Source of the DNA: Gammaproteobacteria bacterium
GTDB taxonomy: Bacteria > Pseudomonadota > Gammaproteobacteria > SZUA-140
Assembly (NCBI GenBank): GCA_046754065.1
Contig: JBHHVB010000002.1
Coordinates: 33,837-97,836, forward strand
Reading direction: 5' to 3'
DNA: 64,000 nt
Shown here: in pieces, positions 1-64,000 of the stretch
Numbering within the stretch: position 1 is the stretch's first letter
Layout: the number at the start of each line of letters is the position of its first letter
Translations under genes and position numbers: made by a program
Notes under the pieces: generated by a model
Seen by the model: only the letters and a program-made list of their open reading frames with translations
The model's database searches: none
Told to the model about the DNA's origin: nothing

Positions 1-1
1 A

Positions 2-226
2 AATGTTTGTGAATCGGTAGTCCGGCGCCGTTACCCTGAGGTGGGGATGGCGATCGACTGGTTATCAGCGTTTGCGCCAACGAGAATGAGTGGTACCGGC
101 GCAAGTGTATTTGCGCCATTTGCTGAAAAGCATCAGGCAGACGCAGTAATTGAGCAGTTGCCACCAAACTGGCGTGGTTTCGTAGTGAAGGGCCTAAGTG
201 AATCACCATTGATTAATCATCAATGA
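2..226 (+). CDS. ispE: 4-diphosphocytidyl-2-C-methyl-D-erythritol kinase, C-terminal fragment (gene starts upstream of window)
   Basis: Frame is open from the window edge to the stop at 224-226. Translation ...TRMSGTGASVFAPF...NWRGFVVKGL..SPL matches the conserved GHMP-kinase C-terminus of IspE. The ispE-tRNAGln-prs order is conserved in Pseudomonas-like gammaproteobacteria. Confidence 0.75.
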   Translation, partial: NVCESVVRRRYPEVGMAIDWLSAFAPTRMSGTGASVFAPFAEKHQADAVIEQLPPNWRGFVVKGLSESPLINHQ

Positions 227-261
227 TGAAATCCTTGTCCAGAACAAAAATTTAAGTTTAT

Positions 262-336
262 TGGGGTGTCGCCAAGCGGTAAGGCACAGGGTTTTGATCC
301 CTGCATTCCCAGGTTCGAATCCTGGCACCCCAGCCA
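262..336 (+). tRNA. tRNA-Gln (anticodon TTG)
   Basis: 75 nt with a 7-bp acceptor stem tggggtg/cacccca. Anticodon loop is ggTTTTGATcc, T-loop is GGTTCGAAT, and it ends G-CCA at 334-336. Confidence 0.93.
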
Positions 337-364
337 AAAAAGCCGAAGGCATATATATTAAGAC

Positions 365-489
365 TGGGGTGCCAGGATGAGAACCTCAAGGTTCGACCGG
401 CGAGCGAAGCGAGTCGGAACGTTGGCGAGGAGCGCCAACGGCCCCGAAGGGGTGAGGCCAGGGGCCGAATAGGACTGGCACCCCAGCCA
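365..489 (+). repeat. tRNA-Gln-derived pseudo-tRNA / partial duplicate carrying a GC-rich hairpin insert (att-like scar or small structured element)
   Basis: The 5' end tggggtgcc (365-373) and 3' end ctggcaccccagcca (475-489) copy the acceptor and T-stem ends of the tRNA-Gln 30 bp upstream and can form a 9-bp stem. About 100 nt of GC-rich sequence lies between them, including a perfect hairpin cgttggcg-agga-cgccaacg (420-440) and the T-loop-like GGTTCGA at 390-396. It lacks D and anticodon arms. Confidence 0.5.
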
Positions 490-614
490 AATTAATGATT
501 CGTATCAGGCAAGTAACCCATCTATAAATTAGACAGGACTTTCAATTGAATTATTCCAGAGCGACCAGGCAAGTGAGGAATGAAGCACAGCAGTATTCTG
601 GTGCCGACAACCGT

Positions 615-1553
615 ATGATGGTGTTTAGTGGTAACGCACATCCCCGACTGGCTCAATCGATTGTCAGTTGCCTGAATCTGCCGCTTGGTAAGGCCAATGT
701 CGGGCATTTTAGCGACGGAGAGAGTGCGGTAGAAATCATGGAAAATGTGCGCGGAAAGGATGTATTTATCGTGCAGCCTACCTGTGCGCCAACGAATGAT
801 AATCTAATGGAATTACTGGTAATGATCGATGCAATTCGACGCTCTTCTGCCAGTAGAATAACCGCAGTTATCCCGTATTTTGGCTACGCTCGCCAGGACC
901 GCAGACCCCGTTCTGCGCGTGTACCTATCAGTGCCAAGGTCGTGGCAGACATGCTGGTCAGTGTCGGTACTGATCGAGTATTGACCGTTGATCTGCATGC
1001 TGACCAGATTCAGGGGTTCTTTGATATCCCGGTTGATAACGTCTATTCATCGCCGGTATTGCTAAGCCATATCTGGCGGGAAAAGTATCCGGGGATGATG
1101 GTGGTTTCACCGGATGTAGGAGGTGTGGTTCGTGCACGGGCGATGGCGAAGCGCCTCGATGGGGCGGATCTGGCCATTGTCGATAAAAGACGTCCCGGGC
1201 CGAATGAGGCAAAGGTGATGAACATTATTGGTGACGTAGAAGATCGCTCCTGCATTCTTCTCGATGACATGGTCGATACGGCGGGTACGTTATGTGAAGC
1301 GGCGCGAGTGCTAAAAGAGCGTGGAGCCTCGCTCGTTGCGGCCTATTGTACCCATCCGGTATTGTCGGGCACTGCTGTGAACAAGCTCTCAAAATCGGTG
1401 CTGGACAAACTGGTAGTCAGCGACACGATTCCGCTGACAGAAGAAGCCCAGGCGTGCGGGCGTATTCATCAGCTTAGTGTGGCGGGTATGCTTGCCGAGA
1501 CCATGCGACGAATCAATATGGAAGAATCAGTGAGTTCGATGTATATCGACTAA
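615..1553 (+). CDS. prs: ribose-phosphate pyrophosphokinase (PRPP synthetase)
   Basis: [14 protein letters not shown]... N-terminus aligns with Prs. The PRPP-binding loop DDMVDTAGT is present. I started it at ATG 615 rather than the ORF-track 546 on the basis of homolog N-termini. Confidence 0.9.
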
Positions 1554-1802
1554 TTCTGCATCTGAATTCCGGACTTCCTTCCAGATGTCAAAAAATCTCT
1601 TCAGAACAGCAACTTAAGACCGCTTCTACCTGATTTACGCGTGTTTTCGCAGAATATCTTCGACTTTTAAGCAACAGAACTGCTAGAATGCGCTGTTTTA
1701 TTGTCGGGTCTGGTCGCGGGCCCGGTGAAATGGTCGCTGGTTGGATCGAAATGTAGCTTTCGCCGACAAAGTCCACATTGAAATATTTACAGGAGAATAA
1801 AG

Positions 1803-2462
1803 ATGAGTACTGGTTTTGAGATAAATGCCGAAATTCGTCAGGACCTGGGGAAAGGTGCGAGCCGCCGCCTGCGTCGTGACAAGAAAATACCTGCGGTATT
1901 GTATGGGGGTGGGAAGGATGCCGTAGCACTGACCATGGACCATGACGCTATTGTACATAGCCTGGATAACGAGGCATTTTATTCGCATATTTTGACCATC
2001 AATATTGATGGTGTTTCGGAAAAAGCGGTTTTAAAGGATTTACAAAGACACACCCACAAACCCAGTGTCCTGCACCTGGATTTGCAGCGTGTCAGTGACA
2101 AGGAAAAACTGCGTATGCATGTTCCGCTACACTTCATCGGAGAAGATGAGGCGCCAGGCGTAAAACAGGGTGGTGGTATCATTTCGCACCTGTTAAACGA
2201 TGTTGAAATCGCCTGTCTGCCAAAAGATCTGCCAGAGTACCTTGAAGTGGATGTTGCTAACCTGAATGTTGGCGAGACCGTTCATCTATCGGATATCGGA
2301 CTGCCCTCGGGCGTAGAGCTGGTAGAGTTAAGCCATGGTGAAGAACATAATTTGCCCGTTGTTTCTATTCATGTGCCACGTGCCGCCGCTGAGGTATCGG
2401 CTGAACCGGAACCCGCAGCCGAAGCCGATGAAACCAGTGGAGAGGGTGAAGGCAGCGAATAA
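1803..2462 (+). CDS. rplY: 50S ribosomal protein L25 / general stress protein Ctc
   Basis: 219 aa with a Ctc-form L25 domain and an acidic C-terminal tail. There is a strong RBS aggaga 8 nt upstream. It sits in the conserved prs-rplY-pth order. Confidence 0.88.
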   Translation: MSTGFEINAEIRQDLGKGASRRLRRDKKIPAVLYGGGKDAVALTMDHDAIVHSLDNEAFYSHILTINIDGVSEKAVLKDLQRHTHKPSVLHLDLQRVSDKEKLRMHVPLHFIGEDEAPGVKQGGGIISHLLNDVEIACLPKDLPEYLEVDVANLNVGETVHLSDIGLPSGVELVELSHGEEHNLPVVSIHVPRAAAEVSAEPEPAAEADETSGEGEGSE

Positions 2463-2510
2463 GCTTGTCCCTTTTCTCTCAAGCTAGCCTCATTGACGGG
2501 GTGAGTTAGA

Positions 2511-3089
2511 TTGACAGCAAGAATAGAGTTGGTCGTCGGTTTGGGTAATCCCGGCAAGGATTACGAAATGACCCGGCATAACGCTGGAGCATGGTTCGTA
2601 GATCGCCTGGCTGAACGGATTAACAGTAGCTTTAGACGGGACGTCAAATTTCACGGTGAATCAGCCAGGTCAGAAATAAATGGTTTGGCTATACATCTGC
2701 TGAAACCCGGCACCTTCATGAACCGTTCTGGCCAGGCCGTAGTCTCGATCAGTCAGTATTTCAAGATTCCCGTGGAAAATATTCTGGTTGTACATGATGA
2801 ACTGGATCTGCCAGTAGGAACCGTGCGTCTCAAAAAGGGCGGTGGCCACGGTGGTCATAATGGACTCAGGGATATTATTGCGGCACTGGGCAGGCGAAAC
2901 GATTTTATGCGGTTAAGAATTGGTATTGGTCATCCTGGTCATCGTAACGATGTCAGTGATTATGTATTAAGTGAGCCAGGTAAAAAGGACAAGCAAGTTA
3001 TTCTTGATGCAGTCGAAGAGGCCTGCGATGTGATGGGACTGGTAGCGAGCGGGGAATATGAGAAAGCAATGCATCGACTGCATTCCTGA
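2511..3089 (+). CDS. pth: peptidyl-tRNA hydrolase
   Basis: [18 protein letters not shown] and HNG motifs are present, 192 aa, with a TTG start. Confidence 0.88.
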
Positions 3090-3103
3090 GGAAAATTTTA
3101 ACA

Positions 3104-4195
3104 ATGGGATTTAAATGTGGCATCGTTGGCTTACCTAATGTAGGTAAATCCACACTGTTTAACGCGTTAACCAGGGCAGGTATTGAATCGGCAAATTATC
3201 CGTTTTGCACGATTGAGCCGAATGTCGGTGTTGTCCCCATGCCTGATAGTCGCCTGGACAAACTGGCAGATATCGTCAATCCTCAGCGTGTATTGCCAAC
3301 CACCATGGAGTTCGTCGATATTGCAGGACTGGTAGCAGGTGCATCGAGGGGTGAGGGGCTGGGCAACAAGTTTCTTGCCAATATTCGTGAAACCCAGGCA
3401 ATTGCACATGTTGTGCGCTGTTTCGAGGATGACGATGTCACGCATGTGGCTGGTAAAGTGGATCCCCTGAATGATATCGAGACGATTAATACAGAACTGG
3501 CATTAGCAGATCTTGAAACCGTAGAAAAGGCATCGCAACGGGTGTCGAAACAAACCAGAAGTGGTGATAAGACTGCCTTGTTACAACAATCATTGTTAGA
3601 AAAGATTCAAACCCACCTCAATGGTGGAAACCCGGTTCGTACACTGGAGTTAACGCCAGATCAGTTGGTTGCAATACGTGAGTTGCATCTGCTCACGATC
3701 AAGCCAACGATGTATGTGGCGAATGTGACGGATGATGGATTTGTAGACCATCCACTATTGGAGCAGGTCGAGAAACTGGCGATAAGTGAAGGTTCAGTAG
3801 TGGTGCCAGTGTGCGCCGCGATAGAGTCCGAGATTGCCGAGTTGCCTGACGATGAAAAGGGGGAGTTTCTGGCTGATCTCGGGCTGGAGGAGCCGGGCCT
3901 TGATAGAGTGATACGTGCAGGCTATACGCTGTTGGGTTTGCAAACCTATTTCACAGCGGGAGAGAAAGAGGTGCGTGCCTGGACCGTCCCGGTTGGTGCG
4001 ACTGCCCCGCAGGCCGCTGGTGTTATTCACACGGATTTTGAGAAAGGGTTTATTCGCGCCGAGGTCACAGGCTATGATGACTATACCACTTGTGGCGGCG
4101 AACAAGCGGCCAAAGAGGCCGGTAAATGGCGCCTGGAAGGCAAGGATTATATTGTTCAGGATGGAGATGTGATTCATTTCCGCTTTAATGTTTAG
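3104..4195 (+). CDS. ychF: ribosome-binding ATPase YchF (Obg-family GTPase)
   Basis: [23 protein letters not shown] is a near-identical start to E. coli YchF. 363 aa with a C-terminal TGS domain. Confidence 0.95.
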
Positions 4196-4317
4196 TCCGC
4201 GATGAGCTAGATGAGGGGCGAAACCGGATTAATCTTCAAAGTTAGCTTGACGTGAGTGTGCGGAAAATAGAAAATTCACGTTCCCGCGTATTCGCAGTTA
4301 CGTCTTTTGATCAAAAT

Positions 4318-4394
4318 GGCTATGTAGCTCAGTTGGTTAGAGCACAGCATTCATAATGCTGGGGTCGGTGGTTCAAGTCCACCCATAGCCACCA
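4318..4394 (+). tRNA. tRNA-Met (elongator, anticodon CAT)
   Basis: 77 nt with acceptor stem ggctatg/catagcc. Anticodon loop is cattCATaatg, T-loop GGTTCAAGTCC, and it ends CCA. It resembles E. coli metT. Confidence 0.93.
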
Positions 4395-4932
4395 ACCTTC
4401 CACGATTAAAGTCGAGCGTTCAGGTTTTCCGGTTATAGATGGACCACCGAGGCCTATTTGATACGGGGGTCGGGGTTGATTCGCGCCATCCCTCCAAAAT
4501 TTGATCAGTGCGATCAGGCACCCCGGTAAGAGATGACCTAACGATGCTTGATCGCCATACGTCAATATATTGACAGTGCCCTTGGGTTTTCTACGGTTGG
4601 TTATCTGAAGAAAACTTGTGTGAATGCGATGTGAGTCAGGGCCGCTAGCCTAAGTACCAGTCATTACTAATATAAACGCGTTTTCGTTTAACTGGTATTG
4701 CCCGTTTTATTCAATCTCCCAATGGTGAAAAAGCATTTTTTTAGGCACAGGTTTTGCTGTTCGATCATATATGGTTCGCCGGCTGCATGACGATTCCACC
4801 GAATATAAAAATTATTGTCATACGCTAAAGCTTTAACCGTTCGGGCCGAAATGAATGTTACGGAAGTGATATTGGCGAGACTCTTGGATCTTTTAGAGGG
4901 AAATTTAAAAAAATTTAATAGGAACTAATCTG

Positions 4933-6552
4933 ATGAAAAGCATGAGCATTTATCAAAAACTCTGGGCATTTGCGATCTTGTTTACCGTATTGGTGGTTGG
5001 CCAGTCGGGCTATATGGTGATGCAACTGGACCAAACCCGCAAGGACATGCAATACATGAGAGATGTAGAGGGCAAGATTATTGAAAATACCCATACGCTA
5101 CAGCTCGCGGTGATCCAGGTTCAGCAATGGCTGACGGATATCAGTGCAACCAGAGCCGCTCCGGGTTTTGATGATGGACTTGATGAAGCCGAGGCACAGG
5201 CCGAAACATTTCGCGTAACCCTGCAGGAACTCACTGCCCTGGATCAAGAAAATGCAGCGAATTATCAGGAGCTGGGACCACTTTTCGAAGCGTATTATGA
5301 AACAGGGAAAAAGATGGCTCATGCCTATATTGATGGTGGACCAGAAGCCGGTAATAAAATGATGAGTGCCTTTGATTCGACGGCAGAAGGGTTGAAAGAG
5401 TCCATGGATGTCACGCTATTCGCCGTCTCCGAAGACAAAACCATGCGGCTTGATTCCCTATTCGAAGACACGAGAAATGCTGAGCAATTAATGATCGTCT
5501 TTGCGCTGGTCTTTCTGGCCATTGCGGTTGCTTTGGTTGTTGGTGCGAAATGGGTGGTGATCAAGCCACTGATGAGACTCACCGCGATGGCGCGGGACAT
5601 CGCAGAGGGTGAGGGCGATTTGACCAAACGTCTGGATGATTCGCATAAAGATGAATTAGGAGAAATGGCACACTGGTTTAATGAATTTGTTGGCAAGATA
5701 CAGCATGCGATTAGTCTGGTACAGGAGAGTAATGAGAAGGTCGGTACCGCCTCTGAACAATTGTCGATGCTGACTCGCCATACTGAAGAGCAGATCAATA
5801 ACCAGTTGGGTGAAACCGATATGGTTGCGACGGCAATGAACGAGATGCTTGCGACCTCGCAGGAAGTCGCTAACAATGCGGTTCAAACAGCAGAAAGTAC
5901 CAATACCGCCAATACCGATGCCGATGCTGGTAACAGGGTCGTACAGCGGACTATTGATACCATCGATGCGCTGGCAAGAGAAGTGGATAACGCGCGTGAT
6001 GTGATTGTGAACCTGGGTGAAGACACCAAGAACATCGGTTCCGTGCTAGACGTAATCAAGGGTATTTCTGAGCAAACCAATTTGCTCGCATTGAATGCGG
6101 CGATTGAGGCAGCGCGCGCAGGTGAGCAGGGACGTGGATTCGCGGTGGTTGCTGATGAGGTAAGGACTCTCGCGATGCGGACCCAGGAATCAACGACCGA
6201 GATTCAGGACATGATCAATCGTCTACAGGCCGGGTCAGAAAAGGCTGTGTCTGTGATGAAGGCCGGAAGCGAACAGGCAGACGCCTGCGTCGAGATGGCA
6301 CGTGAAGCCGGTAATTCTCTTAAGTCGATTACCGATAGCGTGAACAGCATCACCTCAATGAATGACCAGATTGCAAGCGCCTCTGAAGAACAATCAGCGG
6401 TGGTCGCCGAACTGGATCAGAATGTGATTAATATTGCAGAAGCGAGCAAGGAAACTGTTTCAGATGCGTCACAGATATCCTCTGCGGCAACAGAGCTGCA
6501 AGAGCTTGTGCACAGCATGAACAGGCTGGTCAAGCAGTTTAAAGTCAGTTAA
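4933..6552 (+). CDS. methyl-accepting chemotaxis protein (two TM segments, periplasmic sensor, HAMP, MCP signalling domain)
   Basis: N-terminal TM, a second TM ([17 protein letters not shown]) and a HAMP domain are present. The signalling domain includes [31 protein letters not shown]. There are C-terminal methylation heptads. 539 aa. Confidence 0.9.
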
Positions 6553-6560
6553 CCCCCTCT

Positions 6561-6608
6561 ACGTTGCCCTTGCGCGCAGGTGCGTAGGGGCAACGTCTTT
6601 TTTTTCTT
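6561..6608 (+). terminator. rho-independent terminator downstream of the MCP gene
   Basis: GC-rich stem acgttgccc...gggcaacgt followed by a T8 run at 6598-6606. Confidence 0.7.
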
Positions 6609-6999
6609 CCTGAATTGTAGCAGTCAAATAAGTGTCATCCATTTATCGACACGTGAAACCCCCGTTATTTAAACTAGTAGTTTGAATTGATCTCCTGATA
6701 TGAAGGAGCACTATGTTAGACATTTCTTGCCTCAAGAAAAATCCTGCAAGTTCTAGAGCTTAGCAATTGTTAATAATAGTGCGATTGTTCGTTAAGCGTA
6801 CCTTAATGCACGTTGCGGCAGTGCACAGTAAGATTTTTACATGTTCGATGGTCGATTCCGACTGCGGGCATAGTTATTGCTGAACACGATTATATGAACC
6901 ACTGAGGAGCAATGCTGTCCGTATCAATAGGCGCAGAATTTAGTTGCCGGTGGTTAGAGTGCAATACCCATCCTCAATGCCTGCCGCGGAGGTGCTGTT

Positions 7000-8931
7000 A
7001 TGACCGAAGAAAAAAGTGAGTTTGCTGAGATAATCAAAGAGGACCGTGCCCAGAGAGAAAACAAAAAGTGGCACGGCAGTTTTATTGAGTATCTTGAGAA
7101 AGTTAAAGATGATCCATCCATAGCCAGACTTGCGCATTCCAGGATGTATCACATCATCACTAAAGATGGCATGGAAGATATCACCGAATCTGATGATGCG
7201 AGGATCAAGCGCTTATACAAGGATGATCCGGTCAAGGTTTATAACTATTTCAAGGATGAATTCTTCGGCGTTGAAAAAACGGTTTCTCAAATCGTGCGTT
7301 ATTTTCATTCAGCGTCACTGCATGGTGAAGAAAGTAGGCAGGTACTGTATTTGATGGGGCCGGTGGGTGCCGGGAAAAGTTCACTCATCGAAAGTCTCCA
7401 TCGGGGACTTGAACAGGCGGACCCGATGTTTGCCATTGAAGGTTGTCCGATGCATGAGGAGCCACTGCATCTGATTCCGAGGCATCTGCGAAACGAATTT
7501 GAAAAGATGCTCGATGTTCATATTGAGGGCGATCTTTGCCCAGTTTGTCGCCATCGCTTAAAGGAAGAATTTAACGGCAAATATGAAGACGTACCCGTTT
7601 CGACGGTAGATTTTTCGAAACGTGCACGAAGGGGGGTCGGCGTCGTGCCCCCGGTAGATCCGAATAATCAGGATACTTCAGTACTGGTTGGTTCCGAAGA
7701 CATATCAAAACTGGACCTTTACTCAGAAGGCGATCCGCGCGTGCTGGATCTCAACGGTGCCTTTAATGTGGGTAATCGTGGAATGGTTGAGTTCATCGAG
7801 GTATTCAAGAACGAGGCTGAATACCTGCATACCATGATAACAGCAACGCAGGAGAAATTTATCCCGGCGCCTGGCAGGCATGGCACCGTTTACGTTGATG
7901 CTGTCATTGTTGCGCATTCCAACGAGGCGGAGTGGCAGAAATTCAAGGCCGATCACACTAACGAAGCGATTATGGACAGAATTGTGATGGTCAAGGTGCC
8001 CTATAATCTGCGATTGAGTGAGGAGGTGAAAATCTACCAGAAGATTCTGCATGGCTCGGAATTCCGTGCTCACATAGCACCTCATACACTGGAGATGGCT
8101 GCGATGTTTGCGATCCTCTCCCGGTTTGAGCCATCAGCCAAGTGCGATCCGATGACAAAACTACGTTTGTACAATGGCGAAGAGATTGTAGAGAAAGGTA
8201 AAACCAAGAAAATTAATGTGCAGGAACTTCAGGAGGAGGCTCGCCGCGAGGGGCTGTTTGGAGTATCGACGCGATTTATCATGAAGGCGCTTGATAACGC
8301 GCTGACCGAGAGCCCGGCGGGTATTAATCCTATAAACGTGAGGGAAGCATTAATCAATATGGTTAAGGATTCAGAGCTGGCCGACGATGTGCGTAAACAG
8401 TATCTGGAAATACTGCAGGATACGCTACAAAAGGCCTACCTGGAAACCCTCGAAAAAGAGATCACCAAGGCATTTGTCTATTCCTTCGAGGAGCAGGCTG
8501 AGTCATTGTTCCAGAACTATCTGGATCATACGGAGGCGTATGTAAATAAGACCTCGGTTAAAGATCGTAACACAAACGAAGAGTTGCAGCCCGATGAAGG
8601 ATTTCTCAAGTCTGTTGAAGAGCAGATTGCAATTGTTGGCTCCGCGGCTGACGGATTTCGTCAGGAGGTGATGGCATATCTTTGGGCAGCGACGCGCAGA
8701 AATGAAAAGATTACGTACAAATCATATGAACCCTTGAAAGAAGCCATTGAGAAAAAGCTGACCAGCTCAGTAAGGGATATTAGTCGTGTTATCACTAAAT
8801 CACGCACCAGAGACGAAGATCAATTGAAGAAATACAGCGATTTGATGCAATGCCTGCTCGACAATGGCTATAACGAGCATTCGGCAGAGGTCATTTTGAA
8901 ATATGCAGCAAATAATCTCTGGAAGGATTAA
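7000..8931 (+). CDS. yeaG: PrkA-family serine protein kinase (YeaG)
   Basis: 643 aa with Walker A LMGPVGAGKSSLIESL. Overall PrkA/YeaG architecture (AAA-like N domain plus kinase-like C domain). It is followed by yeaH and spoVR homologs. Confidence 0.88.
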   Translation: MTEEKSEFAEIIKEDRAQRENKKWHGSFIEYLEKVKDDPSIARLAHSRMYHIITKDGMEDITESDDARIKRLYKDDPVKVYNYFKDEFFGVEKTVSQIVRYFHSASLHGEESRQVLYLMGPVGAGKSSLIESLHRGLEQADPMFAIEGCPMHEEPLHLIPRHLRNEFEKMLDVHIEGDLCPVCRHRLKEEFNGKYEDVPVSTVDFSKRARRGVGVVPPVDPNNQDTSVLVGSEDISKLDLYSEGDPRVLDLNGAFNVGNRGMVEFIEVFKNEAEYLHTMITATQEKFIPAPGRHGTVYVDAVIVAHSNEAEWQKFKADHTNEAIMDRIVMVKVPYNLRLSEEVKIYQKILHGSEFRAHIAPHTLEMAAMFAILSRFEPSAKCDPMTKLRLYNGEEIVEKGKTKKINVQELQEEARREGLFGVSTRFIMKALDNALTESPAGINPINVREALINMVKDSELADDVRKQYLEILQDTLQKAYLETLEKEITKAFVYSFEEQAESLFQNYLDHTEAYVNKTSVKDRNTNEELQPDEGFLKSVEEQIAIVGSAADGFRQEVMAYLWAATRRNEKITYKSYEPLKEAIEKKLTSSVRDISRVITKSRTRDEDQLKKYSDLMQCLLDNGYNEHSAEVILKYAANNLWKD

Positions 8932-9009
8932 CACGTAATCTGGAGACAGGTGTCAGGTTCGAGTGATTTTCTAACCGCGGGCTGTACACCTCGATAGAAG
9001 AGAGATGCT

Positions 9010-10200
9010 ATGGGCGCAACCATAAGACCATACTCGCCATCTGATGCGCTTCGATCTGATCGCAGCGCTGGTGACCGGCTGAGACATCGTCGCAAGATTC
9101 GTCAGGCGATTAGAGAAAACATTTCCGACATTATTTCCGAAGAATCGATTATCGGTCAGGATAAAGATCGTGTGATCAAGGTACCCATTCGAGGTATTAA
9201 AGAATACCGATTTGTTTATGGCGATAACACGCCGGGCGTGGGTACAGGCGATGGCGATTCTCAAAAAGGCCAGGTAATTGGCCAGGCAGGGCAGGATCAG
9301 GCTGATGGTGGGCAGTCAGGCGACCAGCCTGGTATGGATTATTATGAAACGGATATCACCCTCGAAGAGCTGGTTGAAATTATGTTCGAGGATCTGGAGC
9401 TGCCAGACCTTGAAAGCAAAAAGCTGCGCGAAGTCATGTCAGAACGTACAAGCAGACGCAAGGGTTATCGTCGGGTTGGTATTCATGTTCACATGGATAA
9501 AAAGCGTACTGCAAGATCACGCGTCAAGCGGAAACTGGCAACCAAACGTTTACAGACTGTTGAGGGGGGTGAAAAAGAGCGATTTCCCTTCCATGATGAT
9601 GATTTGAGATACAAGCGACTCAGGGAAGAATCGCAACCACAATCAAATGCCGTCGTCATTTGTATCATGGATACATCAGGGTCCATGGGGACTTTAAAGA
9701 AATATCTTGCACGAAGTTTTTTCTTTCTGTTGTATCAATTCGTGCGCACCCGATATGAAAATGTTGAGGTGGTGTTTGTCGCTCACCATACGAAGGGTCG
9801 CGAAGTCACCGAGGAGGAATTTTTTCATAAGGGTGAGTCGGGTGGAACGTTTATATCTTCAGGCTATAACAAGGCCCTGGAGATTATCAATGAGCGTTAT
9901 CATCCGGATATGTGGAATGTCTACGCGTTTCATTGCTCTGATGGCGATAACTTTGATAGCGACAATGATGCCGCGATGAAGGCGGCGCTGGAGTTATCTG
10001 CAATATGCAATTTATTCGGTTATGGAGAAATCAAGACAGAAGACGGATTTGGCTTCGAGAGCTCAATGCTGGAAAAATTTAAAAAGATTGAGACCGATAA
10101 TTTCCATACCTTGTTGATTGAATCAAAAGAGGATATCTGGCCCTGTTTCAAGGCATTTCTCACCAAGGAAAGAGCAACAACAGAGTCAAGGCAGGATTGA
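9010..10200 (+). CDS. yeaH: YeaH/DUF444 (UPF0229) vWA-domain protein
   Basis: 396 aa. The MIDAS-like motif is CIMDTSGSM. The basic N-terminus resembles YeaH. It is the conserved partner of yeaG. Confidence 0.85.
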   Translation: MGATIRPYSPSDALRSDRSAGDRLRHRRKIRQAIRENISDIISEESIIGQDKDRVIKVPIRGIKEYRFVYGDNTPGVGTGDGDSQKGQVIGQAGQDQADGGQSGDQPGMDYYETDITLEELVEIMFEDLELPDLESKKLREVMSERTSRRKGYRRVGIHVHMDKKRTARSRVKRKLATKRLQTVEGGEKERFPFHDDDLRYKRLREESQPQSNAVVICIMDTSGSMGTLKKYLARSFFFLLYQFVRTRYENVEVVFVAHHTKGREVTEEEFFHKGESGGTFISSGYNKALEIINERYHPDMWNVYAFHCSDGDNFDSDNDAAMKAALELSAICNLFGYGEIKTEDGFGFESSMLEKFKKIETDNFHTLLIESKEDIWPCFKAFLTKERATTESRQD

Positions 10201-10201
10201 T

Positions 10202-11629
10202 ATGAGTAGTTGGGAAATCAAGGACCTGGAATATTGGGAAAAGCGGATTAAAGAGAAGGTTGATGAATTTGGCCTGAATTGTTTTCCACAGGAGTTTGAG
10301 GTATGTAATCATGAACAGATGATTGGTTTTATGGCCTATTCTGGAATGCCTTCCCACTATCCTCATTGGTCATATGGCAAGTCCTACGAAAAGCAGAAGA
10401 CCCTTTATGATTATGGTGTATCAGGGTTGCCTTACGAGATGGTGATTAACTCAAATCCCTCTCTTGCCTATTTAATGCGTGAAAATTCGTTATGTCTGCA
10501 GATTCTGACTATTGCTCATGTTTATGGGCATAATGATTTTTTCAAAAATAACTTTACGTTTAGTCAGACGAGACCAGAATTGACCATTAGCGACTTCAAG
10601 TTACGCGCTGATCGTGTTCGCAGTTATATCGAAGATCCATCAATCGGGCAAGACAAGGTGGATAATATCCTGGACGCTGCTCATGCCTTATCGTTGCAAT
10701 GCAGGCACCATTTTGCAATCAGGAAGCTCGACGTTGATGAACAAAAAGAACGGATGATTGCTAATGCAGGAAACGGAAGCCCGGAAGAAATGTCAAATGA
10801 TGGGCGAGATGTTGAATCGGTTGATTTACATAAGCTGCCATTGCAGCCTGAAGAAGATATCCTGCTGTTTATTCGTGATAATCATAGAGGACTGGAGGAG
10901 TGGGAAAAAGATCTGTTAACCATCGTCCATGAGCAGGCGATGTATTTTGTACCGCAGATTGAAACGAAGATTATGAATGAGGGTTGGGCAAGCTATTGGC
11001 ACCACAAGATCATGCATAGTCTGGAGTTGCCACCAGACCTTCATATGGAATTTCTTGTTCATCAAAACCAGGTGGTTAGACCTCATCCGGGTAGTATCAA
11101 CCCTTATTATCTGGGGTTCAGGTTATGGCATGATATTCATCGGCGCTTTGAGAGTCCGACAAATGAAGAAATGGAAGCCTATGGAATGCATACCCAAAGC
11201 GGGGACGAAAAAATATTTGAGGTTCGTGAATCCGATCGTGATAGGTCTTTTTTGCGCCGTTTTTTGACGGAAAAGATGATGCGTGAAATGGATATGATTC
11301 AGTATGAGAAGAAGGGCGATAAAATGGTTATTACCAATGTGTCTGATGAGCAAGACTGGCAAACCGTTAAAGATACGCTTATCAGGAATACCGGTATGGG
11401 CTCAATACCGGTGATAAAGATTATCGATGCTGACTATAATGATCGCCATGAGCTTTATTTGCGTCACTATCATGATGGTAGAGAGCTGGATTTAGGGCAA
11501 GCAGAGAAAACACTCGCGTATGTTTATCAGTTATGGGGCCGCAAGGTTTTCCTGGAAACACAAATTAAAGACAAATCGACGATATTCTTCTTTGATAAAA
11601 ACGGTTTTGAGCAACAAAAACCCCACTGA
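10202..11629 (+). CDS. ycgB: SpoVR-family protein (YcgB-like)
   Basis: SpoVR-like domain of about 476 aa. The start was moved to ATG 10202 (MSSWEIKD..., RBS agga) to remove the overlap with yeaH. It is the third gene of the conserved yeaG-yeaH-ycgB module. Confidence 0.83.
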   Translation: MSSWEIKDLEYWEKRIKEKVDEFGLNCFPQEFEVCNHEQMIGFMAYSGMPSHYPHWSYGKSYEKQKTLYDYGVSGLPYEMVINSNPSLAYLMRENSLCLQILTIAHVYGHNDFFKNNFTFSQTRPELTISDFKLRADRVRSYIEDPSIGQDKVDNILDAAHALSLQCRHHFAIRKLDVDEQKERMIANAGNGSPEEMSNDGRDVESVDLHKLPLQPEEDILLFIRDNHRGLEEWEKDLLTIVHEQAMYFVPQIETKIMNEGWASYWHHKIMHSLELPPDLHMEFLVHQNQVVRPHPGSINPYYLGFRLWHDIHRRFESPTNEEMEAYGMHTQSGDEKIFEVRESDRDRSFLRRFLTEKMMREMDMIQYEKKGDKMVITNVSDEQDWQTVKDTLIRNTGMGSIPVIKIIDADYNDRHELYLRHYHDGRELDLGQAEKTLAYVYQLWGRKVFLETQIKDKSTIFFFDKNGFEQQKPH

Positions 11630-11642
11630 GCGGGTATCTGCA

Positions 11643-12725
11643 TTAATCGAGGTATGAACAGACAATGTCAGTTGCATCCTGAATACCCGTGGGTGATATA
11701 ACTGGTTTGGCTATCATCTGATTTAGGTAATCCAGTTTTGATACGATATTTTCGTCGAACACTTCTTCCCGTTGGGCTTCGAGATAGTGATGGTGTTTTT
11801 CCATCCATGTTGCCAGGCCTGGCTGTTCCGGCCAGTCAGGCCTGGGTATATTGATTACTGCTGTCTGATTGCAGCAAGCCTCAATCAGACTTCCGTAACC
11901 CGTTTTTGTTATCAGTACATCAGAAGACTTTAACAGGTCAATAAAGCTGAATTTAAGTGCATCAATACTATGAGTATGCTGCTGACCCGAGCACCAGCTT
12001 TGCGGCACTAGCCAGCGGAAGTTTTCTAAGACTGGCCATTTTTTAACAGGTGGGTCCGTCGCTATTCCGCCAAGTGAAACCAGAATCAGTTTATCCTTGG
12101 CGGTGCCATTTATCAGGCTGATAATGTCTTTTTTTATATTGTTGCCGAGCTGGGCTACCGGGCCAATGGGTTCTAAACGATTATCAAGAGACATCGGCAT
12201 GGTGGGTTCCAGCGAGAGAAATCTGGTGGCACTGCTATAAGCTGATCTTATCTGCTGCAAAATCGACGCCGATCGGGTATCACTGCTGCAATAATGCGAG
12301 AAAATATCGTGCCAATTCAGGGAGCCAAACGCTATGCATGGGATATTGGCTTTTGCAGCACCTGCTAATGTCAGATACGGAATATTCGCTAATACCAGAT
12401 CAGGTCGAATGGACTGCATGAGTCCGGTTTCCCGCTTTATGGCCTCGCCCCAGTTTTGATGCAATGAATCATAGATGCTGACCGTTGCCTGTACATCGAC
12501 ATCCAGTGCGTTAAACATGCGCATTCCAAAATCCACTTCGTCTTGAAGATAATCAAATGGCACCTTTATTCGGCTTTCAAGTTGTTGAAGTGGTGCAGCG
12601 CTCCGAATAGTAATTTTCAGATTTTTTATTCTACTCGCAACTTCGTTGACAATGGGTGCGGTCTGTGCGATATGTCCGAATCCATGCGACGAAATGGCAA
12701 CGAGGAGATGGGGTGCACTGCTCAT
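11643..12725 (-). CDS. GT-B-fold glycosyltransferase, GT28/MurG-like, substrate unknown
   Basis: 360 aa. N-terminal VAISSHGFGHIAQTAPIV is a glycine-rich, MurG-like loop. C-terminal SDVLITKTGYGSLIEA...IPRP resembles the GT28 C-terminal domain. It lies 24 bp downstream of slt on the same strand. Confidence 0.55.
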   Translation of the reverse strand: MSSAPHLLVAISSHGFGHIAQTAPIVNEVASRIKNLKITIRSAAPLQQLESRIKVPFDYLQDEVDFGMRMFNALDVDVQATVSIYDSLHQNWGEAIKRETGLMQSIRPDLVLANIPYLTLAGAAKANIPCIAFGSLNWHDIFSHYCSSDTRSASILQQIRSAYSSATRFLSLEPTMPMSLDNRLEPIGPVAQLGNNIKKDIISLINGTAKDKLILVSLGGIATDPPVKKWPVLENFRWLVPQSWCSGQQHTHSIDALKFSFIDLLKSSDVLITKTGYGSLIEACCNQTAVINIPRPDWPEQPGLATWMEKHHHYLEAQREEVFDENIVSKLDYLNQMIAKPVISPTGIQDATDIVCSYLD

Positions 12726-12749
12726 AAAGGTTAATTGAGACGAACCGGG

Positions 12750-14726
12750 TTAAGAGGGGTCTCCGGAAGTCTTGACCTTTTGAGTAGCGATAGATGCTGT
12801 TGATGTGCCGGATGAAATCGGTAGCATTCGATCAGAAATGCGTGTGAGTGTTTGGTTCATGCGTTTTTCGTAGATGACCCTGTAGGCCAGAATGTTCTGA
12901 ATGTAGCTGCGCGTTTCTGCAATCGGGATCGTTTCTATCCAGATATCCGCAGGAATAGTTTTGTCTACCGGTAACCATTGGTGCACCCGTCGTGTTCCAG
13001 CGTTGTATGCAGCTGTAGCCAGTATTGGATTGCCGTTAAATCTGGACAATTTTTCTCGCAAATACCGGATGCCAAAGTTTAGATTGGTATTAACATCAAG
13101 CAGGTCAAATTTTCCGTTGTAATCAAGGCCACGAGTACGAGCAATATATTTAGCCGTGCGAGGTAACAGTTGCATCAGGCCTACGGCTCCGGCGTTGGAA
13201 TGGGCATCGGCCGTGAAAGCACTTTCTTTTCTAATGACTGCGTACGCCAATGCAGGGTCAATGTTGTGTTGGCTCGCAATGGTCGTTATAACTTCTCGAT
13301 GTGCGAGTGGAAATCTCAATGCGAGATCGTCTCGATAGTCGGTTCGGATAATGGTCATAATCGCCCGGTCATGCCAGCCCCAGCTTTGTGCCAGTTTCGC
13401 TGCGAGTCGGAGTTGCTCGGGATTCATGTTTTGAATCGCAAGATACCACTCTCTACGGGCCTCAACTATTCGGTTGAAATAGTACAGTTCACGCGCCCGT
13501 TGTATTGCGGGGATTTGTGCAACGTAATTGAAAATATCAATATCGATGTCAAGTGGCTGGTCAGTGATCTGGTAGGGTTGATCCAGAAAATCGGCGGCAA
13601 GGAATCCATAGTAGCTTCTGTATTTGGCAAGCTCGAGCAAAATAGGCTTTGCCATCTCCAGAAATCCCAGTGAGATAAGTGCGCGAGCTTTCCAGTATAA
13701 CCAGCGTTCTGTTTGTTGCTCATCCGGATTGAGTTGATCAATCCAGTCCAGCGCCGCTGCCCAGTCCTGATGAAATATCGCAGAACGGACCCGCCATTCC
13801 CTTAGGGTTTTGTCTGATGAGGCGGTATCAATAGCAGCCAGCCATGTTAATGCCTCTGATTTGCCATGAAGGGCCAGGCTCATCGCGAGATAGCGTTCGA
13901 TTTCCGAGCGCTCTTTTTCAGAGAACGGATATTCAGACTTAATGGTGTTCCAGACATCCGTAGCCTTTAATGGATCGCTACGGGCGATTCGCTTAATCCC
14001 GTGTATCAGGATGCGATGCCTGATTGGATGAGGTTTGGAGAATAGTTTTTTAGACAACACCAAACCGGGTTTGCGGTGCACACTTATCCAGCGCTCTGCC
14101 CATCGCTGCTCGTCGATGCCAACAAAACGATTAAGATAGCGTACCAGCGTCACGTTATTACGTTTCATCGCCAGTTGGATGCGTTGCCAGGCGAGTTCGG
14201 TGGTGAGCATACCGTCTTTCTGCCAGATACCAAAAATTCTGTCACATTCCCTTGGTTGCGAGTACCCGACCAGCCAAAGCTTTTCCAGGTTCTGGTAGGC
14301 GTTTTTCTTTTGACCACTTTTATATAAGGCCCAGTGATACTGGCATTGTAATTTGGTGCTCCTGACAGGACGATAGTCGTTGACGAATGTGTTCCATTTT
14401 TGACGTTTTGCGAGACTATGAAGCCAATTATGCATTAACCGCCTGGATAATGGCGTATTGTGAAACTCTTCGGTAAATGCAAGAATTTCATTTGCGGGTA
14501 CTTGCGCGAGGTGTTTAACTATGAATTGATAGCGAAGATAGGGTAGCAGAGGGTAAGTTTGAAGCTGTTCATAAAGACCGTGATAGCGAACCAGATCATT
14601 ATTTCTTATAGCCTCTTCGGCAGCCAGGTAGTCTGCGCGCTGTTTGAGCAGTTTATGTACGGGTTCACCAGCCGAGGTGACACACTGGAAGAATAACAGA
14701 CAAATTAGCAGGAAAACACGATGCAT
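12750..14726 (-). CDS. slt: soluble lytic murein transglycosylase (Slt70 family)
   Basis: Signal peptide MHRVFLLICLLFFQCVTSAG, a long superhelical N-domain, and a C-terminal SLT domain with ...ESAF...GLMQLLPRTAKYIA...AAYNAG. The ORF-track start 14786 was trimmed to the Met preceding the signal peptide. Confidence 0.85.
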   Translation of the reverse strand: MHRVFLLICLLFFQCVTSAGEPVHKLLKQRADYLAAEEAIRNNDLVRYHGLYEQLQTYPLLPYLRYQFIVKHLAQVPANEILAFTEEFHNTPLSRRLMHNWLHSLAKRQKWNTFVNDYRPVRSTKLQCQYHWALYKSGQKKNAYQNLEKLWLVGYSQPRECDRIFGIWQKDGMLTTELAWQRIQLAMKRNNVTLVRYLNRFVGIDEQRWAERWISVHRKPGLVLSKKLFSKPHPIRHRILIHGIKRIARSDPLKATDVWNTIKSEYPFSEKERSEIERYLAMSLALHGKSEALTWLAAIDTASSDKTLREWRVRSAIFHQDWAAALDWIDQLNPDEQQTERWLYWKARALISLGFLEMAKPILLELAKYRSYYGFLAADFLDQPYQITDQPLDIDIDIFNYVAQIPAIQRARELYYFNRIVEARREWYLAIQNMNPEQLRLAAKLAQSWGWHDRAIMTIIRTDYRDDLALRFPLAHREVITTIASQHNIDPALAYAVIRKESAFTADAHSNAGAVGLMQLLPRTAKYIARTRGLDYNGKFDLLDVNTNLNFGIRYLREKLSRFNGNPILATAAYNAGTRRVHQWLPVDKTIPADIWIETIPIAETRSYIQNILAYRVIYEKRMNQTLTRISDRMLPISSGTSTASIATQKVKTSGDPS

Positions 14727-14817
14727 AGCGAAATTCAAGGAACTATCATGCCAATATGGTTGTTTGGGTGAAAATTGGCATGGCATGTCTTAAACAGGAT
14801 TTAGTCTATTACACTAG

Positions 14818-14869
14818 ATTGAATCAGGTGGCACAGAAAATCTATGCCACCTGATTCAATATTTTTAGG
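14818..14869. terminator. perfect 16-bp inverted repeat, a hairpin terminator immediately after the HU gene stop
   Basis: attgaatcaggtggca (14818-14833), an 11-nt loop, then tgccacctgattcaat (14845-14860). There is a T-run on the + strand side. It abuts the stop of the - strand HU gene. Confidence 0.5.
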
Positions 14870-15260
14870 CAGCAGCGTCTTTTAACGCTTTTAACGCGAG
14901 GACTTTTACGACGTTTCTTGCTGGCTTGGCTTTAAACATCATTTCTTCACCGGTGAATGGGTTAACACCTTTGCGAGCTTTTGTTGCAGGTTTGCGATTT
15001 ACCTTTACCTTGATTAATCCTGGTAGCGTAAAGGATTGAGCAGACCCTTTCTTGACATGGCCTTCAATGACCAGTTTTAATTCGTCGATGACTGCACTGA
15101 CCTGTTTTTTTGTCAGTTCTGTTTTTCCTGCGAGATGTGTGACGAGTTCACCGCGGGTATATGGTTTCTTGATTGCTTTTACGGTAGGCGCTTTTTTAGC
15201 GGCTGCTTTTTTCGTAACTTTCTTCCTGGATTTCGCTCCTGCTTTTTTCTTTACGGCCAT
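14865..15260 (-). CDS. HU-family DNA-binding protein with a lysine/alanine-rich histone-H1-like N-terminal extension
   Basis: Residues 33-131 match the HU/IHF fold (...GFGKF-like...NPFTGEEMMFKAKPA..LKALKDA). Residues 1-32 are MAVKKKAGAKSRKKVTKKAAAKKAPTVKAIKK. Confidence 0.8.
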   Translation of the reverse strand: MAVKKKAGAKSRKKVTKKAAAKKAPTVKAIKKPYTRGELVTHLAGKTELTKKQVSAVIDELKLVIEGHVKKGSAQSFTLPGLIKVKVNRKPATKARKGVNPFTGEEMMFKAKPARNVVKVLALKALKDAAA

Positions 15261-15498
15261 GTTGATCTCCTTTGTTGATGACAGTTGTTAACGAGGGTAT
15301 GTAGCCTGACTATCTGTGTGGCAGGATATCAGCGAATTTAAAAAAGCGCAATTATTTCTTGTGCTAGTATATAAAGGGTGAAAAGCACTTTTTGTTGATT
15401 ATGATGTTAGGTTAAACAGGGGGAAATAAACCTCGATGCAGCAAAATAGATTGTCAGAAGATGTAACACCATTGGGAAAATCCAGCCCCTATTTTTAT

Positions 15499-15891
15499 AT
15501 GAAAAAATTGCGGTTCAAATGTACCCGCTGTGGGTGTTGTTGTATTAATGCGGGAAGTGAATTTGTTTATTTGGGTGAAAACGAAGCGGAGAAGATTCGC
15601 AAGTACCTCGGGGTATCATCGGCATGGTTTCGGCGACGATACATAAAAAGGGATAAAGATGAAGGGCTTGTGTTGAGGTTTCCCGAGAATGGTCGATGTG
15701 AATTTTTAGATAATTCTAATCGTTGTAATATCTATCCGGTTCGTCCGGGCCAGTGTAAAACCTACCCTTTTTGGCGTGAGCTGGTTACGTCTGCTCAGGG
15801 TTGGGTCGCTGAAAAATCAAGGTGCGAGGGAATTGGGTCGGGGGCCGTCGTTCCAGTCAATCATATTGAAAATATGCTAGGAAAAAAATAA
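15499..15891 (+). CDS. YkgJ-family (UPF0153) putative Zn/Fe-chelating CxxCxxCC protein
   Basis: Has the CTRCGCCC motif plus downstream RCEFL...CNIYPVRPGQC, characteristic of the YkgJ/flagellin N-methylase-like family. An alternative upstream start is at 15436. Confidence 0.65.
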   Translation: MKKLRFKCTRCGCCCINAGSEFVYLGENEAEKIRKYLGVSSAWFRRRYIKRDKDEGLVLRFPENGRCEFLDNSNRCNIYPVRPGQCKTYPFWRELVTSAQGWVAEKSRCEGIGSGAVVPVNHIENMLGKK

Positions 15892-15947
15892 TACTTAAAA
15901 TCAGTCCAGGACTTTGAAAAAACAGTGGTCATTATTGGGAAATATGG

Positions 15948-16178
15948 ATGCAGGAAAAAACAACGGTATTTGAATTACGCATTAGCGCAGAACAGTATAA
16001 AGGCTATTATCAGGGTGTGGCAAAGTTCATCGTTGTAAAAGGCGATGACGGCAAAACCATAAAATTTCCCGCAAGTAATTTACAGCGATTTTTAAGCCAT
16101 AATGGGATTCATGGTGTATTTGCAATGAGTTATGACGAGAATAATAAATTGATCGATATCAGAAAGATTAAAGACTAG
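15948..16178 (+). CDS. small conserved hypothetical protein (76 aa; possibly DUF2835-like)
   Basis: Intact ORF in the gap between the YkgJ-like gene and mazG. Weak RBS. No recognisable motif. Confidence 0.4.
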   Translation: MQEKTTVFELRISAEQYKGYYQGVAKFIVVKGDDGKTIKFPASNLQRFLSHNGIHGVFAMSYDENNKLIDIRKIKD

Positions 16179-16223
16179 ATATTGGTTTTCGGGTGAAACT
16201 GGCATGCGGTCACTGGTGAAAAT

Positions 16224-17030
16224 ATGAAGTTAACGGAAAAAACAGGCCTGGATAAGTTGCTCGCGATTTTGGAGGTCCTGCGTGATGAAAAAAAAGGTTG
16301 TCCGTGGGACAAGGAGCAGACGCTGGAGACTTTGCTTCCCTATACGATAGAAGAGGCCTATGAAGTTGCGGATGCTATTTTGCGAAATGATAACGGTGAT
16401 TTGTGCGATGAGCTGGGAGACCTGTTGTTTCAGGTCGTATTTTATAGCCAGATTAGTAAGGAAAACGACGCATTTGAGTTTTCGGATGTGGTCGACGCAT
16501 TAATTGATAAATTGATTAGACGTCATCCGCATGTCTTCTCGGGGCAAAAGATTGCGAGTTCGGCTGAACAGACTGTTGCCTGGGAGGCGCATAAAGTGGA
16601 AGAGCGGATTCAAAAACATGGTAAAAATGCCGGTGGTGGGCGACTCGATGGGGTATTAAAAAATCTACCTGCCCTGATTCGATCGATTAAATTACAGAAA
16701 CGTGCGGCAACGGCGGGTTTTGACTGGCACCAGATTGCCCGGGTGATGAGTAAAGTGGATGAAGAGTTAAACGAGGTCAAAGAGGTGCTGCATGCCAGGG
16801 ATGAAAGGCTCGAACACGAGCTTGGAGATTTGTTGCTAGCCGTTACCAATCTGGCACGTCATGCCGATATCGACCCGGAACTGGCACTGCAAAAGGCCAA
16901 TAATCGCTTTGTGCGTCGATTTGCCTGGATGGAGCGCATGGCTGCAGAGCAAGGCCGTGAATTCGAACAATTAACGCTATCGGAAATGGAGCTTCTGTGG
17001 ATTCAGGCAAAACAGGATGAGTGCTCATGA
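16224..17030 (+). CDS. mazG: nucleoside triphosphate pyrophosphohydrolase MazG
   Basis: 268 aa with two MazG EEXXE-type repeats (EEAYEVADAI and DEELNEVKE). Confidence 0.9.
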   Translation: MKLTEKTGLDKLLAILEVLRDEKKGCPWDKEQTLETLLPYTIEEAYEVADAILRNDNGDLCDELGDLLFQVVFYSQISKENDAFEFSDVVDALIDKLIRRHPHVFSGQKIASSAEQTVAWEAHKVEERIQKHGKNAGGGRLDGVLKNLPALIRSIKLQKRAATAGFDWHQIARVMSKVDEELNEVKEVLHARDERLEHELGDLLLAVTNLARHADIDPELALQKANNRFVRRFAWMERMAAEQGREFEQLTLSEMELLWIQAKQDECS

Positions 17031-17442
17031 AGGTGTCGAATCATATTCATAGCCAATGGATACTTCTGAACTATCCCCTTGCACGACTCGGTGTTTTATT
17101 GTTTTAAGAGAACGTTTTTTTAATTGATGGCGCAAGCTATTTCAGCATCCCTTAAGTCGCCCCGGATATAATCAAAACTGTTTAAAAGATTTTGTCTTCG
17201 TTTTGATGGTGAAGTCTTGTGAATGCCTTCAACGGTGTCAAATAATTGCTTTTAGATCGGTTGTTAAATAGGCAGAATTTGACACGCCTGGATGTGGGAG
17301 TGACTAATGCTGATTATGCTGGTTAGCTTCAAGTATTTGTCTTTTCAGAGAGGTAGTCTTTGTCCTTGTATTGGCTTAATAAATTGCCCGGTGGGAATGT
17401 TTTATCGTAATTTTGCCAAGGAACTCCAAGTGTTTGATTTTT

Positions 17443-17458
17443 TGGCATGACTATTGCC
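17443..17458 (+). promoter_or_regulatory. candidate sigma-54 (-24/-12) promoter
   Basis: TGGCAT-gacta-TTGCc has the exact GG-N10-GC spacing of the TGGCAC-N5-TTGCA consensus. It lies about 125 nt upstream of the small ORF and 680 nt upstream of amt. Confidence 0.3.
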
Positions 17459-17582
17459 GGTAATTGATTAAGGGACTGGAGAAATCGGTCGATATAGTAA
17501 GTATGGGAGAAAGATAATACCCATTATCAAGGAATGAACGAGGCGGTATCCCTAATAGACAATCATACAGGAGGATCTGGTG

Positions 17583-17789
17583 ATGATGAATTTGTTAGCT
17601 GAAGCGGTTATCATGTCGTTTGCTGTCGGTGGAATTGTTGGTGCACTGGTCGCATTGCAGTTAAGAGGTGACTTGAAAGGAGCATCCAAATCTTCTGTAG
17701 AGTCTTCTATGAAGGACAGTGAACAGCTTGTTGCAAAACAGGTTGTTGTGACTCATAGAAATAACCGTCACCCAAACCGCCGAAAATAA
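17583..17789 (+). CDS. small single-TM membrane protein (68 aa)
   Basis: Excellent SD AGGAGGA at 17569-17575, 7 nt before ATG 17583. One hydrophobic helix LLAEAVIMSFAVGGIVGALVALQL followed by a charged tail. It sits in the amt leader region. Confidence 0.45.
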   Translation: MMNLLAEAVIMSFAVGGIVGALVALQLRGDLKGASKSSVESSMKDSEQLVAKQVVVTHRNNRHPNRRK

Positions 17790-17945
17790 GATCCCCTTCG
17801 TTGTTAGCTGCGACGGTTGGGTGATTGATTGCAGTGATTTGATCGGTTGGTTTGTTATCATCTGGTAGATAACTGCGTCATATCAGACTGCCTTATTCCT
17901 CAATAATTTAGAGGCTTCGATTATTCTCCGCCTTTTTCCACGTAT

Positions 17946-17955
17946 CCCCCCCCCC
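17946..17955. repeat. homopolymeric C10 tract
   Basis: A run of 10 C in the intergenic region 185 nt upstream of amt. Confidence 0.9.
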
Positions 17956-18000
17956 ATCTCAAACGCAAGATTCTCCTGAATTGACTGCAATACGCTGCTA

Positions 18001-18039
18001 ATTAGTGCGTTTTGTTATGAAACGCACTAATATGGTGCG
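18001..18039 (+). promoter_or_regulatory. NtrC-like enhancer dyads (candidate upstream activator sites)
   Basis: A 12-bp perfect inverted repeat attagtgcgttt-N7-aaacgcactaat (18001-18031) overlaps cGCACtaatatgGTGCg (18023-18039). The latter fits GCAC-N7-GTGC of the NtrC consensus TGCACCAnnnTGGTGCA. It lies 55-90 bp upstream of a -24/-12 promoter. Confidence 0.35.
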
Positions 18040-18091
18040 TAATAATCAGCTTTGCTTATTGTAACCTATTGTTTTATAAGAGATAGGAGCC

Positions 18092-18107
18092 TGGTGCGTT
18101 ATTTGCA
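18092..18107 (+). promoter_or_regulatory. sigma-54 (-24/-12) promoter for amt
   Basis: TGGTGC-gttat-TTGCA with correct spacing. The predicted TSS is about 20 nt before the amt ATG. Confidence 0.5.
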
Positions 18108-18130
18108 ATAAGGTTTTTATTTTTTTATTT

Positions 18131-18138
18131 GGGGGGGG
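18131..18138. repeat. homopolymeric G8 tract forming the amt Shine-Dalgarno region
   Basis: GGGGGGGG ends 1 nt before the amt ATG at 18140. Confidence 0.9.
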
Positions 18139-18139
18139 T

Positions 18140-19336
18140 ATGGAGGTCCTGAAGTCAGGTACAGATGTGTTATTTGTATTGCTGGGCGCCATTATGGTAC
18201 TTGCAATGCACGCGGGATTTGCATTTCTAGAGGTGGGCACGGTCAGGAAAAAGAACCAGGTCAATGCGCTTGTTAAGATTATCTGCGATTTTGCTATCTC
18301 TACCATTGCATACTTTTTTATCGGTTATAGCGTTGCATATGGTATGCAGTTTATGGATAGCGCTCAGGCACTTACGGATAAAAATGGATATGAGCTGGTA
18401 AAATTCTTCTTTTTGCTTACCTTTGCGGCAGCGATACCGGCCATTATATCGGGTGGTATTGCGGAAAGGGCCAAATTCTATCCCCAGCTATGTGCGAGCT
18501 TTATCATTGTGGGCTTCGTTTATCCGTTTTTTGAAGGAATAACCTGGAACGGATCATTGGGTTTTCAGGCATGGCTGGAGACCTCATTCGGTGCCTCGTT
18601 TCATGATTTTGCAGGGTCTATTGTGGTTCACGCGATGGGTGGCTGGCTGGCTATCGTTGCCGTTATTTTGCTGGGAGCGCGCTATGGCCGCTATAAAAAA
18701 GACGGTATGATGGCCGCCCATCCACCCTCAAGCATCCCATTCCTTGCGCTGGGTTCGTGGATCTTGACCGTTGGCTGGTTCGGTTTTAACGTGATGTCTG
18801 CCCAAAGTGTTGATGCCGTAAGCGGCCTGGTAGCGGTTAACTCTCTAATGGCTATGGTGGGAGGCATTCTTACAGCATTGCTAATAGGGAAAAATGATCC
18901 GGGTTTTGTGCATAACGGTCCCTTGGCCGGACTAGTGGCCGTCTGTGCCGGCTCAGACGTAATGCACCCAGTTGGTGCGTTGATCACGGGGGCTGTCGCT
19001 GGTGCGTTATTTGTCGGGACATTTATGTTAACTCAAAACAAGTGGAAGCTAGATGATGTGCTGGGCGTGTGGCCTTTGCATGGATTATGTGGTGCGTGGG
19101 GAGGAATAGCCGCGGGTATTTTTGGGCTCGAGGCTCTCGGTGGAATGGGAGGCGTGAGCCTTGTTTCCCAGTTTATCGGCACCGCAGCCGGTATTCTGCT
19201 TGCAGTCACTGGTTCAGGTATTGTTTATGGTGTGCTGAAAATGGTCGTGGGTATTCGTCTGAGTCAGGAAGAAGAGTTCAACGGTGCTGATCTGAGCATT
19301 CATAAAATAGGGGCAGAACCCCCTGGTGATAATTAA
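18140..19336 (+). CDS. amt: ammonium transporter (Amt family)
   Basis: 398 aa polytopic membrane protein. The N-terminus DVLFVLLGAIMVLAMHAGFAFLEVG and the rest align with Amt/MEP. No glnK homolog is adjacent. Confidence 0.88.
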   Translation: MEVLKSGTDVLFVLLGAIMVLAMHAGFAFLEVGTVRKKNQVNALVKIICDFAISTIAYFFIGYSVAYGMQFMDSAQALTDKNGYELVKFFFLLTFAAAIPAIISGGIAERAKFYPQLCASFIIVGFVYPFFEGITWNGSLGFQAWLETSFGASFHDFAGSIVVHAMGGWLAIVAVILLGARYGRYKKDGMMAAHPPSSIPFLALGSWILTVGWFGFNVMSAQSVDAVSGLVAVNSLMAMVGGILTALLIGKNDPGFVHNGPLAGLVAVCAGSDVMHPVGALITGAVAGALFVGTFMLTQNKWKLDDVLGVWPLHGLCGAWGGIAAGIFGLEALGGMGGVSLVSQFIGTAAGILLAVTGSGIVYGVLKMVVGIRLSQEEEFNGADLSIHKIGAEPPGDN

Positions 19337-19433
19337 CGAATTAACCGGCGGTTCAGTGATATTCTGCCAATTTTGGTGGATATTTTGACTCAAAAAATGT
19401 AGCTTATACGGTCCTGTACAATGAACGGAATAT

Positions 19434-20801
19434 ATGGGGCAAAAACTCTACATTAAAACTTTTGGTTGTCAGATGAACGAATATGACTCTGCCCGGATGG
19501 CAGAGTCATTGGGCGAATCTCATAATATTGAAAAGGTTGACGATCCAGAACAGGCAGATGTTTTGTTGCTAAACACCTGCTCCATTCGAGAAAAGGCCCA
19601 GGAAAAGGTTTTTCATCAATTAGGCCGGTGGCGTCAACTCAAGGAAAATAAGCCTGATTTGGTGATTGGCGTGGGTGGCTGTGTCGCCAGCCAGGAAGGT
19701 GATGCAATCAGGCAGCGCGCCCCTTACGTCGATCTGGTTTTTGGACCTCAGACAATTCATCGCTTGCCAAAAATGTTATCAGAGGTCGTTACGCAAAGAA
19801 CGCCTGTTATCGATATCAGTTTCCCGGAGATTGAAAAGTTTGATTGTCTTCCCGCGCCGCGAGCTGATGGTCCGTCCGCGTTCGTATCAATCATGGAGGG
19901 CTGTAGCAAATATTGTACTTTTTGCGTTGTGCCTTACACGCGTGGTGAAGAGGTTAGCAGAACCTTTGATGATGTGATCAGTGAAGTTGTGCATTTGTCG
20001 GAGCAGGGTGTAAAGGAGATAAACCTGTTAGGACAGAATGTCAATGCCTATAGAGGGTTGATGCATGACGGAGACGAGGCCGACCTGGCATTACTGATTA
20101 CCTATGTGGCGGCCGTGGACGGTATTGAACGTGTCCGCTTTACTACATCCCATCCCGTTGAGTTTACCGAAAGCCTGATTCAGGCTTACGAAGATGTACC
20201 TCAATTGGTCAGTCATTTGCATTTACCTGTTCAAAGCGGATCGGATCGGATATTGAGTCTTATGAAGCGGGGGCACACGGTAATGGAATATAAATCGATT
20301 ATTCGCAGGTTGCGAACCCATCGCCCGGGTATGAGTATTTCGTCAGATTTTATCGTAGGCTTTCCGAATGAAAGCGATGAAGACTTCAACGCGACAATGA
20401 ATCTGATTGATGAGATTGGGTTTGATCATTCTTTCAGTTTTATATACAGCGCACGCCCCGGTACACCTGCGGCGGAATTTGCAGATGACGTGCCGTTACA
20501 ATTAAAACAGAAGCGTTTGGGTATTTTGCAGCGACGTATTAATGAATTGTCTGCGTCAATTAGTCAAGCTATGGTTGGCTCAATACAAAGAGTCCTCGTT
20601 GAAAGGACATCGAAAAAAGATAAAAATCAATTAGCAGGAAGGACGGAAAATAACCGGATTTTGAACTTTTATGGTGACAGGTCGCTGATGGGAAAGTTTG
20701 TTGATGTTGTTGTAACCGAGGCATTGCCCAATTCTTTGCGAGGGGAGCGGGTTAATTGTGGTATTAATACGGATGCCGAGTTTCAGGTGAGCGCTCGCTG
20801 A
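19434..20801 (+). CDS. miaB: tRNA-i6A37 methylthiotransferase MiaB
   Basis: N-terminal MTTase domain, a radical-SAM CxxxCxxC motif ([11 protein letters not shown]) and a C-terminal TRAM domain. 455 aa. Confidence 0.93.
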
Positions 20802-20821
20802 ATTAATTATTCTTTTATTTT

Positions 20822-21829
20822 TTGATTGCCAATTTGAACGCACATCTTCATTCCAGTGATATCGTTTTAGAGCCGCTAGACAATACGCGTTTGGTAAGCT
20901 TGTGTGGTCAATGTGATGAACACTTGCGCAGTATCGAAAGGTTTCTCGGTGTAGAAATCAATAATCGCGGTAATATCTTCCAGGTGATAGGTGACAATAA
21001 CGCTGTGGAAATCGCAGTCCGCGTGTTGCAGAATTTGTACAGCGAGTCTTCGACATCAGGCATAACACCGGCACAGGTTGAGTTGGTGTTGCAACAAATG
21101 AGTTCAGAGGTAGTTGATCAAGAACTACCTGTTGAGGTTTCTCCTGTCCAGATCAAACATGGCGTTATAAAAGGGCGAGGGGCCACCCAACTGCGCTATA
21201 TTAACAATATCAGAACCAAGGCAATAAATTTTGGTATTGGACCTGCAGGAACGGGGAAAACCTATCTGGCAGTCGCAAGCGCCGTTGAAGCGCTGGAAAA
21301 AGAAGAAGTCAGACGTTTATTACTTGTTCGCCCGGCTGTTGAGGCTGGGGAAAGGCTGGGGTTTTTGCCCGGAGATCTGTCTCAAAAAATCGATCCCTAC
21401 CTACGACCTTTGTATGATGCGTTATATGAAATGCTTGGGTTTGAAAAAGTAGCGAAACTGATTGAAAACAATGTTATCGAGATAGCGCCATTGGCCTATA
21501 TGCGGGGACGCACTCTAAATGAATCATTTATCATTCTGGACGAGGCACAAAATACGACGCCCGAGCAAATGAAGATGTTTCTGACCCGAATTGGATTCGG
21601 TTCCACTGTAGTTATTACGGGTGATGTTACGCAAATCGATCTGCCCCGTGAATGTTCCTCGGGTCTGCGGCATGTAATTGATGTATTGAAGGAAATTGAT
21701 GGCATTAGTTTTACCTTCTTTCAATCAAGGGATGTTGTTCGTCACCCATTGGTTCAACGAATAGTCAATGCTTACGAGAAAATTCAGTCCGCGCCAGTCG
21801 ATTCTGGCTCTGGTGGTGGCAAGCGGTGA
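20822..21829 (+). CDS. ybeZ: PhoH-like ATPase YbeZ
   Basis: Walker A GPAGTGKT. Aligns with YbeZ. It is in the conserved miaB-ybeZ-ybeY-corC-lnt cluster. TTG start; exact start uncertain. Confidence 0.88.
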   Translation: MIANLNAHLHSSDIVLEPLDNTRLVSLCGQCDEHLRSIERFLGVEINNRGNIFQVIGDNNAVEIAVRVLQNLYSESSTSGITPAQVELVLQQMSSEVVDQELPVEVSPVQIKHGVIKGRGATQLRYINNIRTKAINFGIGPAGTGKTYLAVASAVEALEKEEVRRLLLVRPAVEAGERLGFLPGDLSQKIDPYLRPLYDALYEMLGFEKVAKLIENNVIEIAPLAYMRGRTLNESFIILDEAQNTTPEQMKMFLTRIGFGSTVVITGDVTQIDLPRECSSGLRHVIDVLKEIDGISFTFFQSRDVVRHPLVQRIVNAYEKIQSAPVDSGSGGGKR

Positions 21830-22284
21830 GTATCATTGTGGATTTCCAGCTGGCAGCCGAACAATTAGACGAAGGTTTAATTCCCGATAGCGATCAGGTT
21901 GATACCTGGGTTTCTCAGGTCATTGCATTTGAAGATCTGCATTCCGCTCAGGTTACAGTTCGAGTTACTAATGAGAATGAAATGACCGCTCTGAACGAAA
22001 CCTATCGGCGCAAACAAGGGGTAACAAATGTTCTGGCTTTTCCCTTCGAACAGCCAGAATTGATGGACCCTCCGTTCCTGGGTGATATTGTCATCTGTGC
22101 GCCGGTCGTGAATGAAGAGGCACGGGAGCAAAATAAATCGGCCGCAAGTCACTGGGCGCACATGGTAGTCCATGGATTGTTTCACTTGTTAGGATATGAT
22201 CACCAAAACGAAAAAGATGCCTTGATCATGGAGGCACGGGAGACAGAAATGATGGGTAGACTGGGATATCCCGATCCCTATTAG
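21826..22284 (+). CDS. ybeY: endoribonuclease YbeY (rRNA maturation)
   Basis: HGLFHLLGYDH zinc-binding motif, 152 aa. GTG start overlapping the ybeZ stop. Confidence 0.88.
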   Translation: MSIIVDFQLAAEQLDEGLIPDSDQVDTWVSQVIAFEDLHSAQVTVRVTNENEMTALNETYRRKQGVTNVLAFPFEQPELMDPPFLGDIVICAPVVNEEAREQNKSAASHWAHMVVHGLFHLLGYDHQNEKDALIMEARETEMMGRLGYPDPY

Positions 22285-22344
22285 CACTCGATATTGGTAG
22301 AGTAGTACAAAAATTTATAATCTGATGAATTTGGCAGGAGAAAA

Positions 22345-23214
22345 ATGAGCGAAGAACGACCAAATCAATCACAATCCCAGCGAACCTGGTTTGATAAACT
22401 GAGCCAGGTTTTATCTGGTGAGCCCAAGGATAAAGAACATTTGATTGATATTCTTCGGGAGTCACAGCAAAGGCATCTGTTTGATACCGATGCGCTGTCA
22501 ATGATTGAAGGCGTGCTGGAAGTTTCTGAAATGCAGGTGCGCGATATTATGATACCTCGGGCGCAGATGGTTGTTGTTGAGCATAATGCGGGTCTGGAAA
22601 AGGTATTACCTGTAATTACCGAATTTGCGCACTCCAGGTATCCGGTCATTACTGAAAACAAGGATGAAGTTGTTGGTATATTACTGGCCAAGGATTTATT
22701 GGGTTATGCACTCAAGAGTGATGATGAGCCATTTAATGTTCGGGATATACTTCGACCTGCTGTTTTCATCCCGGAAAGTAAACGGCTGAACGTTTTGCTG
22801 AAAGAATTCAGATCCAGCAGAAATCATATGGCAATAGTCGTTGACGAATATGGTTGTGTGGCCGGGCTGGTCACGATTGAAGATGTACTGGAACAGATAG
22901 TCGGGGAAATTGCGGATGAACATGATGTAGACGACGATATTTATATCATGAAACACAGTGACTCGAATTACACAGTTAAAGCACTCACACCGATTGATGA
23001 TTTTAATGAAATGTTTAACACCGATTTTAGTGATGATGAATTCGATACGATTGGTGGTCTTGTAATGCGCGAGTTTGGTTATCTGCCCAAACGTGGCGAA
23101 GTCAGGTCTTTCGGTGATTTGCGATTCAAGGTATTGCATGCTGATAGCAGGCGTGTTCATTTGTTGCAGCTAACGATGTTGTCCAAAGCAAGTGAAAACC
23201 TGAACGCGTCCTGA
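22345..23214 (+). CDS. corC: Mg2+/Co2+ efflux-associated protein CorC (YbeX), CBS pair plus CorC_HlyC domain
   Basis: 289 aa with tandem CBS domains and a C-terminal transporter-associated domain. RBS ggcaggag. Confidence 0.88.
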   Translation: MSEERPNQSQSQRTWFDKLSQVLSGEPKDKEHLIDILRESQQRHLFDTDALSMIEGVLEVSEMQVRDIMIPRAQMVVVEHNAGLEKVLPVITEFAHSRYPVITENKDEVVGILLAKDLLGYALKSDDEPFNVRDILRPAVFIPESKRLNVLLKEFRSSRNHMAIVVDEYGCVAGLVTIEDVLEQIVGEIADEHDVDDDIYIMKHSDSNYTVKALTPIDDFNEMFNTDFSDDEFDTIGGLVMREFGYLPKRGEVRSFGDLRFKVLHADSRRVHLLQLTMLSKASENLNAS

Positions 23215-23236
23215 AAAATCCTCCCCGGATTCTCTG

Positions 23237-24757
23237 ATGCTAATTTCCCAACACAAACAGGGCGACCTGGTTGCACTATTAGCCGGGGCCGTACTTCCCC
23301 TGGCGTATTCTCCTTTTGACCTTTACCCGATAGCGATCATTTCAACGGCACTATTATTTGTGCTTTGGCTGGAGATATCGCCTAAGCGGGCATTTGTTCG
23401 GGGGTTTGTGTTCGGCCTGGGCATGTTTTCTACGGGAGTAACCTGGATATATGTGAGTATTCACGATTTCGGGTATGTGAATCATTCGCTTTCGATATTG
23501 CTGACTGTGTTATTTGTGATGGTACTGTCCCTGTTTCCGGCCATTGCGGGCTATTTGGCATCCCGGATAATTTCCGCGACGCGTTGTCGTAGCAGGAACA
23601 TGCGTTTGATCCTTGTATTTCCAGCATGTTGGACCTTGATGGAATGGGTCAAAGGGTGGTTTTTTACAGGATTCCCGTGGTTAAGCCTGGGCTATAGTCA
23701 GATTGACGCTCCATTGGGTGGTCTGGCTTCATTTGTCGGTGTCTACGGTATTTCGCTGGCAACAGCGATTAGCGCCGCATTGCTGATTGCAACATTTGGT
23801 AATCAGCATGGACGGGTGCGCGGTGGCCATCTGGTTGCACTGGTAGGTTTATGGGCAGTGGCAGTGTTGACAGGTATGGTGGCATGGACACAACCGTCAG
23901 GAAATCCTCTGCGTGTGAGCCTGGTTCAGGGGAATATCGCCCAGGATTTTAAGTGGCTTCCTCAAATGAAGGAACCAACTTTTGAGTTATACAGGCAAAT
24001 GACCCGGCAAAACTGGGATAGTGATCTGGTTATCTGGCCGGAGACTGCGCTGCCGGCCTATTATGATGAGGCCGCATCATTCTTGCGAGATTTGGCGATA
24101 GAAGCGCGCGAAAACAGTACTGATATTCTGGTTGGGCTGGTATATCAGGAAGAGCAGGGACTGAAATATTACAATTCCATGGTGAGTATTGGATCGGTAG
24201 AAGCGATGTATCATAAGCATCACCTGGTACCTTTTACCGAATATTTGCCACTCAAGGAGGTGCTGGCGGGAATCATTGATTTTATGGATGTGCCAATGTC
24301 CGATTTTAGCGCGGGCAAGGTCGATCAACCGTTACTTGAAGTCGCTGGCCAGAAAATCGCTATGTCGATTTGTTATGAAGATGCATTTGGCGAGGAAACG
24401 ATTGTTTCTTTACCGGCAGCGAATTTGCTGGTTAACGTGAGTAACGATGCCTGGTTCGGAACATCGATAGCGCCCTATCAACATTTGCAAATAGCCCGGA
24501 TGAGAGCGCGCGAAACCGGGCGCGCAATGCTCCGGGCAACCAATACAGGTCTAACCGCAATCATTGGTCACAATGGAAATCTGCTCTCCTTGGCACCCCA
24601 GTTCCAGGAATCTGTGCTGACGGGTACCGCGCAGCCACGTCAGGGCAGTACCCCTTATGTGATGGTGGGCAATAGTTTAGTATTGTTATTAATTGCTGCG
24701 ATGTTGATCACGGCAGCTATTTGTTCAAGGGCTCAGAAATCCCGGGATACCGGATAG
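23237..24757 (+). CDS. lnt: apolipoprotein N-acyltransferase
   Basis: 506 aa with N-terminal TM segments and a CN-hydrolase domain carrying the catalytic region ...ICYE.... Confidence 0.9.
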   Translation: MLISQHKQGDLVALLAGAVLPLAYSPFDLYPIAIISTALLFVLWLEISPKRAFVRGFVFGLGMFSTGVTWIYVSIHDFGYVNHSLSILLTVLFVMVLSLFPAIAGYLASRIISATRCRSRNMRLILVFPACWTLMEWVKGWFFTGFPWLSLGYSQIDAPLGGLASFVGVYGISLATAISAALLIATFGNQHGRVRGGHLVALVGLWAVAVLTGMVAWTQPSGNPLRVSLVQGNIAQDFKWLPQMKEPTFELYRQMTRQNWDSDLVIWPETALPAYYDEAASFLRDLAIEARENSTDILVGLVYQEEQGLKYYNSMVSIGSVEAMYHKHHLVPFTEYLPLKEVLAGIIDFMDVPMSDFSAGKVDQPLLEVAGQKIAMSICYEDAFGEETIVSLPAANLLVNVSNDAWFGTSIAPYQHLQIARMRARETGRAMLRATNTGLTAIIGHNGNLLSLAPQFQESVLTGTAQPRQGSTPYVMVGNSLVLLLIAAMLITAAICSRAQKSRDTG

Positions 24758-24762
24758 AATGC

Positions 24763-25290
24763 TCAGGATAACGGCCTGACAAACCCTGTTTGATGGCAGT
24801 GCGGACATGGGGGAATATGCCCGGTTGTTTTAAAATGGATCTGTTGTCCACACTGCGTACATTCCAGCGTTCCGATTCCCGTGATTTCGCCAGTATGATA
24901 CTCACCGCCTTGTCGGGCGCGTTCCTCTAGCGCCATTAACTCTACTTTTGTCGAATCAGCCACCGAGGTAAACATTTCAAGCAGTCTATCCTCGATTTGA
25001 TCGATATCAAACTTGAACCAGTCTGCGAGCTCTTTTGCGTTCGGGCTTGCCAGATACTCTGCAGCATCCTCAATATCGCGTTTAAGATAAGCACCGATCT
25101 TTTCGGCCTCTTCTCTGGTCACTTCCCCCAGTTCAACTGACTTATCCTTGGCGATATCGATAACGTGGCCCAACACCGGTCCAGCCTCTTTCTCAAAATC
25201 CTGGATCGCCGCCCTTACTCGTTCCATCATGCGGTCGTACGCATGAAGATGCTTTTCTTGTGAATGCTGACTGTTATCTTTTTCAGACAT
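24763..25290 (-). CDS. zinc-ribbon domain protein (DUF1451-like), uncharacterised
   Basis: 175 aa with an acidic helical N-part and a C-terminal CTQCGQ...CPHCH zinc ribbon. Convergent with lnt at a 5-bp gap. Confidence 0.55.
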   Translation of the reverse strand: MSEKDNSQHSQEKHLHAYDRMMERVRAAIQDFEKEAGPVLGHVIDIAKDKSVELGEVTREEAEKIGAYLKRDIEDAAEYLASPNAKELADWFKFDIDQIEDRLLEMFTSVADSTKVELMALEERARQGGEYHTGEITGIGTLECTQCGQQIHFKTTGHIPPCPHCHQTGFVRPLS

Positions 25291-25390
25291 TTCCCGCCTA
25301 ACCTCGCATGTAAGCTGTGTTCTCTATTTGAAATAGGTTATCCTAGCGTATTTCTGGTTTCTATCATATACGAGAATGCGGTAAAAGACG

Positions 25391-27847
25391 ATGGATGAGC
25401 AGTTTAATTTCGCTGATATAGAATCCGAAGCCCAACAAGCGTGGGAGGAGGAGAATGTTTTTCAGGTTATCGAGGACGATAGCAGGGAGAAATATTTCTG
25501 TCTTTCGATGTTCCCTTATCCCAGTGGGCGGCTGCATATGGGGCATGTGCGCAACTATACTATCGGCGATGTTATCAGCCGTTATCATCGTATGCTAGGT
25601 AAAAACGTATTGCAGCCCATGGGTTGGGACGCCTTTGGATTACCGGCAGAAAACGCTGCGATAAAAAATAATGTTCCACCCTCCGAGTGGACCTATGAAA
25701 ATATCAGCTACATGCGAGATCAGCTTAAACGACTCGGATTTGCTTATGACTGGTCTCGAGAAATTGCAACCTGTGATCCCCGATATTATCGATGGGAGCA
25801 GTGGTTGTTTACCCGATTATTCGAGAAAGGGCTGGTCTATAAAAAGACCGCGCCCGTGAACTGGTGTCCGCATGATCAGACGGTGCTTGCTAATGAGCAA
25901 GTCATTGATGGCCGCTGCTGGCGATGTGATACAACGGTTGAACGCCAGGAAATCTCCCAATGGTTTATGAAAATTACTCATTATGCAGATGAGCTGTTAG
26001 AGCAACTTGGGAAAATGGATGGCTGGCCTGATCAGGTTCGCACCATGCAACGCAACTGGATTGGCAGATCTGAAGGTGTTGAGCTTGATTTCATCATCGA
26101 TGGTGAGCAAACCCCGCTTACAGTCTACACGACCAGACCGGATACGCTCATGGGGGTGACTTATGTTGCCATTGCGGCTGAGCATCCACTCGCGATCAAG
26201 GCTTCTCAGGGCAATCCGGCATTATTGGCATTTATCGATGCGTGTCGCAAAACGAATACGGCTGAGGCGGCGCTGGAAACGATGGCAAAACAAGGTATAG
26301 ATACCGGGTTGGTAGCGGTTCATCCTGTTACCGGAGAAGAGTTGCCTGTTTGGGCGGCCAATTTTGTTTTAATGGGATACGGTACCGGCGCAGTAATGTC
26401 TGTGCCTGCGCATGACCAAAGAGATTACGAATTTGCCAAGGCCTACGATTTGCCGATACGTCAGGTGATATTTCCCGGTGAGGGTGATGTTTCAGATGTC
26501 AGCTCGTCAGCCTTTACCGAAAAGGGAGTGTTGAATAATTCCGCCCAGTTTGACGGTTTGACGTCGGAAAATGCATTTAATGCGATTGCCGATTTTCTGG
26601 AAAAAAAAGGGAAAGGTCGCAGGAAGGTTAATTACCGATTACGTGATTGGGGTGTATCACGTCAACGTTACTGGGGCACACCGATTCCGATCATTAATTG
26701 TGATGCGTGCGGTAGTGTCGTTGTGCCGGAACAGGATTTACCGGTTGTATTGCCAACCGATATTACGTTTGAGGGTGTGGGTTCCCCGTTAAAAACCATG
26801 CCGGAATATATCCATACGACATGCCCATCCTGTGGTGGCCGGGCACATCGAGAAACAGATACGTTTGATACTTTTATGGAGTCTTCATGGTATTACGCAC
26901 GATTCACCTGTAACGATAACGACAGGGCGATGCTGGACGAAAGAGCTGGCTACTGGTTGCCAGTGGACCAGTATATTGGAGGTATTGAGCATGCAATTCT
27001 CCATTTACTATATGCACGCTTTTTTCATAAATTATTACGTGATGAGGGTTTGGTTGCAGGTGATGAGCCGTTTACTAATTTATTAACCCAGGGGATGGTG
27101 TTAAAAGACGGTGCCAAGATGTCAAAGTCGAAGGGCAATACCGTTGATCCGCAAGCCTTGATTGATAAGTATGGTGCCGATACAGTTCGCCTGTTTATCA
27201 TGTTCGCATCTCCGCCTGAGCAATCACTGGAGTGGTCGGATGCGGGTGTGGAAGGCGCACATCGTTTTCTTAAACGACTGTGGCGCTTTGTTGTATCTCA
27301 TATGAATCAGGGAAATATTCCGCAACTGGAAACCGGTTCGCTAAATGATAATCAACGAGCGTTACGTACATTGATACACCAAACAATCATCAAGGTCAGT
27401 GACGATATCGGGAGGCGCTTTACTTTTAATACCGCCATTGCCGCAGTGATGGAGTTGATCAACGCAATGCAAAAATTTGAAGACGGCTCGGAGCAGGGGC
27501 GTGCGCTTGTATATGAAGGCATCGAGACGGTAGTGCTGTTGTTGTCTCCAATTGTTCCTCATATGTGCCATGTTTTATGGCATGAATTAGGTCATGATGA
27601 ACCTGTCGTAAATGCCGGGTGGCCAAAACACGACGAGGATGCTTTGATTAAGGATACTGTCAGCTATGTCGTTCAAGTTAACGGTAAACTAAGAGGCAAG
27701 GTTACAGTACCAGCCAGTGCCAGTGAAGATGATATTAAGCAGGCCGCGCAGAATATCGATAAAATCAGATCGTACATCGAGGGGCTGCAAATAAAGCGGG
27801 TGATAGTCGTGCCAGATAAGTTGATTAATATTGTAGTGGGTAAATAA
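25391..27847 (+). CDS. leuS: leucyl-tRNA synthetase
   Basis: 818 aa with a HMGH motif ([15 protein letters not shown]) and a KMSKS motif (KMSKSKGN). Confidence 0.95.
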
Positions 27848-27852
27848 TAGCA

Positions 27853-28389
27853 GTGAGATTTTTGCGATCATTGACATCTATCCTGGATCGCCGCTCGATT
27901 GTGGCACTGTTGCTTGCTGTATTTTTGCCCATGACTATTGATGGGTGTGGTTTTCGTTTGCGTGGTTCATTGACGGAGGCTGTGGATTTGCCGCCTACGC
28001 ACGTGAAGACTCAATCCTTGGTTTCTTTAAAATCCGTGCTGGAAAGGGCGTTGAAAAACGCCAATGTTTCACTGGTTGCAAACGAGAATGACGCAGAGCT
28101 TGTTATAGTTCTTGTGAGTGAGCGTAAGTCGCGTCGGGTGCTGTCCGTGACTTCTTCAGGTAAGGCACAAGAGTATGAGTTGCATTATGCCGTTGTATTT
28201 GGTGCGCACGACAAGAAGGGTAATGCTGTCGTCTCCAATCAAACAGTACAGTCCGACAGGGATTTCACATTTTCGGAGACTGATGTGCTCGCAAAAGATG
28301 TTGAGGAAAAAAGATTGTACTCAGATATGCAACAGTCAGCGGTAAACAGTATTTTATTACGTGTTCAGGCTAAGCTGGCAAAGAGATAA
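27853..28389 (+). CDS. lptE: LPS-assembly lipoprotein LptE
   Basis: Lipobox ...PMTIDGCGFRLRG (compare E. coli LptE LSGCGWHLR). Conserved leuS-lptE-holA order. Start codon uncertain (GTG at 27853 or an internal GTG). Confidence 0.78.
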   Translation: MRFLRSLTSILDRRSIVALLLAVFLPMTIDGCGFRLRGSLTEAVDLPPTHVKTQSLVSLKSVLERALKNANVSLVANENDAELVIVLVSERKSRRVLSVTSSGKAQEYELHYAVVFGAHDKKGNAVVSNQTVQSDRDFTFSETDVLAKDVEEKRLYSDMQQSAVNSILLRVQAKLAKR

Positions 28390-28400
28390 GAAGGCCCGAT

Positions 28401-29423
28401 ATGCAGATTAGAATCGAGCAGCTTGAGTCTTGCCTTAAAAGGGATTTGAAACCAGTGTATCTTGTCTGTGGTGATGTTCCTTTACTTGTACAGGAGGCCA
28501 GCGATCAGATCAGGCAAGCGACAAGGAAACAGGGTTTTTCAGAACGCATTGTTATGCATGTCGAAGCCCGGTTTAACTGGAATGAGTTATCCAGTGTTGC
28601 CAGTGGGCTATCCCTTTTTTGTGAGCGTCGCCTGCTGGAGTTGCGCCTGCCCACGGGAAAACCAGGTGACGCAGGCAGTAAGGCAGTCCAGGCATATTTG
28701 AATGAAAATTCAGATCAGGATGTGTTGTTGATCATTGCTGGCAAGATTGAGGCCGCGTCCCGGCGTACTAAATGGTATAAATTGATTGAGAAGCTGGGTG
28801 TGGTTGTTCAGGTTTGGCCGCTGGATAATCGACAATTGCCTGTGTGGGTTCAACAACGGATGCGAAAGAAAGGTATGGAGCCGACCGCTGAAGCGATAGC
28901 TGTTCTGGCGAACAGGGTTGAGGGAAACTTGCTTGCTTGTGCACAGGAAATTGAAAAATTACATTTAATTAACGGGCCAGGAAGCATTTCGTTGGAAACA
29001 GTGATGGGCACCGTCGCTGATAGTGCCAGGTATGATGTTTTCGACTTGATCGACAGTGCGTTGGCCGGTGATACGCGGAGGACGGTACGTATCATTAAAG
29101 GATTGAGAAGTGAAGGTGCTGAACCAGTCGTCGTATTATGGGCATTAGCGAGAGAGATTAGAAGTCAGGCAAAGATGGCGACAGAAGTGTCTTGTGGGTC
29201 CTCAGTCGATCAGGTTTTGGCCCGATTTCATGTCTGGGAGAAAAGAAAAACATTGGTGAAGCAAGGTCTTCGTCGTCATAGGCCGGCGAGATGGTGGGCG
29301 ATGTTACGGCGGGCGTGTGTCATTGATCGGAATATAAAGGGCTTTGCTCAAGGCAATGTTTGGGATGAATTGTTACAATTAAGCCTGATGATTGCGGGAA
29401 AGAAATTAATGAGCGCTGCATGA
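28401..29423 (+). CDS. holA: DNA polymerase III delta subunit
   Basis: 340 aa; aligns along its length with E. coli HolA. Conserved position after lptE. Confidence 0.85.
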   Translation: MQIRIEQLESCLKRDLKPVYLVCGDVPLLVQEASDQIRQATRKQGFSERIVMHVEARFNWNELSSVASGLSLFCERRLLELRLPTGKPGDAGSKAVQAYLNENSDQDVLLIIAGKIEAASRRTKWYKLIEKLGVVVQVWPLDNRQLPVWVQQRMRKKGMEPTAEAIAVLANRVEGNLLACAQEIEKLHLINGPGSISLETVMGTVADSARYDVFDLIDSALAGDTRRTVRIIKGLRSEGAEPVVVLWALAREIRSQAKMATEVSCGSSVDQVLARFHVWEKRKTLVKQGLRRHRPARWWAMLRRACVIDRNIKGFAQGNVWDELLQLSLMIAGKKLMSAA

Positions 29424-29436
29424 AGAGTAAGAGTCA

Positions 29437-30693
29437 ATGATTATTGAGGAATATATGAAGCTGGTGGGTGATAAAGCCCGTTTTGCTGCCAGAAAGATGG
29501 CTAATATCGGATCGGCGAAAAAGGATGCTGCATTACTTTCAATTGCAGATGCTATTGATGCGGGATTTGAGGCTTTAATATCCGAAAATAAAAAGGACCT
29601 GGATGCAGGTGCAGCGAGTGGTCTTGATGATGCATTGCTAGACAGGTTGGCCTTGAATTCGGAGCGCATTGCAGGGATGGCGGAAGGGTTGAGGCAGATA
29701 GCTGGTCTTTCTGATCCGGTGGGTGAAATTGATGAAATGAGTTATCGCCCATCCGGCATCCAGGTGGGGCGTATGAGGGTGCCGTTAGGTGTTATAGGTA
29801 TAATTTACGAATCTCGTCCTAATGTTACGGCGGATGCTGCAGGATTATGCCTCAAGTCGGGCAATGCAGCGATCCTAAGGGGAGGTTCTGAATCTATACA
29901 TTCTAATCAGGCGATTTCGTCGATCATTCGTGAATCACTGTCTAACGCTGGATTGCCTGTGGACGCTGTACAGGTCATTGAAACGATAGACCGGGCGGCT
30001 GTTGGAGCACTTCTAAAAATGGATGATGCGGTCGATATTATCGTGCCCCGAGGTGGAAAAGGGCTTATTGAAAGGATAATGAAGGAGTCGAGAGTCCCGG
30101 TTATCAAACATTTGCATGGTGTCTGTCATACCTATATTGACGACAAGGCTGATATTGAAAAAGCGATAAATGTTGCGTTGAATGCCAAGACGCAGCGGTA
30201 CGGTACCTGTAATACGATGGAAACATTGCTCGTCTCGATTGATATTGCTGACCAGGTGCTTCCACGCCTGGCCGACCTGTATCGAAATGAAGGTGTGGAA
30301 ATCCGTGGATGTAATCTGACAAAACGATTTATTGAAGACAGTATTCTTGCAACTGATGAAGACTGGGATACTGAATACCTGGCTCCAATTCTTTCAATCA
30401 AGGTGGTAGCCGGGTTGGATGAGGCTATGGAGCATATTCACAAACATGGTTCGAATCATACCGATGCAATTTTAACTGAGGACATTAGCCGGGCTCGTCG
30501 TTTCATGAATGAAATTGACTCCAGTTCGGTGATGGTGAATGCCTCGACGAGGTTTGCTGACGGGTTTGAGTATGGTTTGGGTGCGGAAATCGGTATTAGC
30601 ACCGACAAATTACATGCGCGAGGACCAGTTGGTCTGGAAGGTCTGACTTCTCAAAAGTATATTGTGCTGGGTGATGGGCATATTCGGAAATAG
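29437..30693 (+). CDS. proA: gamma-glutamyl phosphate reductase
   Basis: 418 aa, aldehyde dehydrogenase superfamily. Shows ProA-specific conservation along its length. Confidence 0.93.
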
Positions 30694-30784
30694 GCTGACA
30701 ATACCTGTATCGCGTTTTAAAATCAGTATTGGTTAAAGATTATAGATACATGATAATACTCTGGTTCCCTGAATTTCCAGGTGA

Positions 30785-31414
30785 ATGATGATCGGAATAT
30801 TCGGCGGTACATTTGATCCTGTGCATATCGGCCATTTGCGCATCGCGTTAGAGCTATACCAGAAACTTCCGTTTGAGAAGATTCTGTTTGTGCCTTGTCG
30901 GCAACCTCCTCATCGTGGCAAACCTGTCGCGTCGATTTCACAGCGCCTGGAAATGTTGGAAATGGCAATTCAGGGACAAGACGGTTTTGGTCTGGATGAA
31001 AGGGAACTGCGGCGAAAGGGGCCATCGTATATGGTTGATACGCTTGATTCAATGAGAATCGATTACCCGGATCAATCTTTGTGTCTGATGCTGGGAGGGG
31101 ATGCTTTTTTACACCTGGAGACCTGGTGCCGCTGGACCGAGCTGATTAACCTGGCCAATATCGTGGTGATGTATCGTCCAGGTTATCAATTAAAATTTAA
31201 AGATAAACTTGGTGAGCTTGTCGACCAGCACCGTGTTGATAGTGCAGACATGCTGAATTCGGAATCCAGTGGCAATATCCTTTTTCAGCCAGTAATCCAG
31301 CTGGACATTTCGGCAAGTAAAATCCGAACTCTTGTGAGTTCAAATATGAGCGCAAGATACCTGTTGCCGGAAAATGTGAGACTATACATAGAGGCCCAGA
31401 AACTATATACATAA
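30785..31414 (+). CDS. nadD: nicotinate-nucleotide adenylyltransferase
   Basis: GGTFDPVHIGHL (H/T)xGH motif, 209 aa. Confidence 0.9.
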   Translation: MMIGIFGGTFDPVHIGHLRIALELYQKLPFEKILFVPCRQPPHRGKPVASISQRLEMLEMAIQGQDGFGLDERELRRKGPSYMVDTLDSMRIDYPDQSLCLMLGGDAFLHLETWCRWTELINLANIVVMYRPGYQLKFKDKLGELVDQHRVDSADMLNSESSGNILFQPVIQLDISASKIRTLVSSNMSARYLLPENVRLYIEAQKLYT

Positions 31415-31435
31415 TTCGGGGAAATATTAAGTATT

Positions 31436-31786
31436 ATGAATACAGAAGAAATCAAGCAGTTCGTGCTGAATGAATTGGAAGAAATGAAGGCTGTGGATAT
31501 CAGATTGCTAGATGTAAAAGGTTTGACTAGCGTAACTGATTACATGGTGATAGCGAGCGGTACATCGAGCAGACATGTTAAGTCAATCACATCGTCCGTT
31601 GTTGAAAAAGCAAAAAAAAATGGCTGTAGACCCTTTGGTATTGAAGGCGAAGATGATGGTGAATGGGCGCTTGTAGATTTGGGAGATGTAGTGGTTCATG
31701 TGATGTTGCCGTCTGTTCGCGAGTTTTATCAGCTTGAAAAGCTGTGGGGTTTCGATGCTAACAAGAAATTGAGTAGTGAAAGCTGA
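31436..31786 (+). CDS. rsfS: ribosomal silencing factor RsfS (Iojap)
   Basis: 116 aa; conserved nadD-rsfS-rlmH order. Confidence 0.88.
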
Positions 31787-31795
31787 TAGATTGGG

Positions 31796-32269
31796 ATGAT
31801 GAATGCTCAAATCATTGCGGTTGGGCAGAAAGTTCCAGCCTGGGTCGCGGAAGGATACAAGGATTACGCAAAGCGTTTTCCGCGTGACTGGGTGCCGAGA
31901 TTGGTAGAAATTGCCACCCCCAGGAGAAATAAAGGGATCAGCGCTGAACAGTTGCAGAACCAGGAATGGAAGAAAATGTCTAATGCTGTTGATTCCGGAG
32001 CATTATTAGTTGCGCTGGATGTCATTGGTAAACCATGGACAACCGAACAATTTTCAAAACATCTGGAGCTTTGGCGAAACGACGGGAGAAAACCGGCGTT
32101 TTTGATTGGAGGTCCTGATGGTCTGGCGTCGTCTTGCCTGGAGCGGGCTAGCTATACCTGGTCCTTGTCGGCGTTAACCTTGCCTCATGCGTTGGTGCGT
32201 GTTGTGCTGATTGAGCAGATCTATCGCGCATGGAGTATGTTGGCAAACCATCCCTATCATCGGGCCTGA
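31796..32269 (+). CDS. rlmH: 23S rRNA (pseudouridine1915-N3)-methyltransferase RlmH
   Basis: 157 aa, SPOUT fold; aligns with RlmH/YbeA. Confidence 0.88.
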   Translation: MMNAQIIAVGQKVPAWVAEGYKDYAKRFPRDWVPRLVEIATPRRNKGISAEQLQNQEWKKMSNAVDSGALLVALDVIGKPWTTEQFSKHLELWRNDGRKPAFLIGGPDGLASSCLERASYTWSLSALTLPHALVRVVLIEQIYRAWSMLANHPYHRA

Positions 32270-32280
32270 TTCTTAAATCG

Positions 32281-32898
32281 ATGAATAGACAGGTATATCT
32301 GGCATCATCTTCTCCAAGAAGAGCCGAGTTGCTGACTCAAATAGGGGTGGGTTTCGAAACCATTGATGTAAACGTAGACGAACGGCGCATTTCACACGAA
32401 GCACCGGAAGAATATGTATCGAGATTGGCACTGTCCAAGGCAGATGCTGGTTGCCAAATGGTTTCGGACTATACAGCTTTTCCAGTAGTTGGTGCTGACA
32501 CAGCAGTGGTCATTAATGGAGAGATTCTTGGAAAGGCCTCTAACCGGGAACATGGGATTGAGATGCTTAAAAAATTATCTGGCCATACACATTGGGTATA
32601 TACCGGGGTTGCGGTTGTGGGAAAATCAGAAACGACAAGATTAAGCGTCAGCGAGGTAACATTTCGAGAAATAATGTTTGAGGAGCTTCAGTCCTACTGG
32701 TTAACGGGTGAACCGATGGGAAAAGCAGGTGGTTATGCTATTCAGGGTATGGGCGCGATGTTTGTATCCAAATTAACGGGTAGTTATTCGGGAGTAATGG
32801 GCCTGCCTGTTTTTGAAACTGCTGAAATGTTGAAGGAACATAACGTTTGTTTGCTATCACATAGTAGCGATAACGACGCAGCGGAGCTTGTGCGATAA
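32281..32898 (+). CDS. maf: Maf-like nucleoside triphosphate pyrophosphatase
   Basis: YLASSSPRRAELL N-terminal motif. The start was moved to ATG 32281 to relieve overlap with rlmH. Confidence 0.85.
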   Translation: MNRQVYLASSSPRRAELLTQIGVGFETIDVNVDERRISHEAPEEYVSRLALSKADAGCQMVSDYTAFPVVGADTAVVINGEILGKASNREHGIEMLKKLSGHTHWVYTGVAVVGKSETTRLSVSEVTFREIMFEELQSYWLTGEPMGKAGGYAIQGMGAMFVSKLTGSYSGVMGLPVFETAEMLKEHNVCLLSHSSDNDAAELVR

Positions 32899-32918
32899 TT
32901 TGAATAAAGTATTGGAAA

Positions 32919-34391
32919 ATGAGCGACGAAATTCTGGTAAATGTAACACCGAGTGAAGCCCGGGTAGCAGTAGTGGAGAATGGCCTGCTGCAGGAGGTTT
33001 ATATTGAGAGGGCCAATAAACGGGGTCTTGTGGCCAATATTTACAAGGGTTCCGTGTGCAGAATACTACCCGGCATCCAGGCCGCATTTATTGACATCGG
33101 GCTTGAAAGAACAGCTTTTTTACACGCCTCGGACATATATGATTCGAGGACCGCTGATATAGCCGAAAACAAAAAAAATGGCATGCCCGCAATTACCGAT
33201 CTGCTACGAGAGGGAGAAGAAATTCTGGTACAGGTTATTAAAGATCCTCTGGGCGCAAAGGGTGCCAGATTAATGACCCAGATCAGTATTCCATCGCGTT
33301 ACGTGGTTTTTATTCCCAATAATAGTCATATCGGTATCTCTCAGCGAATAGATGATGAGGGTGAACGGCAGAGATTGAAAAATATCGTTCTCAATCTCTG
33401 CGATGGCGAGGTAAATAATGGTTATATCCTGCGTACCGCCGCTGAAGGTGTCGGTGAATCAGATATTGCTGAAGATATTGATTTTCTACACAAATTGTGG
33501 GGATCAATCAAAAGTCGCGAGAAAGAAGTAAAGGCCGGTGAAATAGTCTACGAGGATCTTCCATTAGCAATGCGAATCCTCAGGGACTTGCCGGTTGACC
33601 AGATTGATAAAGTAAGAATAGATTCCAGAGAGACCTATCAAAAAGTGCAACAGTTTACTGAAAAATTTATTCCGGAAATAAGCCGGTGTATTGAACATTA
33701 CCCGGGCGAGCGGCCAATTTTTGATTTGTATTCCGTTGACGATGAGATTCAAAAGGCGCTTGATCGAACGGTCCAGTTAAAATCTGGTGGGCATATTTGT
33801 ATTGACCAAACCGAGGCAATGACCACCATAGATGTCAATACCGGCGCTTTTGTTGGTCATAGTAATCTGGAAGAAACGATTTTTAAAACTAATCTGGAAG
33901 CAGCGCAGGCAATCGCCCGCCAGCTCAGGTTGCGGAACCTGGGTGGAATTATCATTATTGATTTTATTGATATGTCTGAAGAGGAGCACAAACGTCAGGT
34001 CTTAAGGGCGTTGGAAAAGAGTCTGGCTGCAGATCGCGCCAAGAGCCAAATCTCTGAAGTCTCGTCACTAGGCCTGGTACAGATGACACGTAAGCGTACC
34101 AGAGAAAGCCTGGAGCATGTGTTGTGCGAACCGTGCCCGACTTGTGCCAGAAGTGGATATATAAAGACTAAAGAAACCGTTTGTTATGAAATATTTCGGG
34201 AAATTCTCAGAGAGGCGCGCCAGTTTGATGCCGAACAGTTTTTGGTGCTTGCGAATCAGGATATCGTTAATATGCTTCTGGAAGAAGAATCTGCAAGTAT
34301 GGCTGCACTAGAGAAGTTTATCGGTAAACCAGTCAAAGTACAGGTGGAAAAATTGTATACACAGGAACAGTATGACGTCGTGCCAATGTGA
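32919..34391 (+). CDS. rng: ribonuclease G
   Basis: 490 aa with an S1 domain plus an RNase E/G catalytic domain. N-terminus is similar to E. coli Rng/CafA. Conserved maf-rng-yhdP order. Confidence 0.9.
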   Translation: MSDEILVNVTPSEARVAVVENGLLQEVYIERANKRGLVANIYKGSVCRILPGIQAAFIDIGLERTAFLHASDIYDSRTADIAENKKNGMPAITDLLREGEEILVQVIKDPLGAKGARLMTQISIPSRYVVFIPNNSHIGISQRIDDEGERQRLKNIVLNLCDGEVNNGYILRTAAEGVGESDIAEDIDFLHKLWGSIKSREKEVKAGEIVYEDLPLAMRILRDLPVDQIDKVRIDSRETYQKVQQFTEKFIPEISRCIEHYPGERPIFDLYSVDDEIQKALDRTVQLKSGGHICIDQTEAMTTIDVNTGAFVGHSNLEETIFKTNLEAAQAIARQLRLRNLGGIIIIDFIDMSEEEHKRQVLRALEKSLAADRAKSQISEVSSLGLVQMTRKRTRESLEHVLCEPCPTCARSGYIKTKETVCYEIFREILREARQFDAEQFLVLANQDIVNMLLEEESASMAALEKFIGKPVKVQVEKLYTQEQYDVVPM

Positions 34392-34554
34392 AAATTTCTG
34401 AATTGGTTTCACATTAATAAATGCATGCTTCATTAATCTATTCTGGTTCCCTCGTTACCGAGAGTGAGTCAAAAGGTTCGTTTCAAGTCTTTCAATATAT
34501 CTACAACTTTGGTCTGATTTTTTCTGGTTTTAACAGGTAAGTTTTCATTAAAAA

Positions 34555-37500
34555 ATGTTCAGGTTTCTTTTAGGTAAATGCTGGTCGATATTTGCAACGC
34601 TGGTGATCGCAGTAGCCGTTATATTGACCATTGTTAGATTGTATTTGCCTTTTACCGGCAACTACCTGGATGATTTCAGTGCTTTGGTAAGTAGTGCGCT
34701 TGGTGGTCAACCTGTCGCTATCGAAGGGCTTGAGGCTGAGTGGGTAGGGTTGGGGCCTCGTCTGAATTTAGTAAACGTTAAGGTCCTGGATAAGTCCGGT
34801 CAAAATGAACTCATTCTTTTTAGCCACGCAAGCGTTGGTCTTGATCCGCTGGCTTCGTTATTCAATGGTGAGATAATTCTTGGAAATTTGACGATTGAAG
34901 GGGTTAGTTTGTCTGTGGTTCGTGATGAGACCGGGCGGTTGACGGTTGAAGGCGTCGATGCGAAGCGGCATGGAAACGATCAGTTTAATGATAATACTGC
35001 CTTGATCAGATGGTTGCTGAACCAAAATCGCCTTCAGCTTGAGTCCAGCAATATTTTGTGGCGGGACAAATCACGAAAAAAGGAAATGCTTTTTCAGAAT
35101 GTTAATCTGGAATTGCTGAATGATGATGACCGGCATCAACTGAATGGATCGGCGACCTTGCCCCTGGCACTCGGGAAGAGATTTTCATTTTCAATAGATA
35201 TCATAGGTGATGTGCTGGATCCTGGCGGTTGGAGAGGGAAAGGGTATCTGAATGGTGGAGGCTTGCATATTAACCAGTGGGTTGCCGACAAGACGTTCCA
35301 TAATATTTACATTGACCAGGGTGTTGCAGAGGTTACATTGTGGAGTGAGTGGGAGAATGCAAAACTCGCCCGCGTCGACGGAGACGTGTCTGTGTATGGT
35401 TTGTCCCTTGTACCGGGGGGATCACAAAAGGTTTCGTTGAATGATTCACTATCTTCCAAAAATGACACGCCTCCACAAGATAAATCGAAGTTTGAAAGAC
35501 TGCCGTTGTTTATCAATGAAATATCCGGGAATTTTTCTCTAGCAAGGATCCAGTCAGGCTGGGGGATAAAGATATCAGATTTTATTCTGGATCTTGGCGG
35601 TAAAAACTGGCCCTCCAGTGAGCTTAATTTTCAGTTGATGGATGAAGAAAACAATCGTCAATTCAGGTTTGCCGCAAGCTATCTTCAGCTCGACGAGCTC
35701 CGGGATATACTGTTAATGAGTAACATGCTTGATAAAGACTTGTTCGATATAGTCAGGACAATCCATCCCGGCGGGAAGTTAGTGAATACTGTTGTCGGAG
35801 TTGATAGGCCGAAAGAGGGATCGCCCAGTTTTCGGGTGCAATCTGAAATAGAGGAATTTTCATCCCGTCCGTGGAAAAAAATACCTGGTGTTGACAATTT
35901 TAGCGGCAAGGTTTTGGCCAACGAGTTGTCGGGTCTCGTTGATGTGGATTCCAGAGATGTTAAGCTGCATTTTAATAATCTTTTCAGGCATGTTTTGGAT
36001 ATTGATCGCTTTAAAGGGCAGGTAAACTGGCAAATAGGAGATATGGCCTGGCAGGCAGTGGTTAAAGATGTAGAGATTGAAAACAGGGATCTGTTGGTCA
36101 GATCAGATATACTGTTTAATAAGCCTGCTGAAGGCGTTTCGCCCTTTCTCAAGCTTTACGCCAACTTTGAAAGCAAGCAGGGCGCTGTTTCACAGACATC
36201 TCGTTACATACCTGTAGGCGTAACCAGGAAAGCGGTCGTCGACTGGCTGGATAGATCAATTATTAGTGGTTCCATTCCCTATGGAGCGGCGCTTTTTTAC
36301 GGAAATATCGGTGAATTTCCATTTGATGAGGGGCAGGGCAGATTTGAAGTGAGGTTTGATGTGCGGGAAGGGGTGCTCGATTTTGCACCTGGCTGGCCAA
36401 GTATCGAGGAGATTGAAACCGAAGTTGTTTTTGCGGAGCGGAAGATGGATATTTCTGCATCAACGGGTAAAAGTCTTGGCGCAGATTTAACAAAAACCAG
36501 GGTTCGCATTGAAAACATGGCTGTAAAACCGGCATTACTGGAGATAGTTGGTAATGCCTCTGGTGATACATCTATTGCCCTTGATTATCTTCGTCAAAGT
36601 CCCCTTAATCAGAAGTTTGGCAGTTATTTTGCGGATGCAACTGCAACGGGATCAAGCAAGCTTGAATTGTCAATCGACTTGCCCCTGGCCAAGGTTCATC
36701 CTGAAATCAGTGGGCAGTTGAGTTTCGATGATAGTGGGCTAATGCTTGCAAACGGCGAAGTTGATATTAGAAATATAAATGGGAGAATGGGTTTTACTGA
36801 AAAGGGAATAAGCGCTAAAGAAATTTCAGCGAAAATCCTGGGATTAGATTCCAGGCTAAATATAGCAACCTTGCAAACAGATGAGAAAACCGAAACAGTA
36901 TTTACTGCGTCAGGTAGCGCATCCGATATCCAGGTAAAAGATATAGTTGATCTTCCTGCATTAAATCATATTCAGGGTGAGAGTACATGGAAGGCAAGTT
37001 TAAATCTTACTCCGAAAAATCGTTCTACCGCAGCATCTGCAGATTTGGTGATAGAATCAGATTTGTATGGTATGGCTGTAAACCTGCCCGTGCCAGTCGG
37101 GAAACCGGTTGAAGAACAAGCCCCCTTTTTATTAAAAACAAAACTGCCACGTTCATTAGATACGCCCATCAATATTTTTTACGGTGATATTTTTTCGGGG
37201 GTGTTTGACGTTGATGACAGCTTTCACCTGGAGCGGGGTGAGATAAATTTTTCTAATAAAAAAGCGGTGTTACCAGAGGATGATGGTCTTCGTATTGCGG
37301 GTAAGATTCGATCATTTGATTATGCCCAATGGGCGCCTTTTATCGAAGAACCTCGTGATGATGTAGATGAAGCATCCTCCGGTGCTGGGATCACCATGCT
37401 GGATGTGTATGTCAATAATGCATTGCTGTTTGATCGACAGTTGTCTGAAATGCATCTGGTGGCAAATCGTAAACAGGATTACTGGGATGCCACGATAGAC

Positions 37501-38445
37501 AGTCAGGAGATAAGAGGGGGCGTCAAATTTCCAATTTCTTCATCCTATCCGCTGGTGATGGATCTTGATTATCTACATATACAGAAAGTTAATGGGGGGT
37601 CAGAAGAAAACAGGGTCAGTCCCTTGCGGTTACCTGCTGCAAAAATCAAAAGCAAACAATTTACCTACGATTCGATAGACTTTGGTGGTATTGAGTTGCT
37701 TGTGACAAAGCACGAAGCAGGATTGCATCTTGATCAATTAAACCTTGAAGCGCCAGAAATGACGGTTAATGCCCGGGGGGACTGGCTTGAAGTAAATGAT
37801 GAACAATATTCGTCATTTACTATTAACTTTAACAGCAAAGACCTGGGGAAGGCCTTGTCCAGGTTGGGTTATGCGGGTGGTATCAAGGAAGGGGAAAGCG
37901 ACATGCATATTGTTGCCCGATGGCCTGGTTCTCCGACAAAGTTCGCACTCAGTCGCCTGAATGGTAATATGCATATTAGTGCGAGGAAAGGTCGCTTGCT
38001 TGATGTTGAGCCCGGTGCTGGCAGAATCTTTGGCATTATTAGTCTGCAGGCACTACCAAGAAGATTGACCCTGGATTTTAGTGATATTTTCAGGCAGGGT
38101 TTTAGTTTCGATCGCATAAAGGGAGATTTTTTGATCAAGGACGGTGAGGCGTCGACGTCAAATCTGACAATGGATGGACCTGCAGCACAAATAGATGCGC
38201 GGGGCAGTATTGATCTTGCTGCTAGGGAATATGACCAGCAGGTTACAGTCGTCCCTCATGTAACCTCCAGTTTACCAGTGGCAGGTGCGGTCGCTGGTGG
38301 CGTAGGGTTGGGGGCCGCGATACTGCTGGTACAAAAACTTTTCGAGCCAAAAATTGATGAAATCACCAAAGTGCAGTATTCGGTTACTGGCCCCTGGGAT
38401 AATCCCGATATTAAACAGCTAGCGCCCGCAAGAAATGGTAAATGA
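34555..38445 (+). CDS. yhdP: YhdP-family AsmA-like protein (intermembrane phospholipid transport)
   Basis: 1296 aa with an N-terminal TM anchor and AsmA-like repetitive beta-rich sequence. It follows rng, as yhdP does in E. coli. Confidence 0.8.
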   Translation: MFRFLLGKCWSIFATLVIAVAVILTIVRLYLPFTGNYLDDFSALVSSALGGQPVAIEGLEAEWVGLGPRLNLVNVKVLDKSGQNELILFSHASVGLDPLASLFNGEIILGNLTIEGVSLSVVRDETGRLTVEGVDAKRHGNDQFNDNTALIRWLLNQNRLQLESSNILWRDKSRKKEMLFQNVNLELLNDDDRHQLNGSATLPLALGKRFSFSIDIIGDVLDPGGWRGKGYLNGGGLHINQWVADKTFHNIYIDQGVAEVTLWSEWENAKLARVDGDVSVYGLSLVPGGSQKVSLNDSLSSKNDTPPQDKSKFERLPLFINEISGNFSLARIQSGWGIKISDFILDLGGKNWPSSELNFQLMDEENNRQFRFAASYLQLDELRDILLMSNMLDKDLFDIVRTIHPGGKLVNTVVGVDRPKEGSPSFRVQSEIEEFSSRPWKKIPGVDNFSGKVLANELSGLVDVDSRDVKLHFNNLFRHVLDIDRFKGQVNWQIGDMAWQAVVKDVEIENRDLLVRSDILFNKPAEGVSPFLKLYANFESKQGAVSQTSRYIPVGVTRKAVVDWLDRSIISGSIPYGAALFYGNIGEFPFDEGQGRFEVRFDVREGVLDFAPGWPSIEEIETEVVFAERKMDISASTGKSLGADLTKTRVRIENMAVKPALLEIVGNASGDTSIALDYLRQSPLNQKFGSYFADATATGSSKLELSIDLPLAKVHPEISGQLSFDDSGLMLANGEVDIRNINGRMGFTEKGISAKEISAKILGLDSRLNIATLQTDEKTETVFTASGSASDIQVKDIVDLPALNHIQGESTWKASLNLTPKNRSTAASADLVIESDLYGMAVNLPVPVGKPVEEQAPFLLKTKLPRSLDTPINIFYGDIFSGVFDVDDSFHLERGEINFSNKKAVLPEDDGLRIAGKIRSFDYAQWAPFIEEPRDDVDEASSGAGITMLDVYVNNALLFDRQLSEMHLVANRKQDYWDATIDSQEIRGGVKFPISSSYPLVMDLDYLHIQKVNGGSEENRVSPLRLPAAKIKSKQFTYDSIDFGGIELLVTKHEAGLHLDQLNLEAPEMTVNARGDWLEVNDEQYSSFTINFNSKDLGKALSRLGYAGGIKEGESDMHIVARWPGSPTKFALSRLNGNMHISARKGRLLDVEPGAGRIFGIISLQALPRRLTLDFSDIFRQGFSFDRIKGDFLIKDGEASTSNLTMDGPAAQIDARGSIDLAAREYDQQVTVVPHVTSSLPVAGAVAGGVGLGAAILLVQKLFEPKIDEITKVQYSVTGPWDNPDIKQLAPARNGK

Positions 38446-38623
38446 TCCGGATCTTAATGCTAAAGTTCGATAGGTGAAGGAATTTAAACCCCGATATCAA
38501 AAGTTTAAACAACAATTAATATTAACAATGTTATTATGTTGGGCCGGCGGATATTATATGCCTTAAGGTGGGGAATAATAGTGGTATCGAGAAGATAATG
38601 GCTTGAAATGTTGTGGAGATGGT

Positions 38624-39436
38624 ATGAGTAATCAAGTTGCTGCAATTCAAATGGCGTCAGGTCCAAATGTGGGAGCCAACCTCATTGAGGTCGAGCGGTT
38701 AATTGGTGTTGCCGCAGAGGGAGGTGCTGAGTTAGTCGTATTGCCAGAAAATTTTGCAATAATGGGAATGACAGAACAGGATAAAATTAGGGTGAGAGAG
38801 AAATTTGACTCGGGTCCTATTCAGGATTTCTTATCCCGGCAAGCGAAAAAACATGATATCTGGATCGTTGGTGGAACGTTACCACTTGAAGCAAATGATG
38901 CCAACAAGGTCAGAGCCGCCTGTTTGGTTTACGATGCAGCGGGGATAAACGTGGCCAGATATGACAAGGTTCATTTATTCGATGTTTGTCTGGAGGAGAA
39001 TGAGGAAAATTATACTGAATCACAAACGATAGACCCCGGAAGTGATTACGTACTCGTTAATACACCTTTCGGCAGGATGGGATTGGCAGTTTGTTACGAC
39101 ATCAGGTTTCCAGAACTGTTTCGAGCGATGTTGGATGACGGTATGGATTTTCTGGCCATACCGGCTGCGTTTACCGCCATCACCGGAAAGGCGCATTGGG
39201 AGTTGCTGGTGCGTACGAGAGCGGTAGAAAATCTTTGCTATGTTATTGCTGCTGCGCAAGGTGGCTACCATCTCAATGGTAGAGAAACCTATGGAAACAG
39301 TATGATCGTAGACCCCTGGGGTATTGTGCTCGACCGTCTGCCCAGTGGATCGGGGGTGGTGAGCGCATCAATCAATGCCCAGATGCTTTCAAGGACACGG
39401 CGTAATTTCCCCGCCCTGGATCACCGGAAATTGTAG
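38624..39436 (+). CDS. carbon-nitrogen hydrolase family protein (Nit/YhcX-like)
   Basis: CN-hydrolase fold with catalytic ...GLAVCYD.... RBS ggag 7 nt before ATG 38624. Confidence 0.8.
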   Translation: MSNQVAAIQMASGPNVGANLIEVERLIGVAAEGGAELVVLPENFAIMGMTEQDKIRVREKFDSGPIQDFLSRQAKKHDIWIVGGTLPLEANDANKVRAACLVYDAAGINVARYDKVHLFDVCLEENEENYTESQTIDPGSDYVLVNTPFGRMGLAVCYDIRFPELFRAMLDDGMDFLAIPAAFTAITGKAHWELLVRTRAVENLCYVIAAAQGGYHLNGRETYGNSMIVDPWGIVLDRLPSGSGVVSASINAQMLSRTRRNFPALDHRKL

Positions 39437-39491
39437 TGCCTAGCGATACCCAAATGTCGTACGTGGCTAATGACGGAGAGGTTTTGAATTA

Positions 39492-40298
39492 ATGGTTAAC
39501 CCGGAGTCTCTGGTAAAGGTTAGAAATCTTTCCTTCCGATTCGGTTCCAGAATTATATTCGATGACGTAAACCTTGATTTTATGAAGGGCAAGGTTACCG
39601 CAATCATGGGGCCCAGCGGGACAGGCAAAACGACGTTATTGAGATTGATTGGTGGACAACTACGTCAGAATGCTGGCAGCATCGTTGTCGATGGCGCTGA
39701 AGTGATTAAGATGTCGCGTAAGGAGCTTTATAATCTTCGCAAACGAATTGGTCTGATGTTTCAGTCTGGCGCACTTTTTACCGGTTTAAGTGTTTTTGAT
39801 AATGTAGCGTATCCAATCCGTGAACACACCAGTTTGCCGGAGTCAATGATTCGTGATCTGGTATTCCTCAAACTGGAGGCGGTCGGATTGCGAGGCGCCT
39901 GTCAATTGATGCCATCAGAGTTGTCTGGTGGTATGGCACGCAGGGTCGCATTGGCGAGAACCATAGCGCTTGATCCAATGATGATAATGTATGATGAGCC
40001 CTTTACCGGCCAGGATCCCATAACGGTTGCTGTAATCATGAAGTTGATTCGCGAGCTAAATGACAATTTAGGGCTGACAAGCATCATTGTTTCGCATGAC
40101 GTGCACGAAGTCTCTGCGATATCCGACTATATCTATTTGGTTTCTGCGGGTAAAGTGGTGGGGCGTGGGGTACCTGGAGAGCTTGAGAAAAATAGCTCGG
40201 AATGGGTTAATCAGTTTCTTAATGGTTTACCCGATGGTCCGGTTCCGTATCACTATCCCGCTACAGACTATTATCAAGACCTCTTTGTTGATGCTTAA
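39492..40298 (+). CDS. mlaF: phospholipid ABC transporter ATP-binding protein MlaF
   Basis: Walker A GPSGTGKTT, signature LSGGMARRVALAR and Walker B IMYDEP. 268 aa. Confidence 0.9.
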   Translation: MVNPESLVKVRNLSFRFGSRIIFDDVNLDFMKGKVTAIMGPSGTGKTTLLRLIGGQLRQNAGSIVVDGAEVIKMSRKELYNLRKRIGLMFQSGALFTGLSVFDNVAYPIREHTSLPESMIRDLVFLKLEAVGLRGACQLMPSELSGGMARRVALARTIALDPMMIMYDEPFTGQDPITVAVIMKLIRELNDNLGLTSIIVSHDVHEVSAISDYIYLVSAGKVVGRGVPGELEKNSSEWVNQFLNGLPDGPVPYHYPATDYYQDLFVDA

Positions 40299-40316
40299 AC
40301 AAGAACCGAATTAACC

Positions 40317-41099
40317 ATGTTCAATTTTTTCCAAACCCTGGGCTCAGCTGGATTAGACTTCCTGGCTCGGCTGGGCAGAGGCCACCTGTTTGTCGGCAGG
40401 GTTATTATGGCAATCCCTTCTGTTTTACCCCATTTTCGGCTGCTTTTTGAGCAGCTATATTCTGTTGGTGTATTGTCACTCGTCATCATCGTGGTATCCG
40501 GATTGAATGTTGGCATGGTATTGGGATTACAGATGTACAACACGCTGGTGGATTTTGGTGCTGAAGCGACATTAGGGCCTGTTGTAGCGTTGTCCCTTGT
40601 ACGAGAACTTGGTCCGGTAGTCGCAGCGCTGTTATTTGCTGGCCGTGCGGGTTCTGCGCTGACAGCAGAAATTGGATTGATGAAAGCGACTGATCAGCTG
40701 TCGGGGATGGAAATGATGGCCGTTGATCCTGTATCTCGTATCGTTGCGCCACGGTTTATTGCGGGGTTGATCTCTATGCCGCTGTTGGCTGCCATATTTA
40801 GCGCCGTAGGGATACTGGGCGGGTATTTTGTCGGTGTGGGTTTGCTAGGTGTTGATGAAGGATCATTTTGGTCGCAAATGCAGGCAAAGGTAGATCTTTA
40901 CGAGGATGTTATAAATGGCATCATCAAAAGTTTTGCATTTGGAGTTGTGGTAACATGGATCGCAGTCTTTGAGGGTTACGATGCCGTTCCGACAACCGAG
41001 GGTGTGAGTCGTGCTACGACAAACACCGTGGTTTATGCGTCTTTGACAGTATTGGGCCTGGATTTTGTGTTAACAGCACTGATGTTCGGGAATATTTAA
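40317..41099 (+). CDS. mlaE: phospholipid ABC transporter permease MlaE
   Basis: 260 aa polytopic; aligns with MlaE/Ttg2B. Confidence 0.9.
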
Positions 41100-41116
41100 C
41101 AGCAGGGACATGGTAG

Positions 41117-41596
41117 ATGATAAAAGCCAGATTTATTGAAATTACTGTCGGCATTTTTATCGCTGGGGGTATTGGTGCATTATTTATGTTGGCAATGAAG
41201 GTGAGTAATTTAAGTGCTATCTCTGAAAATGATGGGTACACCGTTATCGCCCAATTTGAAAACATCGGTGGTCTGAAAGAACAGTCACCAGTCAGTGCAG
41301 GTGGTGTGAAAATCGGACGAGTTACGTCAATTGATTATAACCAGGATACCTACGTAGCGGTCGTTTCAATGGGTATTGCCGGTAAGTATAAAAAATTACC
41401 CATCGATACGTCTGCAAGTATATTTACCTCTGGCCTGTTGGGAGAGCAGTACATAAGTCTGGAGCCAGGAGGTGAGGAGGAATATCTTGGCGATGGTGAT
41501 TTGATCGAATTAACGCAATCTGCGTTGGTGATGGAGCAGGTCGTCGGTCAGTTTTTGTTTAGCAAAGCGGCAGAAGGGTCTGCAGTTGGCGAATAA
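41117..41596 (+). CDS. mlaD: MCE-domain protein MlaD
   Basis: N-terminal TM plus MCE domain, 159 aa. Confidence 0.85.
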   Translation: MIKARFIEITVGIFIAGGIGALFMLAMKVSNLSAISENDGYTVIAQFENIGGLKEQSPVSAGGVKIGRVTSIDYNQDTYVAVVSMGIAGKYKKLPIDTSASIFTSGLLGEQYISLEPGGEEEYLGDGDLIELTQSALVMEQVVGQFLFSKAAEGSAVGE

Positions 41597-41635
41597 TTTT
41601 CGAGATTCAAACAGAAAAATATCAGGGAATGGCCG

Positions 41636-42277
41636 GTGAAAATGCAGCGAGGGATAATAATATTCTTTTTATGGTTTCTGTTGCTCTTTATGCAGGACGG
41701 TTTTGCATCAAAAACAGCAGAGGATACCGTAAAAAATACATCCCAGAAGGTTATCGATGTATTAAAAAAGGATAGAGAGCGTCTTGAAGCAAATCCTGCT
41801 CTTGTTTATGACCTGGTCGAGGAACATGTGTTGCCGCATTTTGACTTTATCAAAATGTCTCGACTGGCATTGGGAAAATACTGGCGTCAGGCTACGAGGA
41901 AACAGAAACTCCAGTTTATCGAAGAATTTCGCTTGTTACTTGTGCGAACCTACGCAACGGCGATGCTGGATTTTTCCGACGAGGAAATTCATTATCTGCC
42001 GTTCAGAAATGAACCGGATGCAAAGAAAGTTGTGGTAAAGACGGAGGTCGAGCAGGGCTCTGGATCACCTATTCCGATAGACTATAGCATGTATATCAAG
42101 GGTGACGAGTGGAAAGTTTATGATGTCAGAATCGACGACGTGAGTTTGATCGTTAATTATCGTAGCGCTTTTACTTCAGAAATCCGCAAAGAAGGCGGTG
42201 TTGCGGGACTGATCAACAAGTTACACGAAAGAAATCAGAAAGTCATTGAACAAACGAATAACAGCAATACACCTTGA
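41636..42277 (+). CDS. mlaC: phospholipid-binding periplasmic protein MlaC (Ttg2D)
   Basis: Signal peptide plus Tol-tolerance Ttg2 family domain, 213 aa. Confidence 0.85.
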   Translation: MKMQRGIIIFFLWFLLLFMQDGFASKTAEDTVKNTSQKVIDVLKKDRERLEANPALVYDLVEEHVLPHFDFIKMSRLALGKYWRQATRKQKLQFIEEFRLLLVRTYATAMLDFSDEEIHYLPFRNEPDAKKVVVKTEVEQGSGSPIPIDYSMYIKGDEWKVYDVRIDDVSLIVNYRSAFTSEIRKEGGVAGLINKLHERNQKVIEQTNNSNTP

Positions 42278-42551
42278 TAATGGCGTTATCCAGTTATCAG
42301 GAGAACTGAGTTTTAACACTGTTAACGATGTGTTGCCTCAGGGAAAACGCTGGCTCGCTGATAGTGCCGGGGTTGATATTGATCTCAAGGGTATAACTAG
42401 AGCCGATAGTGCCGGGTTGGCGCTATTGGTAGCGTGGATGAGAGATGCTGAGCAAATGAAAAAGAACATAAGGTTTCTCAATATCCCTGATCAGATGCGG
42501 GCTATTGCTACCGTTTGCGGGTTGAACGGGTTGTTGCCAACGGGCCAGTAA
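42246..42551 (+). CDS. mlaB: STAS-domain protein MlaB
   Basis: 101 aa STAS domain with a TTG start overlapping the mlaC end. Completes mlaFEDCB. Confidence 0.72.
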   Translation: MNKRITAIHLDNGVIQLSGELSFNTVNDVLPQGKRWLADSAGVDIDLKGITRADSAGLALLVAWMRDAEQMKKNIRFLNIPDQMRAIATVCGLNGLLPTGQ

Positions 42552-42724
42552 GTAACGATGCGAAACAATGTCAGGCTTATCGGTGCGCAGGTAGTTTATC
42601 CTCGGGTGATTTCGATTTCTGAATTCAACAACTTTTCCCATAAAGGCGTTGATTTTGTTAGACTATCTGGCGCCAGTCTCGCGTCAGGCATATTAAGTAC
42701 AAGGAATCAGGGTTTCGTAATGCA

Positions 42725-42976
42725 ATGCAGTCCGTTGATATAAAAAAAATGATTGAACAAGGTATTACAGGTTGCCAGGCCTCGGTAGACGGCGATGGTA
42801 CCCACTTCGAGGCAATTGTAATAAGTAGTGACTTCGAAGGCAAAACAAAGCTGGAGCAGCATCGGATGGTATATGCTGCATTAGGTGATAATATGAAAGA
42901 TGCCATACATGCTCTATCCATTCGTACCTATACGCCATCCGGTTGGGAAAAAACACGGCAGCATGGGATCAATTAA
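42725..42976 (+). CDS. ibaG: BolA-family protein IbaG (YrbA)
   Basis: 83 aa BolA fold. Conserved position between mlaB and murA. Confidence 0.8.
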   Translation: MQSVDIKKMIEQGITGCQASVDGDGTHFEAIVISSDFEGKTKLEQHRMVYAALGDNMKDAIHALSIRTYTPSGWEKTRQHGIN

Positions 42977-42994
42977 AATCAAGTCCTTGTCTAA

Positions 42995-44281
<1,287 letters not shown>

Positions 44282-44344
44282 ATCAGTACTCACATTTTCG
44301 CTGCAGAGCTAACGAAGAATAATCTAATATGGTATTGATAAAAT

Positions 44345-44992
44345 ATGCAGGATTCAATCACAATCGCGGTATCAAAAGGCCGAATCTTTAAGGAAACATT
44401 GCCGTTACTGGCTCACGCAGGTATTGAACCACGTGATGACCCTGAAAAAAGTCGCAAGCTTATACTCGATACCAACCACGATGAGATTAAACTGGTTGTG
44501 ATTAGAGCAGCCGATGTTCCAACATTTGTCGAATACGGTGCGGCGGATCTCGGCGTTGCCGGAAAAGACGTGCTTGATGAATACGGTGGTAATGGCCTGT
44601 ATGAACCGCTGGATTTACGTATAGCCCGATGTAAAATGATGCTGGCGGGTCCCGCGGCCAGAGTAAGAAAAGGAACCCGGCTGCGGATCGCTACCAAGTA
44701 CGTTCATACGGCCATGCGTTATTTTGCTGCAAAGGGTGAGCAAGTGGAAATAATCAAGCTGTACGGATCCATGGAGTTGGCGCCTATAGTTGGTCTGGCA
44801 GACAGGATTGTTGATCTGGTCGATACAGGTAATACGCTTAAGGCCAATGGGTTAGTACCCCTTGAGCATATTGCCGATATTAGTTCACGATTAATTGTTA
44901 ACAAGGCGTCTATGAAAATGAAACACAACAAGGTTCAGCAGTACATAAATTTGATTGCTGAAGCAGTGGAGAAATTTTCTGGCAATCAGTGA
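44345..44992 (+). CDS. hisG: ATP phosphoribosyltransferase, short (HisZ-dependent) form
   Basis: 215 aa. It lacks the C-terminal regulatory domain of long-form HisG. Confidence 0.88.
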
Positions 44993-45029
44993 TGTGTAGC
45001 GTCATATTCAGATTTACAGGTTCGGATAA

Positions 45030-46349
45030 ATGATAAACATCCAAAAGCTAAGATCTTCAGATGCCGGTTTTTGGCCAGCCCTTAAAGGCTTGCTGGCTTG
45101 GGAGTCCGTATCAGACACTGATGTAAATGATACGGTTAAAAATATACTAAGCGATGTTCGAGAGCGTGGTGACCAGGCCGTTGTAGAATACACCAACAGA
45201 TTTGACCGGCTTTCCGCAAGTAATGTTAAAGACCTGGAGTTAAACAAAGAGAAGCTGGAAAAAGCCTGGGCGAGCATTGACGAAGCCATGCGTAATGCCC
45301 TGGAGTTTTCTGTTGGCCGGTTACGCGAATATCATCAGCATCAGAAAATGAAATCCTGGACGTATGAAGAAGCCGATGGGACGATTTTGGGGCAACAAAT
45401 AACCGCTCTTGATCGTGTGGGTTTATATGTTCCTGGCGGGAAGGCAATTTATCCATCCTCTGTATTAATGAATGCGGTGCCAGCCAGGGTAGCTGGTGTT
45501 TCTGAAATCATTATGGTTGTACCCACCCCGGATGGAGAGGTGAGTGATCTCGTTTTGGCAGCAGCCAGGATCTCGGGGGTGGATCGCGTATTTACCGTTG
45601 GGGGGGCTCAAGCGGTAGCGGCGTTGGCCTACGGAACGCAAACCATTCCCCGGGTCGATAAGATTGTTGGGCCAGGTAATATCTATGTCGCGACCGCCAA
45701 GGGAATGGTCTATGGAAATGTTGGAATAGACATGATTGCGGGGCCATCGGAAATACTGGTTATTTGTGACGGACACACACCTGCCGACTGGATTGCGATG
45801 GATTTGTTTTCTCAGGCAGAACATGATGAGGATGCTCAGCCTATACTGGTTTGCCCCGATGAAAACTATATAGACGAAGTTCATCGCAGCATTGAAAAGC
45901 TGCTTCCCCGGATGGAAAGAGCTAATATTATTCGGGCGTCATTGTTATCCCGGGCTGCGTTTGTACTGGTAAGAAATCTAGATGAGGCTGCAGAGGTGGC
46001 TAACTTTGTTGCACCGGAACATCTGGAGCTGTCAGTTGAAGAACCGATGGGATTGGCGAAAAAAATCAGGCATGCGGGCGCGATTTTTATGGGTAGGTAT
46101 ACTGCAGAAGCAGTCGGAGATTATTGTGCTGGACCTAACCATGTACTACCTACATCCCAAACTGCGCGATTCTCGTCCCCATTAGGCGTATATGATTTTC
46201 AAAAACGTTCAAGTCTGATTATGTGTAGTGCTGAAGGAGCGAGTGTCCTGGGCGAGGCTGCTTCCAGACTTGCTCGTGGCGAAGGTTTGACGGCGCATGC
46301 CAGATCAGCCGAATATCGAATTTCAACCGGAAAGGATGTCATCTCTTAA
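45030..46349 (+). CDS. hisD: histidinol dehydrogenase
   Basis: 439 aa; aligns with HisD along its length. Confidence 0.93.
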
Positions 46350-46381
46350 TTAATATCTTTTCACCCATCACACTTGTTAAG

Positions 46382-47473
46382 ATGAACGATAACGCAATAA
46401 CATCAATGATCGATGATTGGATTCGCCCGGAAATCAGAGATCTGTCCGCTTATCACGTACCAGATTCCTCGGGACTTATTAAGCTGGATGCCATGGAAAA
46501 TCCTTACACCTGGCCAACTCAATTAACTGATAACTGGTTAGCATCACTAAGAGATGCTCCTCTTAATCGTTATCCTGATCCAACTGCGAAGTCATTAAAA
46601 ATTGCACTGCGAGAAACTTTTTCAATTCCTGATGGTGTAGAGCTGATGCTTGGTAATGGCTCTGATGAGTTAATCCAGATGATTGCGATGGCAGTATCCG
46701 CTCCCAGCCGAACATTGTTGGCGACTTATCCGAGTTTTAGTATGTACCGAATTATTGCGACAATGGCTGGTCTGGATTATCGTGAAGTGCCTTTGAATGT
46801 CGATGAACTAGATATTCAGAGGGATTTGATGCTTGCGTCAATTGCTCAACATAAGCCAGCAATAGTCTTTCTGGATTATCCGAACAACCCCTCGGGTAAA
46901 CTATTTGATCAAGAGACGATTTGTGAAATTATCGAGACCGCACCCGGCCTTGTGGTCGTGGATGAGGCTTATTATTCATTTGCGAAAAGAAGTTTTATTC
47001 CACAAATAGCGCGTTACAGTAATTTGCTGGTGCTGAGAACATTGTCAAAAATGGGCCTGGCAGGCCTCAGGTTGGGCTTTTTGCTGGGTCGGCCTGACTG
47101 GATCGAGCAGATTAACAAAATACGCTTACCGTATAATATCAATATCCTTGCACAACTAAGTGCGACATTTGCACTCAAACATTATGATGTGTTTTGTCAA
47201 CAGACTGATAAAATTTGTCAGGATCGTGATAATTTATACCGGGAAATGTCTGTCCTGGGGGGGGTACAGGTTTACCACAGCGACGCTAATTTTCTGTTAT
47301 TTCGCGTTACCTCGCGCAGTGGAAATGAGGTTTTTGAGGCGATAAGACAACAAGGCGTACTAATCAAGAATTTACACAGCGATAACAGTGTTTTAAGCGA
47401 TTGTCTGCGGGTTACAGTGGGTCGTGCTGATGAAAACGCCAGCTTTCTGGCAGCATTGAAATCTGCCTTGTAG
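46382..47473 (+). CDS. hisC: histidinol-phosphate aminotransferase
   Basis: 363 aa class-II aminotransferase. PLP lysine in ...TLSKMGLAG.... Confidence 0.9.
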
Positions 47474-47516
47474 CGATGACGATGCAAAACATCCAAGCAG
47501 CGAACAGGAGTATAAA

Positions 47517-48110
47517 ATGGCTGAGCGTAGTGCCACAGTAAATCGGGGAACTAACGAGACCCAGATCACCGTTTCGGTCAATCTGGATGGTAGCGGAAAA
47601 TCAGTATTTGAAACGGGAGTGCCTTTTCTCGATCATATGCTGGATCAAGTCGCTCGGCATGGCTTGATTGATCTGGAGGTTAATGCAAAGGGTGATTTAC
47701 ATATCGATGCGCATCATACGGTTGAAGATATTGGTATCACAATGGGGCAGGCTATAAACCGGGCAATAGGCGATAAAAAGGGCATTAGACGCTATGGGCA
47801 TGCGTACGTGCCGCTGGATGAGTCTTTATCAAGAGTGGTAATTGATTTGTCCGGGCGTCCCGGGCTCGAATATCATGTCACCTATCCTCGGGCGCGGGTC
47901 GGGGATTTTGATCTCGACCTCATAGCAGAGTTTTTTAATGGATTTATCAACCACGCGATGGTTACATTACATGTCGAGAATATTCGTGGCAAGAACGCAC
48001 ATCATATTGCCGAGACCGTGTTTAAAGCGTTTGGACGGGCATTGAGGATTGCGGTTGAGCAGGATCCACGTATGCAAGGTGTTTTGCCATCCACCAAGGA
48101 ACATCTTTAA
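47517..48110 (+). CDS. hisB: imidazoleglycerol-phosphate dehydratase (monofunctional)
   Basis: 197 aa IGPD fold. Confidence 0.93.
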
Positions 48111-48141
48111 GTAGAAATTTAGCCAAGAGTATTATTACAAA

Positions 48142-48789
48142 ATGTCGACAGTAGCAGTCATTGACTATGGCATGGGCAATATCCGTTCGGTATCAAAGGC
48201 ACTGGAATATGTAGGTGGTGACACATCCGTTATCATTACTTATGACCCTGATCAAATTCTGAAAGCTGATCGAGTCGTATTTCCCGGTGTGGGCGCCTTG
48301 GGTGACTGCATGGAAGAGATAAAACGGCTGGGTCTGGATGAGGTGATAAAAGAATGCACCCGAACGAAACCTTTTTTTGGTATCTGTTTAGGGATGCAGG
48401 CATTGCTAGATAATAGTGAAGAAAATGACGGGACATCAGGTTTGGGAATTATCCCGGGTAAAGTCAAGCATTTTGATGTTCGGTTAGGTCGTAAAGAACT
48501 AAAAGAAAAGCTAAAGATCCCACATATGGGTTGGAACCGTGTTGATCAGACTTCGCCGCATGCACTATGGGAGGGGGTTCCGGATCTGAGCCGGTTTTAT
48601 TTTGTGCACAGTTATTATGTCGAGCCACGTCATTCACAAGTTGTCTCCGGTACTACAAAATATGGTTTTGCATTCACTTCCGCAATCGCGAGTGAAAATA
48701 TATTTGCTACGCAGTTTCATCCAGAAAAAAGTCAGCATGCGGGTTTGACGCTGTTTGCGAATTTTCTACGTTGGGATGGAACAGGTTGA
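48142..48789 (+). CDS. hisH: imidazole glycerol phosphate synthase glutaminase subunit HisH
   Basis: Class-I GATase with catalytic Cys in GICLGMQ. 215 aa. Confidence 0.9.
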   Translation: MSTVAVIDYGMGNIRSVSKALEYVGGDTSVIITYDPDQILKADRVVFPGVGALGDCMEEIKRLGLDEVIKECTRTKPFFGICLGMQALLDNSEENDGTSGLGIIPGKVKHFDVRLGRKELKEKLKIPHMGWNRVDQTSPHALWEGVPDLSRFYFVHSYYVEPRHSQVVSGTTKYGFAFTSAIASENIFATQFHPEKSQHAGLTLFANFLRWDGTG

Positions 48790-48850
48790 AGATAATTTAA
48801 AACCAAATAAATCGTTATGATAATCAGATTGAAAATGTGAGGTTTGTGAC

Positions 48851-49573
48851 ATGCTTTTAATTCCCGCTATAGATTTAAAGGACGGTAAATGTGTAAGGCT
48901 ACGACAGGGGAAAATGGATGATGAAACAATTTTTTCGGATGATCCATTGTCAGTGGCTCAACGCTGGGTTGATGTTGGGGCAAAGCGACTGCATTTGGTT
49001 GATTTGAATGGAGCATTTCAGGGCAAGCCGATCAATATTGAAGTAATCAATCGAATTGCATCAGCGTTTCCGGATTTAACTATTCAGGTAGGTGGTGGTA
49101 TTCGTGACGAAGATACCATCCAGTCCTATCTTGAGGCTGGTGTGGCGTATACCATCATCGGAACCAGCGCAGTCAATGAGCCGCATTTTGTTGGTGATGC
49201 CTGTCTTGAGTTTCCGGGTCATATCATTGTTGGGCTAGATGCGAAGGGTGGTAAGGTGGCCATCGACGGATGGTCCAAATTATCCAATCATGATGTAATA
49301 GATATTGCCCAGCATTTTGAGAAGGACGGCGTAGAGGCGATTATTTTTACGGATATAAGCCGTGACGGCATGATGCAAGGTGTGAATGTGGATTCTACGT
49401 TGGAGTTGGCAAAGTCAATTACGATTCCGGTGATCGCGTCGGGTGGAATTTCAAGCAAGGATGACATTAAAGCGCTTTCTGACGTGTCGGATGAAGGTAT
49501 CATGGGCGCGATAATTGGTCGAGCGTTGTATGAGGGCACGCTTGATTTTGAAGAGTGTCAGAAACTCGTTTAA
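48851..49573 (+). CDS. hisA: ProFAR isomerase HisA
   Basis: [17 protein letters not shown] start, (beta/alpha)8 fold, 240 aa. Confidence 0.9.
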
Positions 49574-50349
49574 TGTCCGGACTAGCAAAAAGAATTATTC
49601 CCTGTCTGGACGTGGACAATGGCCGCGTTGTCAAGGGTGTCCGTTTCGTGGAAATAACCGATGCGGGAGATCCCGTTGAGATTGCGAAATGCTATGATGA
49701 GCAAGGTGCTGACGAGCTGGTTTTTCTGGATATTACCGCTAGCCATGAAGAACGCGAAACCATGGTGCATGTTGTTGAGGAAGTAGCAAGCCAGGTTTTT
49801 ATCCCCTTAACTGTCGGTGGTGGAATTCGAGAAACCGCGGATATCAGGGTCATGTTAAATGCGGGTGCCGATAAGGTGGCGATCAATACCGCGGCGGTTA
49901 ACAACCCTGAATTAGTAAAAAAGGCCGCCCGGCGATTTGGCTCCCAGTGTATAGTTGTCGCGATAGACGCGAAGTGTGTGAGTAGTGACGACGAGAGCAG
50001 GCGCTGGGAAATTTTTACTCATGGGGGGCGAAATCGAACCGGTATTGACGCTGTCGAATGGGCGGAAAAAATGGCAAGCTACGGCGCTGGTGAGATATTG
50101 TTAACCAGCATGGACAAAGATGGCACCAAAGACGGTTATGATATTCCGCTGACCAGTGCGGTTTGCGACGCAGTATCGATACCAGTCATTGCCTCAGGCG
50201 GCGTTGGAACGCTGGATCATCTTGTCGAAGGCATTAATGCAGGTTATGCCGATGCGGTATTAGCCGCTAGTATATTCCATTTTGGAGAATATACGGTAGA
50301 GCAGGCCAAGCAACATATGGTAAATCATGGCATAGAGGTTAGACTATAG
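49573..50349 (+). CDS. hisF: imidazole glycerol phosphate synthase cyclase subunit HisF
   Basis: [11 protein letters not shown] motif. Start set at the ATG overlapping the hisA stop (TAATG). Confidence 0.9.
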
Positions 50350-50364
50350 ACGAGCGCAGGAAAT

Positions 50365-50781
50365 ATGGATGATCAGTGGCTTAATGAAGTTTGCTGGGAT
50401 GAGAACGGACTTGTGCCAGTTATCACACAAGACTACGAAACGGGCAAGGTGTTAATGCTGGCCTGGATGAACCGTGAGTCGTTGTTGGTAACCGGGTCCA
50501 CGAGGCGTGCCGTGTACTGGTCTCGTTCCCGTGCCCGATTATGGAAAAAGGGTGAAGCGTCCGGGCACGAGCAACTCGTCCATGAAATACGACTGGATTG
50601 TGATAATGATGCAGTATTGCTGGTAGTTGAACAGAAAGGCGGTATTGCTTGCCATACCGGCAGGTATAGTTGTTTTTACAAGCAGGAAAAAAATGGTTCC
50701 TGGAAATCTGTCGATCCGGTACTTAAGCAACCGAACGAGATTTACCAAAAAAAGATAAATGAAAAGAGCATGACATCGTGA
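50365..50781 (+). CDS. hisI: phosphoribosyl-AMP cyclohydrolase
   Basis: 138 aa HisI fold. Confidence 0.88.
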
Positions 50782-51110
50782 CGACCGATAGCGATCAAAT
50801 ATTACATCACCTGGCAAAAATTCTCGAAGAAAGAAAAAATGCCGATCCATCAAGTTCTTATACTGCGAGTCTGTATGATCGAGGGCTGGATGATATTCTT
50901 CAGAAGGTAGGGGAAGAGGCAACTGAAATGATTATTGCAGCCAAAAACGGCGCAAAATCGGAGCTTGTTTACGAAACTGCCGATCTCTGGTTTCATTCCC
51001 TGGTGGCGCTTGCCTATATGGAGCTGGGTCCTGGAGATATCCTGGCGGAATTGAATAAAAGATTTGGCGTCTCAGGTCTCATAGAAAAGGCAGCGCGTCG
51101 CAATAAATAA
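50778..51110 (+). CDS. hisE: phosphoribosyl-ATP pyrophosphatase
   Basis: 110 aa, MazG-like fold. GTG start overlapping the hisI stop. Confidence 0.85.
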
Positions 51111-51234
51111 CAGATAGTTATTGCTGTATCATCAAGATGCCAGTGAAAAATGCACGCTAACTGTAAGTCTGGTATACTGGAGCGTTCCTTTGTAAAAGTT
51201 TATTGATGAGCGTAAAGGCTCAGGAGGTTAGGAA

Positions 51235-51471
51235 ATGGGTTTTAGTCCCTGGCAATTATTAATCGTTTTGTTAATCATATTATTGTTATTTGGTACAAAA
51301 AAACTGCGTAATGTGGGTTCGGACCTTGGTGGTGCCGTAAAAGGCTTTAGAAACGCGATGGGTGACGAAGACAAAACAAACGGTCAAAAAGATGTTGAAC
51401 AGGCAGAAGCGGAAAACCGGGTTATTGAGGGGGAGGTCTCTGCAGAGGAAAAAGACAAGGAAAAAGTATAG
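51235..51471 (+). CDS. tatA: twin-arginine translocase subunit TatA
   Basis: [24 protein letters not shown] start. RBS aggagg. Confidence 0.9.
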
Positions 51472-51563
51472 GTTGTTATTAGCCGGCTGAGATTATGTCG
51501 CTAGTTATCGCAACGGTTAGATTCAACTCAAGAAAATTTCTTCAATAATCTAGTCTATCCATT

Positions 51564-51911
51564 ATGTTTGATATCGGTTTCTGGGAGATTACGGTCATTG
51601 CGGTAGTGGCGTTGATCGTAGTCGGGCCGGATGAGTTTCCCTATCTTGTCAGAAAGATAGGCGGCTGGATAGGCAATGCACGTCAAATCGTCAATAACGT
51701 GAAAGCCGATCTGGATCGGGAGGTCAACCGGGCAGACGAATTGAAGAGTCGGATAGAAGAAGAAACCAGAATTGCTGAATTACATCAGCAGGTGGAGAGC
51801 CAGGGCCGAAAAATAACGGCATCGGTGAATAAGTCCGTAACCGATGACTCTTTTCCAGAAGAACGTATCAAGGCTGATTCCCGTGTCGAGTCGACAGAGA
51901 GGGTTGAGTAG
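51564..51911 (+). CDS. tatB: twin-arginine translocase subunit TatB
   Basis: MFDIGFWEITVIAVVALIVVGPDEFP start. Confidence 0.85.
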   Translation: MFDIGFWEITVIAVVALIVVGPDEFPYLVRKIGGWIGNARQIVNNVKADLDREVNRADELKSRIEEETRIAELHQQVESQGRKITASVNKSVTDDSFPEERIKADSRVESTERVE

Positions 51912-51913
51912 CA

Positions 51914-52684
51914 TTGGCCAAGCCTGAAAAATATCCGCCAGATCAGAAACAACCCTTGATTTCGCACCTGATTGAGCTACGAAACCGGCTAATCAGGATT
52001 GTGATCGCAGTGGGAGTATTTTTCCTGGTGCTTTTTCCATTCGCTAACGAACTGTATAGCACCATATCCCAACCTCTATTGCAGCATTTGCCGGCCGGGA
52101 GTTCTATGATTGCAACGGAGGTAGCCTCCCCGTTTATCGCACCGTTCAAATTTACCATAGTGCTGGCCTTTTTTATTGCAATACCTTTCGTCCTGTATCA
52201 GGTTTGGTATTTCGTGGCGCCGGGCCTGTATAGCGCGGAGAAAAAACTTCTGTTGCCCCTTTTGTTTTCAAGTACTGCGTTATTCTATCTGGGTATGGTG
52301 TTCGCATATTATGTGGTATTCCCGTTGATATTCGGTTTTTTTGTCGCTGTCGCCCCTGAAGGGGTTACTGTTATGACCGACATCAGTCGATATCTGGATT
52401 TTGTGCTAAAGTTGTTCTTTGCTTTTGGTATTGCTTTTGAGGTACCCATCGCAACCATTTTACTGGTATGGATGGGTTTAACGACACCTGAAAAACTGGT
52501 TGCCAAGCGGGCTTACGTTATCGTTGCAGCCTTTGTGATTGGAATGGTTTTAACGCCGCCTGACGTTATCTCGCAAACCTTGTTGGCATTACCCATGTGG
52601 TTTCTGTTTGAGGTGGGTGTCTTTTTCTCAAAAATGATCCAGAAACATGGTCCTGATTCAGAAAGGCAGGACGAGGTTTCATGA
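51914..52684 (+). CDS. tatC: twin-arginine translocase subunit TatC
   Basis: 256 aa with 6 TM segments. HLIELRNRL N-terminal motif. TTG start. Confidence 0.88.
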   Translation: MAKPEKYPPDQKQPLISHLIELRNRLIRIVIAVGVFFLVLFPFANELYSTISQPLLQHLPAGSSMIATEVASPFIAPFKFTIVLAFFIAIPFVLYQVWYFVAPGLYSAEKKLLLPLLFSSTALFYLGMVFAYYVVFPLIFGFFVAVAPEGVTVMTDISRYLDFVLKLFFAFGIAFEVPIATILLVWMGLTTPEKLVAKRAYVIVAAFVIGMVLTPPDVISQTLLALPMWFLFEVGVFFSKMIQKHGPDSERQDEVS

Positions 52685-52707
52685 TTGTGTCTGTAAGTTA
52701 GCAGCGT

Positions 52708-53868
52708 CTATCGGTTAGGCCGGGGGCGGGTGCTGACAATGGCATGTAATGAAAATTGTCCGCCACTACGAAGCCCGTGTAGTTTAATGCGGGTACCCGG
52801 TTTCGTTTGAGTGATTAATGTAAGCGCCTCATTAGCGCTTGTTATCTCCTGGTCGTTGATACGCGTAATAATATCACCAGCCTTTAGTCCAGCTTCGTCA
52901 GCCGGACCCTTGCTTACAATTCCGGCGATGATAATGCCCGTCATGTTTCTGATATTAAATGACTCCGCGAGCTCTTTGGACAGTGTTTGAATCTCGACAC
53001 CCAGCCACCCACGAACAGCATGACCATGTTCAATAATTTCTTTCATTATGTTTTTAGTCAGGTTAACCGGGATTGCGAAGCCGATCCCCTGAGAGCCGCC
53101 AGATCGCGAAAAGATGGCCGTATTAATGCCAATCAATTCGCCGTTGGGGTTGATGAGTGCGCCACCAGAATTGCCTGGATTGATTGCAGCGTCTGTCTGA
53201 ATAAAATTTTCAAACGTGGATATACCTAACTGATTTCGGCCGGTAGCGCTTACAATGCCCTGCGTTACCGTTTGTCCCACGCCAAAGGGATTTCCAATGG
53301 CTAAAACGACATCTCCAACGCGAAGCGTATCCGAATGCCCAAAAACAATGGATGGTAAATTTTCAAGGGTAATTTTCAATACTGCAAGGTCACTTTCAGG
53401 ATCCGTTCCCACGACGATAGCAGAAACGTTTCTCCCATCATGAAGACCAACCAGAATTTCATCTGCGCCATCAATAACGTGATTGTTGGTCAGGATATAT
53501 CCCTGGTCGTTTGCAATCACGCCTGAACCAAGACTGTTTTGCTGTTTTTGTGACGGGGGTGTTATCGAGTCACCAAAAAAGCGTTGTATCACTGGGTCAT
53601 CGAAGAAGGGATGTCTGCTTCTGGTAACAACTTTGGTCGTATAGATATTAACAACGGCTGGTGCAGCATTTTCAACGCCATTTGCGTAGGATACCGCTTC
53701 TTTGCCAGAGGAGATGCTTGAAACCTCCGCTTTATCGACTTTTTTGAATTCAACAACATTGCTGCCGGAAAAAAAATCTGATTTCGAGAACAAAATGAAA
53801 ATAAAGCCGCCAACGAGGCCTACAACCAAACCTTGCGCCAAATAAACAATAAAATTACGAATCTTCAT
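52708..53868 (-). CDS. membrane-anchored HtrA-family serine endoprotease, DegS/AlgW-like (single PDZ)
   Basis: N-terminal TM anchor, trypsin-like domain with GNSGGAL, and one PDZ domain. 386 aa. Confidence 0.85.
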   Translation of the reverse strand: MKIRNFIVYLAQGLVVGLVGGFIFILFSKSDFFSGSNVVEFKKVDKAEVSSISSGKEAVSYANGVENAAPAVVNIYTTKVVTRSRHPFFDDPVIQRFFGDSITPPSQKQQNSLGSGVIANDQGYILTNNHVIDGADEILVGLHDGRNVSAIVVGTDPESDLAVLKITLENLPSIVFGHSDTLRVGDVVLAIGNPFGVGQTVTQGIVSATGRNQLGISTFENFIQTDAAINPGNSGGALINPNGELIGINTAIFSRSGGSQGIGFAIPVNLTKNIMKEIIEHGHAVRGWLGVEIQTLSKELAESFNIRNMTGIIIAGIVSKGPADEAGLKAGDIITRINDQEITSANEALTLITQTKPGTRIKLHGLRSGGQFSLHAIVSTRPRPNR

Positions 53869-54048
53869 ATTTCGCGTACTCTAGCATACCTGTGATACAA
53901 GTATGAAATAACCGTTTCAACTGACAATAGATCAACACTGGAGGGGCAGGAAGGGTGATTCAATCGTGTTTAAAGCGAGTCCAGGTTGCGATACTAATTA
54001 TCGGTGCAATAAACTATTCCATGACTGATTGCTAAAAGGACGAGTGGT

Positions 54049-54807
54049 ATGACCCGGTTAGATGATATGGTGAAATACTGTGATGAGTTGTTGCGGGTTG
54101 ACGAATTTCAGGATTACGCGCCAAACGGATTGCAAATCGAGGGGAAGCCGGATGTCTCACGAATTGTGAGTGGCGTTTCGGCAAATCTGGCATTGATTGA
54201 GTCTGCAATCCAGCATCGTGCAGATGCAGTGATAGTGCACCATGGCTATTTTTGGCGCGGCGAAGATCCTCGCATAATAGCAATGAAAAAACGAAGAATA
54301 GAATTGCTGATGGTACACGGTATCAGTCTGTTGGCTTACCATTTGCCACTGGACGCCCATCCCGAAATCGGAAATAACGCGAGTATTGCTGAAGTATTAG
54401 GCGTTTCAACTTCGGGCAATTTTGGCAGTGGCCTACAGTCAGGGCTAGCTATGTATGGGGAACTGGACGTCGCAACCAAACCCGAAAAATTGTCTGCGTT
54501 GTTGCAGGATAAACTGTCGCAAGCTCCGCTCCATCTTCCGGGGAGAGCGTCCGAGATCAAGAGTATAGGGTGGTGTACAGGCGCTGCGCAGGATTATCTG
54601 TTTGACGCGGCGCAATTAGGACTGGATGCATACATCTCGGGCGAGGTGTCTGAACAAACCACCCATATCGCACGAGAAATGGGGATACATTATTTTGCTG
54701 CAGGGCATCATGCTACCGAGCAATTTGGTGTCAGGAGGTTGGCGGACCGTCTATCGACACACTTTAAAATAGACCATATCCCAGTCAATATTCCTAATCC
54801 TGTGTAG
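54049..54807 (+). CDS. Nif3-family dinuclear metal centre protein (YbgI/YqfO-like)
   Basis: 252 aa. Shows Nif3/YbgI conservation, including HHGYFW and the C-terminal histidine cluster. Confidence 0.85.
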   Translation: MTRLDDMVKYCDELLRVDEFQDYAPNGLQIEGKPDVSRIVSGVSANLALIESAIQHRADAVIVHHGYFWRGEDPRIIAMKKRRIELLMVHGISLLAYHLPLDAHPEIGNNASIAEVLGVSTSGNFGSGLQSGLAMYGELDVATKPEKLSALLQDKLSQAPLHLPGRASEIKSIGWCTGAAQDYLFDAAQLGLDAYISGEVSEQTTHIAREMGIHYFAAGHHATEQFGVRRLADRLSTHFKIDHIPVNIPNPV

Positions 54808-54969
54808 ATTGATCAGGTTTTAAAACGGTTTTTTTAATCTGGATTACTCGTGCTTCCGGATAGTTGACTGACGGATAAACATTTTCCGATATTGCATCAA
54901 ATATTGAATATCTGATTCAGGTAAAATGTTGAAAGACATCTATCCACCACATTCCGGGGTCATTAATCA

Positions 54970-54998
54970 TTGACATGTTCGTGAAACTTTTCTAGCAT
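54970..54998 (+). promoter_or_regulatory. candidate sigma-70 promoter upstream of the ACIII operon
   Basis: TTGACA-N17-TAGCAT about 280 nt upstream of actA. The surrounding region is AT-rich and contains the small dyad tgaat-N5-attca. Confidence 0.25.
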
Positions 54999-55274
54999 TC
55001 AGAGTTCATCGGTAGAGAGAGAAAAATAGAATAATAATAGGCTTATAATGTTTAAGGGTTTGCATAATCAGGTTAGATCGCTCAGCCAAGTTCATCCATC
55101 TTTACGAATTATTGAATTTTAGACCTGCGCATTTTTATGGGGGATTAATGGCCGCTCGTTGCGTGGGCGAGGTTTTTGGGCATAACTTATTCGAGGGTTG
55201 ATATGTCAGTAACTCAGTTTTTTTTGTCAGGTTCGACTGTTTCCAATGATTCGGGAATTAGGCTAAGGAATAAA

Positions 55275-55856
55275 ATGCGTCGCAGAGATCTAGCGTTAGC
55301 TTGCCTGCTACTAATTACATTTTTAATATCACTTTCAGGTATTGTGTTTGCAGAAGGGGCAGTACCGAACGCAGTTCCCCCAAAAGGAACTCACAATGGT
55401 AAGGACGTAAAACAGCCTATCGAGTTTCCTCATAATATCCATGCCGATGTCAATAAAATAAATTGCATGTACTGTCATACCTACGCTCGCCGTAGCAAGG
55501 TAGCGGGTATCCCGCCAACCAGTAAATGCATGGGTTGTCATAGCATCATTGCAACGGATAAACCCCGTATTAAAAAGCTGACGGAGTATTGGGAGAACAA
55601 ACAACCGCCTGTCTGGAAAAAGGTCCATGATGTCCCGGATTTTGTTCATTTTACCCATGAAAAACACTTGAAACGATTCGTGTTTGATAACGAGGGCATG
55701 GCCGTTGAAAACGTATCGGAGGTTTGTGCTTTCTGTCATGGCGAGGTAAAGAAAATGACGGTTGCAAAGAAGGTAAAACCACTCAATATGGGTTTCTGTA
55801 AGAGATGCCACGAGGATAATGGTGGTCCCTTTGACTGTTGGAAATGCCATAAATAA
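55275..55856 (+). CDS. actA: Alternative Complex III pentahaem cytochrome c subunit ActA
   Basis: Five CxxCH motifs (CMYCH, CMGCH, CAFCH, CKRCH, CWKCH) and an N-terminal TM anchor. RBS aagga before ATG 55275; alternative starts at 55202 and 55176. Confidence 0.75.
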   Translation: MRRRDLALACLLLITFLISLSGIVFAEGAVPNAVPPKGTHNGKDVKQPIEFPHNIHADVNKINCMYCHTYARRSKVAGIPPTSKCMGCHSIIATDKPRIKKLTEYWENKQPPVWKKVHDVPDFVHFTHEKHLKRFVFDNEGMAVENVSEVCAFCHGEVKKMTVAKKVKPLNMGFCKRCHEDNGGPFDCWKCHK

Positions 55857-55925
55857 AGGTTGGTAAAGATCCAGATTTGTTGATCACACAGACACTATCA
55901 AGTGACCAAAACGGGGTAGTTCACT

Positions 55926-58127
55926 ATGAGTTTTAATAATATGAAGCGCAGGGAATTTTTAAAAGTTATGGGTTGGAGTGGTGTAGGCGCCACTGCACTG
56001 GCTGGTTGCGATGTGCCAACCACCGTTACCTTAAAAGAAGGCGACGAAGATGTTGTCTCTTATTTGATGCCAGAGGAATATGTTATTCCCGGTGTGGGTG
56101 TTACCTATGCCTCTACCTGCCAGCAATGTAGCGCTGGATGTGGTTTGCATGGTCGGGTACGTGAAGGCCGGGTACTGAAGCTTGAGGGGAATCCCGAGTC
56201 GTCAACTAACCTCGGTCGAATCTGTCAGATGGGCCAGGCAGGATTGCAGGCGCATTACAATCCCGATCGTATTAAAAAACCCCGTCTGCGTAAGGGTGAT
56301 TCACTTCAGGAAGTAAGCTGGGACGAAGCGCTAAGCGCACTTGAAGAAAAGACCGGCGTTAAGGCAGGCCGTGCTGCGTGGTTAACCGGATCAGTGAGCG
56401 GGCATCAGCGTACATTGATTGAAGCACATCTCGCGTCAATGAATTCAGATAGTCATTTTGTTCATGAAACTATCCACAACGCGGTTTGGAGAGCAGTGAG
56501 TAAAGATATGTTGGGCGATGCGAATCCACGCATAAGGATTGACAAGGCGAAGATGGTGCTCTCATTTGGTGCAGATTTCCTCGGTACCTGGGAGTCACCG
56601 GTGCACTTTGCTACTCAATATTCAACATTTCGTGATGCACCCCGAGGTGTACTGGTTCAAATTGAGCCAAAAATGACGTTAACCGGTGGTAATGCCGACC
56701 TGTGGGTTGCTAATCCTCCCGGCAGCGAAGGTGTACTGGCGTTAGGGGTTGCGAATGTGCTGGTTAATAAACTAGGGCATGATGTTTCAAATCTTCCATC
56801 TTCGATAAAAGATCTTATTTCAGGGTATTCGATAGATGCCGTCAAGGCAAAAACCGGTGTACCAGGTGAAACACTCATACGAATTGCTGAATTGTTGCAC
56901 GAAAGAGCACCCAGCCTTGTTTTGGCAGGTGCTTCTGCAGAGGGTCATGAGCATGGGTATGACTCTGTCGCTGCAATCATGTTGCTAAATATTATTTTAG
57001 GCAATGTTGGAAAAACCATCGAGTCCGCATCATTCCCTCATATGGATCTGGCTGCAAAATCAGGTAGCACAAAAGGTATCACTGATCTGGCGCAGGCAGC
57101 CGAAGCCCAGAAATTGGATGTATTGTTTATTGCCGGGTCCAACCCTGTTTATTCTGCACCGGGATTTGTTGGCATCAAGGAAAAACTCGCGGCTGTTCCT
57201 TTCAAGGTGGTTTTGACCCAGTTTGAAGATGAAACATCGCAAATTGCGGACCTCGTATTGCCGCTTGCGTCTGCGATCGAAGACTGGGGAACACATGTGC
57301 CGTCCGATCATGCAGGTAAGGCCGCACTGGTTAGCATCCAGCAGCCAATGATGGAACCCTTATACCCTGATACCAGGAGCTTGGGAGACATCTTGCTGTC
57401 TTTATTGAAGATGAGAGATGCCGATACCTATGGTGAGTTTGATGATTATTATGCATTCTTGCGTAAAGCTTTTTCTTCCTTGCCCGCATCAGTCAAAAAC
57501 GGGGCTGGTGATGATGAATTCTGGGCAAACGCGTTACAAAAAGGCGGGCTGACATTTGGATTACGCACTGGATCACTGACGTCGAATGCCGTTGAAGTGA
57601 ACCTGCCAGACAACACGGATGACCAGCAGTATCCGTATCATCTTGTGCCTTCAGCGCGACTGGGACTGTGGGATGGCCGCCATGCAAATATACCCTGGCT
57701 TCAGGAAGCGCCTGATCAGATTAGTAAGGTCTTCTGGGATTCATGGATTGAACTTCACCCTGAAACAGCTTCGAAATTGAAGGTTAAAGAAGGTGATGTG
57801 GTAAAAGTCAGTTCCGAACAGGGCTCAATACAGGCAATGGTCTATATCTATAAGGGGGTTCATCCCGATGCTATCGGCGTGCCGCTTGGACAGGGACATG
57901 AAGCATACGGACGTTATGCGAAGGGCCGTGGTATCAACCCGATGAAAATCCTCAATCCCGTTGCTGACAAAAGCACTGGCGAAGTCGCATTATTCGGTAC
58001 CCGTGTTCAAATAGCGAAAGCAGGTAAGCGCGGTACACTGTTGAGATTTGGTGGTAGCGAAGTGCAGGTTGGTCGTAAACTTGTTGCCACGATACCTGCA
58101 GAAAAGTTCAACCGTTTAGAAGGTTAA
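55926..58127 (+). CDS. actB1: ACIII subunit ActB, molybdopterin-oxidoreductase-like domain (B1), Tat-exported
   Basis: Tat signal RREFLKVMGWSGVGATALAGC. MopB-like fold without a full Mo-cofactor signature. 733 aa. Confidence 0.8.
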   Translation: MSFNNMKRREFLKVMGWSGVGATALAGCDVPTTVTLKEGDEDVVSYLMPEEYVIPGVGVTYASTCQQCSAGCGLHGRVREGRVLKLEGNPESSTNLGRICQMGQAGLQAHYNPDRIKKPRLRKGDSLQEVSWDEALSALEEKTGVKAGRAAWLTGSVSGHQRTLIEAHLASMNSDSHFVHETIHNAVWRAVSKDMLGDANPRIRIDKAKMVLSFGADFLGTWESPVHFATQYSTFRDAPRGVLVQIEPKMTLTGGNADLWVANPPGSEGVLALGVANVLVNKLGHDVSNLPSSIKDLISGYSIDAVKAKTGVPGETLIRIAELLHERAPSLVLAGASAEGHEHGYDSVAAIMLLNIILGNVGKTIESASFPHMDLAAKSGSTKGITDLAQAAEAQKLDVLFIAGSNPVYSAPGFVGIKEKLAAVPFKVVLTQFEDETSQIADLVLPLASAIEDWGTHVPSDHAGKAALVSIQQPMMEPLYPDTRSLGDILLSLLKMRDADTYGEFDDYYAFLRKAFSSLPASVKNGAGDDEFWANALQKGGLTFGLRTGSLTSNAVEVNLPDNTDDQQYPYHLVPSARLGLWDGRHANIPWLQEAPDQISKVFWDSWIELHPETASKLKVKEGDVVKVSSEQGSIQAMVYIYKGVHPDAIGVPLGQGHEAYGRYAKGRGINPMKILNPVADKSTGEVALFGTRVQIAKAGKRGTLLRFGGSEVQVGRKLVATIPAEKFNRLEG

Positions 58128-58138
58128 GGAGTCGGTAA

Positions 58139-59014
58139 ATGTCACTGAAAAATATCCTTGAAAACTGGTCCGGCTACCGTAAAGGTCGTGAACAAGGCGG
58201 TCATCACGAATACGAACATATGTGGGGGATGGTCGTAGATCTAAATAAATGTATCGGCTGTAATGCATGCGCCGTCGCCTGTTATGCAGAAAATAATCTT
58301 GCAGTGGTAGGTCCGGAAAAACTGGAAAAAGGTCAAGGGATGCACTGGTTGCGCCTGGAAAGATATTGGGATGAGCCAAACCTCGGAGAAGAGCGAGTAA
58401 GCACGACCCAGCAGCATGGCGCAAGCTTTATACCGATGATGTGCCAGCAATGTAACGCAGCGACATGCGAACCTGTCTGTCCGGTTGCCGCAACCTATCA
58501 TACGCCTGATGGATTGAACGCCCAGGTATATAATCGCTGTATTGGTTCCCGTTATTGTTCAAATAACTGTCCATACCGCCTGCGTTATTTTAACTTCTGG
58601 TCTTACTATGAAGGTGCAGAGAATGCATGGCCTTCTCCATTACATATGCAACTTAATCCCGATCTGTCGGTGCGTGATAAGGGTGTTATGGAAAAATGCA
58701 CTTTTTGTGTGCAAAGAATCAGGGCAGGCAAGGATAAGGCGAAAATGGAAAACAGGCCCGTCGCTGACGGTGATATCACACCAGCATGTGTCCAAACATG
58801 CCCAACCAGCGCTTTGGTTTTTGGTGATATTCTTAGCCTGCATAAAGCAGGTGCGCCAGAAAGCAAAGCAAGCAAGTTGTGGCGCAAACATCAAGTTGAG
58901 TTGGGTAGAACCGAACAGAAGAAACAGAATAAAGATCTTAGAGGTTATAGAGTGCTGGAATTTCTGAACACAGATCCTTGTGTGCTCTATCTGGAACGTG
59001 TACGTGAAGTTTAA
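58139..59014 (+). CDS. actB2: ACIII subunit ActB, 4Fe-4S ferredoxin domain (B2)
   Basis: Multiple Cys clusters (CIGCNACAVAC, CQQCNAATCEPVCP, CIGSRYCSNNCP, CTFCVQR) typical of PsrB/DmsB-like subunits. Confidence 0.8.
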   Translation: MSLKNILENWSGYRKGREQGGHHEYEHMWGMVVDLNKCIGCNACAVACYAENNLAVVGPEKLEKGQGMHWLRLERYWDEPNLGEERVSTTQQHGASFIPMMCQQCNAATCEPVCPVAATYHTPDGLNAQVYNRCIGSRYCSNNCPYRLRYFNFWSYYEGAENAWPSPLHMQLNPDLSVRDKGVMEKCTFCVQRIRAGKDKAKMENRPVADGDITPACVQTCPTSALVFGDILSLHKAGAPESKASKLWRKHQVELGRTEQKKQNKDLRGYRVLEFLNTDPCVLYLERVREV

Positions 59015-59054
59015 ACCATATAACTGCGTCAATAACGATAAATCGGTGTGAAGC

Positions 59055-60464
59055 ATGAAAGATATTAACGAAGATATAAAATGGGCAAAAATTAACGAAG
59101 ACGTTCTGCGATCCATGGAGAACCCGCGAAAGTGGTACTGGGTCTCGGTTGCCGGGTGTCTTGCACTACTATCATTAGCGGTTATTGGTGAGGTTTACCA
59201 ATATAACATAGGGATGGGGCCATCCAATCTAAACTGGCCACACATGTGGGACCTGTATATCGCGAGCTTCATTTTCTGGATTGGTATGAGCCATTCCGGA
59301 ACGCTGTTGTCGGCAATCTTGCATATCATTCAGTCAGACTGGCGTAAACCAATCTACCGATTTGCTGAGGCAATGACGACTTTCTCATTGTTAACAGCGG
59401 GTCTCTTCCCGGTTATCCATGCCGGTCGTTTGTGGAACATCTACTGGACATTGCCTTATTACACCGATCGAGGTATCTGGCCGAATTTTCGTTCCCCATT
59501 AATCTGGGATGCATTTGCGGTATTTACCTATCTGACATCATCTGCACTTTTCCTGTTCATTGGTATGATTCCAGATCTGGCAATCTGCCGTGACAATGCC
59601 AAGGGGTGGAGGAAGAAACTTTATACTGTGCTCTCATTAGGATGGCGCGGTGATGACAGGCAGTGGCGTCACTTCCGTAAAACCTATTTATTGATGGCAT
59701 GTTTTCTGATCCCTCTTGCGGTATCAGTACACTCAATCGTATCGTCTGACTTTGCGATGTCGATTATGCCTGGGTGGCATGTCACGTCATTCCCTCCTTA
59801 CTTTGTTGCAGGCGCCCTTTATTCAGGTTGTGCGGCGATTATCACGCTGTTTATCATGTTGCGTTACTTCTTCCGTTTTGAGGAATATATGACGCTCGCG
59901 ATTCTAGAGAAAACCTGTAAACTGACCTTTGCCATCGCGATGGTCTGGACTTATCTGAATCTGATTGAATTTGCTTCTGTCTGGTATGGTCATGACCTGG
60001 CTTCAAAAGAAGTGCTTATAGATAAAGCCACAGGGCCTTATTCCGGGATATTCTGGACGATGATATTCTGTGGGTCGGTTGTTCCATTTGCGTTGGCATT
60101 CACAAGCCTTAGGCGACATATTCCAACGATGTTGATTGTGTCCTTATTGTTAAACCTTGGGATGTTTTTCGAGCGCTGGATGATTGTTGCCCCGACACTT
60201 GCTGCATCCTATCACCCGTTTGCATTCGATACGATGTGGGGAAGCTGGGTTGAGTGGTTTATTGTTGCCGGTAGTTTTGGGTGGTTTGGCTTGTTATTCC
60301 TGGTATTTGTAAAAGTCTTTCCATCGGTATCGATGTATGAAGTTAAAGAAATGGTCTTCCATCGTAGGCATCTGGCGAATAAAGATATTTCGGCTGTGAT
60401 GCATAGAAGATCGACAGACCCGAAACCAGATGATGAGTCTGGGCTGGAAGGAGCAGGATCATGA
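59055..60464 (+). CDS. actC: ACIII membrane subunit ActC (NrfD/PsrC family)
   Basis: 469 aa polytopic NrfD-like protein. Confidence 0.8.
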   Translation: MKDINEDIKWAKINEDVLRSMENPRKWYWVSVAGCLALLSLAVIGEVYQYNIGMGPSNLNWPHMWDLYIASFIFWIGMSHSGTLLSAILHIIQSDWRKPIYRFAEAMTTFSLLTAGLFPVIHAGRLWNIYWTLPYYTDRGIWPNFRSPLIWDAFAVFTYLTSSALFLFIGMIPDLAICRDNAKGWRKKLYTVLSLGWRGDDRQWRHFRKTYLLMACFLIPLAVSVHSIVSSDFAMSIMPGWHVTSFPPYFVAGALYSGCAAIITLFIMLRYFFRFEEYMTLAILEKTCKLTFAIAMVWTYLNLIEFASVWYGHDLASKEVLIDKATGPYSGIFWTMIFCGSVVPFALAFTSLRRHIPTMLIVSLLLNLGMFFERWMIVAPTLAASYHPFAFDTMWGSWVEWFIVAGSFGWFGLLFLVFVKVFPSVSMYEVKEMVFHRRHLANKDISAVMHRRSTDPKPDDESGLEGAGS

Positions 60465-60985
60465 AAAAATGTCGAATCTTAGGTTTGTTTAGTAATTTTG
60501 ATGAAGCATTTGGTGCCATCTCTGATATCAGGCACTACAAAATCCAGGGCGTCTCAGTGGATGATGTCAATGTGATATCACCGATCGAGCACCCGGAAAT
60601 TGAGGAAGTTCTGGGAGATCGACCTGCTCATGTACCGAAATTCACAATCTGTGGGGCAATTTTCGGCATTTGTTTTGGCTTTCTTTTCCTGGCCTCTGCT
60701 CAGGCGAATTTTCTTGTCCAGCCGCAGGGTGGCAAGCCAGTGATTCCATTGCCATCTAATTTTGTACTGACCTATGAAATGTTGATCCTGTTCGGTGTGT
60801 TGATGACGCTGACCGGGTTTTTGATTGGGGCACGTCTGCTGAGAAAACGAAAAAGTTTGTATAGTGAAAAAGTGGGTGTCGATCAGGTAGGTATTGAACT
60901 AGAGGTAGAGGAGAAATACCTGGAACCTATTAAAGATTTATTTAAACAGCACGAGGTGCTGGAAGTACGAGACGAGGTATTATAA
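60461..60985 (+). CDS. actD: ACIII subunit ActD
   Basis: 174 aa with two TM segments. Conserved position and DUF3341-like sequence. Confidence 0.7.
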   Translation: MKKCRILGLFSNFDEAFGAISDIRHYKIQGVSVDDVNVISPIEHPEIEEVLGDRPAHVPKFTICGAIFGICFGFLFLASAQANFLVQPQGGKPVIPLPSNFVLTYEMLILFGVLMTLTGFLIGARLLRKRKSLYSEKVGVDQVGIELEVEEKYLEPIKDLFKQHEVLEVRDEVL

Positions 60986-61536
60986 TGAGAGCCAGACTGA
61001 TCGTAGCAGCATTATTGTTTCCTACCGTGGCCTTTGCATGGCCATGGTCTACAGATATGATGGATCAGCCTAATATTAAGCCGCAAGAAGGCGTGATGAA
61101 GGCTTTCCCAGCTCGCTCAATCCCCGTTTCAGGAATTCCGACGAAAGTTGCTAATCGTGACGAAGCGAAACCATTGAAGAGCCCCATTCCGGTGAGTGAA
61201 GCGTCCTTGAATAAAGGTAAAACCTTGTTCAGGATCTATTGTTCAGCATGCCATGGTTTAACCGGGGCTGCAGATTCACCTGTAACGAACAAGATTGGCG
61301 CAATTAGCCTGATTGATAGCTACGTACAGGAAACCCTCACAGAGGGATGGATTTATGGCACGATTACCTTCGGTAGCTATGTGATGCCCGCTTATGGATC
61401 TCCAGCATCGCGAGATGATAAGCGTGGATCGAATGATTTATCGATAGAGGAACGCTGGCATGTGGTTAATTATGTGAAACATGGTCTTGCAAAGGATGCC
61501 GAATCAAGTACCACCCGTACAGCGGCGAATAACTAG
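60985..61536 (+). CDS. actE: ACIII monohaem cytochrome c subunit ActE
   Basis: Signal peptide plus a single CSACHG haem motif. Confidence 0.72.
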   Translation: MRARLIVAALLFPTVAFAWPWSTDMMDQPNIKPQEGVMKAFPARSIPVSGIPTKVANRDEAKPLKSPIPVSEASLNKGKTLFRIYCSACHGLTGAADSPVTNKIGAISLIDSYVQETLTEGWIYGTITFGSYVMPAYGSPASRDDKRGSNDLSIEERWHVVNYVKHGLAKDAESSTTRTAANN

Positions 61537-61594
61537 AAAACAATGAAGAGAGTTTGGCCCTTAATGAGCCTATCAAACAGAAGCGAGGAATCCG

Positions 61595-62641
61595 ATGGAA
61601 GTTGAATTCGGCAGTTGGTCAGTTTTAACCACCAATTTCTTGGTGTTAATGTATATCGCTCTTGGGGGAGTTACGCTAGCATCTGTTCTACATCTTTGTA
61701 ACGGACAATGGCGCTTCCAGGTTCGGTATCTTTCCTGTTCTTTTTATGTGCTTTATCCGATTGCAGGAATCGTATTATTGATTTTGCTTGCCAATGGCGA
61801 TGCGACGTTTCAGTGGCTCGGGCATGGTCATGGGCACGATGAAGAGCATCATCTGAATGGATGGCATAATTATTCGTTTCTGGTGTTGCGACAAATCTTT
61901 GCTTACGTTGTGGTAGGCGTTTTGTTCTCAATGTTTATTAAATACCAGCATTTAACCGATATTGATAAGTCAGAAGCGGTCCGCTGGCGTTTCAGAAATA
62001 TTGCTTTGTTAGTCCCGTTTGCCTATTTCCTGTATGGGACATTATTGGCATGGGATTTCGAAATGACAATGGTGCCTGGCTGGCACAGTGCGAGCTACGG
62101 CGCGTATCAATTCCAGAGTGGATTCCATATGTTTCTCGCATTTTTCACGCTGTTTCTGTTTTTTACCAACCGTTCGGGCAAGTTAACAAAGCCATTTGAG
62201 AGTTATATCTTCAACTTTATGGCCCAGTTTATGCTGGCGATGACTATCTTGTGGACATACCTATATTTCACTCAATACCTGATTATGTGGTACGGCCGTC
62301 TGCCAACGGATATGGCTCGTTATGACAGTATGATGCTCGAAGGGTTTGGTTTGTTATGGTGGACCTTCCTGGCATTGAAATTCATCATTCCGTTTACAAC
62401 GCTTGCTATTACCCCAAATCGCCATAATCCGGTGATTATTACCATGGTAGCGGGAAGTATTTTACTCGGGTCATGGATTGAGCGTTATACATGGATCGCA
62501 GGCTCTGGAGACAGCGAACATTACATTATGCCGCTAAGTACCTTGTTCGGTATAACTGTCACGATTGTGTTAATAGCGGTGAGCTGGATTGCGGTGAAAA
62601 AGACGCTTATAAAATATGGTCTGCTTCAAACGGAATCCTAA
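61595..62641 (+). CDS. actF: ACIII membrane subunit ActF (NrfD-like, ActC paralog)
   Basis: 348 aa polytopic and similar to ActC. Confidence 0.72.
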   Translation: MEVEFGSWSVLTTNFLVLMYIALGGVTLASVLHLCNGQWRFQVRYLSCSFYVLYPIAGIVLLILLANGDATFQWLGHGHGHDEEHHLNGWHNYSFLVLRQIFAYVVVGVLFSMFIKYQHLTDIDKSEAVRWRFRNIALLVPFAYFLYGTLLAWDFEMTMVPGWHSASYGAYQFQSGFHMFLAFFTLFLFFTNRSGKLTKPFESYIFNFMAQFMLAMTILWTYLYFTQYLIMWYGRLPTDMARYDSMMLEGFGLLWWTFLALKFIIPFTTLAITPNRHNPVIITMVAGSILLGSWIERYTWIAGSGDSEHYIMPLSTLFGITVTIVLIAVSWIAVKKTLIKYGLLQTES

Positions 62642-62711
62642 TATGTTGATAGGGCATTAAATTTGCTCTAACTATAAAAAGAGGAGGGGAACTCCCGTTT
62701 ATATCAAATAG

Positions 62712-62737
62712 AGAGGCCGAAAGGCCTCTTTTTTTTG
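62712..62737. terminator. rho-independent terminator between convergent actF and the DUF3530-like gene
   Basis: agaggcc-gaaa-ggcctct hairpin followed by a T8 run. Confidence 0.7.
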
Positions 62738-62751
62738 CCTAGGCTCCCGGG

Positions 62752-63789
62752 TTATCTCGTAGTGTTGATCGCAATACCTCCGGCATGTTTTTTTAGCCAG
62801 CCAATGACTCGTTTACTGAGAATATTTTCAAACCCCTTGAAACTGTGATCTGCGCCGGTTATCTCAAATCTTCGGTATGCGATGTAGCCAGCTTTTTGTT
62901 CAACACCGGTTTTAGCGGTTGCTGACTGGCTGAAAGCCTCGATATTCTGGCTCTGGGTTGCAACCTGACCGGCTCTTTTTGCGCTAATTCCTCGATCATC
63001 CGCGTATTTTCTGACGTTGGATAAATCCCTGCTTCCAAAGGTGTCCAGGACGGGTAACGCAATTTGTTCGAGTGAGTGGATGGCATTAAACTGTTGGTCT
63101 TTATCCTTGTATGTGAGCATGCTAATTGCGACAAAGGATGTAATTCCACTATCGGGATTAGCTGCCAAAAATGAAGCCGCGACGGTTGCACCCAGCGCAT
63201 CACCAATTAACGTAATATTTGCTATTCCCTGATGCTGATAAAATTTAATGGCAGATTGAATGCGGGTCGAAAATTCTTTTAATAAGGGCAGGTATTCCTC
63301 AACACTGGCTGATTTAGCCAATGTTGGCAGCTGAATAGACAGGGTAGACCATCCATATTCAGGTAATTTTCTCCTTAATGGAGCGATGACATATGGCCAG
63401 TTCGGGTGGGTTCCCAGGGGATGTAGCAATATTGCGCCACCTTGCAGCTTGTCCTTGCGGTTTTGCAGATATAACGCAAAGGTTTTTATACCATCTTGTT
63501 CCAGCCATTCTACTTCGCCCGGGTCTACTGTCTTTAATATTTCTACCTGCCATTGAATTTCAAGCTCGGTATTGCGTGACGGGCCCAATGGTACATTGCC
63601 ATTTGGTGCAGACGAACCAGCTGGCTGAGTACTAGTAGTTTGTTCCTGATCTGGCTCTGTTTCATCCAGAGAATAAGCAACATCAGGCTTAAAAATTGCT
63701 GTTAAAGCGAAAATTAAGGCCAAAATTTGTAATTTTTTCAAATCAATTGTCGTCGCGCGATTTGCCTTGATGGTCTGGGTTCGGTCCAT
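62752..63789 (-). CDS. secreted alpha/beta-hydrolase-fold protein (DUF3530-like), function unknown
   Basis: Signal-like N-terminus and a low-complexity Gln/Thr/Ser linker. The core contains an elbow-like LIGDALGAT motif. 345 aa. Confidence 0.5.
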   Translation of the reverse strand: MDRTQTIKANRATTIDLKKLQILALIFALTAIFKPDVAYSLDETEPDQEQTTSTQPAGSSAPNGNVPLGPSRNTELEIQWQVEILKTVDPGEVEWLEQDGIKTFALYLQNRKDKLQGGAILLHPLGTHPNWPYVIAPLRRKLPEYGWSTLSIQLPTLAKSASVEEYLPLLKEFSTRIQSAIKFYQHQGIANITLIGDALGATVAASFLAANPDSGITSFVAISMLTYKDKDQQFNAIHSLEQIALPVLDTFGSRDLSNVRKYADDRGISAKRAGQVATQSQNIEAFSQSATAKTGVEQKAGYIAYRRFEITGADHSFKGFENILSKRVIGWLKKHAGGIAINTTR

Positions 63790-63921
63790 TTTTGTTCGTG
63801 GTAGTCTATTGCTTGGATTACTTTCACTAGTGCCTGATTTAATATAAAAAGTGAAAAAATCGCCGTAATCATGTAAAGTTATCGGTCTTTAGATAAACGA
63901 TAAATATGCAAGAGGCACGCC

Positions 63922-64000
63922 ATGAATGATTACATCGCACCTTCTATATTATCAGCGGATTTTGCTCGTCTGGGTGAGGAAGTTACCCATGTCCTGGAAG
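63922..64000 (+). CDS. rpe: ribulose-phosphate 3-epimerase, N-terminal fragment (runs off window)
   Basis: MNDYIAPSILSADFARLGEEV... matches the Rpe N-terminus. RBS agagg. Confidence 0.8.
   Translation, partial: MNDYIAPSILSADFARLGEEVTHVLE

What the first reader, a model, noticed from the sequence alone, without database searches (positions are those of the whole stretch)
262..489. tRNA-Gln followed by a tRNA-derived pseudo-tRNA carrying a GC-rich hairpin insert
Thirty nucleotides after a normal tRNA-Gln(TTG) lies a 125-nt element. Its two ends reproduce the acceptor/T-stem 5' strand (tggggtgcc) and the 3' end (ctggcaccccagcca) of the tRNA. The interior is about 100 nt of very GC-rich, strongly structured sequence, including a perfect 8-bp hairpin cgttggcg-agga-cgccaacg and a T-loop-like GGTTCGA. 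The flanking DNA is AT-rich. A duplicated tRNA 3' end is the classic footprint of integrase-mediated insertion at a tRNA gene. No cargo remains, so it could be a scar of an excised island. Alternatively it could be a tRNA-like small RNA or MITE-like element that landed in a tRNA copy.
Basis: seen in the sequence. Interest (0 to 1): 0.5.

Follow-up and report, generated by a model that had tools for sequence, protein, structure and literature searches.

The report
RtT-type tRNA-linked RNA element
The 125-nt "pseudo-tRNA" after tRNA-Gln is a divergent, single-copy member of the known RtT family of structured elements that sit behind tRNA genes and copy the tRNA's 3' end, so it is an ordinary member of a known family whose function is still unknown.

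Summary
A tRNA-Gln(UUG) lies at 262-336, and a 125-nt GC-rich element lies at 365-489. The element's 3' 17 nt exactly repeat the tRNA's 3' end, and its 5' 12 nt are the perfect complement of that end.

It is neither an integrase scar nor a decayed tRNA. It matches Rfam RtT RNA (RF00391) over the full model, but below the curated threshold (39.7 bits against 45; E 2e-6). A model I built from E. coli-type copies scores it at 56.5 bits (E 2e-12).

The same core follows tRNA-Tyr, Gln, Lys, Arg and Ser genes in many genomes and metagenomes. In each case the ends match the local tRNA. Covariation supports a closing helix and four of the five modelled hairpins. The tpr-like ORF is not conserved.

Homologous copies, often tandem, lie at the same ispE-tRNA-Gln-prs locus in other gammaproteobacteria. 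Eight closer relatives of this MAG lack the element.

Most likely it is transcribed with the tRNA and released by tRNA-processing enzymes as a stable RtT-like small RNA. That step is inferred, and the function is unknown.

Verdict: new member of a known kind, low to moderate interest.

The parts
262..336 (+). tRNA-Gln(UUG), the host gene. Its last 15 nt plus 2 downstream nt are repeated at the element's 3' end.
   Evidence: ARAGORN; Rfam tRNA 62.8 bits; direct repeat D1.
337..364 (+). 28-nt A/T-rich spacer with a mini-hairpin GCC-GAA-GGC (342-350). C364 can pair with the discriminator G486.
   Evidence: Sequence; inverted repeat I3 at 364-375 / 475-486.
365..375 (+). P1 5' strand, TGGGGTGCCAG. 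This equals the acceptor 5' strand plus the T-stem 5' strand of the tRNA-Gln.
   Evidence: MFE fold; 12/12 match to the expected complement; inverted repeat I3.
376..396 (+). Conserved 5' module GATGAGAACCTCAAGGTTCGA, holding hairpin H1 (GAACC 381-385 / GGUUC 390-394) flanked by potential tandem G.A pairs. It is nearly invariant in sequence across the family.
   Evidence: Alignments A1/A3/A4. H1 shows no covariation and near-invariant sequence.
397..417 (+). Hairpin H2, CCGGC-GA-GC[GAA]GC-GA-GUCGG: tandem G.A pairs and a GNA triloop.
   Evidence: Fold; alignment to model R1; covariation in the outer pairs and conserved G.A.
420..440 (+). Hairpin H3, CGTTGGCG / CGCCAACG (8 bp, loop AGGAG).
   Evidence: Fold. 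All 6 modelled pairs show double-sided changes across the family.
441..453 (+). Hairpin H4, GCCCC[GAA]GGGGU.
   Evidence: Fold; conserved CCC-GNA-GGG.
456..466 (+). Hairpin H5, GGCC[AGG]GGCC.
   Evidence: Fold; covariation in 4-5 of 5 pairs.
467..474 (+). Junction GAATAGGA (family consensus CGAATAATCC). Here AATC has become AGGA, replacing two Watson-Crick pairs at the inner end of P1 with potential G.A/A.G pairs.
475..489 (+). P1 3' strand plus tail, CTGGCACCCCA-G-CCA. This is an exact copy of the tRNA-Gln 3' end including the discriminator and CCA.
   Evidence: Direct repeat D1, 100% over 17 nt.
546..1553 (+). prs (ribose-phosphate pyrophosphokinase), the downstream gene. No terminator-like site was found between the element and prs.
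   Evidence: (Pfam domains).
2..226 (+). 3' end of ispE (GHMP kinase), the upstream gene.
   Evidence: tblastn to the loci upstream of tRNA-Gln; Pfam GHMP_kinases in relatives.

Best explanation
The element at 365-489 is a divergent, single-copy member of the RtT family of tRNA-linked structured RNA elements. The prototype is the 178-bp repeats and rttR small RNA downstream of E. coli tyrT/tyrV. Here the element is attached to the tRNA-Gln(UUG) gene between ispE and prs in an uncultured gammaproteobacterium.

Anatomy (shown). A conserved core of about 100 nt carries five hairpins (H1-H5). H2 holds conserved G.A/A.G juxtapositions, and H2 and H4 carry GNA triloops. The core is closed by a helix whose 3' strand is a copy of the host tRNA's 3' end (T-stem 3' strand, acceptor 3' strand, discriminator, CCA). 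The 5' strand of that helix is the complement.

Mechanism (inferred from the E. coli and Pasteurellaceae precedents, not tested here). The element is transcribed on the same RNA as the tRNA. Its tRNA-like 3' end is recognised and trimmed by the enzymes that mature tRNA 3' ends. The GC-rich multi-hairpin body then survives as a stable small RNA.

In this copy the closing helix covers the whole acceptor stem (11-12 bp followed by (G)CCA), so the RNA is an acceptor/T-stem minihelix mimic. RNase P could therefore also cut at its 5' side (speculative).

What the RNA does afterwards is unknown. The only proposal in the literature is modulation of the response to amino-acid starvation.

The matching ends are best explained by concerted evolution with the adjacent tRNA gene: gene conversion or unequal crossing-over for the 3' copy, and compensatory or template-switch changes for the 5' arm. 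They do not look like site-specific integration.
For: Family identity
- Rfam RF00391 RtT matches 356-489 over model positions 1-130, at 39.7 bits and E 2.3e-6.
- The core blocks GATGAGAACCT, AAGGTTCGA, CGAGCGAAGCGAG, GAACGTTG..CAACGGCCC(C)GAAGGG and CGAATA are shared with the four E. coli K-12 copies around tyrT/tyrV, where rttR is annotated as an ncRNA.
- My model R1, built from 10 tRNA-Tyr-type, one tRNA-Lys-type and one tRNA-Gln(CUG)-type copy, scores the window element at 56.5 bits, E 1.8e-12, full length.

Link to the tRNA
- Core-pattern matches lie downstream of tRNA-Tyr (108), Gln-UUG (7+32), Gln-CUG (4+4), Lys (1+5), Arg (3+3) and Ser (1). These are counts of pattern matches from the genome scan plus the metagenome scan.
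- The element's 3' 16 nt match the local tRNA with 0-1 mismatch in most intact copies.

Structure
- In 143 distinct sequences, 87.4% of cells are paired, with 282 double-sided changes against 80 in shuffles (0/500) and 17-43 in slid controls.
- The result repeats on 41 distinct non-Tyr copies: 141 against 35.
- The closing helix changes with tRNA identity.

Other points
- Non-coding: the tpr-frame ORF stops after 5 codons in 50 of 95 unique copies.
- Same locus: all Gln-UUG-linked genome copies lie between ispE and prs. Several of them pass Rfam's own RtT threshold at 53-87 bits.
- Expression precedent: RtT-family RNAs next to tRNA-Asn and tRNA-Lys were seen on Northern blots in Actinobacillus (PMC4986893). 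The E. coli rtT RNA is described as a processing product of the tyrT transcript.
Against: - The Rfam score is below the curated gathering threshold (39.7 against 45).
- There are no expression data for this organism.
- No promoter-like or terminator-like site was found in 1-700, so the transcription unit is inferred only from orientation and proximity.
- G.U against A.C asymmetry does not clearly favour selection on the sense transcript: 141 against 125 overall. P1, H3 and H5 favour it, while H2 and H4 do not. Selection on a DNA hairpin is therefore not excluded.
- Eight closer relatives (Prs 81-84% identical) keep ispE-tRNA-Gln-prs without the element, so it is dispensable.
- As one RNA, the tRNA plus element is predicted to prefer a partner-swapped fold. 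That would hinder tRNA maturation rather than help it.
Confidence: 0.8

Rival explanations
1. It is a mobile or selfish DNA element that colonises tRNA genes. On this view the RtT core is a small non-autonomous element that inserts at, or recombines through, the near-universal T-loop sequence (GGTTCGA...ATCC). It picks up its ends from the target tRNA and then amplifies in tandem. Any RNA it produces is a by-product.
For: - The same core sits behind at least five tRNA isotypes and in distant taxa (Gammaproteobacteria, Kiritimatiellales). A reduced form occurs in DPANN-type archaeal contigs.
- Presence is patchy. The window is the only element-bearing member of its Prs clade among nine distinct sequences, and there is no trace in relatives.
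- Tandem arrays of 2-5 copies occur.
- The core is 67% GC between flanks of about 40% GC.
- The core is framed by AAGGTTCGA and (A)ATCC, the two halves of a T arm. The first 22-26 nt read as the reverse complement of the tRNA's T arm and acceptor 3' strand, with 20/26 identities in the window and in E. coli.
Against: - No transposase, integrase or reverse transcriptase is associated with the ispE-tRNA-Gln-prs loci.
- There is no second copy in the 64-kb window.
- Every confirmed full-length copy (model R1 hit) follows and is co-oriented with a tRNA gene, or follows an upstream copy in an array.
- Gln-linked copies occupy the same locus across a wide clade, which fits vertical descent with loss.
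- Strong structural covariation implies selection on the fold, not only on the ends.
- Element-bearing loci were found by the pattern search itself, so their apparent clustering in the Prs tree is biased.
Confidence: 0.15
2. It is a footprint of integrase-mediated integration at the tRNA gene. The duplicated tRNA 3' end would be attL/attR, and the interior would be what remains of an excised or decayed island.
For: - A perfect 17-nt direct repeat of the tRNA 3' end is present.
- From general knowledge, tRNA T-loop to 3'-end segments are classic att sites.
Against: - Only 136 nt lie between the repeats, with no integrase remnant. The only ORF is a 31-codon frame that is not conserved in the family.
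- The interior is a conserved, covarying structure shared with elements behind other tRNAs, so it is not random island debris.
- The 5' arm is an inverted copy of the same tRNA end, which att duplication does not produce.
- Tandem arrays elsewhere repeat the whole unit.
Confidence: 0.02
3. It is a decaying duplicate of tRNA-Gln (a pseudogene) that happened to acquire a GC-rich insert. It would be neutral and functionless.
For: - Both ends derive from the tRNA.
- tRNA finders do not call it.
- Close relatives lack it.
Against: - The interior is homologous to RtT elements in E. coli and about 200 other loci, and it keeps all family helices.
- A neutral pseudogene would not keep a perfect 12-bp closing helix together with five hairpins that covary family-wide.
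Confidence: 0.02
4. It encodes a small arginine-rich Tpr-like peptide: ATG at 377, 31 codons, MRTSRFDRRAKRVGTLARSANGPEGVRPGAE.
For: - E. coli annotates tpr (29 aa) in the same frame of one RtT repeat.
- The window copy has an open 31-codon frame that starts at the conserved ATG.
Against: - Across 95 unique copies, 50 stop after 5 codons.
- Ten copies have ACG, TAG or CTG in the start position.
- ORF lengths scatter from 0 to more than 50 codons.
- Indels in the hairpins do not respect the reading frame.
Confidence: 0.01

Closest known systems
RtT RNA (Rfam RF00391): the rttR small RNA and the 178-bp repeats distal to tyrT/tyrV in E. coli
   Same: - Position directly downstream of, and co-oriented with, a tRNA gene.
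- A 3' end that repeats the tRNA's 3' terminus including CCA.
- The same core motifs and hairpins, and a GC-rich body of about 120-130 nt.
   Different: - The host is tRNA-Gln(UUG), not tRNA-Tyr, so both termini differ in sequence.
- H1 is 5 nt shorter and H2 is longer.
- It is a single copy, not 3-4 tandem copies.
- The closing helix covers the whole acceptor stem (11-12 bp), against 8 bp in E. coli that leave CACCACCA unpaired.
- It scores below Rfam's gathering threshold.
tRNA-Gln-linked RtT copies at ispE-tRNA-Gln-prs in other gammaproteobacteria (Ectothiorhodospiraceae MAGs, Sedimenticola, environmental contigs such as L018, L033, L084, L088, L136, L138, L191)
   Same: Same locus, same host tRNA and same architecture. 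The closest are L033 and L195, at about 78-80% identity over 122 nt, and they share the extended H2.
   Different: - These copies are often in tandem arrays of 2-4.
- Their 5' arm usually pairs with only 8-10 nt of the tRNA-derived 3' end.
- Their hosts belong to Prs clades other than the window's.
Pasteurellaceae RtT-family small RNAs: Actinobacillus Arrc20/Arrc21 and Aggregatibacter AaHKsRNA22 (RF02902)
   Same: - Non-Tyr tRNA-associated RtT relatives that are detected as RNAs (PMC4986893).
- The window element gives a weak match to RF02902 over the H3-H4 region, at 23 bits.
   Different: - Different host tRNAs (Asn, Lys).
- The paper describes them as lying upstream of those tRNA genes.
- I did not compare the sequences directly.
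att-site duplications left by integrative elements at tRNA genes
   Same: A direct repeat of the tRNA 3' segment.
   Different: - No integrase or cargo is present.
- There is an additional inverted copy of the tRNA end.
- The interior is conserved and structured.
- Other loci carry tandem arrays.
tRNA acceptor/T-arm minihelices and the tRNA-like domain of tmRNA (general knowledge)
   Same: A continuous helix built from acceptor and T-stem sequences, ending in N-CCA.
   Different: - The T loop is replaced by a five-hairpin domain of about 99 nt.
- There is no D-arm analogue.
- There is no significant match to tmRNA models: only a chance-level partial hit to permuted tmRNA at 16.7 bits, E 0.22.

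Membership tests
RtT RNA (RF00391) | Significant full-length match to the family covariance model | tested here: inconclusive
   RF00391 gives 39.7 bits, E 2.3e-6, model positions 1-130, which is below the gathering score of 45. The independent model R1, built from E. coli-type copies, gives 56.5 bits and E 1.8e-12. Sister copies at the same locus in other taxa pass the gathering score at 53-87 bits.
RtT RNA (RF00391) | Lies immediately downstream of, and co-oriented with, a tRNA gene | tested here: met
   It lies 28 nt after tRNA-Gln(UUG), on the same strand.
RtT RNA (RF00391) | The 3' end repeats the last ~17-19 nt of the upstream tRNA, including CCA | tested here: met
   A 17-nt perfect direct repeat at 322-338 and 475-491. 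The same rule holds at Tyr, Gln, Lys and Arg loci.
RtT RNA (RF00391) | Conserved core: 5' module GATGAGAACCT..AAGGTTCGA, the GAGCG-N-AGCGAG hairpin, a variable stem, CCC-GNA-GGG, a distal hairpin and CGAATA | tested here: met
   All blocks are present and align. The helices are supported by covariation family-wide.
RtT RNA (RF00391) | Tandem repetition of the unit (3.14 copies in E. coli) | tested here: not met
   The window holds a single copy. Single copies also occur in other members, so I treat this as typical rather than defining.
RtT RNA (RF00391) | Released from the tRNA transcript as a discrete stable RNA | not testable with these tools
   No transcript data exist for this MAG. The precedents come only from E. 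coli and Actinobacillus.
Functional tRNA (second tRNA-Gln) | Cloverleaf with D arm, anticodon arm and T loop | tested here: not met
   ARAGORN and the Rfam tRNA model find nothing at 365-489. Only the acceptor and T-stem strands are present.
Integrative-element att scar at a tRNA gene | Direct repeat of the tRNA 3' segment flanking integrase-bearing or decayed cargo | tested here: not met
   The repeat is present. However, the interior is the conserved RtT core, with no integrase remnant.
MITE / REP-like dispersed repeat | Many dispersed copies at unrelated sites, with element-specific terminal inverted repeats | tested here: not met
   There is one copy in 64 kb. All confirmed full-length copies (model R1 hits) follow a tRNA gene or an upstream array copy, and the ends are host-tRNA-specific. 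The rest of the genome was not available.

The most novel reading that the evidence does not exclude
RtT-type elements may be a single, very widespread class of tRNA-gene 'hitch-hikers'. On this reading they move between tRNA genes, and even between bacteria and DPANN archaea, by recombining through the universal T-arm sequence, and they rebuild both ends from whichever tRNA they land behind. The fully paired version in this window (complete acceptor stem plus CCA) would then be a working tRNA-acceptor mimic that engages RNase P, the CCA-adding enzyme or uncharged-tRNA sensors. That would give a concrete handle on the function of RtT RNA, which has been unexplained for 30 years.
Probability: 0.12. 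Interest if true: 0.65.

Novelty: new member of a known kind. Interest (0 to 1): 0.3.

Why it matters
For this window, the result is mainly an annotation fix. The "pseudo-tRNA" should be labelled as an RtT-like element that standard Rfam thresholds miss.

More broadly, the comparison shows three things:
- RtT is not specific to tyrT. The same core follows Tyr, Gln, Lys, Arg and Ser tRNA genes.
- Both of its termini track the host tRNA.
- Its fold is under selection, while its reported ORF (tpr) is not.

RtT RNA has had no established function since 1991. A catalogue of host-matched variants, including ones with a complete acceptor-stem mimic like this one, would help in designing processing and binding experiments.

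Tried and rejected
- BLASTN of the element against E. coli genomes found nothing. The similarity is visible only to covariance models and by eye.
- A look-up of the exact Prs protein returned only a 1.4-kb Logan contig that starts inside the element, and a look-up of the 312-aa form found nothing. The organism stays 'Gammaproteobacteria bacterium MAG'.
- The tpr-like coding hypothesis is rejected.
- A G.U against A.C strand-asymmetry test, meant to prove RNA-level selection, was inconclusive.
- Extension of the closing helix to the acceptor end is not a family trait. The outer four positions pair at near-chance rates (0.22-0.56). Only the window and L176 pair fully, and L033/L195 pair at 3 of 4.
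- The 5' module GAUGA-[stem]-GA recalls a hammerhead core, but the essential positions differ and no ribozyme family matched in Rfam. Dropped.
- The Rfam hits to tmRNA_permuted, miRNA and snoRNA models in 200-620 are chance-level matches.
- Simple promoter and terminator scans of 1-700 found nothing.
- About 25 metagenome pattern hits, and roughly 30 genome hits, were noise. These were an IS3 transposase coding sequence and assorted coding sequences.
- Bosl & Kersten 1991 (PMC329039) is not held in the library. What I say about it rests on citing papers and on general knowledge.

Full report
**1. The observation**

ARAGORN and the Rfam tRNA model both call a tRNA-Gln(UUG) at 262-336. After a 28-nt spacer comes a 125-nt segment (365-489). 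It is 67% GC, in a window of about 50% GC whose intergenic flanks are about 40% GC.

The repeat finder reports three relevant repeats:
- A perfect 17-nt direct repeat, CTGGCACCCCAGCCAAA (322-338 and 475-491). This is the tRNA's 3' end, including the discriminator, CCA and two more bases.
- A perfect 12-nt inverted repeat between the two ends of the element (364-375 and 475-486).
- A 23-nt, 91% complementary inverted repeat between the tRNA's T arm and acceptor 3' strand (311-333) and the element's first 23 nt (364-386).

The element folds at -67.5 kcal/mol (z = -5.6) into an 11-bp closing helix and five hairpins.

**2. What it is**

A permissive Rfam scan of 200-620 gave a full-length match to RF00391, RtT RNA. 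The score was 39.7 bits with E 2.3e-6, below the gathering score of 45.

I fetched the E. coli K-12 tyrT-tyrV region. There rttR is annotated as a small RNA, and four RtT copies score 133-137 bits. Side by side, the window element shares these blocks with the E. coli copies:
- GATGAGAACCT
- AAGGTTCGA
- CGAGCGAAGCGAG
- GAACGTTG..CAACGGCCC(C)GAAGGG
- CGAATA

The termini differ. In E. coli they are GGGGAAGG / CCTTCCCCCACCACCA, the tRNA-Tyr 3' end. In the window they are the tRNA-Gln 3' end and its complement.

**3. The family at large**

One core pattern that ignores the termini was scanned over one genome per species. Counting matches by nearest upstream tRNA gave Tyr-GUA 108, Gln-UUG 7, Gln-CUG 4, Arg-UCU 2, Arg-CCU 1 and Lys-UUU 1. 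The rest were chance matches in coding sequence.

A second scan, restricted so as to exclude the enterobacterial Tyr type, was run over metagenome contigs. It added Gln-UUG 32, Gln-CUG 4, Lys 5, Arg 3, Ser 1 and non-enteric Tyr 2. It also returned AT-rich variants on DPANN-type archaeal contigs.

In most intact copies, the 16 nt before CCA are identical or one base different from the local tRNA's 3' end. Arrays of 2-5 units occur.

Several Gln- and Lys-linked copies pass Rfam's own RtT threshold at 53-91 bits. The window copy is therefore a divergent, sub-threshold member of a family that Rfam already recognises at such loci.

The literature held in the library agrees. RtT-family RNAs next to tRNA-Asn and tRNA-Lys genes were detected on Northern blots in Actinobacillus pleuropneumoniae. 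The E. coli RNA is described as a by-product of tyrT transcript processing with a possible role in the stringent response (PMC4986893).

**4. Structure**

I built a covariance model, R1, from 12 copies: 10 Tyr-linked, one Lys-linked and one Gln(CUG)-linked. The structure was hand-read as P1 plus H1-H5.

R1 finds exactly one convincing hit in the 64-kb window, at 365-489 (56.5 bits, E 1.8e-12). It aligns every helix.

On 143 distinct copies from genomes:
- 87.4% of cells are paired, against 81.6% in shuffles.
- There are 282 double-sided changes, against 80 in shuffles (0 of 500 shuffles reach the observed value) and 17-43 when partners are slid.

On 41 distinct non-Tyr copies the result repeats, with 141 against 35 in shuffles and 7-24 when slid.

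Covariation is seen in P1 (which tracks tRNA identity), H2, H3 (6 of 6 pairs), H4 and H5. H1 is invariant in sequence. G.A/A.G juxtapositions are conserved in H2 and common in H5. These alignments were fitted to the model, which favours the structure. However, RNAalifold on an independent MAFFT alignment also recovered P1 and H3 with compensatory changes.

A test for excess of G.U over A.C, which would indicate selection on the sense RNA, was not decisive.

**5. Not coding**

E. coli annotates a 29-aa 'protamine-like' ORF (tpr) inside one repeat, and the window copy has an open 31-codon frame from the equivalent ATG (377). Across 95 unique copies, however, 50 stop after five codons and 10 lack a start codon.

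**6. Locus and distribution**

The window comes from an uncultured gammaproteobacterial MAG. The gene order is (lolB)-ispE-tRNA-Gln-prs-rplY-pth-ychF.

All Gln-UUG-linked copies from genomes lie between ispE and prs. Their hosts have Prs 69-80% identical to the window's.

Eight distinct closer relatives (Prs 81-84% identical) have ispE-tRNA-Gln-prs with no trace of the element, even with filters off. In a Prs neighbour-joining tree, the window is the only element-bearing member of its clade.

Its nearest element relatives are L033 and L195, at about 78-80% identity, sharing an extended H2. This pattern fits either several losses or a regain. The tree rests on one protein, and the element-bearing loci were ascertained by the pattern, so I leave this open.

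**7. What is unusual about this copy**

In most members the 5' arm pairs with the T-stem strand plus 3-5 nt of the acceptor strand. The outermost four positions pair at near-chance rates. Only the window and one Gln-CUG-linked copy (L176) pair perfectly to the end of the acceptor.

The window RNA would therefore be a true acceptor/T-stem minihelix with a (G)CCA tail, capped by the five-hairpin domain.

The first 22-26 nt of the element also read as the reverse complement of the tRNA's T arm and acceptor 3' strand, with 20/26 identities here and in E. coli. AAGGTTCGA...(A)ATCC frames the rest. The whole element thus looks like a fold-back copy of the tRNA's 3' third, with the hairpin domain sitting in the T-loop position. 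This is inference from sequence.

As a single RNA, the tRNA plus element is predicted to prefer a partner-swapped fold.

**8. Mechanism**

Shown:
- Family identity.
- Linkage to, and co-orientation with, tRNA genes.
- Host-matched termini.
- A selected secondary structure.
- No conserved ORF.

Inferred from precedents:
- Co-transcription with the tRNA.
- Release by the tRNA 3'-end machinery at the duplicated end.
- Persistence as a stable small RNA.

Speculative:
- RNase P cleavage at the 5' side of this fully paired copy.
- Any acceptor-mimic function.

No promoter-like or terminator-like site was found in 1-700. The element may therefore lie on a transcript that continues into prs.

**9. Rivals**

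- A tRNA-targeting selfish element. This is the best alternative for the element's origin. Patchiness, arrays, many host tRNAs and foreign-looking GC content support it. The absence of any associated enzyme gene, the strict linkage to tRNA genes and the selected fold argue against it.
- An integrase scar.
- A neutral pseudogene.
- A small protein.

The last three are each contradicted by the data above.

**10. Verdict**

This is a divergent new member of a known family (RtT). It is ordinary as a genome feature, and mildly interesting for its complete acceptor mimic and for what the comparison shows about host-matched termini.

Noticed in passing
L079 2269-2367 (-); L142 ~540-660; L187 ~4290-4420; also L147, L155, L159, L168, L192: Contigs of DPANN/Nanoarchaeota type carry an AT-rich element after a tRNA-Gln-like gene. 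It keeps only the 5' module GATGAGAACCTGAAGGTTCGACGAGCG and ends in a copy of the tRNA 3' end, with no CCA encoded. It falls below the threshold of my RtT model, so homology of the whole element is unproven.
   Followed up: partly
window 262-489: Folded as one RNA, the tRNA and the element swap partners. The tRNA's 3' half pairs with the element's first 22 nt, and the tRNA's 5' acceptor strand pairs with the element's 3' end (MFE -111.8 kcal/mol). The element could therefore compete with tRNA-Gln folding before processing.
   Followed up: partly
L085 7199-7224 (+); L024 2208-2233; L125 14-39; L097 3672-3698: These are truncated copies. The 5' arm and 5' module are intact, but unrelated sequence follows. 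One is at an ispE-tRNA-Gln-prs locus in an Ectothiorhodospiraceae MAG, and another lies behind a tRNA-Arg(CCU) in an Oleiphilaceae MAG. They show that the element decays in place.
   Followed up: no
L034 6228-6351 (Vagococcus sp.); L044 282-404 (Paenibacillus camelliae, 426-bp contig); L088 (contig binned as 'Halobacteria archaeon'): Enterobacterial-type RtT copies (127-128 bits) sit on contigs labelled as Firmicutes. A gammaproteobacterial ispE-tRNA-Gln-RtT-prs locus sits on a contig binned as a haloarchaeon. These are probably contamination or misbinning in the public assemblies.
   Followed up: no
L135, L140, L143, L144, L146, L151 and about 20 more metagenome loci: The core search pattern also matches, by chance, a conserved stretch of an IS3-family transposase gene (..YDEENLKVRS..ERKK..).
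   Followed up: yes
L001 (Logan SRR29324590) against window ~462-520: The only other assembly carrying this exact prs gene starts its contig inside the element, at about window position 462. This suggests an assembly break within the GC-rich structured segment.
   Followed up: no
L059 3403-3541; L170 3408-3545: In Budvicia and a related metagenome contig, the tRNA-Lys-linked RtT arrays lie about 1 kb from a CpoB/ybgF thermometer RNA (RF02782, 108-120 bits). This places them in the tol-pal/ybgF-tRNA-Lys region.
   Followed up: no
window 342-350 and hairpin loops at 406-408 and 446-448: G-C-closed hairpins with GNA triloops recur. GCC-GAA-GGC is in the spacer, and GC-GAA-GC and CCCC-GAA-GGGG are in the element. 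Across the family the loop is GAA, GCA, GTA or GGA. From general knowledge, such loops are unusually stable in both RNA and single-stranded DNA.
   Followed up: no

Follow-up and report, generated by a model that had tools for sequence, protein, structure and literature searches.

The ammonium transporter gene amt described here carries a predicted sigma-54/NtrC-type control region, the elements of which sit just where they are conserved in many orthologues from the Beta- and Gammaproteobacteria. A first-pass annotation of the same DNA had proposed control of this kind, and comparison with the orthologues supports it. The locus itself is ordinary: one more predicted NtrC/sigma-54 target, raising no new open question. 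Very probably, to judge from sequence comparison, amt and the small gene upstream of it belong to two separate, tandem transcription units—one, amt, governed by NtrC and sigma-54, the other a small gene with a -24/-12 element of its own. Our analysis covered a 64-kb stretch of DNA (‘the window’) from an uncultured Gammaproteobacteria MAG. The amt locus was compared with 80 orthologous loci, 79 of which entered the counts of upstream promoters. The features referred to below are these:

17443–17458, + strand: distal -24/-12 element, TGGCATGACTATTGCC (GG-N10-GC, 10/12 consensus matches), candidate sigma-54 promoter of the small gene
17583–17789, + strand: small membrane-protein gene, 68 aa from the ATG at 17583; the GTG at 17580 is an alternative start
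17946–17955, + strand: C10 tract, complementary to G8; 9, 10 or 11 long between sample assemblies
17993–18009, unstranded: predicted NtrC site 1, CGCTGCTAATTAGTGCG, left half degenerate, centre ~-117, 30 bp from site 2
18001–18012 / 18020–18031, unstranded: 12-bp perfect inverted repeat with a 7-nt loop, to which site 1 contributes its right half and site 2 its left
18023–18039, unstranded: predicted NtrC site 2 (strong), CGCACTAATATGGTGCG, centre ~-87, with its GCAC-N7-GTGC core at 18024–18038
18062–18074, - strand: weak, tentative IHF-like site read off the sequence, AAACAATAGGTTA, with one mismatch to WATCAANNNNTTR
18092–18107, + strand: proximal -24/-12 element, TGGTGCGTTATTTGCA, GG at 18093–18094 and GC at 18105–18106, 10/12 consensus matches
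18131–18138, + strand: G8 tract in the Shine-Dalgarno region of amt; 8 or 9 long between sample assemblies
18140–19336, + strand: amt, ammonium transporter of 398 aa, Amt-1-like clade (not AmtB), without a fused domain
19363–19380, + strand: terminator-like hairpin 3' of amt, from the terminator scan

The amt product belongs to the Amt/Mep/Rh superfamily: it matches Pfam PF00909 at full length and above the gathering score (residues 12–389, E = 7e-87, 292 bits, cut-off 23.2), and its twin-histidine pore residues (VVHAMGG and WPLHGLCG) line up with their counterparts in solved Amts. Against the AmtB equivalog model (NCBIfam NF007947), it scores 130.3 bits where the curated cut-off is 657, and against TIGR00836 ‘amt’ it scores 296 bits, below the cut-off of 343. 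The closest solved structures, matched along the whole length with E values of 1e-37 to 1e-51, are Af-Amt1 (2b2f) and the transmembrane modules of Sd-Amt1 (8qj3) and Ks-Amt5 (6eu6); E. coli AmtB is farther away. On these comparisons the protein, a predicted transporter, is Amt-1-like and not an AmtB orthologue. Its alignment with the Amt-1-type proteins takes in the acidic C-terminal motif as well as the histidines, but Sd-Amt1 and Ks-Amt5 have a fused signalling domain that the window's Amt does not. The start codon is placed as in orthologues. The highest identity to any Amt in the genome collection is 79%, and an exact-match look-up for nearer relatives returned solely near-identical contigs of the same study.

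The first-pass annotation had made much of a missing glnK. Missing it certainly is from the window: tblastn with E. coli GlnK gave no PII match in the 64 kb (best E = 9.4), the mazG–amt spacer holds no detectable glnK remnant, and no PII gene adjoins amt as it would in a co-transcribed glnK-amtB operon. This is no anomaly, however. The same search found a PII gene within 6 kb in only two of the 80 orthologous loci (L026 and L071), and the L026 match was so clear (69% identity, E = 6e-49) that the search must be considered sensitive enough. With 78 loci lacking PII within 6 kb, and a product that is no AmtB equivalog, an amt without a glnK partner is, as far as these loci go, the normal arrangement for this transporter clade. 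Nor did we find rpoN, ntrB, ntrC or glnB in the window, and a motif search of it for rpoN, activator, PII and GS signatures drew a blank, with neither an RpoN box nor a GAFTGA motif. AmtB-type channels use a conserved C-terminal region for post-translational control by PII, and the amt product has such a region, RLSQEEEFNGADLSIH; PII control of this Amt, if there is any, would need a glnB or glnK from elsewhere in the genome.

The motifs listed in the first-pass annotation can all be read directly from the sequence, each where it was placed. To count as a sigma-54 element in our analysis, a match to TGGCAC-N5-TTGCW had to have exactly 10 nt between its GG and its GC doublet; TGGTGCGTTATTTGCA, which ends 33 nt 5' of the amt ATG (18140), does. 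By themselves, the two -24/-12 matches, proximal and distal, are not significant, because 36.5 occurrences of the sigma-54 consensus at up to two mismatches are expected in the window and 43 are found. When the doublets are fixed and at least 10/12 matches are demanded, six sites are left in 128 kb, four of them facing a gene from an intergenic region. A PWM scan gives both promoters only 12–13 bits, against an orthologue median of 19. It is by comparison with the 80 orthologous loci that the proximal promoter/NtrC module upstream of amt proves to be real. A -24/-12 element lies 25–95 nt before the amt ATG in 62 of the 79 loci, where shuffles give 0.8; the modal distance is 33 nt, equal to that of the window's site at 18092; and the rest of the 500-nt upstream region, like the antisense strand, has next to no such matches. 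Two orthologous loci, L063 and L048, have a near-identical element, TGGTGCG(T/G)TTCTTGCA.

The NtrC dyads occupy positions that are just as regular. Site 2 has the top NtrC-PWM score of the entire 64-kb window (23.1 bits), and lies 116 nt 5' of the amt ATG and 68 nt 5' of the -24 element, both of which are modal positions among orthologues. It agrees with the published dyad consensus, TGCACCAnnnTGGTGCA, 17 bp with a GCAC-N7-GTGC core (PMC8743547; PMC4987338). Site 1 has two mismatches to that core, its left half being GCTG, and is similar to sites in orthologues, AGCACTAAATTAGTGCT of L028 among them. Orthologue dyads are bimodal in their offset from the -24 element, at 60–79 and 90–109 nt, and the window's two, at 68 and 98, fall one in each mode. 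A promoter was called in 61 orthologous loci; of these, 41 show GCAC-N7-GTGC without mismatch 55–125 nt 5' of the -24 element, 50 have a dyad with one mismatch at most, and 31 have two dyads. The centres of the window's dyads, 18001 and 18031, are 30 bp apart, within the ~30–32 bp at which both sites would face the same side of the helix. The window holds three GCAC-N7-GTGC matches where 0.64 are expected. The fourfold GTGCGT reported earlier is also borne out: the motif occurs at 18005+, 18022-, 18035+ and 18094+, all inside 95 bp, a clear local cluster against 27 in 128 kb window-wide.

This arrangement resembles the glnK-amtB promoter of E. coli and Salmonella, likewise that of an ammonium-transporter unit with a sigma-54 promoter and upstream NtrC sites of the TGCACC-N5-GGTGCA type (PMC4987338; PMC8743547), although here the elements are predicted from sequence, the unit and the whole 64 kb lack glnK, and the transporter is of another clade (130 versus 657 bits). 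It also recalls the glnAp2 enhancer, where about three turns of the helix separate two strong NtrC sites; the 30-bp spacing of the window's dyads is of this kind, and the geometry is conserved among orthologues. The NtrC sites of E. coli glnAp2 lie at ~-140 and ~-108. Those of the window are nearer the promoter, at ~-117 and ~-87, and the distal one is degenerate. For annotators, the lesson is that Amt-1-like amt genes of ~398 aa in Beta- and Gammaproteobacteria are usually solitary, with no glnK beside them, and that members of this clade nevertheless keep a pair of NtrC sites and a sigma-54 promoter as a well-conserved module.

The DNA farther upstream is another matter. The mazG–amt spacer is 1109 nt long in the window and just 180–225 nt in the syntenic relatives L017 and L063; in no relative is the distal element part of the amt control region. 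Of the two elements that the first-pass annotation had assigned to amt, then, the proximal one stands, and the distal one, at 17443, probably does not serve amt. As judged by searches, the ~900 nt that hold the small gene are lineage-specific: tblastn found the gene in none of the orthologous amt loci, blastn of the spacer (17031–17990) found nothing, and tblastx of the same segment against all fetched loci matched the small gene alone. A metagenome scan added two distant small-gene loci. The reading frame, with its alternative GTG start, spans 17580–17789 and is preceded by a strong Shine-Dalgarno sequence, AGGAGGA. Its 68-aa product has no Pfam or NCBIfam match, and the sources that name the product all call it hypothetical. 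It belongs to a family with at least 21 members, 44–76 aa long, that share a conserved N-terminal helix with invariant residues E7, F13, G16, G17, G20, A21, A24 and L27, and of which the long forms have a basic C-terminal tail. The suggestion that this ORF stands in the place of glnK does not hold up, since in the other loci examined the family never adjoins amt; there its gene is found between glutaredoxin and PilZ genes. One source also calls a gene of 47 aa at 17307–17450, an ORF without relatives among the fetched loci.

The small-protein family seems to go together with -24/-12 promoters, a second point for annotators, who have left it unannotated. The window's distal element ranks eighth by PWM among 128,000 window positions and lies ~125 nt upstream of the small gene, which would imply a transcript start near 17469 and a 5' UTR of ~114 nt, a stretch without significant RNA fold (z = 0.36). 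TGG-N8-[TC]TG[CT] occurs 136–190 nt before the ATG in four of six sampled family groups, where chance would give ~0.15 per region. Loci with the upstream element are L083/L097, L085/L098/L101, L094, L096 and L100; it is absent from the groups L087/L092/L093/L102 and L099. The conserved form upstream of homologues is TGGTACGGAATTTGTAT or TGGCATAGTCTCTGCA, and in an alignment of the upstream regions (A2) the element is better conserved than its flanks. No NtrC dyad or other recognisable activator site was found near the distal element in the window. Relatives share a TGACA-N7-GTCAC block; all that the window offers upstream of its distal promoter is an inverted repeat of 9 bp, GTGTCAAAT / ATTTGACAC (17235–17243 / 17277–17285). 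Among known systems, the sigma-54-dependent small membrane-protein genes pspG and pspA-pspBC offer a parallel, for the small gene only: its product, too, is a small membrane protein, and the family consensus TGGTACGGAATTTGTAT is similar to the pspA element, TGGCACGCAAATTGTAT, down to the unusual TTGT at -12, which is functional in E. coli pspA (PMC2831329). The product, however, has no Pfam match to any Psp family, and the gene has no psp-type neighbours.

If we read these signals correctly, amt would be monocistronic and induced by nitrogen limitation. Phosphorylated NtrC would bind the two dyads, 30 bp or three helical turns apart and centred at ~-117 and ~-87, and would reach sigma-54 RNA polymerase at TGGTGC-N5-TTGCA (18092–18107) by looping out the AT-rich spacer. 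Transcription, we infer, would start near 18118, giving a 22-nt leader in which the G-run acts as ribosome-binding site; the identity of the bound proteins and the response to nitrogen we likewise deduce from the motifs and their positions. The upstream ~900 nt would be a lineage-specific unit encoding a small, single-pass membrane protein, with its own -24/-12 element at 17443, on which some activator would act. The weak IHF-like site falls in the AT-rich spacer that separates NtrC site 2 from the promoter. The two units are perhaps not fully independent, as the terminator scan predicts no terminator between the small gene and amt. An Rfam search of 17000–18200 produced no family even at E values up to 10, bar meaningless snoRNA-like matches.

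Other readings of the amt control region can be entertained. The 12-bp inverted repeat, which the first-pass annotation rightly saw but treated as an element in its own right, is, on the sequence, the place where two predicted NtrC sites in tandem meet, the first dyad supplying its right half and the second its left. With imperfect pairing, the arms of the repeat lengthen to 22 nt (17991–18012 / 18020–18041, 82% complementary). Might it be an RNA hairpin instead—a terminator or attenuator of the small gene—or the operator of some other dimeric regulator? Chance would very rarely produce a perfect stem of 12 bp around a 7-nt loop in 1.1 kb, and the RNA fold of the region has a z-score of -6.0, but such z-scores are inflated by palindromic protein sites, and the arms coincide with half-sites of two dyads that keep their place with respect to the promoter in dozens of orthologues lacking such a 12-bp hairpin. 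As a terminator it was rejected: no T-run follows the stem, and the terminator scan is empty here. Either alternative to NtrC sites strikes us as highly improbable. That every motif is coincidental, and amt constitutive from an unrecognised sigma-70 promoter, is barely credible; single-sequence motif statistics are indeed weak, but promoter and dyad positions are conserved across at least 60 upstream regions that cannot be aligned with one another. Scans for sigma-70 promoters gave counts at chance level.

More serious questions attach to the distal element. It could be a chance match, with the small gene expressed from a sigma-70-type promoter; consensus matches at such stringency occur at chance frequency window-wide, no upstream activator dyad was found, there is a sigma-70-like match at 17489–17518, and a 44-aa subfamily and L099 do without the element. 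We rather doubt it, while allowing it real weight: a single element in the same orientation occurs 125–190 nt before the window's gene and before homologues in four other sampled groups, only the six stringent sites mentioned above occur in 128 kb, four of them facing genes, and the sigma-70-like matches are themselves at chance level (4 against 4.5 expected). Or the small gene and amt might form one operon, in which the distal promoter also drives amt by read-through and the two sigma-54 promoters act in tandem, an arrangement that the first-pass annotation implied. The genes share a strand and are separated by 350 nt, the scan for intrinsic terminators gives none at 17790–18140, and the distal element scores as well by PWM as the proximal. 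Against this, the orthologous amt loci lack the small gene, its family has no amt nearby in the other loci examined, a complete module of activator sites and promoter belongs to amt itself, and the G tract of amt pairs, in modelled read-through RNA, with the upstream C tract (P 0.92–0.99), which would leave such transcripts poorly translated. A single operon therefore seems to us unlikely, and two separate units remain the reading we prefer.

The C10 and G8 tracts flank the amt control region on both sides, and their pairing invites one further speculation. In transcripts reading through from the small gene, the two tracts might form an anti-SD/SD helix, such that only transcripts started by NtrC and sigma-54, which would not include the C tract, are translated; slippage in the tracts could then tune, or phase-vary, ammonium uptake. 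The pairing is modelled, and we regard the idea as improbable. Even so, these paired tracts of variable length are the sole feature of the locus possibly worth an experiment.

The spacer between mazG and amt in the window is 1109 nt long, and all of the motifs that the first-pass annotation listed there were found in the sequence at the positions it reported. Downstream of amt come miaB, then phoH/ybeZ, then ybeY. The features are:

16224-17030: mazG, upstream of amt
17443: distal -24/-12 element, TGGCATGACTATTGCC
17580-17789: small ORF with a strong AGGAGGA ribosome-binding site
17946-17955: C10 tract, one flank of the amt control module
18001-18012 and 18020-18031: perfect 12-bp inverted repeat
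18024-18038: GCAC-N7-GTGC dyad
18062-18074: weak IHF-like site within the AT-rich spacer
18092: proximal -24/-12 element, TGGTGCGTTATTTGCA, ending 33 nt 5' of the amt ATG
18131-18138: G8 tract, the amt ribosome-binding site and the other flank of the module
18140-19336: amt, 398-aa ammonium transporter (Pfam PF00909, E 7e-87)
19363-19380: terminator-like hairpin 3' of amt

By themselves the two -24/-12 elements do not exceed chance: the sigma-54 consensus, with up to two mismatches, matches 43 times in the window versus 36.5 expected. When GG and GC are fixed and at least 10 of 12 positions must match, six sites are left in 128 kb (both strands), four of them intergenic and pointing at a gene. 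The GCAC-N7-GTGC dyad is the rarer motif (three in the window versus 0.64 expected), and GTGCGT is clearly clustered locally, with four copies within 95 bp versus 27 in 128 kb.

Orthologues bear out the proposed sigma-54/NtrC-type control region before amt, because promoter and dyads both occupy conserved positions. The comparison covered the 80 loci whose Amt is most similar (73–79% identity), among them Thiobacillus, Sulfuricella, Methylotenera, Methylophaga, Allochromatium, Dechloromonas, Massilia and many MAGs. The sequences 5' of amt defy alignment. A -24/-12 element lies 25–95 nt 5' of the ATG in 62 of 79 loci, versus 0.8 in shuffles, with almost no matches on the opposite strand or farther upstream; the modal distance to the ATG, 33 nt, is also the window's. 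Exact dyads concentrate 116–121 and 145–155 nt 5' of the ATG, and their offsets from the -24 element peak at 60–79 and 90–109 nt. A promoter was called in 61 loci; in that zone 50 of these carry a dyad that departs from the motif at no more than one position, and 31 carry a pair. The window conforms: its perfect dyad at 18024 has an offset of 68, and a two-mismatch dyad, CGCTGCTAATTAGTGCG, at 17994 has an offset of 98. When the whole window was scanned for NtrC sites, as the first-pass annotation had proposed, with a matrix derived from the sites in the orthologues, the 18024 dyad ranked first; it also agrees with the published NtrC box, TGCACCAnnnTGGTGCA (PMC8743547; PMC4987338).

The 12-bp inverted repeat, listed by the first-pass annotation, dissolves into this arrangement. 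A repeat finder lengthens it to 22-nt arms that coincide with the two complete dyad sites; in the 12-bp core the right half of site 1 (17993-18009) meets the left half of site 2 (18023-18039). Since the two-dyad arrangement is conserved among orthologues, the repeat is no element in its own right. Of the four GTGCGT copies, three are predicted NtrC half-sites and one lies inside the -24 element. In eight of the amt loci (L018, L020, L022, L023, L035, L073, L048 and L063) a third GCAC-N7-GTGC dyad overlaps the -24 element, for example TGCACTGGAATGGTGCTTGCT; at the window's -24 element only its half-site TGGTGCG remains. Exact dyads also occur at 18964-18978 and 58698-58712, both within coding regions; the one within amt (codons for M-H-P-V-G-A) is probably a coding coincidence.

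The amt locus thus looks like an ordinary NtrC/sigma-54-controlled gene, correctly spotted at first reading. Given how NtrC and sigma-54 are known to work, we would expect nitrogen limitation to place NtrC~P on the two sites, centred at about -117 and -87. There it would oligomerise and, with the AT-rich spacer looping, touch sigma-54 holoenzyme at 18092-18107; transcription would begin near 18118, and the terminator-like hairpin at 19363-19380 follows amt. Transcripts may also reach amt by read-through from the small gene, since no terminator is predicted in 17790-18140. The C10 and G8 tracts are mutually complementary, and the 64 kb contain just two other G/C runs of 7 or longer. In thermodynamic models of the read-through RNA they pair (P 0.92–0.99) and cover the amt ribosome-binding site; a short RNA begun at 18118 leaves the G tract and start codon about half unpaired in the models. 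Between four independent sample assemblies of the organism the only differences are a single substitution in each and the lengths of the C and G tracts, the sole indels among them: 10, 11, 9 and 9 for C, and 8, 9 and 9 for G, with one contig ending within the G tract. These differences may be homopolymer assembly noise, or real slippage.

The distal element at 17443 probably does not act as a second amt promoter; it more likely belongs to the small gene. In two loci with the same mazG-amt-miaB-phoH-ybeY synteny (L017, L063) mazG and amt are only 180–225 nt apart, and about 900 nt of the window's spacer is therefore lineage-specific. The window's TGGCATGACTATTGCC lies 125 nt 5' of the small-gene ATG. 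Among loci of the small-gene family, five (L083, L094, L096, L097, L100) conserve TTGGTACGGAATTTGTAT 150–190 nt 5' of that ATG and three (L085, L098, L101) have TGGCATAGTCTCTGCA at 136–149 nt; neither the 44-aa subgroup nor L099 has a -24/-12-like element upstream. The relaxed pattern arises by chance at about 0.15 per region, and the E. coli pspA promoter works with TTGT at -12 (PMC2831329). The matrix scan found no NtrC dyad near 17443. With moderate confidence, 17443 is a candidate sigma-54 promoter for the small gene itself. About 135 nt 5' of their element, family relatives have a TGACA-N7-GTCAC block in common. A 47-aa ORF at 17307-17450 (+), a gene call in one public source, runs at its end into the distal element; none of the fetched loci contains a relative of it.

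A word-indexed protein search with the small ORF returned only itself, a hypothetical protein of a Gammaproteobacteria MAG; an exhaustive HMMER search added three weak relatives, and a profile search enlarged the family to at least 21 proteins of 44–76 aa. This conservation shows that the gene is real, its start most likely ATG 17583. Members share the N-terminal helix MMEFMVExVxTAFAxGGxxGAxIALxL, and the long forms, the window protein among them, a basic C-terminal tail. The family (window 17583-17789; L083-L087, L092-L102) comprises unannotated single-pass membrane proteins with a GG..GA..A helix motif. Elsewhere the gene is often flanked by glutaredoxin and PilZ genes, and in many cases a DUF444 (yhbH)-spoVR pair is found a few kb away; in no other locus examined was the family found next to amt. 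L099 (GCA_975901145.1, labelled Kaarinaea lacus) is a 13-kb contig in an assembly named for a cyanobacterium, and its GAF-glutaredoxin-small gene-CSD order, like that of other family loci, suggests a contaminant from another organism.

The absence of glnK had also been remarked upon. The absence stands, in that a search with E. coli GlnK found no PII-like sequence anywhere in the 64-kb window; its notability does not. Of the 80 amt loci only two have a PII gene, L026 immediately 3' of amt and L071 1.6 kb 5' of it, and none has one directly upstream. The search was sensitive enough, since it recovered a match with 69% identity (E 6e-49). An amt without glnK is the rule in this Amt clade, not an anomaly. 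The window Amt is no AmtB orthologue, scoring 130 bits versus the 657-bit equivalog cut-off, and its closest solved structures are Sd-Amt1, Ks-Amt5 and A. fulgidus Amt-1, ahead of E. coli AmtB. Both the twin histidines and, at the C-terminus, the acidic motif RLSQEEEFNGADLSIH are retained, so that a PII protein encoded elsewhere in the genome may control it.

Other candidate sites lie farther off. A sigma-54-like GGGCATAGTTATTGCT at 6866-6881 (+) stands 119 nt 5' of a yeaG-like prkA operon (prkA 7000-8931, yhbH 9010-10200, spoVR 10118-11629), with GCAC...GTGC-type sequences of N9 spacing at 6808-6826, about 55 nt upstream of it; Salmonella yeaGH is an NtrC/sigma-54 target (PMC4987338). Two more good intergenic -24/-12 matches precede a methyl-accepting chemotaxis protein gene at 4933 (AGGCACAGGTTTTGCT, 4743-4758, +) and a DUF3530 gene at 63789 on the minus strand (TGGCGTGCCTCTTGCA, 63907-63922, -). 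A gene cluster at 55926-61536 (+) encodes an Alternative Complex III-like respiratory complex with molybdopterin-type, 4Fe-4S, NrfD, ActD and cytochrome c subunits.

Follow-up and report, generated by a model that had tools for sequence, protein, structure and literature searches.

A complete Alternative Complex III operon with a split ActB in the petABC slot of a gammaproteobacterium

The 64,000-nucleotide stretch of gammaproteobacterial DNA analysed here (hereinafter the window) contains the seven genes of a complete Alternative Complex III (ACIII) operon, actA, actB1, actB2, actC, actD, actE and actF (Table 1). All seven open reading frames reported in an initial annotation, made from the sequence alone, are present on the forward strand, and their assignments agree with the domain, motif and PDB matches of the products. 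The absence of actG is likewise borne out, as is the contiguity of the genes, with the correction that the intergenic spacing ranges from −4 to 69 bp rather than from 0 to 60 bp. The co-directional genes overlap or sit close together and share one terminator, as had been described, and thus indicate a single operon; the convergent DUF3530 neighbour is also present. No oxidase adjoins the operon, as had been remarked: oxidase genes, pet genes and further c-type cytochromes are absent from the entire window and from the 4 kb beyond it, which contain rpe, gph and trpEGD. Moreover, a crude scan of 94 loci for the signature motifs of haem-copper and bd oxidases returned none within 10 kb of act.

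Table 1. Genes and candidate regulatory features of the act locus, in coordinates of the window
Feature	Position	Strand	Remarks
NIF3/YbgI-family gene	54049..54807	+	Pfam and NCBIfam matches; conserved left flank marking the petABC slot; context, not a subunit
Candidate sigma-70 promoter TTGACA-N17-TAGCAT	54970..54998	+	10/12 consensus positions; consensus match only
Terminator-like hairpin and T-run in the leader	55153..55169	+	34 nt 5′ of the likely actA start
actA	55203..55856	+	Pentahaem cytochrome c with N-terminal membrane helix, 217 aa
actB1	55926..58127	+	Tat-exported, molybdopterin-oxidoreductase-like, 733 aa; [4Fe-4S] (FS0) Cys motif and lipobox
actB2	58139..59014	+	Four-cluster iron-sulfur subunit, 291 aa; without a signal peptide of its own
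actC	59055..60464	+	NrfD-like quinol-binding membrane subunit, 469 aa
actD	60461..60985	+	Small membrane subunit, 174 aa; 4-nt overlap with actC
actE	60985..61536	+	Monohaem cytochrome c, 183 aa, signal peptide; 1-nt overlap with actD
actF	61595..62641	+	Second NrfD-like membrane subunit, 348 aa; shorter than solved ActF proteins
Intrinsic terminator 3′ of actF	62710..62739	+	9-bp stem, 5 G-C pairs, GAAA loop, then T-run
DUF3530 gene	62752..63789	-	Convergent neighbour, not a subunit; Pfam PF12048, E = 4.5e-35

For each product the top match among solved structures is the cognate ACIII subunit, non-significantly so for ActD, and the counts of haem and Fe-S motifs add up to the cofactor set that PMC8076601 lists for ACIII. 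ActA displays the five haem-binding sites previously counted (CxxCH at residues 88, 109, 175, 199 and 212) and a single predicted hydrophobic N-terminal helix, as in a membrane-anchored pentahaem cytochrome, with the ActA chains of 8k9e, 6f0k, 6lod and 6btm as its top PDB matches (E = 6e-27 to 2e-21). ActE has the one CxxCH motif of a monohaem cytochrome, again as annotated; its best PDB match is 6btm_E (E = 4e-10) and it has no lipobox cysteine. ActC is NrfD-like (6f0k_C, E = 4.5e-100), and all nine quinol-pocket residues named for Rhodothermus marinus ActC in PMC5928083 are kept in it, as read from the alignment (W65, I69, F72, P119, H122, L149, D152, V229 and D232), pointing to a P-side quinol site. 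Since the PDB match of ActD is non-significant (E = 0.028), its identity as the ACIII-specific small subunit rests on Pfam PF11821 (ActD; 89.9 bits against a cut-off of 25.7). A Pfam search gave no match for ActF; however, its top PDB matches are the ActF chains of 6f0k and 6btm (E = 7e-16 and 5e-14), the alignment leaving out the first 72 residues of R. marinus ActF (417 aa), and it is weakly similar to ActC, consistent with a second NrfD-like paralogue of that subunit.

The Tat signal and molybdopterin-like domain earlier attributed to ActB1 are both present: a twin-arginine motif (KRREFLK) is accompanied by the Pfam domains PF04879 (Molybdop_Fe4S4), PF00384 (Molybdopterin) and PF01568 (Molydop_binding), all above cut-off, and the top PDB matches are the ActB chains of 6lod, 6f0k and 8k9e. 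Gaps aside, the two arginines, C28-D29 and C65/C68/C72/C100 are invariant in 65 clade sequences; the CX2CX3CX27C [4Fe-4S] motif is found in all 65 of them, and the Molybdop_Fe4S4 model is matched over positions 3–55 of its 55. Given the four cysteines and this domain match, ActB1 very probably holds an additional [4Fe-4S] cluster, FS0. Going by the motif, ActB1 would not be a B1 module without prosthetic groups, and the cofactor-less state characterises the solved examples without being what defines the ACIII family.

These same features could be taken to mean that ActB1 is an active Mo/W-bisPGD enzyme and that the complex is not a complex III but a substrate:quinone/cytochrome oxidoreductase of the CISM family: the FS0 cysteines do not vary, three molybdopterin-oxidoreductase domains exceed their Pfam cut-offs, and ArrA is the fourth-best PDB match of the protein and the best for the FS0 region alone. 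Yet the residue aligned to the Mo-ligand Cys of ArrA is H184 in the window and N in 58 of the 65 clade sequences, the position varying between H, N, S and G, and ActB1 does not offer the Cys, Sec, Ser or Asp Mo/W ligand of catalytic CISM enzymes such as Psr, Phs, Arr and Fdh. Furthermore, the best full-length PDB matches are ACIII ActB chains, the named CISM models in NCBIfam all score far under their cut-offs, the partners ActD, ActE and ActF are ACIII-specific, and ActB1 evolves faster than every other subunit, being the least conserved with 54–64% identity as compared to 73–82% for ActC. We therefore regard an active molybdoenzyme as very improbable, and identification as either such an enzyme or Qrc was rejected on the NCBIfam scores and the variable Mo-ligand position. 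By its sequence, which has no molybdenum ligand, ActB1 is not a catalytic molybdoenzyme.

ActB2 is the iron-sulfur subunit that the annotation had proposed, with 15 cysteines in four-cluster ferredoxin motifs (CxxCxxCxxxC, CxxCx4Cx3CP, Cx5Cx3CP, CxxC and Cx3CP), a pattern in keeping with one [3Fe-4S] and three [4Fe-4S] clusters. Among PDB entries, ActB2 is best matched by the B2 domain at the C-terminus of ActB (6f0k residues 793–996, E = 8e-68). As ActB1 bears the only Tat signal and ActB2 is signal-less, the most likely route for the cluster-loaded ActB2 is to cross the membrane as a passenger of ActB1. The invariant LAGC-D lipobox of ActB1 further suggests that it is tethered to the inner membrane; in R. 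marinus the equivalent cysteine is removed together with the signal peptide (PMC5928083).

Both B1 and B2 have the ActB chains of 6lod, 6f0k, 8k9e and 6btm as best matches, and the report that ActB is split into two genes extends to every related locus examined. The ActB proteins of solved structures are fused, and this is the one point that favours reading the actB1/actB2 boundary as an error of sequencing or assembly that shifted the frame of an otherwise fused actB. Against this, the two genes lie in different frames, and the 11 nt between them hold a flawless Shine-Dalgarno sequence, AAGGAG, placed 7 nt ahead of the actB2 start codon (ATG). An NCBI MAG assembly also codes for an ActB1 of 733 aa that falls into one 90% cluster with the protein of the window, and two Logan assemblies from different runs carry the locus, the second ending part-way through actB1. 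All 120 ActB1 homologues among the matches listed are 719–771 aa long, not about 1000 aa, and 5 genome loci and 80 metagenome loci keep B1 and B2 apart, as do even homologues from Acidobacteriota and Dehalococcoidia. As independent assemblies thus show the split in over 200 homologues and loci, a frameshift artefact was rejected as vanishingly unlikely. The B1/B2 split is natural, and separate B1 and B2 are an accepted ACIII variant (PMC9386147, PMC4643136).

At the 5′ end, the position 55176 from which the operon had been counted is a mechanical TTG start of the reading frame. The actA gene probably starts at the ATG at 55203, as the Shine-Dalgarno sequence and first codons (MSVTQ) there are conserved at the nucleotide level in the 8 nearest relatives. 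With this start, the leader spans 395 nt instead of the 467 bp previously given; its AT-richness is genuine (37% GC versus 46% for the window). The candidate promoter reported in it exists, but its standing as a promoter is weakened by the finding of 4 promoter-like sites against 3.4 expected from shuffles. Similarly, the dyad TGAAT-N5-ATTCA is real (54905–54919), but is no more than expected by chance for short dyads. One short stretch of the leader, 55191–55231, resembles the leaders of relatives, and both the dyad and the promoter hexamers lie outside it. No clade-wide conserved leader sequence was found; conservation is limited to the Shine-Dalgarno sequence, the start ATG and the initial codons, and extends no further than the nearest relatives. 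The hairpin close to the actA start could be an attenuator or a chance match. A known RNA element was rejected, as Rfam yields only two tRNAs in the whole window, and so was an FNR/Anr box: the one site in the window carries 2 mismatches, with about 0.2 expected by chance, and a perfect box is confined to a single related locus (L001).

Comparison of gene neighborhoods reveals that the act operon sits in the slot that petABC, coding for the cytochrome bc1 complex, occupies in related bacteria. The bc1 form of this slot reads degS(−)-NIF3-petABC-sspAB (L086 and L088/L089). In 11 metagenome loci act is directly followed by the pet genes: seven of these continue as petABC-sspAB and in four the right-hand end is cut or different. 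In a further arrangement, NIF3-act-sspAB, seen in 13 metagenome loci, actF and sspA are 127–563 bp apart, and act-sspAB is likewise found in L004 and L005. Finally, NIF3-act-(DUF3530)-rpe-gph-trpE is the arrangement of the window and of about 15 other loci, with DUF3530 conserved 3′ of act in the sub-clade of the window only. Overall, NIF3 lies upstream of act in 39 of the 57 informative metagenome loci. These configurations group coherently on an unrooted neighbour-joining tree of ActB1+ActB2+ActC, and in HisD, HisG and DegS the window is no nearer to the act-type loci than to the petABC-type ones.

From these arrangements, it looks as if act was inserted beside petABC and bc1 was then lost from the slot in the lineage of the window; as the tree is an unrooted neighbour-joining one, this order of events is a matter of parsimony and not proof. 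The loss of petABC from the slot in this lineage would make ACIII probably the main complex III of the organism and possibly the only one, although both ACIII and bc1 are often present in the related gammaproteobacterial Tenderiales and in Gallionellaceae (10.1101/2022.05.06.490989; PMC10734462). The GC content of the operon equals that of the window (0.46), the GC3 values are equal too, and the divergence of the act subunits tracks that of the flanking housekeeping genes. These observations favour a long-standing presence over a recent transfer, and a recent horizontal island was rejected on these grounds. To our knowledge, and within the literature searched, the location of act in the petABC slot has not been described. 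Taken as a whole, we are confident in explaining this region as a complete, functional ACIII of the split-ActB type in the petABC slot.

The encoded complex is predicted to transfer electrons from quinol to cytochrome c (or HiPIP). On the model of the homologous solved complexes, quinol would be oxidised at a periplasmic-side pocket of ActC, and electrons would pass via the proximal [3Fe-4S] cluster of ActB2 and the five haems of ActA to the single haem of ActE, which would deliver them to a soluble periplasmic carrier and thence to an oxidase or other reductase encoded elsewhere. Putative proton paths would run via ActC and ActF, with ActD as a membrane scaffold.

The complex might instead run mainly in reverse, as a cytochrome c:quinone reductase that drives electrons uphill into the quinone pool, taking them from a periplasmic donor of high potential (Fe(II), an electrode or reduced sulfur), and is a partner of bc1 rather than a substitute for it. 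Such a direction has been suggested for actAB1B2CDEF clusters of this type in iron oxidisers and electroautotrophs; ActB1 as described in the iron-oxidising Gallionellales and Zetaproteobacteria is likewise split and FS0-bearing (PMC4643136), and Tenderiales with both ACIII and bc1 have been proposed to use forward and reverse flow (10.1101/2022.05.06.490989). The placement of act immediately 5′ of an intact petABC in 11 related loci suggests that the two complexes are non-redundant there, and the quinone reductase Qrc supplies the best named NCBIfam models, though below cut-off, for ActA, ActB1 and ActB2. Conversely, petABC is gone and act kept in the lineage of the window and in at least 13 NIF3-act-sspAB loci, which is easier to explain if ACIII runs forward. 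Moreover, Cyc2, Mto and other extracellular-electron-transfer genes, like further cytochromes c, are absent from the 64-kb window, and all ACIIIs characterised so far act as quinol oxidases (PMC5928083, PMC8076601). On balance, we consider mainly reverse operation rather unlikely, and favour forward quinol oxidation.

As regards its architecture, this operon is one more ACIII of a described type. The unusualness implied by the initial annotation was overstated, since a split ActB, the absence of actG and the lack of a flanking oxidase are all documented variants, making the operon as such an ordinary one: a passage in PMC9386147 that cites Refojo 2010 has the act operon unclustered with oxidase genes in many organisms, and an actAB1B2CDEF cluster in exactly this order has been described in iron oxidisers (PMC4643136). 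What goes beyond these variants is the petABC-slot position, the FS0 motif of ActB1 and the actA start. The roughly 100 related loci form a series, with bc1 only, ACIII beside bc1 and ACIII in the place of bc1, which amounts to direct genomic evidence of one respiratory complex displacing a non-homologous one with the same reaction. It also picks out natural genomes suited to asking if the two complexes are redundant or share out forward and reverse electron flow between them. In turn, an ActB1 with a strictly conserved fifth Fe-S site and no Mo ligand provides an experimental handle on the unexplained role of B1 and on the Fe-S wire running towards the B1 module, a “dead-end” whose purpose has been called elusive (PMC5928083). 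FS0 may lengthen that wire to a second redox port on ActB1. We tentatively raise, as a possibility we would not bet on, the combined proposal that the clade is in the midst of replacing bc1 by ACIII at a single locus, every stage being preserved in one member or another, with the ACIII of the window as sole complex III, and that FS0 extends the wire to such a port in a branch lost from the solved complexes.

The solved ACIIIs, namely those of Rhodothermus marinus (6F0K), Flavobacterium johnsoniae (6BTM), Roseiflexus castenholzii (6LOD) and Chloroflexus aurantiacus (8K9E), share with the complex of the window the ActA–F set, the 5 + 1 haems c, the cysteine pattern for one [3Fe-4S] and three [4Fe-4S] clusters, the quinol pocket of ActC residue for residue and the Tat signal on ActB; their ActC is about 50% identical to that of the window (339 bits). 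The window differs from them in coding for ActB by two genes, in the full FS0 motif of ActB1, which is missing from the cofactor-less solved B1 domains (PMC5928083), in an ActF shorter by about 70–115 residues and without the N-terminal region, and in the lack of ActG, ActH, an ActE lipobox and adjacent oxidase genes. Similar in organization, going by their published description, are the “ACIII-like” clusters of the iron oxidisers Ferriphaselus, Gallionella, Sideroxydans and Mariprofundus (Kato et al. 2015, PMC4643136), which display the same actAB1B2CDEF order, the split actB and the CX2CX3CX27C motif in ActB1. In contrast to these, the host of the window belongs to a deep, uncultured gammaproteobacterial lineage (its best non-self LeuRS match is only 72% identical), and its act operon lies in the petABC slot without an iron-oxidation gene context. 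Judged by LeuRS and NIF3, Methylophaga is the named genus closest to this host, at about 70%.

QrcABCD, the menaquinone reductase of sulfate reducers, similarly combines separate multihaem cytochrome, cofactor-less molybdopterin-like, four-cluster Fe-S and NrfD-like subunits. However, the proteins of the window fall below the equivalog cut-offs of the Qrc models in NCBIfam (77 versus 180, 293 versus 440 and 199 versus 400), ActA has 5 haems rather than the 6 of the hexahaem QrcA, and ActD, ActE and ActF are additional to the four Qrc subunits; moreover, the ActC and QrcD lineages are distinct (PMC6303296). Lastly, with cytochrome bc1 this ACIII shares the overall reaction and, in related genomes, the same NIF3-sspAB slot, while being structurally unrelated to it and having no Rieske protein, cytochrome b or cytochrome c1.

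Seven ORFs, all in one direction, constitute the act operon (actA-B1-B2-C-D-E-F) for Alternative Complex III (ACIII; see Table). When searched against all PDB sequences, the top match of each product is the cognate subunit of the solved ACIII complexes 6F0K, 6BTM, 6LOD or 8K9E, with E-values of 4.5e-100 for ActC and 8e-68 for ActB2. The match of ActD (E = 0.028) is not significant, and hence its identity rests on the Pfam ActD family; a Pfam search with ActF returned no match. The 15 motif cysteines of ActB2 are consistent with one [3Fe-4S] and three [4Fe-4S] clusters, and ActC, as read off the alignment, keeps all nine residues (W65, I69, F72, P119, H122, L149, D152, V229, D232) that Sousa et al. 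(PMC5928083) named in the quinol pocket of R. marinus ActC. The tight spacing described by the initial annotation stands, although the gaps measure -4 to 69 bp instead of 0-60 bp, with overlaps at actC/actD and actD/actE; the terminator it placed after the operon is a strong hairpin with a T-run. Based on the subunit matches, pocket residues, spacing and terminator, we regard act as a bona fide ACIII operon that is complete, as initially claimed.

Table. Coordinates and properties of features in and around act (window positions unless a related locus is named)
Feature	Position	Properties
prkA-DUF444(yeaH)-spoVR(ycgB)	7000-11629	stress/starvation operon, upstream of act
360-aa ORF	11643-12725 (-)	no Pfam family at E <= 1e-5
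murA-hisGDCBHAF(IE)-tatABC	43022-52684	contiguous; same in act-carrying relatives
5-bp dyad	54905-54919	act leader
FNR/Anr-like site	54929	act leader; 2 mismatches
TTGACA-N17-TAGCAT	54970-54998	act leader
Leader hairpin and T-run	55153-55169	terminator-like; 34 nt 5′ of likely start codon
Conserved block at actA start	55185-55220	~25 nt
actA	55203-55856 (most likely)	217 aa; cytochrome c, five CxxCH motifs (translation and family searches)
actB1		733 aa; twin-arginine motif KRREFLK; three Pfam domains of molybdopterin oxidoreductases
actB2		291 aa; ferredoxin-like
actC		469 aa; NrfD-like membrane protein
actD		174 aa; Pfam ActD, 89.9 bits (cut-off 25.7)
actE		183 aa; monohaem cytochrome c
actF		348 aa; membrane protein
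Hairpin and T-run 3′ of actF	62710-62731	terminator
FNR/Anr box, related MAG	L001:9131-9144	act leader; perfect consensus
actF, related 599-kb long-read contig	L085:17929-19116	looks disrupted; 157-aa call, tblastn residues 4-207 only

The division of ActB between two genes is genuine: actB1 and actB2 do not share a reading frame and are separated by an 11-nt spacer with an AAGGAG Shine-Dalgarno sequence 7 nt 5′ of the actB2 ATG. The window locus is a contig that Logan assembled from run SRR29324594; a second run, SRR29324588, yields the same locus as a 6.3-kb Logan contig ending within actB1, and an NCBI MAG encodes a 733-aa ActB1 (MFQ5468839.1) of the same 90% cluster. All 120 listed ActB1 homologues are 719-771 aa long, and each of B1 and B2 has its own gene in 5/5 close genome loci and 80 metagenome loci, as well as in distant homologues from Acidobacteriota and Dehalococcoidia.

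The B1 domain of the solved complexes has no prosthetic group (PMC5928083), and both QrcB and ActB have been described as cofactor-less (PMC6303296). ActB1 is the fastest-evolving act subunit; nonetheless, its CX2CX3CX27C motif (C65, C68, C72, C100) for the [4Fe-4S] cluster FS0, noted earlier in iron oxidisers (Kato et al., PMC4643136), is invariant in 65/65 clade sequences. Since Acidobacteriota and Dehalococcoidia have split B1 proteins without these cysteines, the split and FS0 are independent traits. Where the molybdoenzyme ArrA has its Mo-ligand Cys, the alignment shows His184 for the window and Asn for 58/65 relatives, making a catalytic Mo site unlikely. We infer from the motif that ActB1 binds an additional cluster that would lengthen the Fe-S wire into B1.

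The LAGC-D lipobox of ActB1, which has Asp at +2, is likewise invariant, and ActB2 has no signal peptide. In DmsAB-type enzymes a partner subunit is exported via Tat as a passenger, and by this analogy the above features suggest that ActB2 might traverse Tat as a passenger of ActB1, with the latter lipid-anchored to the inner membrane.

Outside act, whose left neighbours are degS(-)-NIF3, the 64-kb window holds housekeeping genes only (prs, pth, ychF, prkA-DUF444-spoVR, amtB, miaB, phoH, ybeY, lnt, leuS, lptE, holA, rng, yhdP, an ABC-transporter ATPase, an MlaC-like protein, murA, his genes, tatC, degS and NIF3), and the 4 kb beyond it carry rpe, gph and trpEGD. Its LeuRS is 72% identical to the best non-self match and ~70% to Methylophaga, the nearest named genus; the organism belongs to a deep gammaproteobacterial lineage that has not been cultured. 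Both GC content and patterns of divergence point to long residence of act and away from recent transfer.

In two comparably related metagenomic organisms, the order at this site is mla-bolA-murA-hisGDC-degS(-)-NIF3-petA-petB-petC-sspA-sspB, with petABC coding for cytochrome bc1. Their HisD and DegS are 70-72% and 60-65% identical to those of the window, matching the identities of act-carrying loci. In the petABC-type loci L086 and L088, degS directly follows hisGDC; as the window and its act-carrying relatives differ in this, the his/tat arrangement co-varies with the type of complex III locus. A metagenome scan with an ActB1 alignment recovered 80 loci at 54-64% identity, and mapping their flanks by tblastn revealed that this operon occurs in three genomic contexts. 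Type I (11 loci) has pet genes directly after act with an actF-petA gap of 251-890 bp: seven loci show an intact petABC followed by sspA-sspB (L133, L134, L143, L144, L156, L157, L159) and four have a cut or different right-hand end (L151, L154, L165, L172). Type II (13 loci) reads hisF-tatC-degS(-)-NIF3-act-sspA-sspB, and its actF-sspA gap of just 127-563 bp leaves no space for pet genes; the genome loci L004 and L005 have a related act-sspAB form. Type III, that of the window, is NIF3-act-(DUF3530)-rpe-gph-trpE. Counting informative flanks only, NIF3 lies left of act in 39/57 loci, while the right side shows petABC in 11, sspAB in 12, DUF3530 or rpe in 11 and other genes in 2 of 36 loci, a tally omitting one NIF3-act-sspAB locus with too short a sequence past actF. 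On an unrooted neighbour-joining tree of ActB1, ActB2 and ActC, the flank configurations cluster coherently, with type I forming two separate groups. The simplest history would be an insertion of act beside petABC in an ancestor, followed by loss of petABC from the slot at least twice and further rearrangement of the right flank in the window's sub-clade. Our literature search found no report of act in the petABC slot.

As the window's lineage no longer has petABC at the ancestral position, the locus evidence favours replacement of bc1 by ACIII, which we consider somewhat the better bet for this organism. Alternatively, ACIII might supplement bc1, as the two frequently co-occur in Tenderiales and Gallionellaceae (10.1101/2022.05.06.490989; PMC10734462) and type I relatives encode both complexes side by side; the vacated slot counts against this without being proof.

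Some loci display further variation. L151 and L154 (about 21-22 kb) have an extra actB2-like gene on the minus strand just 3′ of petABC, and L109 an actC-like ORF 3′ of actF; these may be further NrfD/Fe-S modules. The apparent disruption of actF in L085 probably reflects either an indel in the assembly or pseudogenisation.

The left end first assigned to actA, 55176, is just the earliest TTG in this reading frame. The ATG at 55203 is preceded by a GAGGG Shine-Dalgarno sequence, and a block, GAG(A/G)GGG..ATGTCAGT(A/T)ACTCAG, is conserved in nucleotide sequence among the eight metagenomic relatives closest to the window (L096, L097, L099, L104, L111, L112, L122, L161). It spans the Shine-Dalgarno sequence, start codon and first five codons (MSVTQ), with no such conservation in the surrounding leader or later codons, which argues for this ATG as the start; the block may be a translational control element. 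The leader, put at 467 bp, thereby shortens to 395 nt and is indeed AT-rich (GC 37% vs 46%). The promoter-like TTGACA-N17-TAGCAT is present, but with 4 such sites in the region against 3.4 in shuffles its role as a promoter is not supported, and the dyad is real but trivial. An Rfam search detected nothing in the leader, and a comparison across the clade showed no sequence conservation there; the hairpin, a possible attenuator, is absent as a conserved feature from relatives. In all of 44 related loci, NIF3 and actA are far apart (524-1350 bp, measured from one tblastn match to the next), the spacer preserving its length and not its sequence, as against ~200-240 bp for NIF3-petA in petABC-type loci. 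The FNR/Anr box of the related MAG (TTGATAAGCATCAA; ~0.001 expected by chance) hints that act may be under oxygen-responsive control in some clade members.

The split ActB, missing actG and missing adjacent oxidase were correctly described, yet together are a documented ACIII variant and not very unusual. In Gallionellales and Zetaproteobacteria, Kato et al. (PMC4643136) reported actAB1B2CDEF clusters whose ActB is split, actG is the sole act gene not in every cluster (Sousa et al., PMC5928083), and a passage of PMC9386147 citing Refojo et al. has act clustering with oxidase genes in some organisms only. Within its 64 kb, the window lacks oxidase and pet genes as well as any further cytochrome c, and a crude motif scan of 94 clade loci turned up no signature of a haem-copper or bd oxidase up to 10 kb from act, making the lack of an adjacent oxidase a clade-wide trait. 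Thus, the window's ACIII belongs to an already described architectural type; what goes beyond that type is the petABC-slot series together with the invariant FS0 site, as testable leads rather than established novelties. Compared to the solved complexes, its seven genes include neither ActG nor ActH; ActE has a cleavable signal peptide instead of a lipobox; ActF, whose alignment begins at residue 73 of its R. marinus counterpart, is probably without the extra helix at the N-terminus; and ActB1 possesses the FS0 cysteines that the solved ActB proteins lack.
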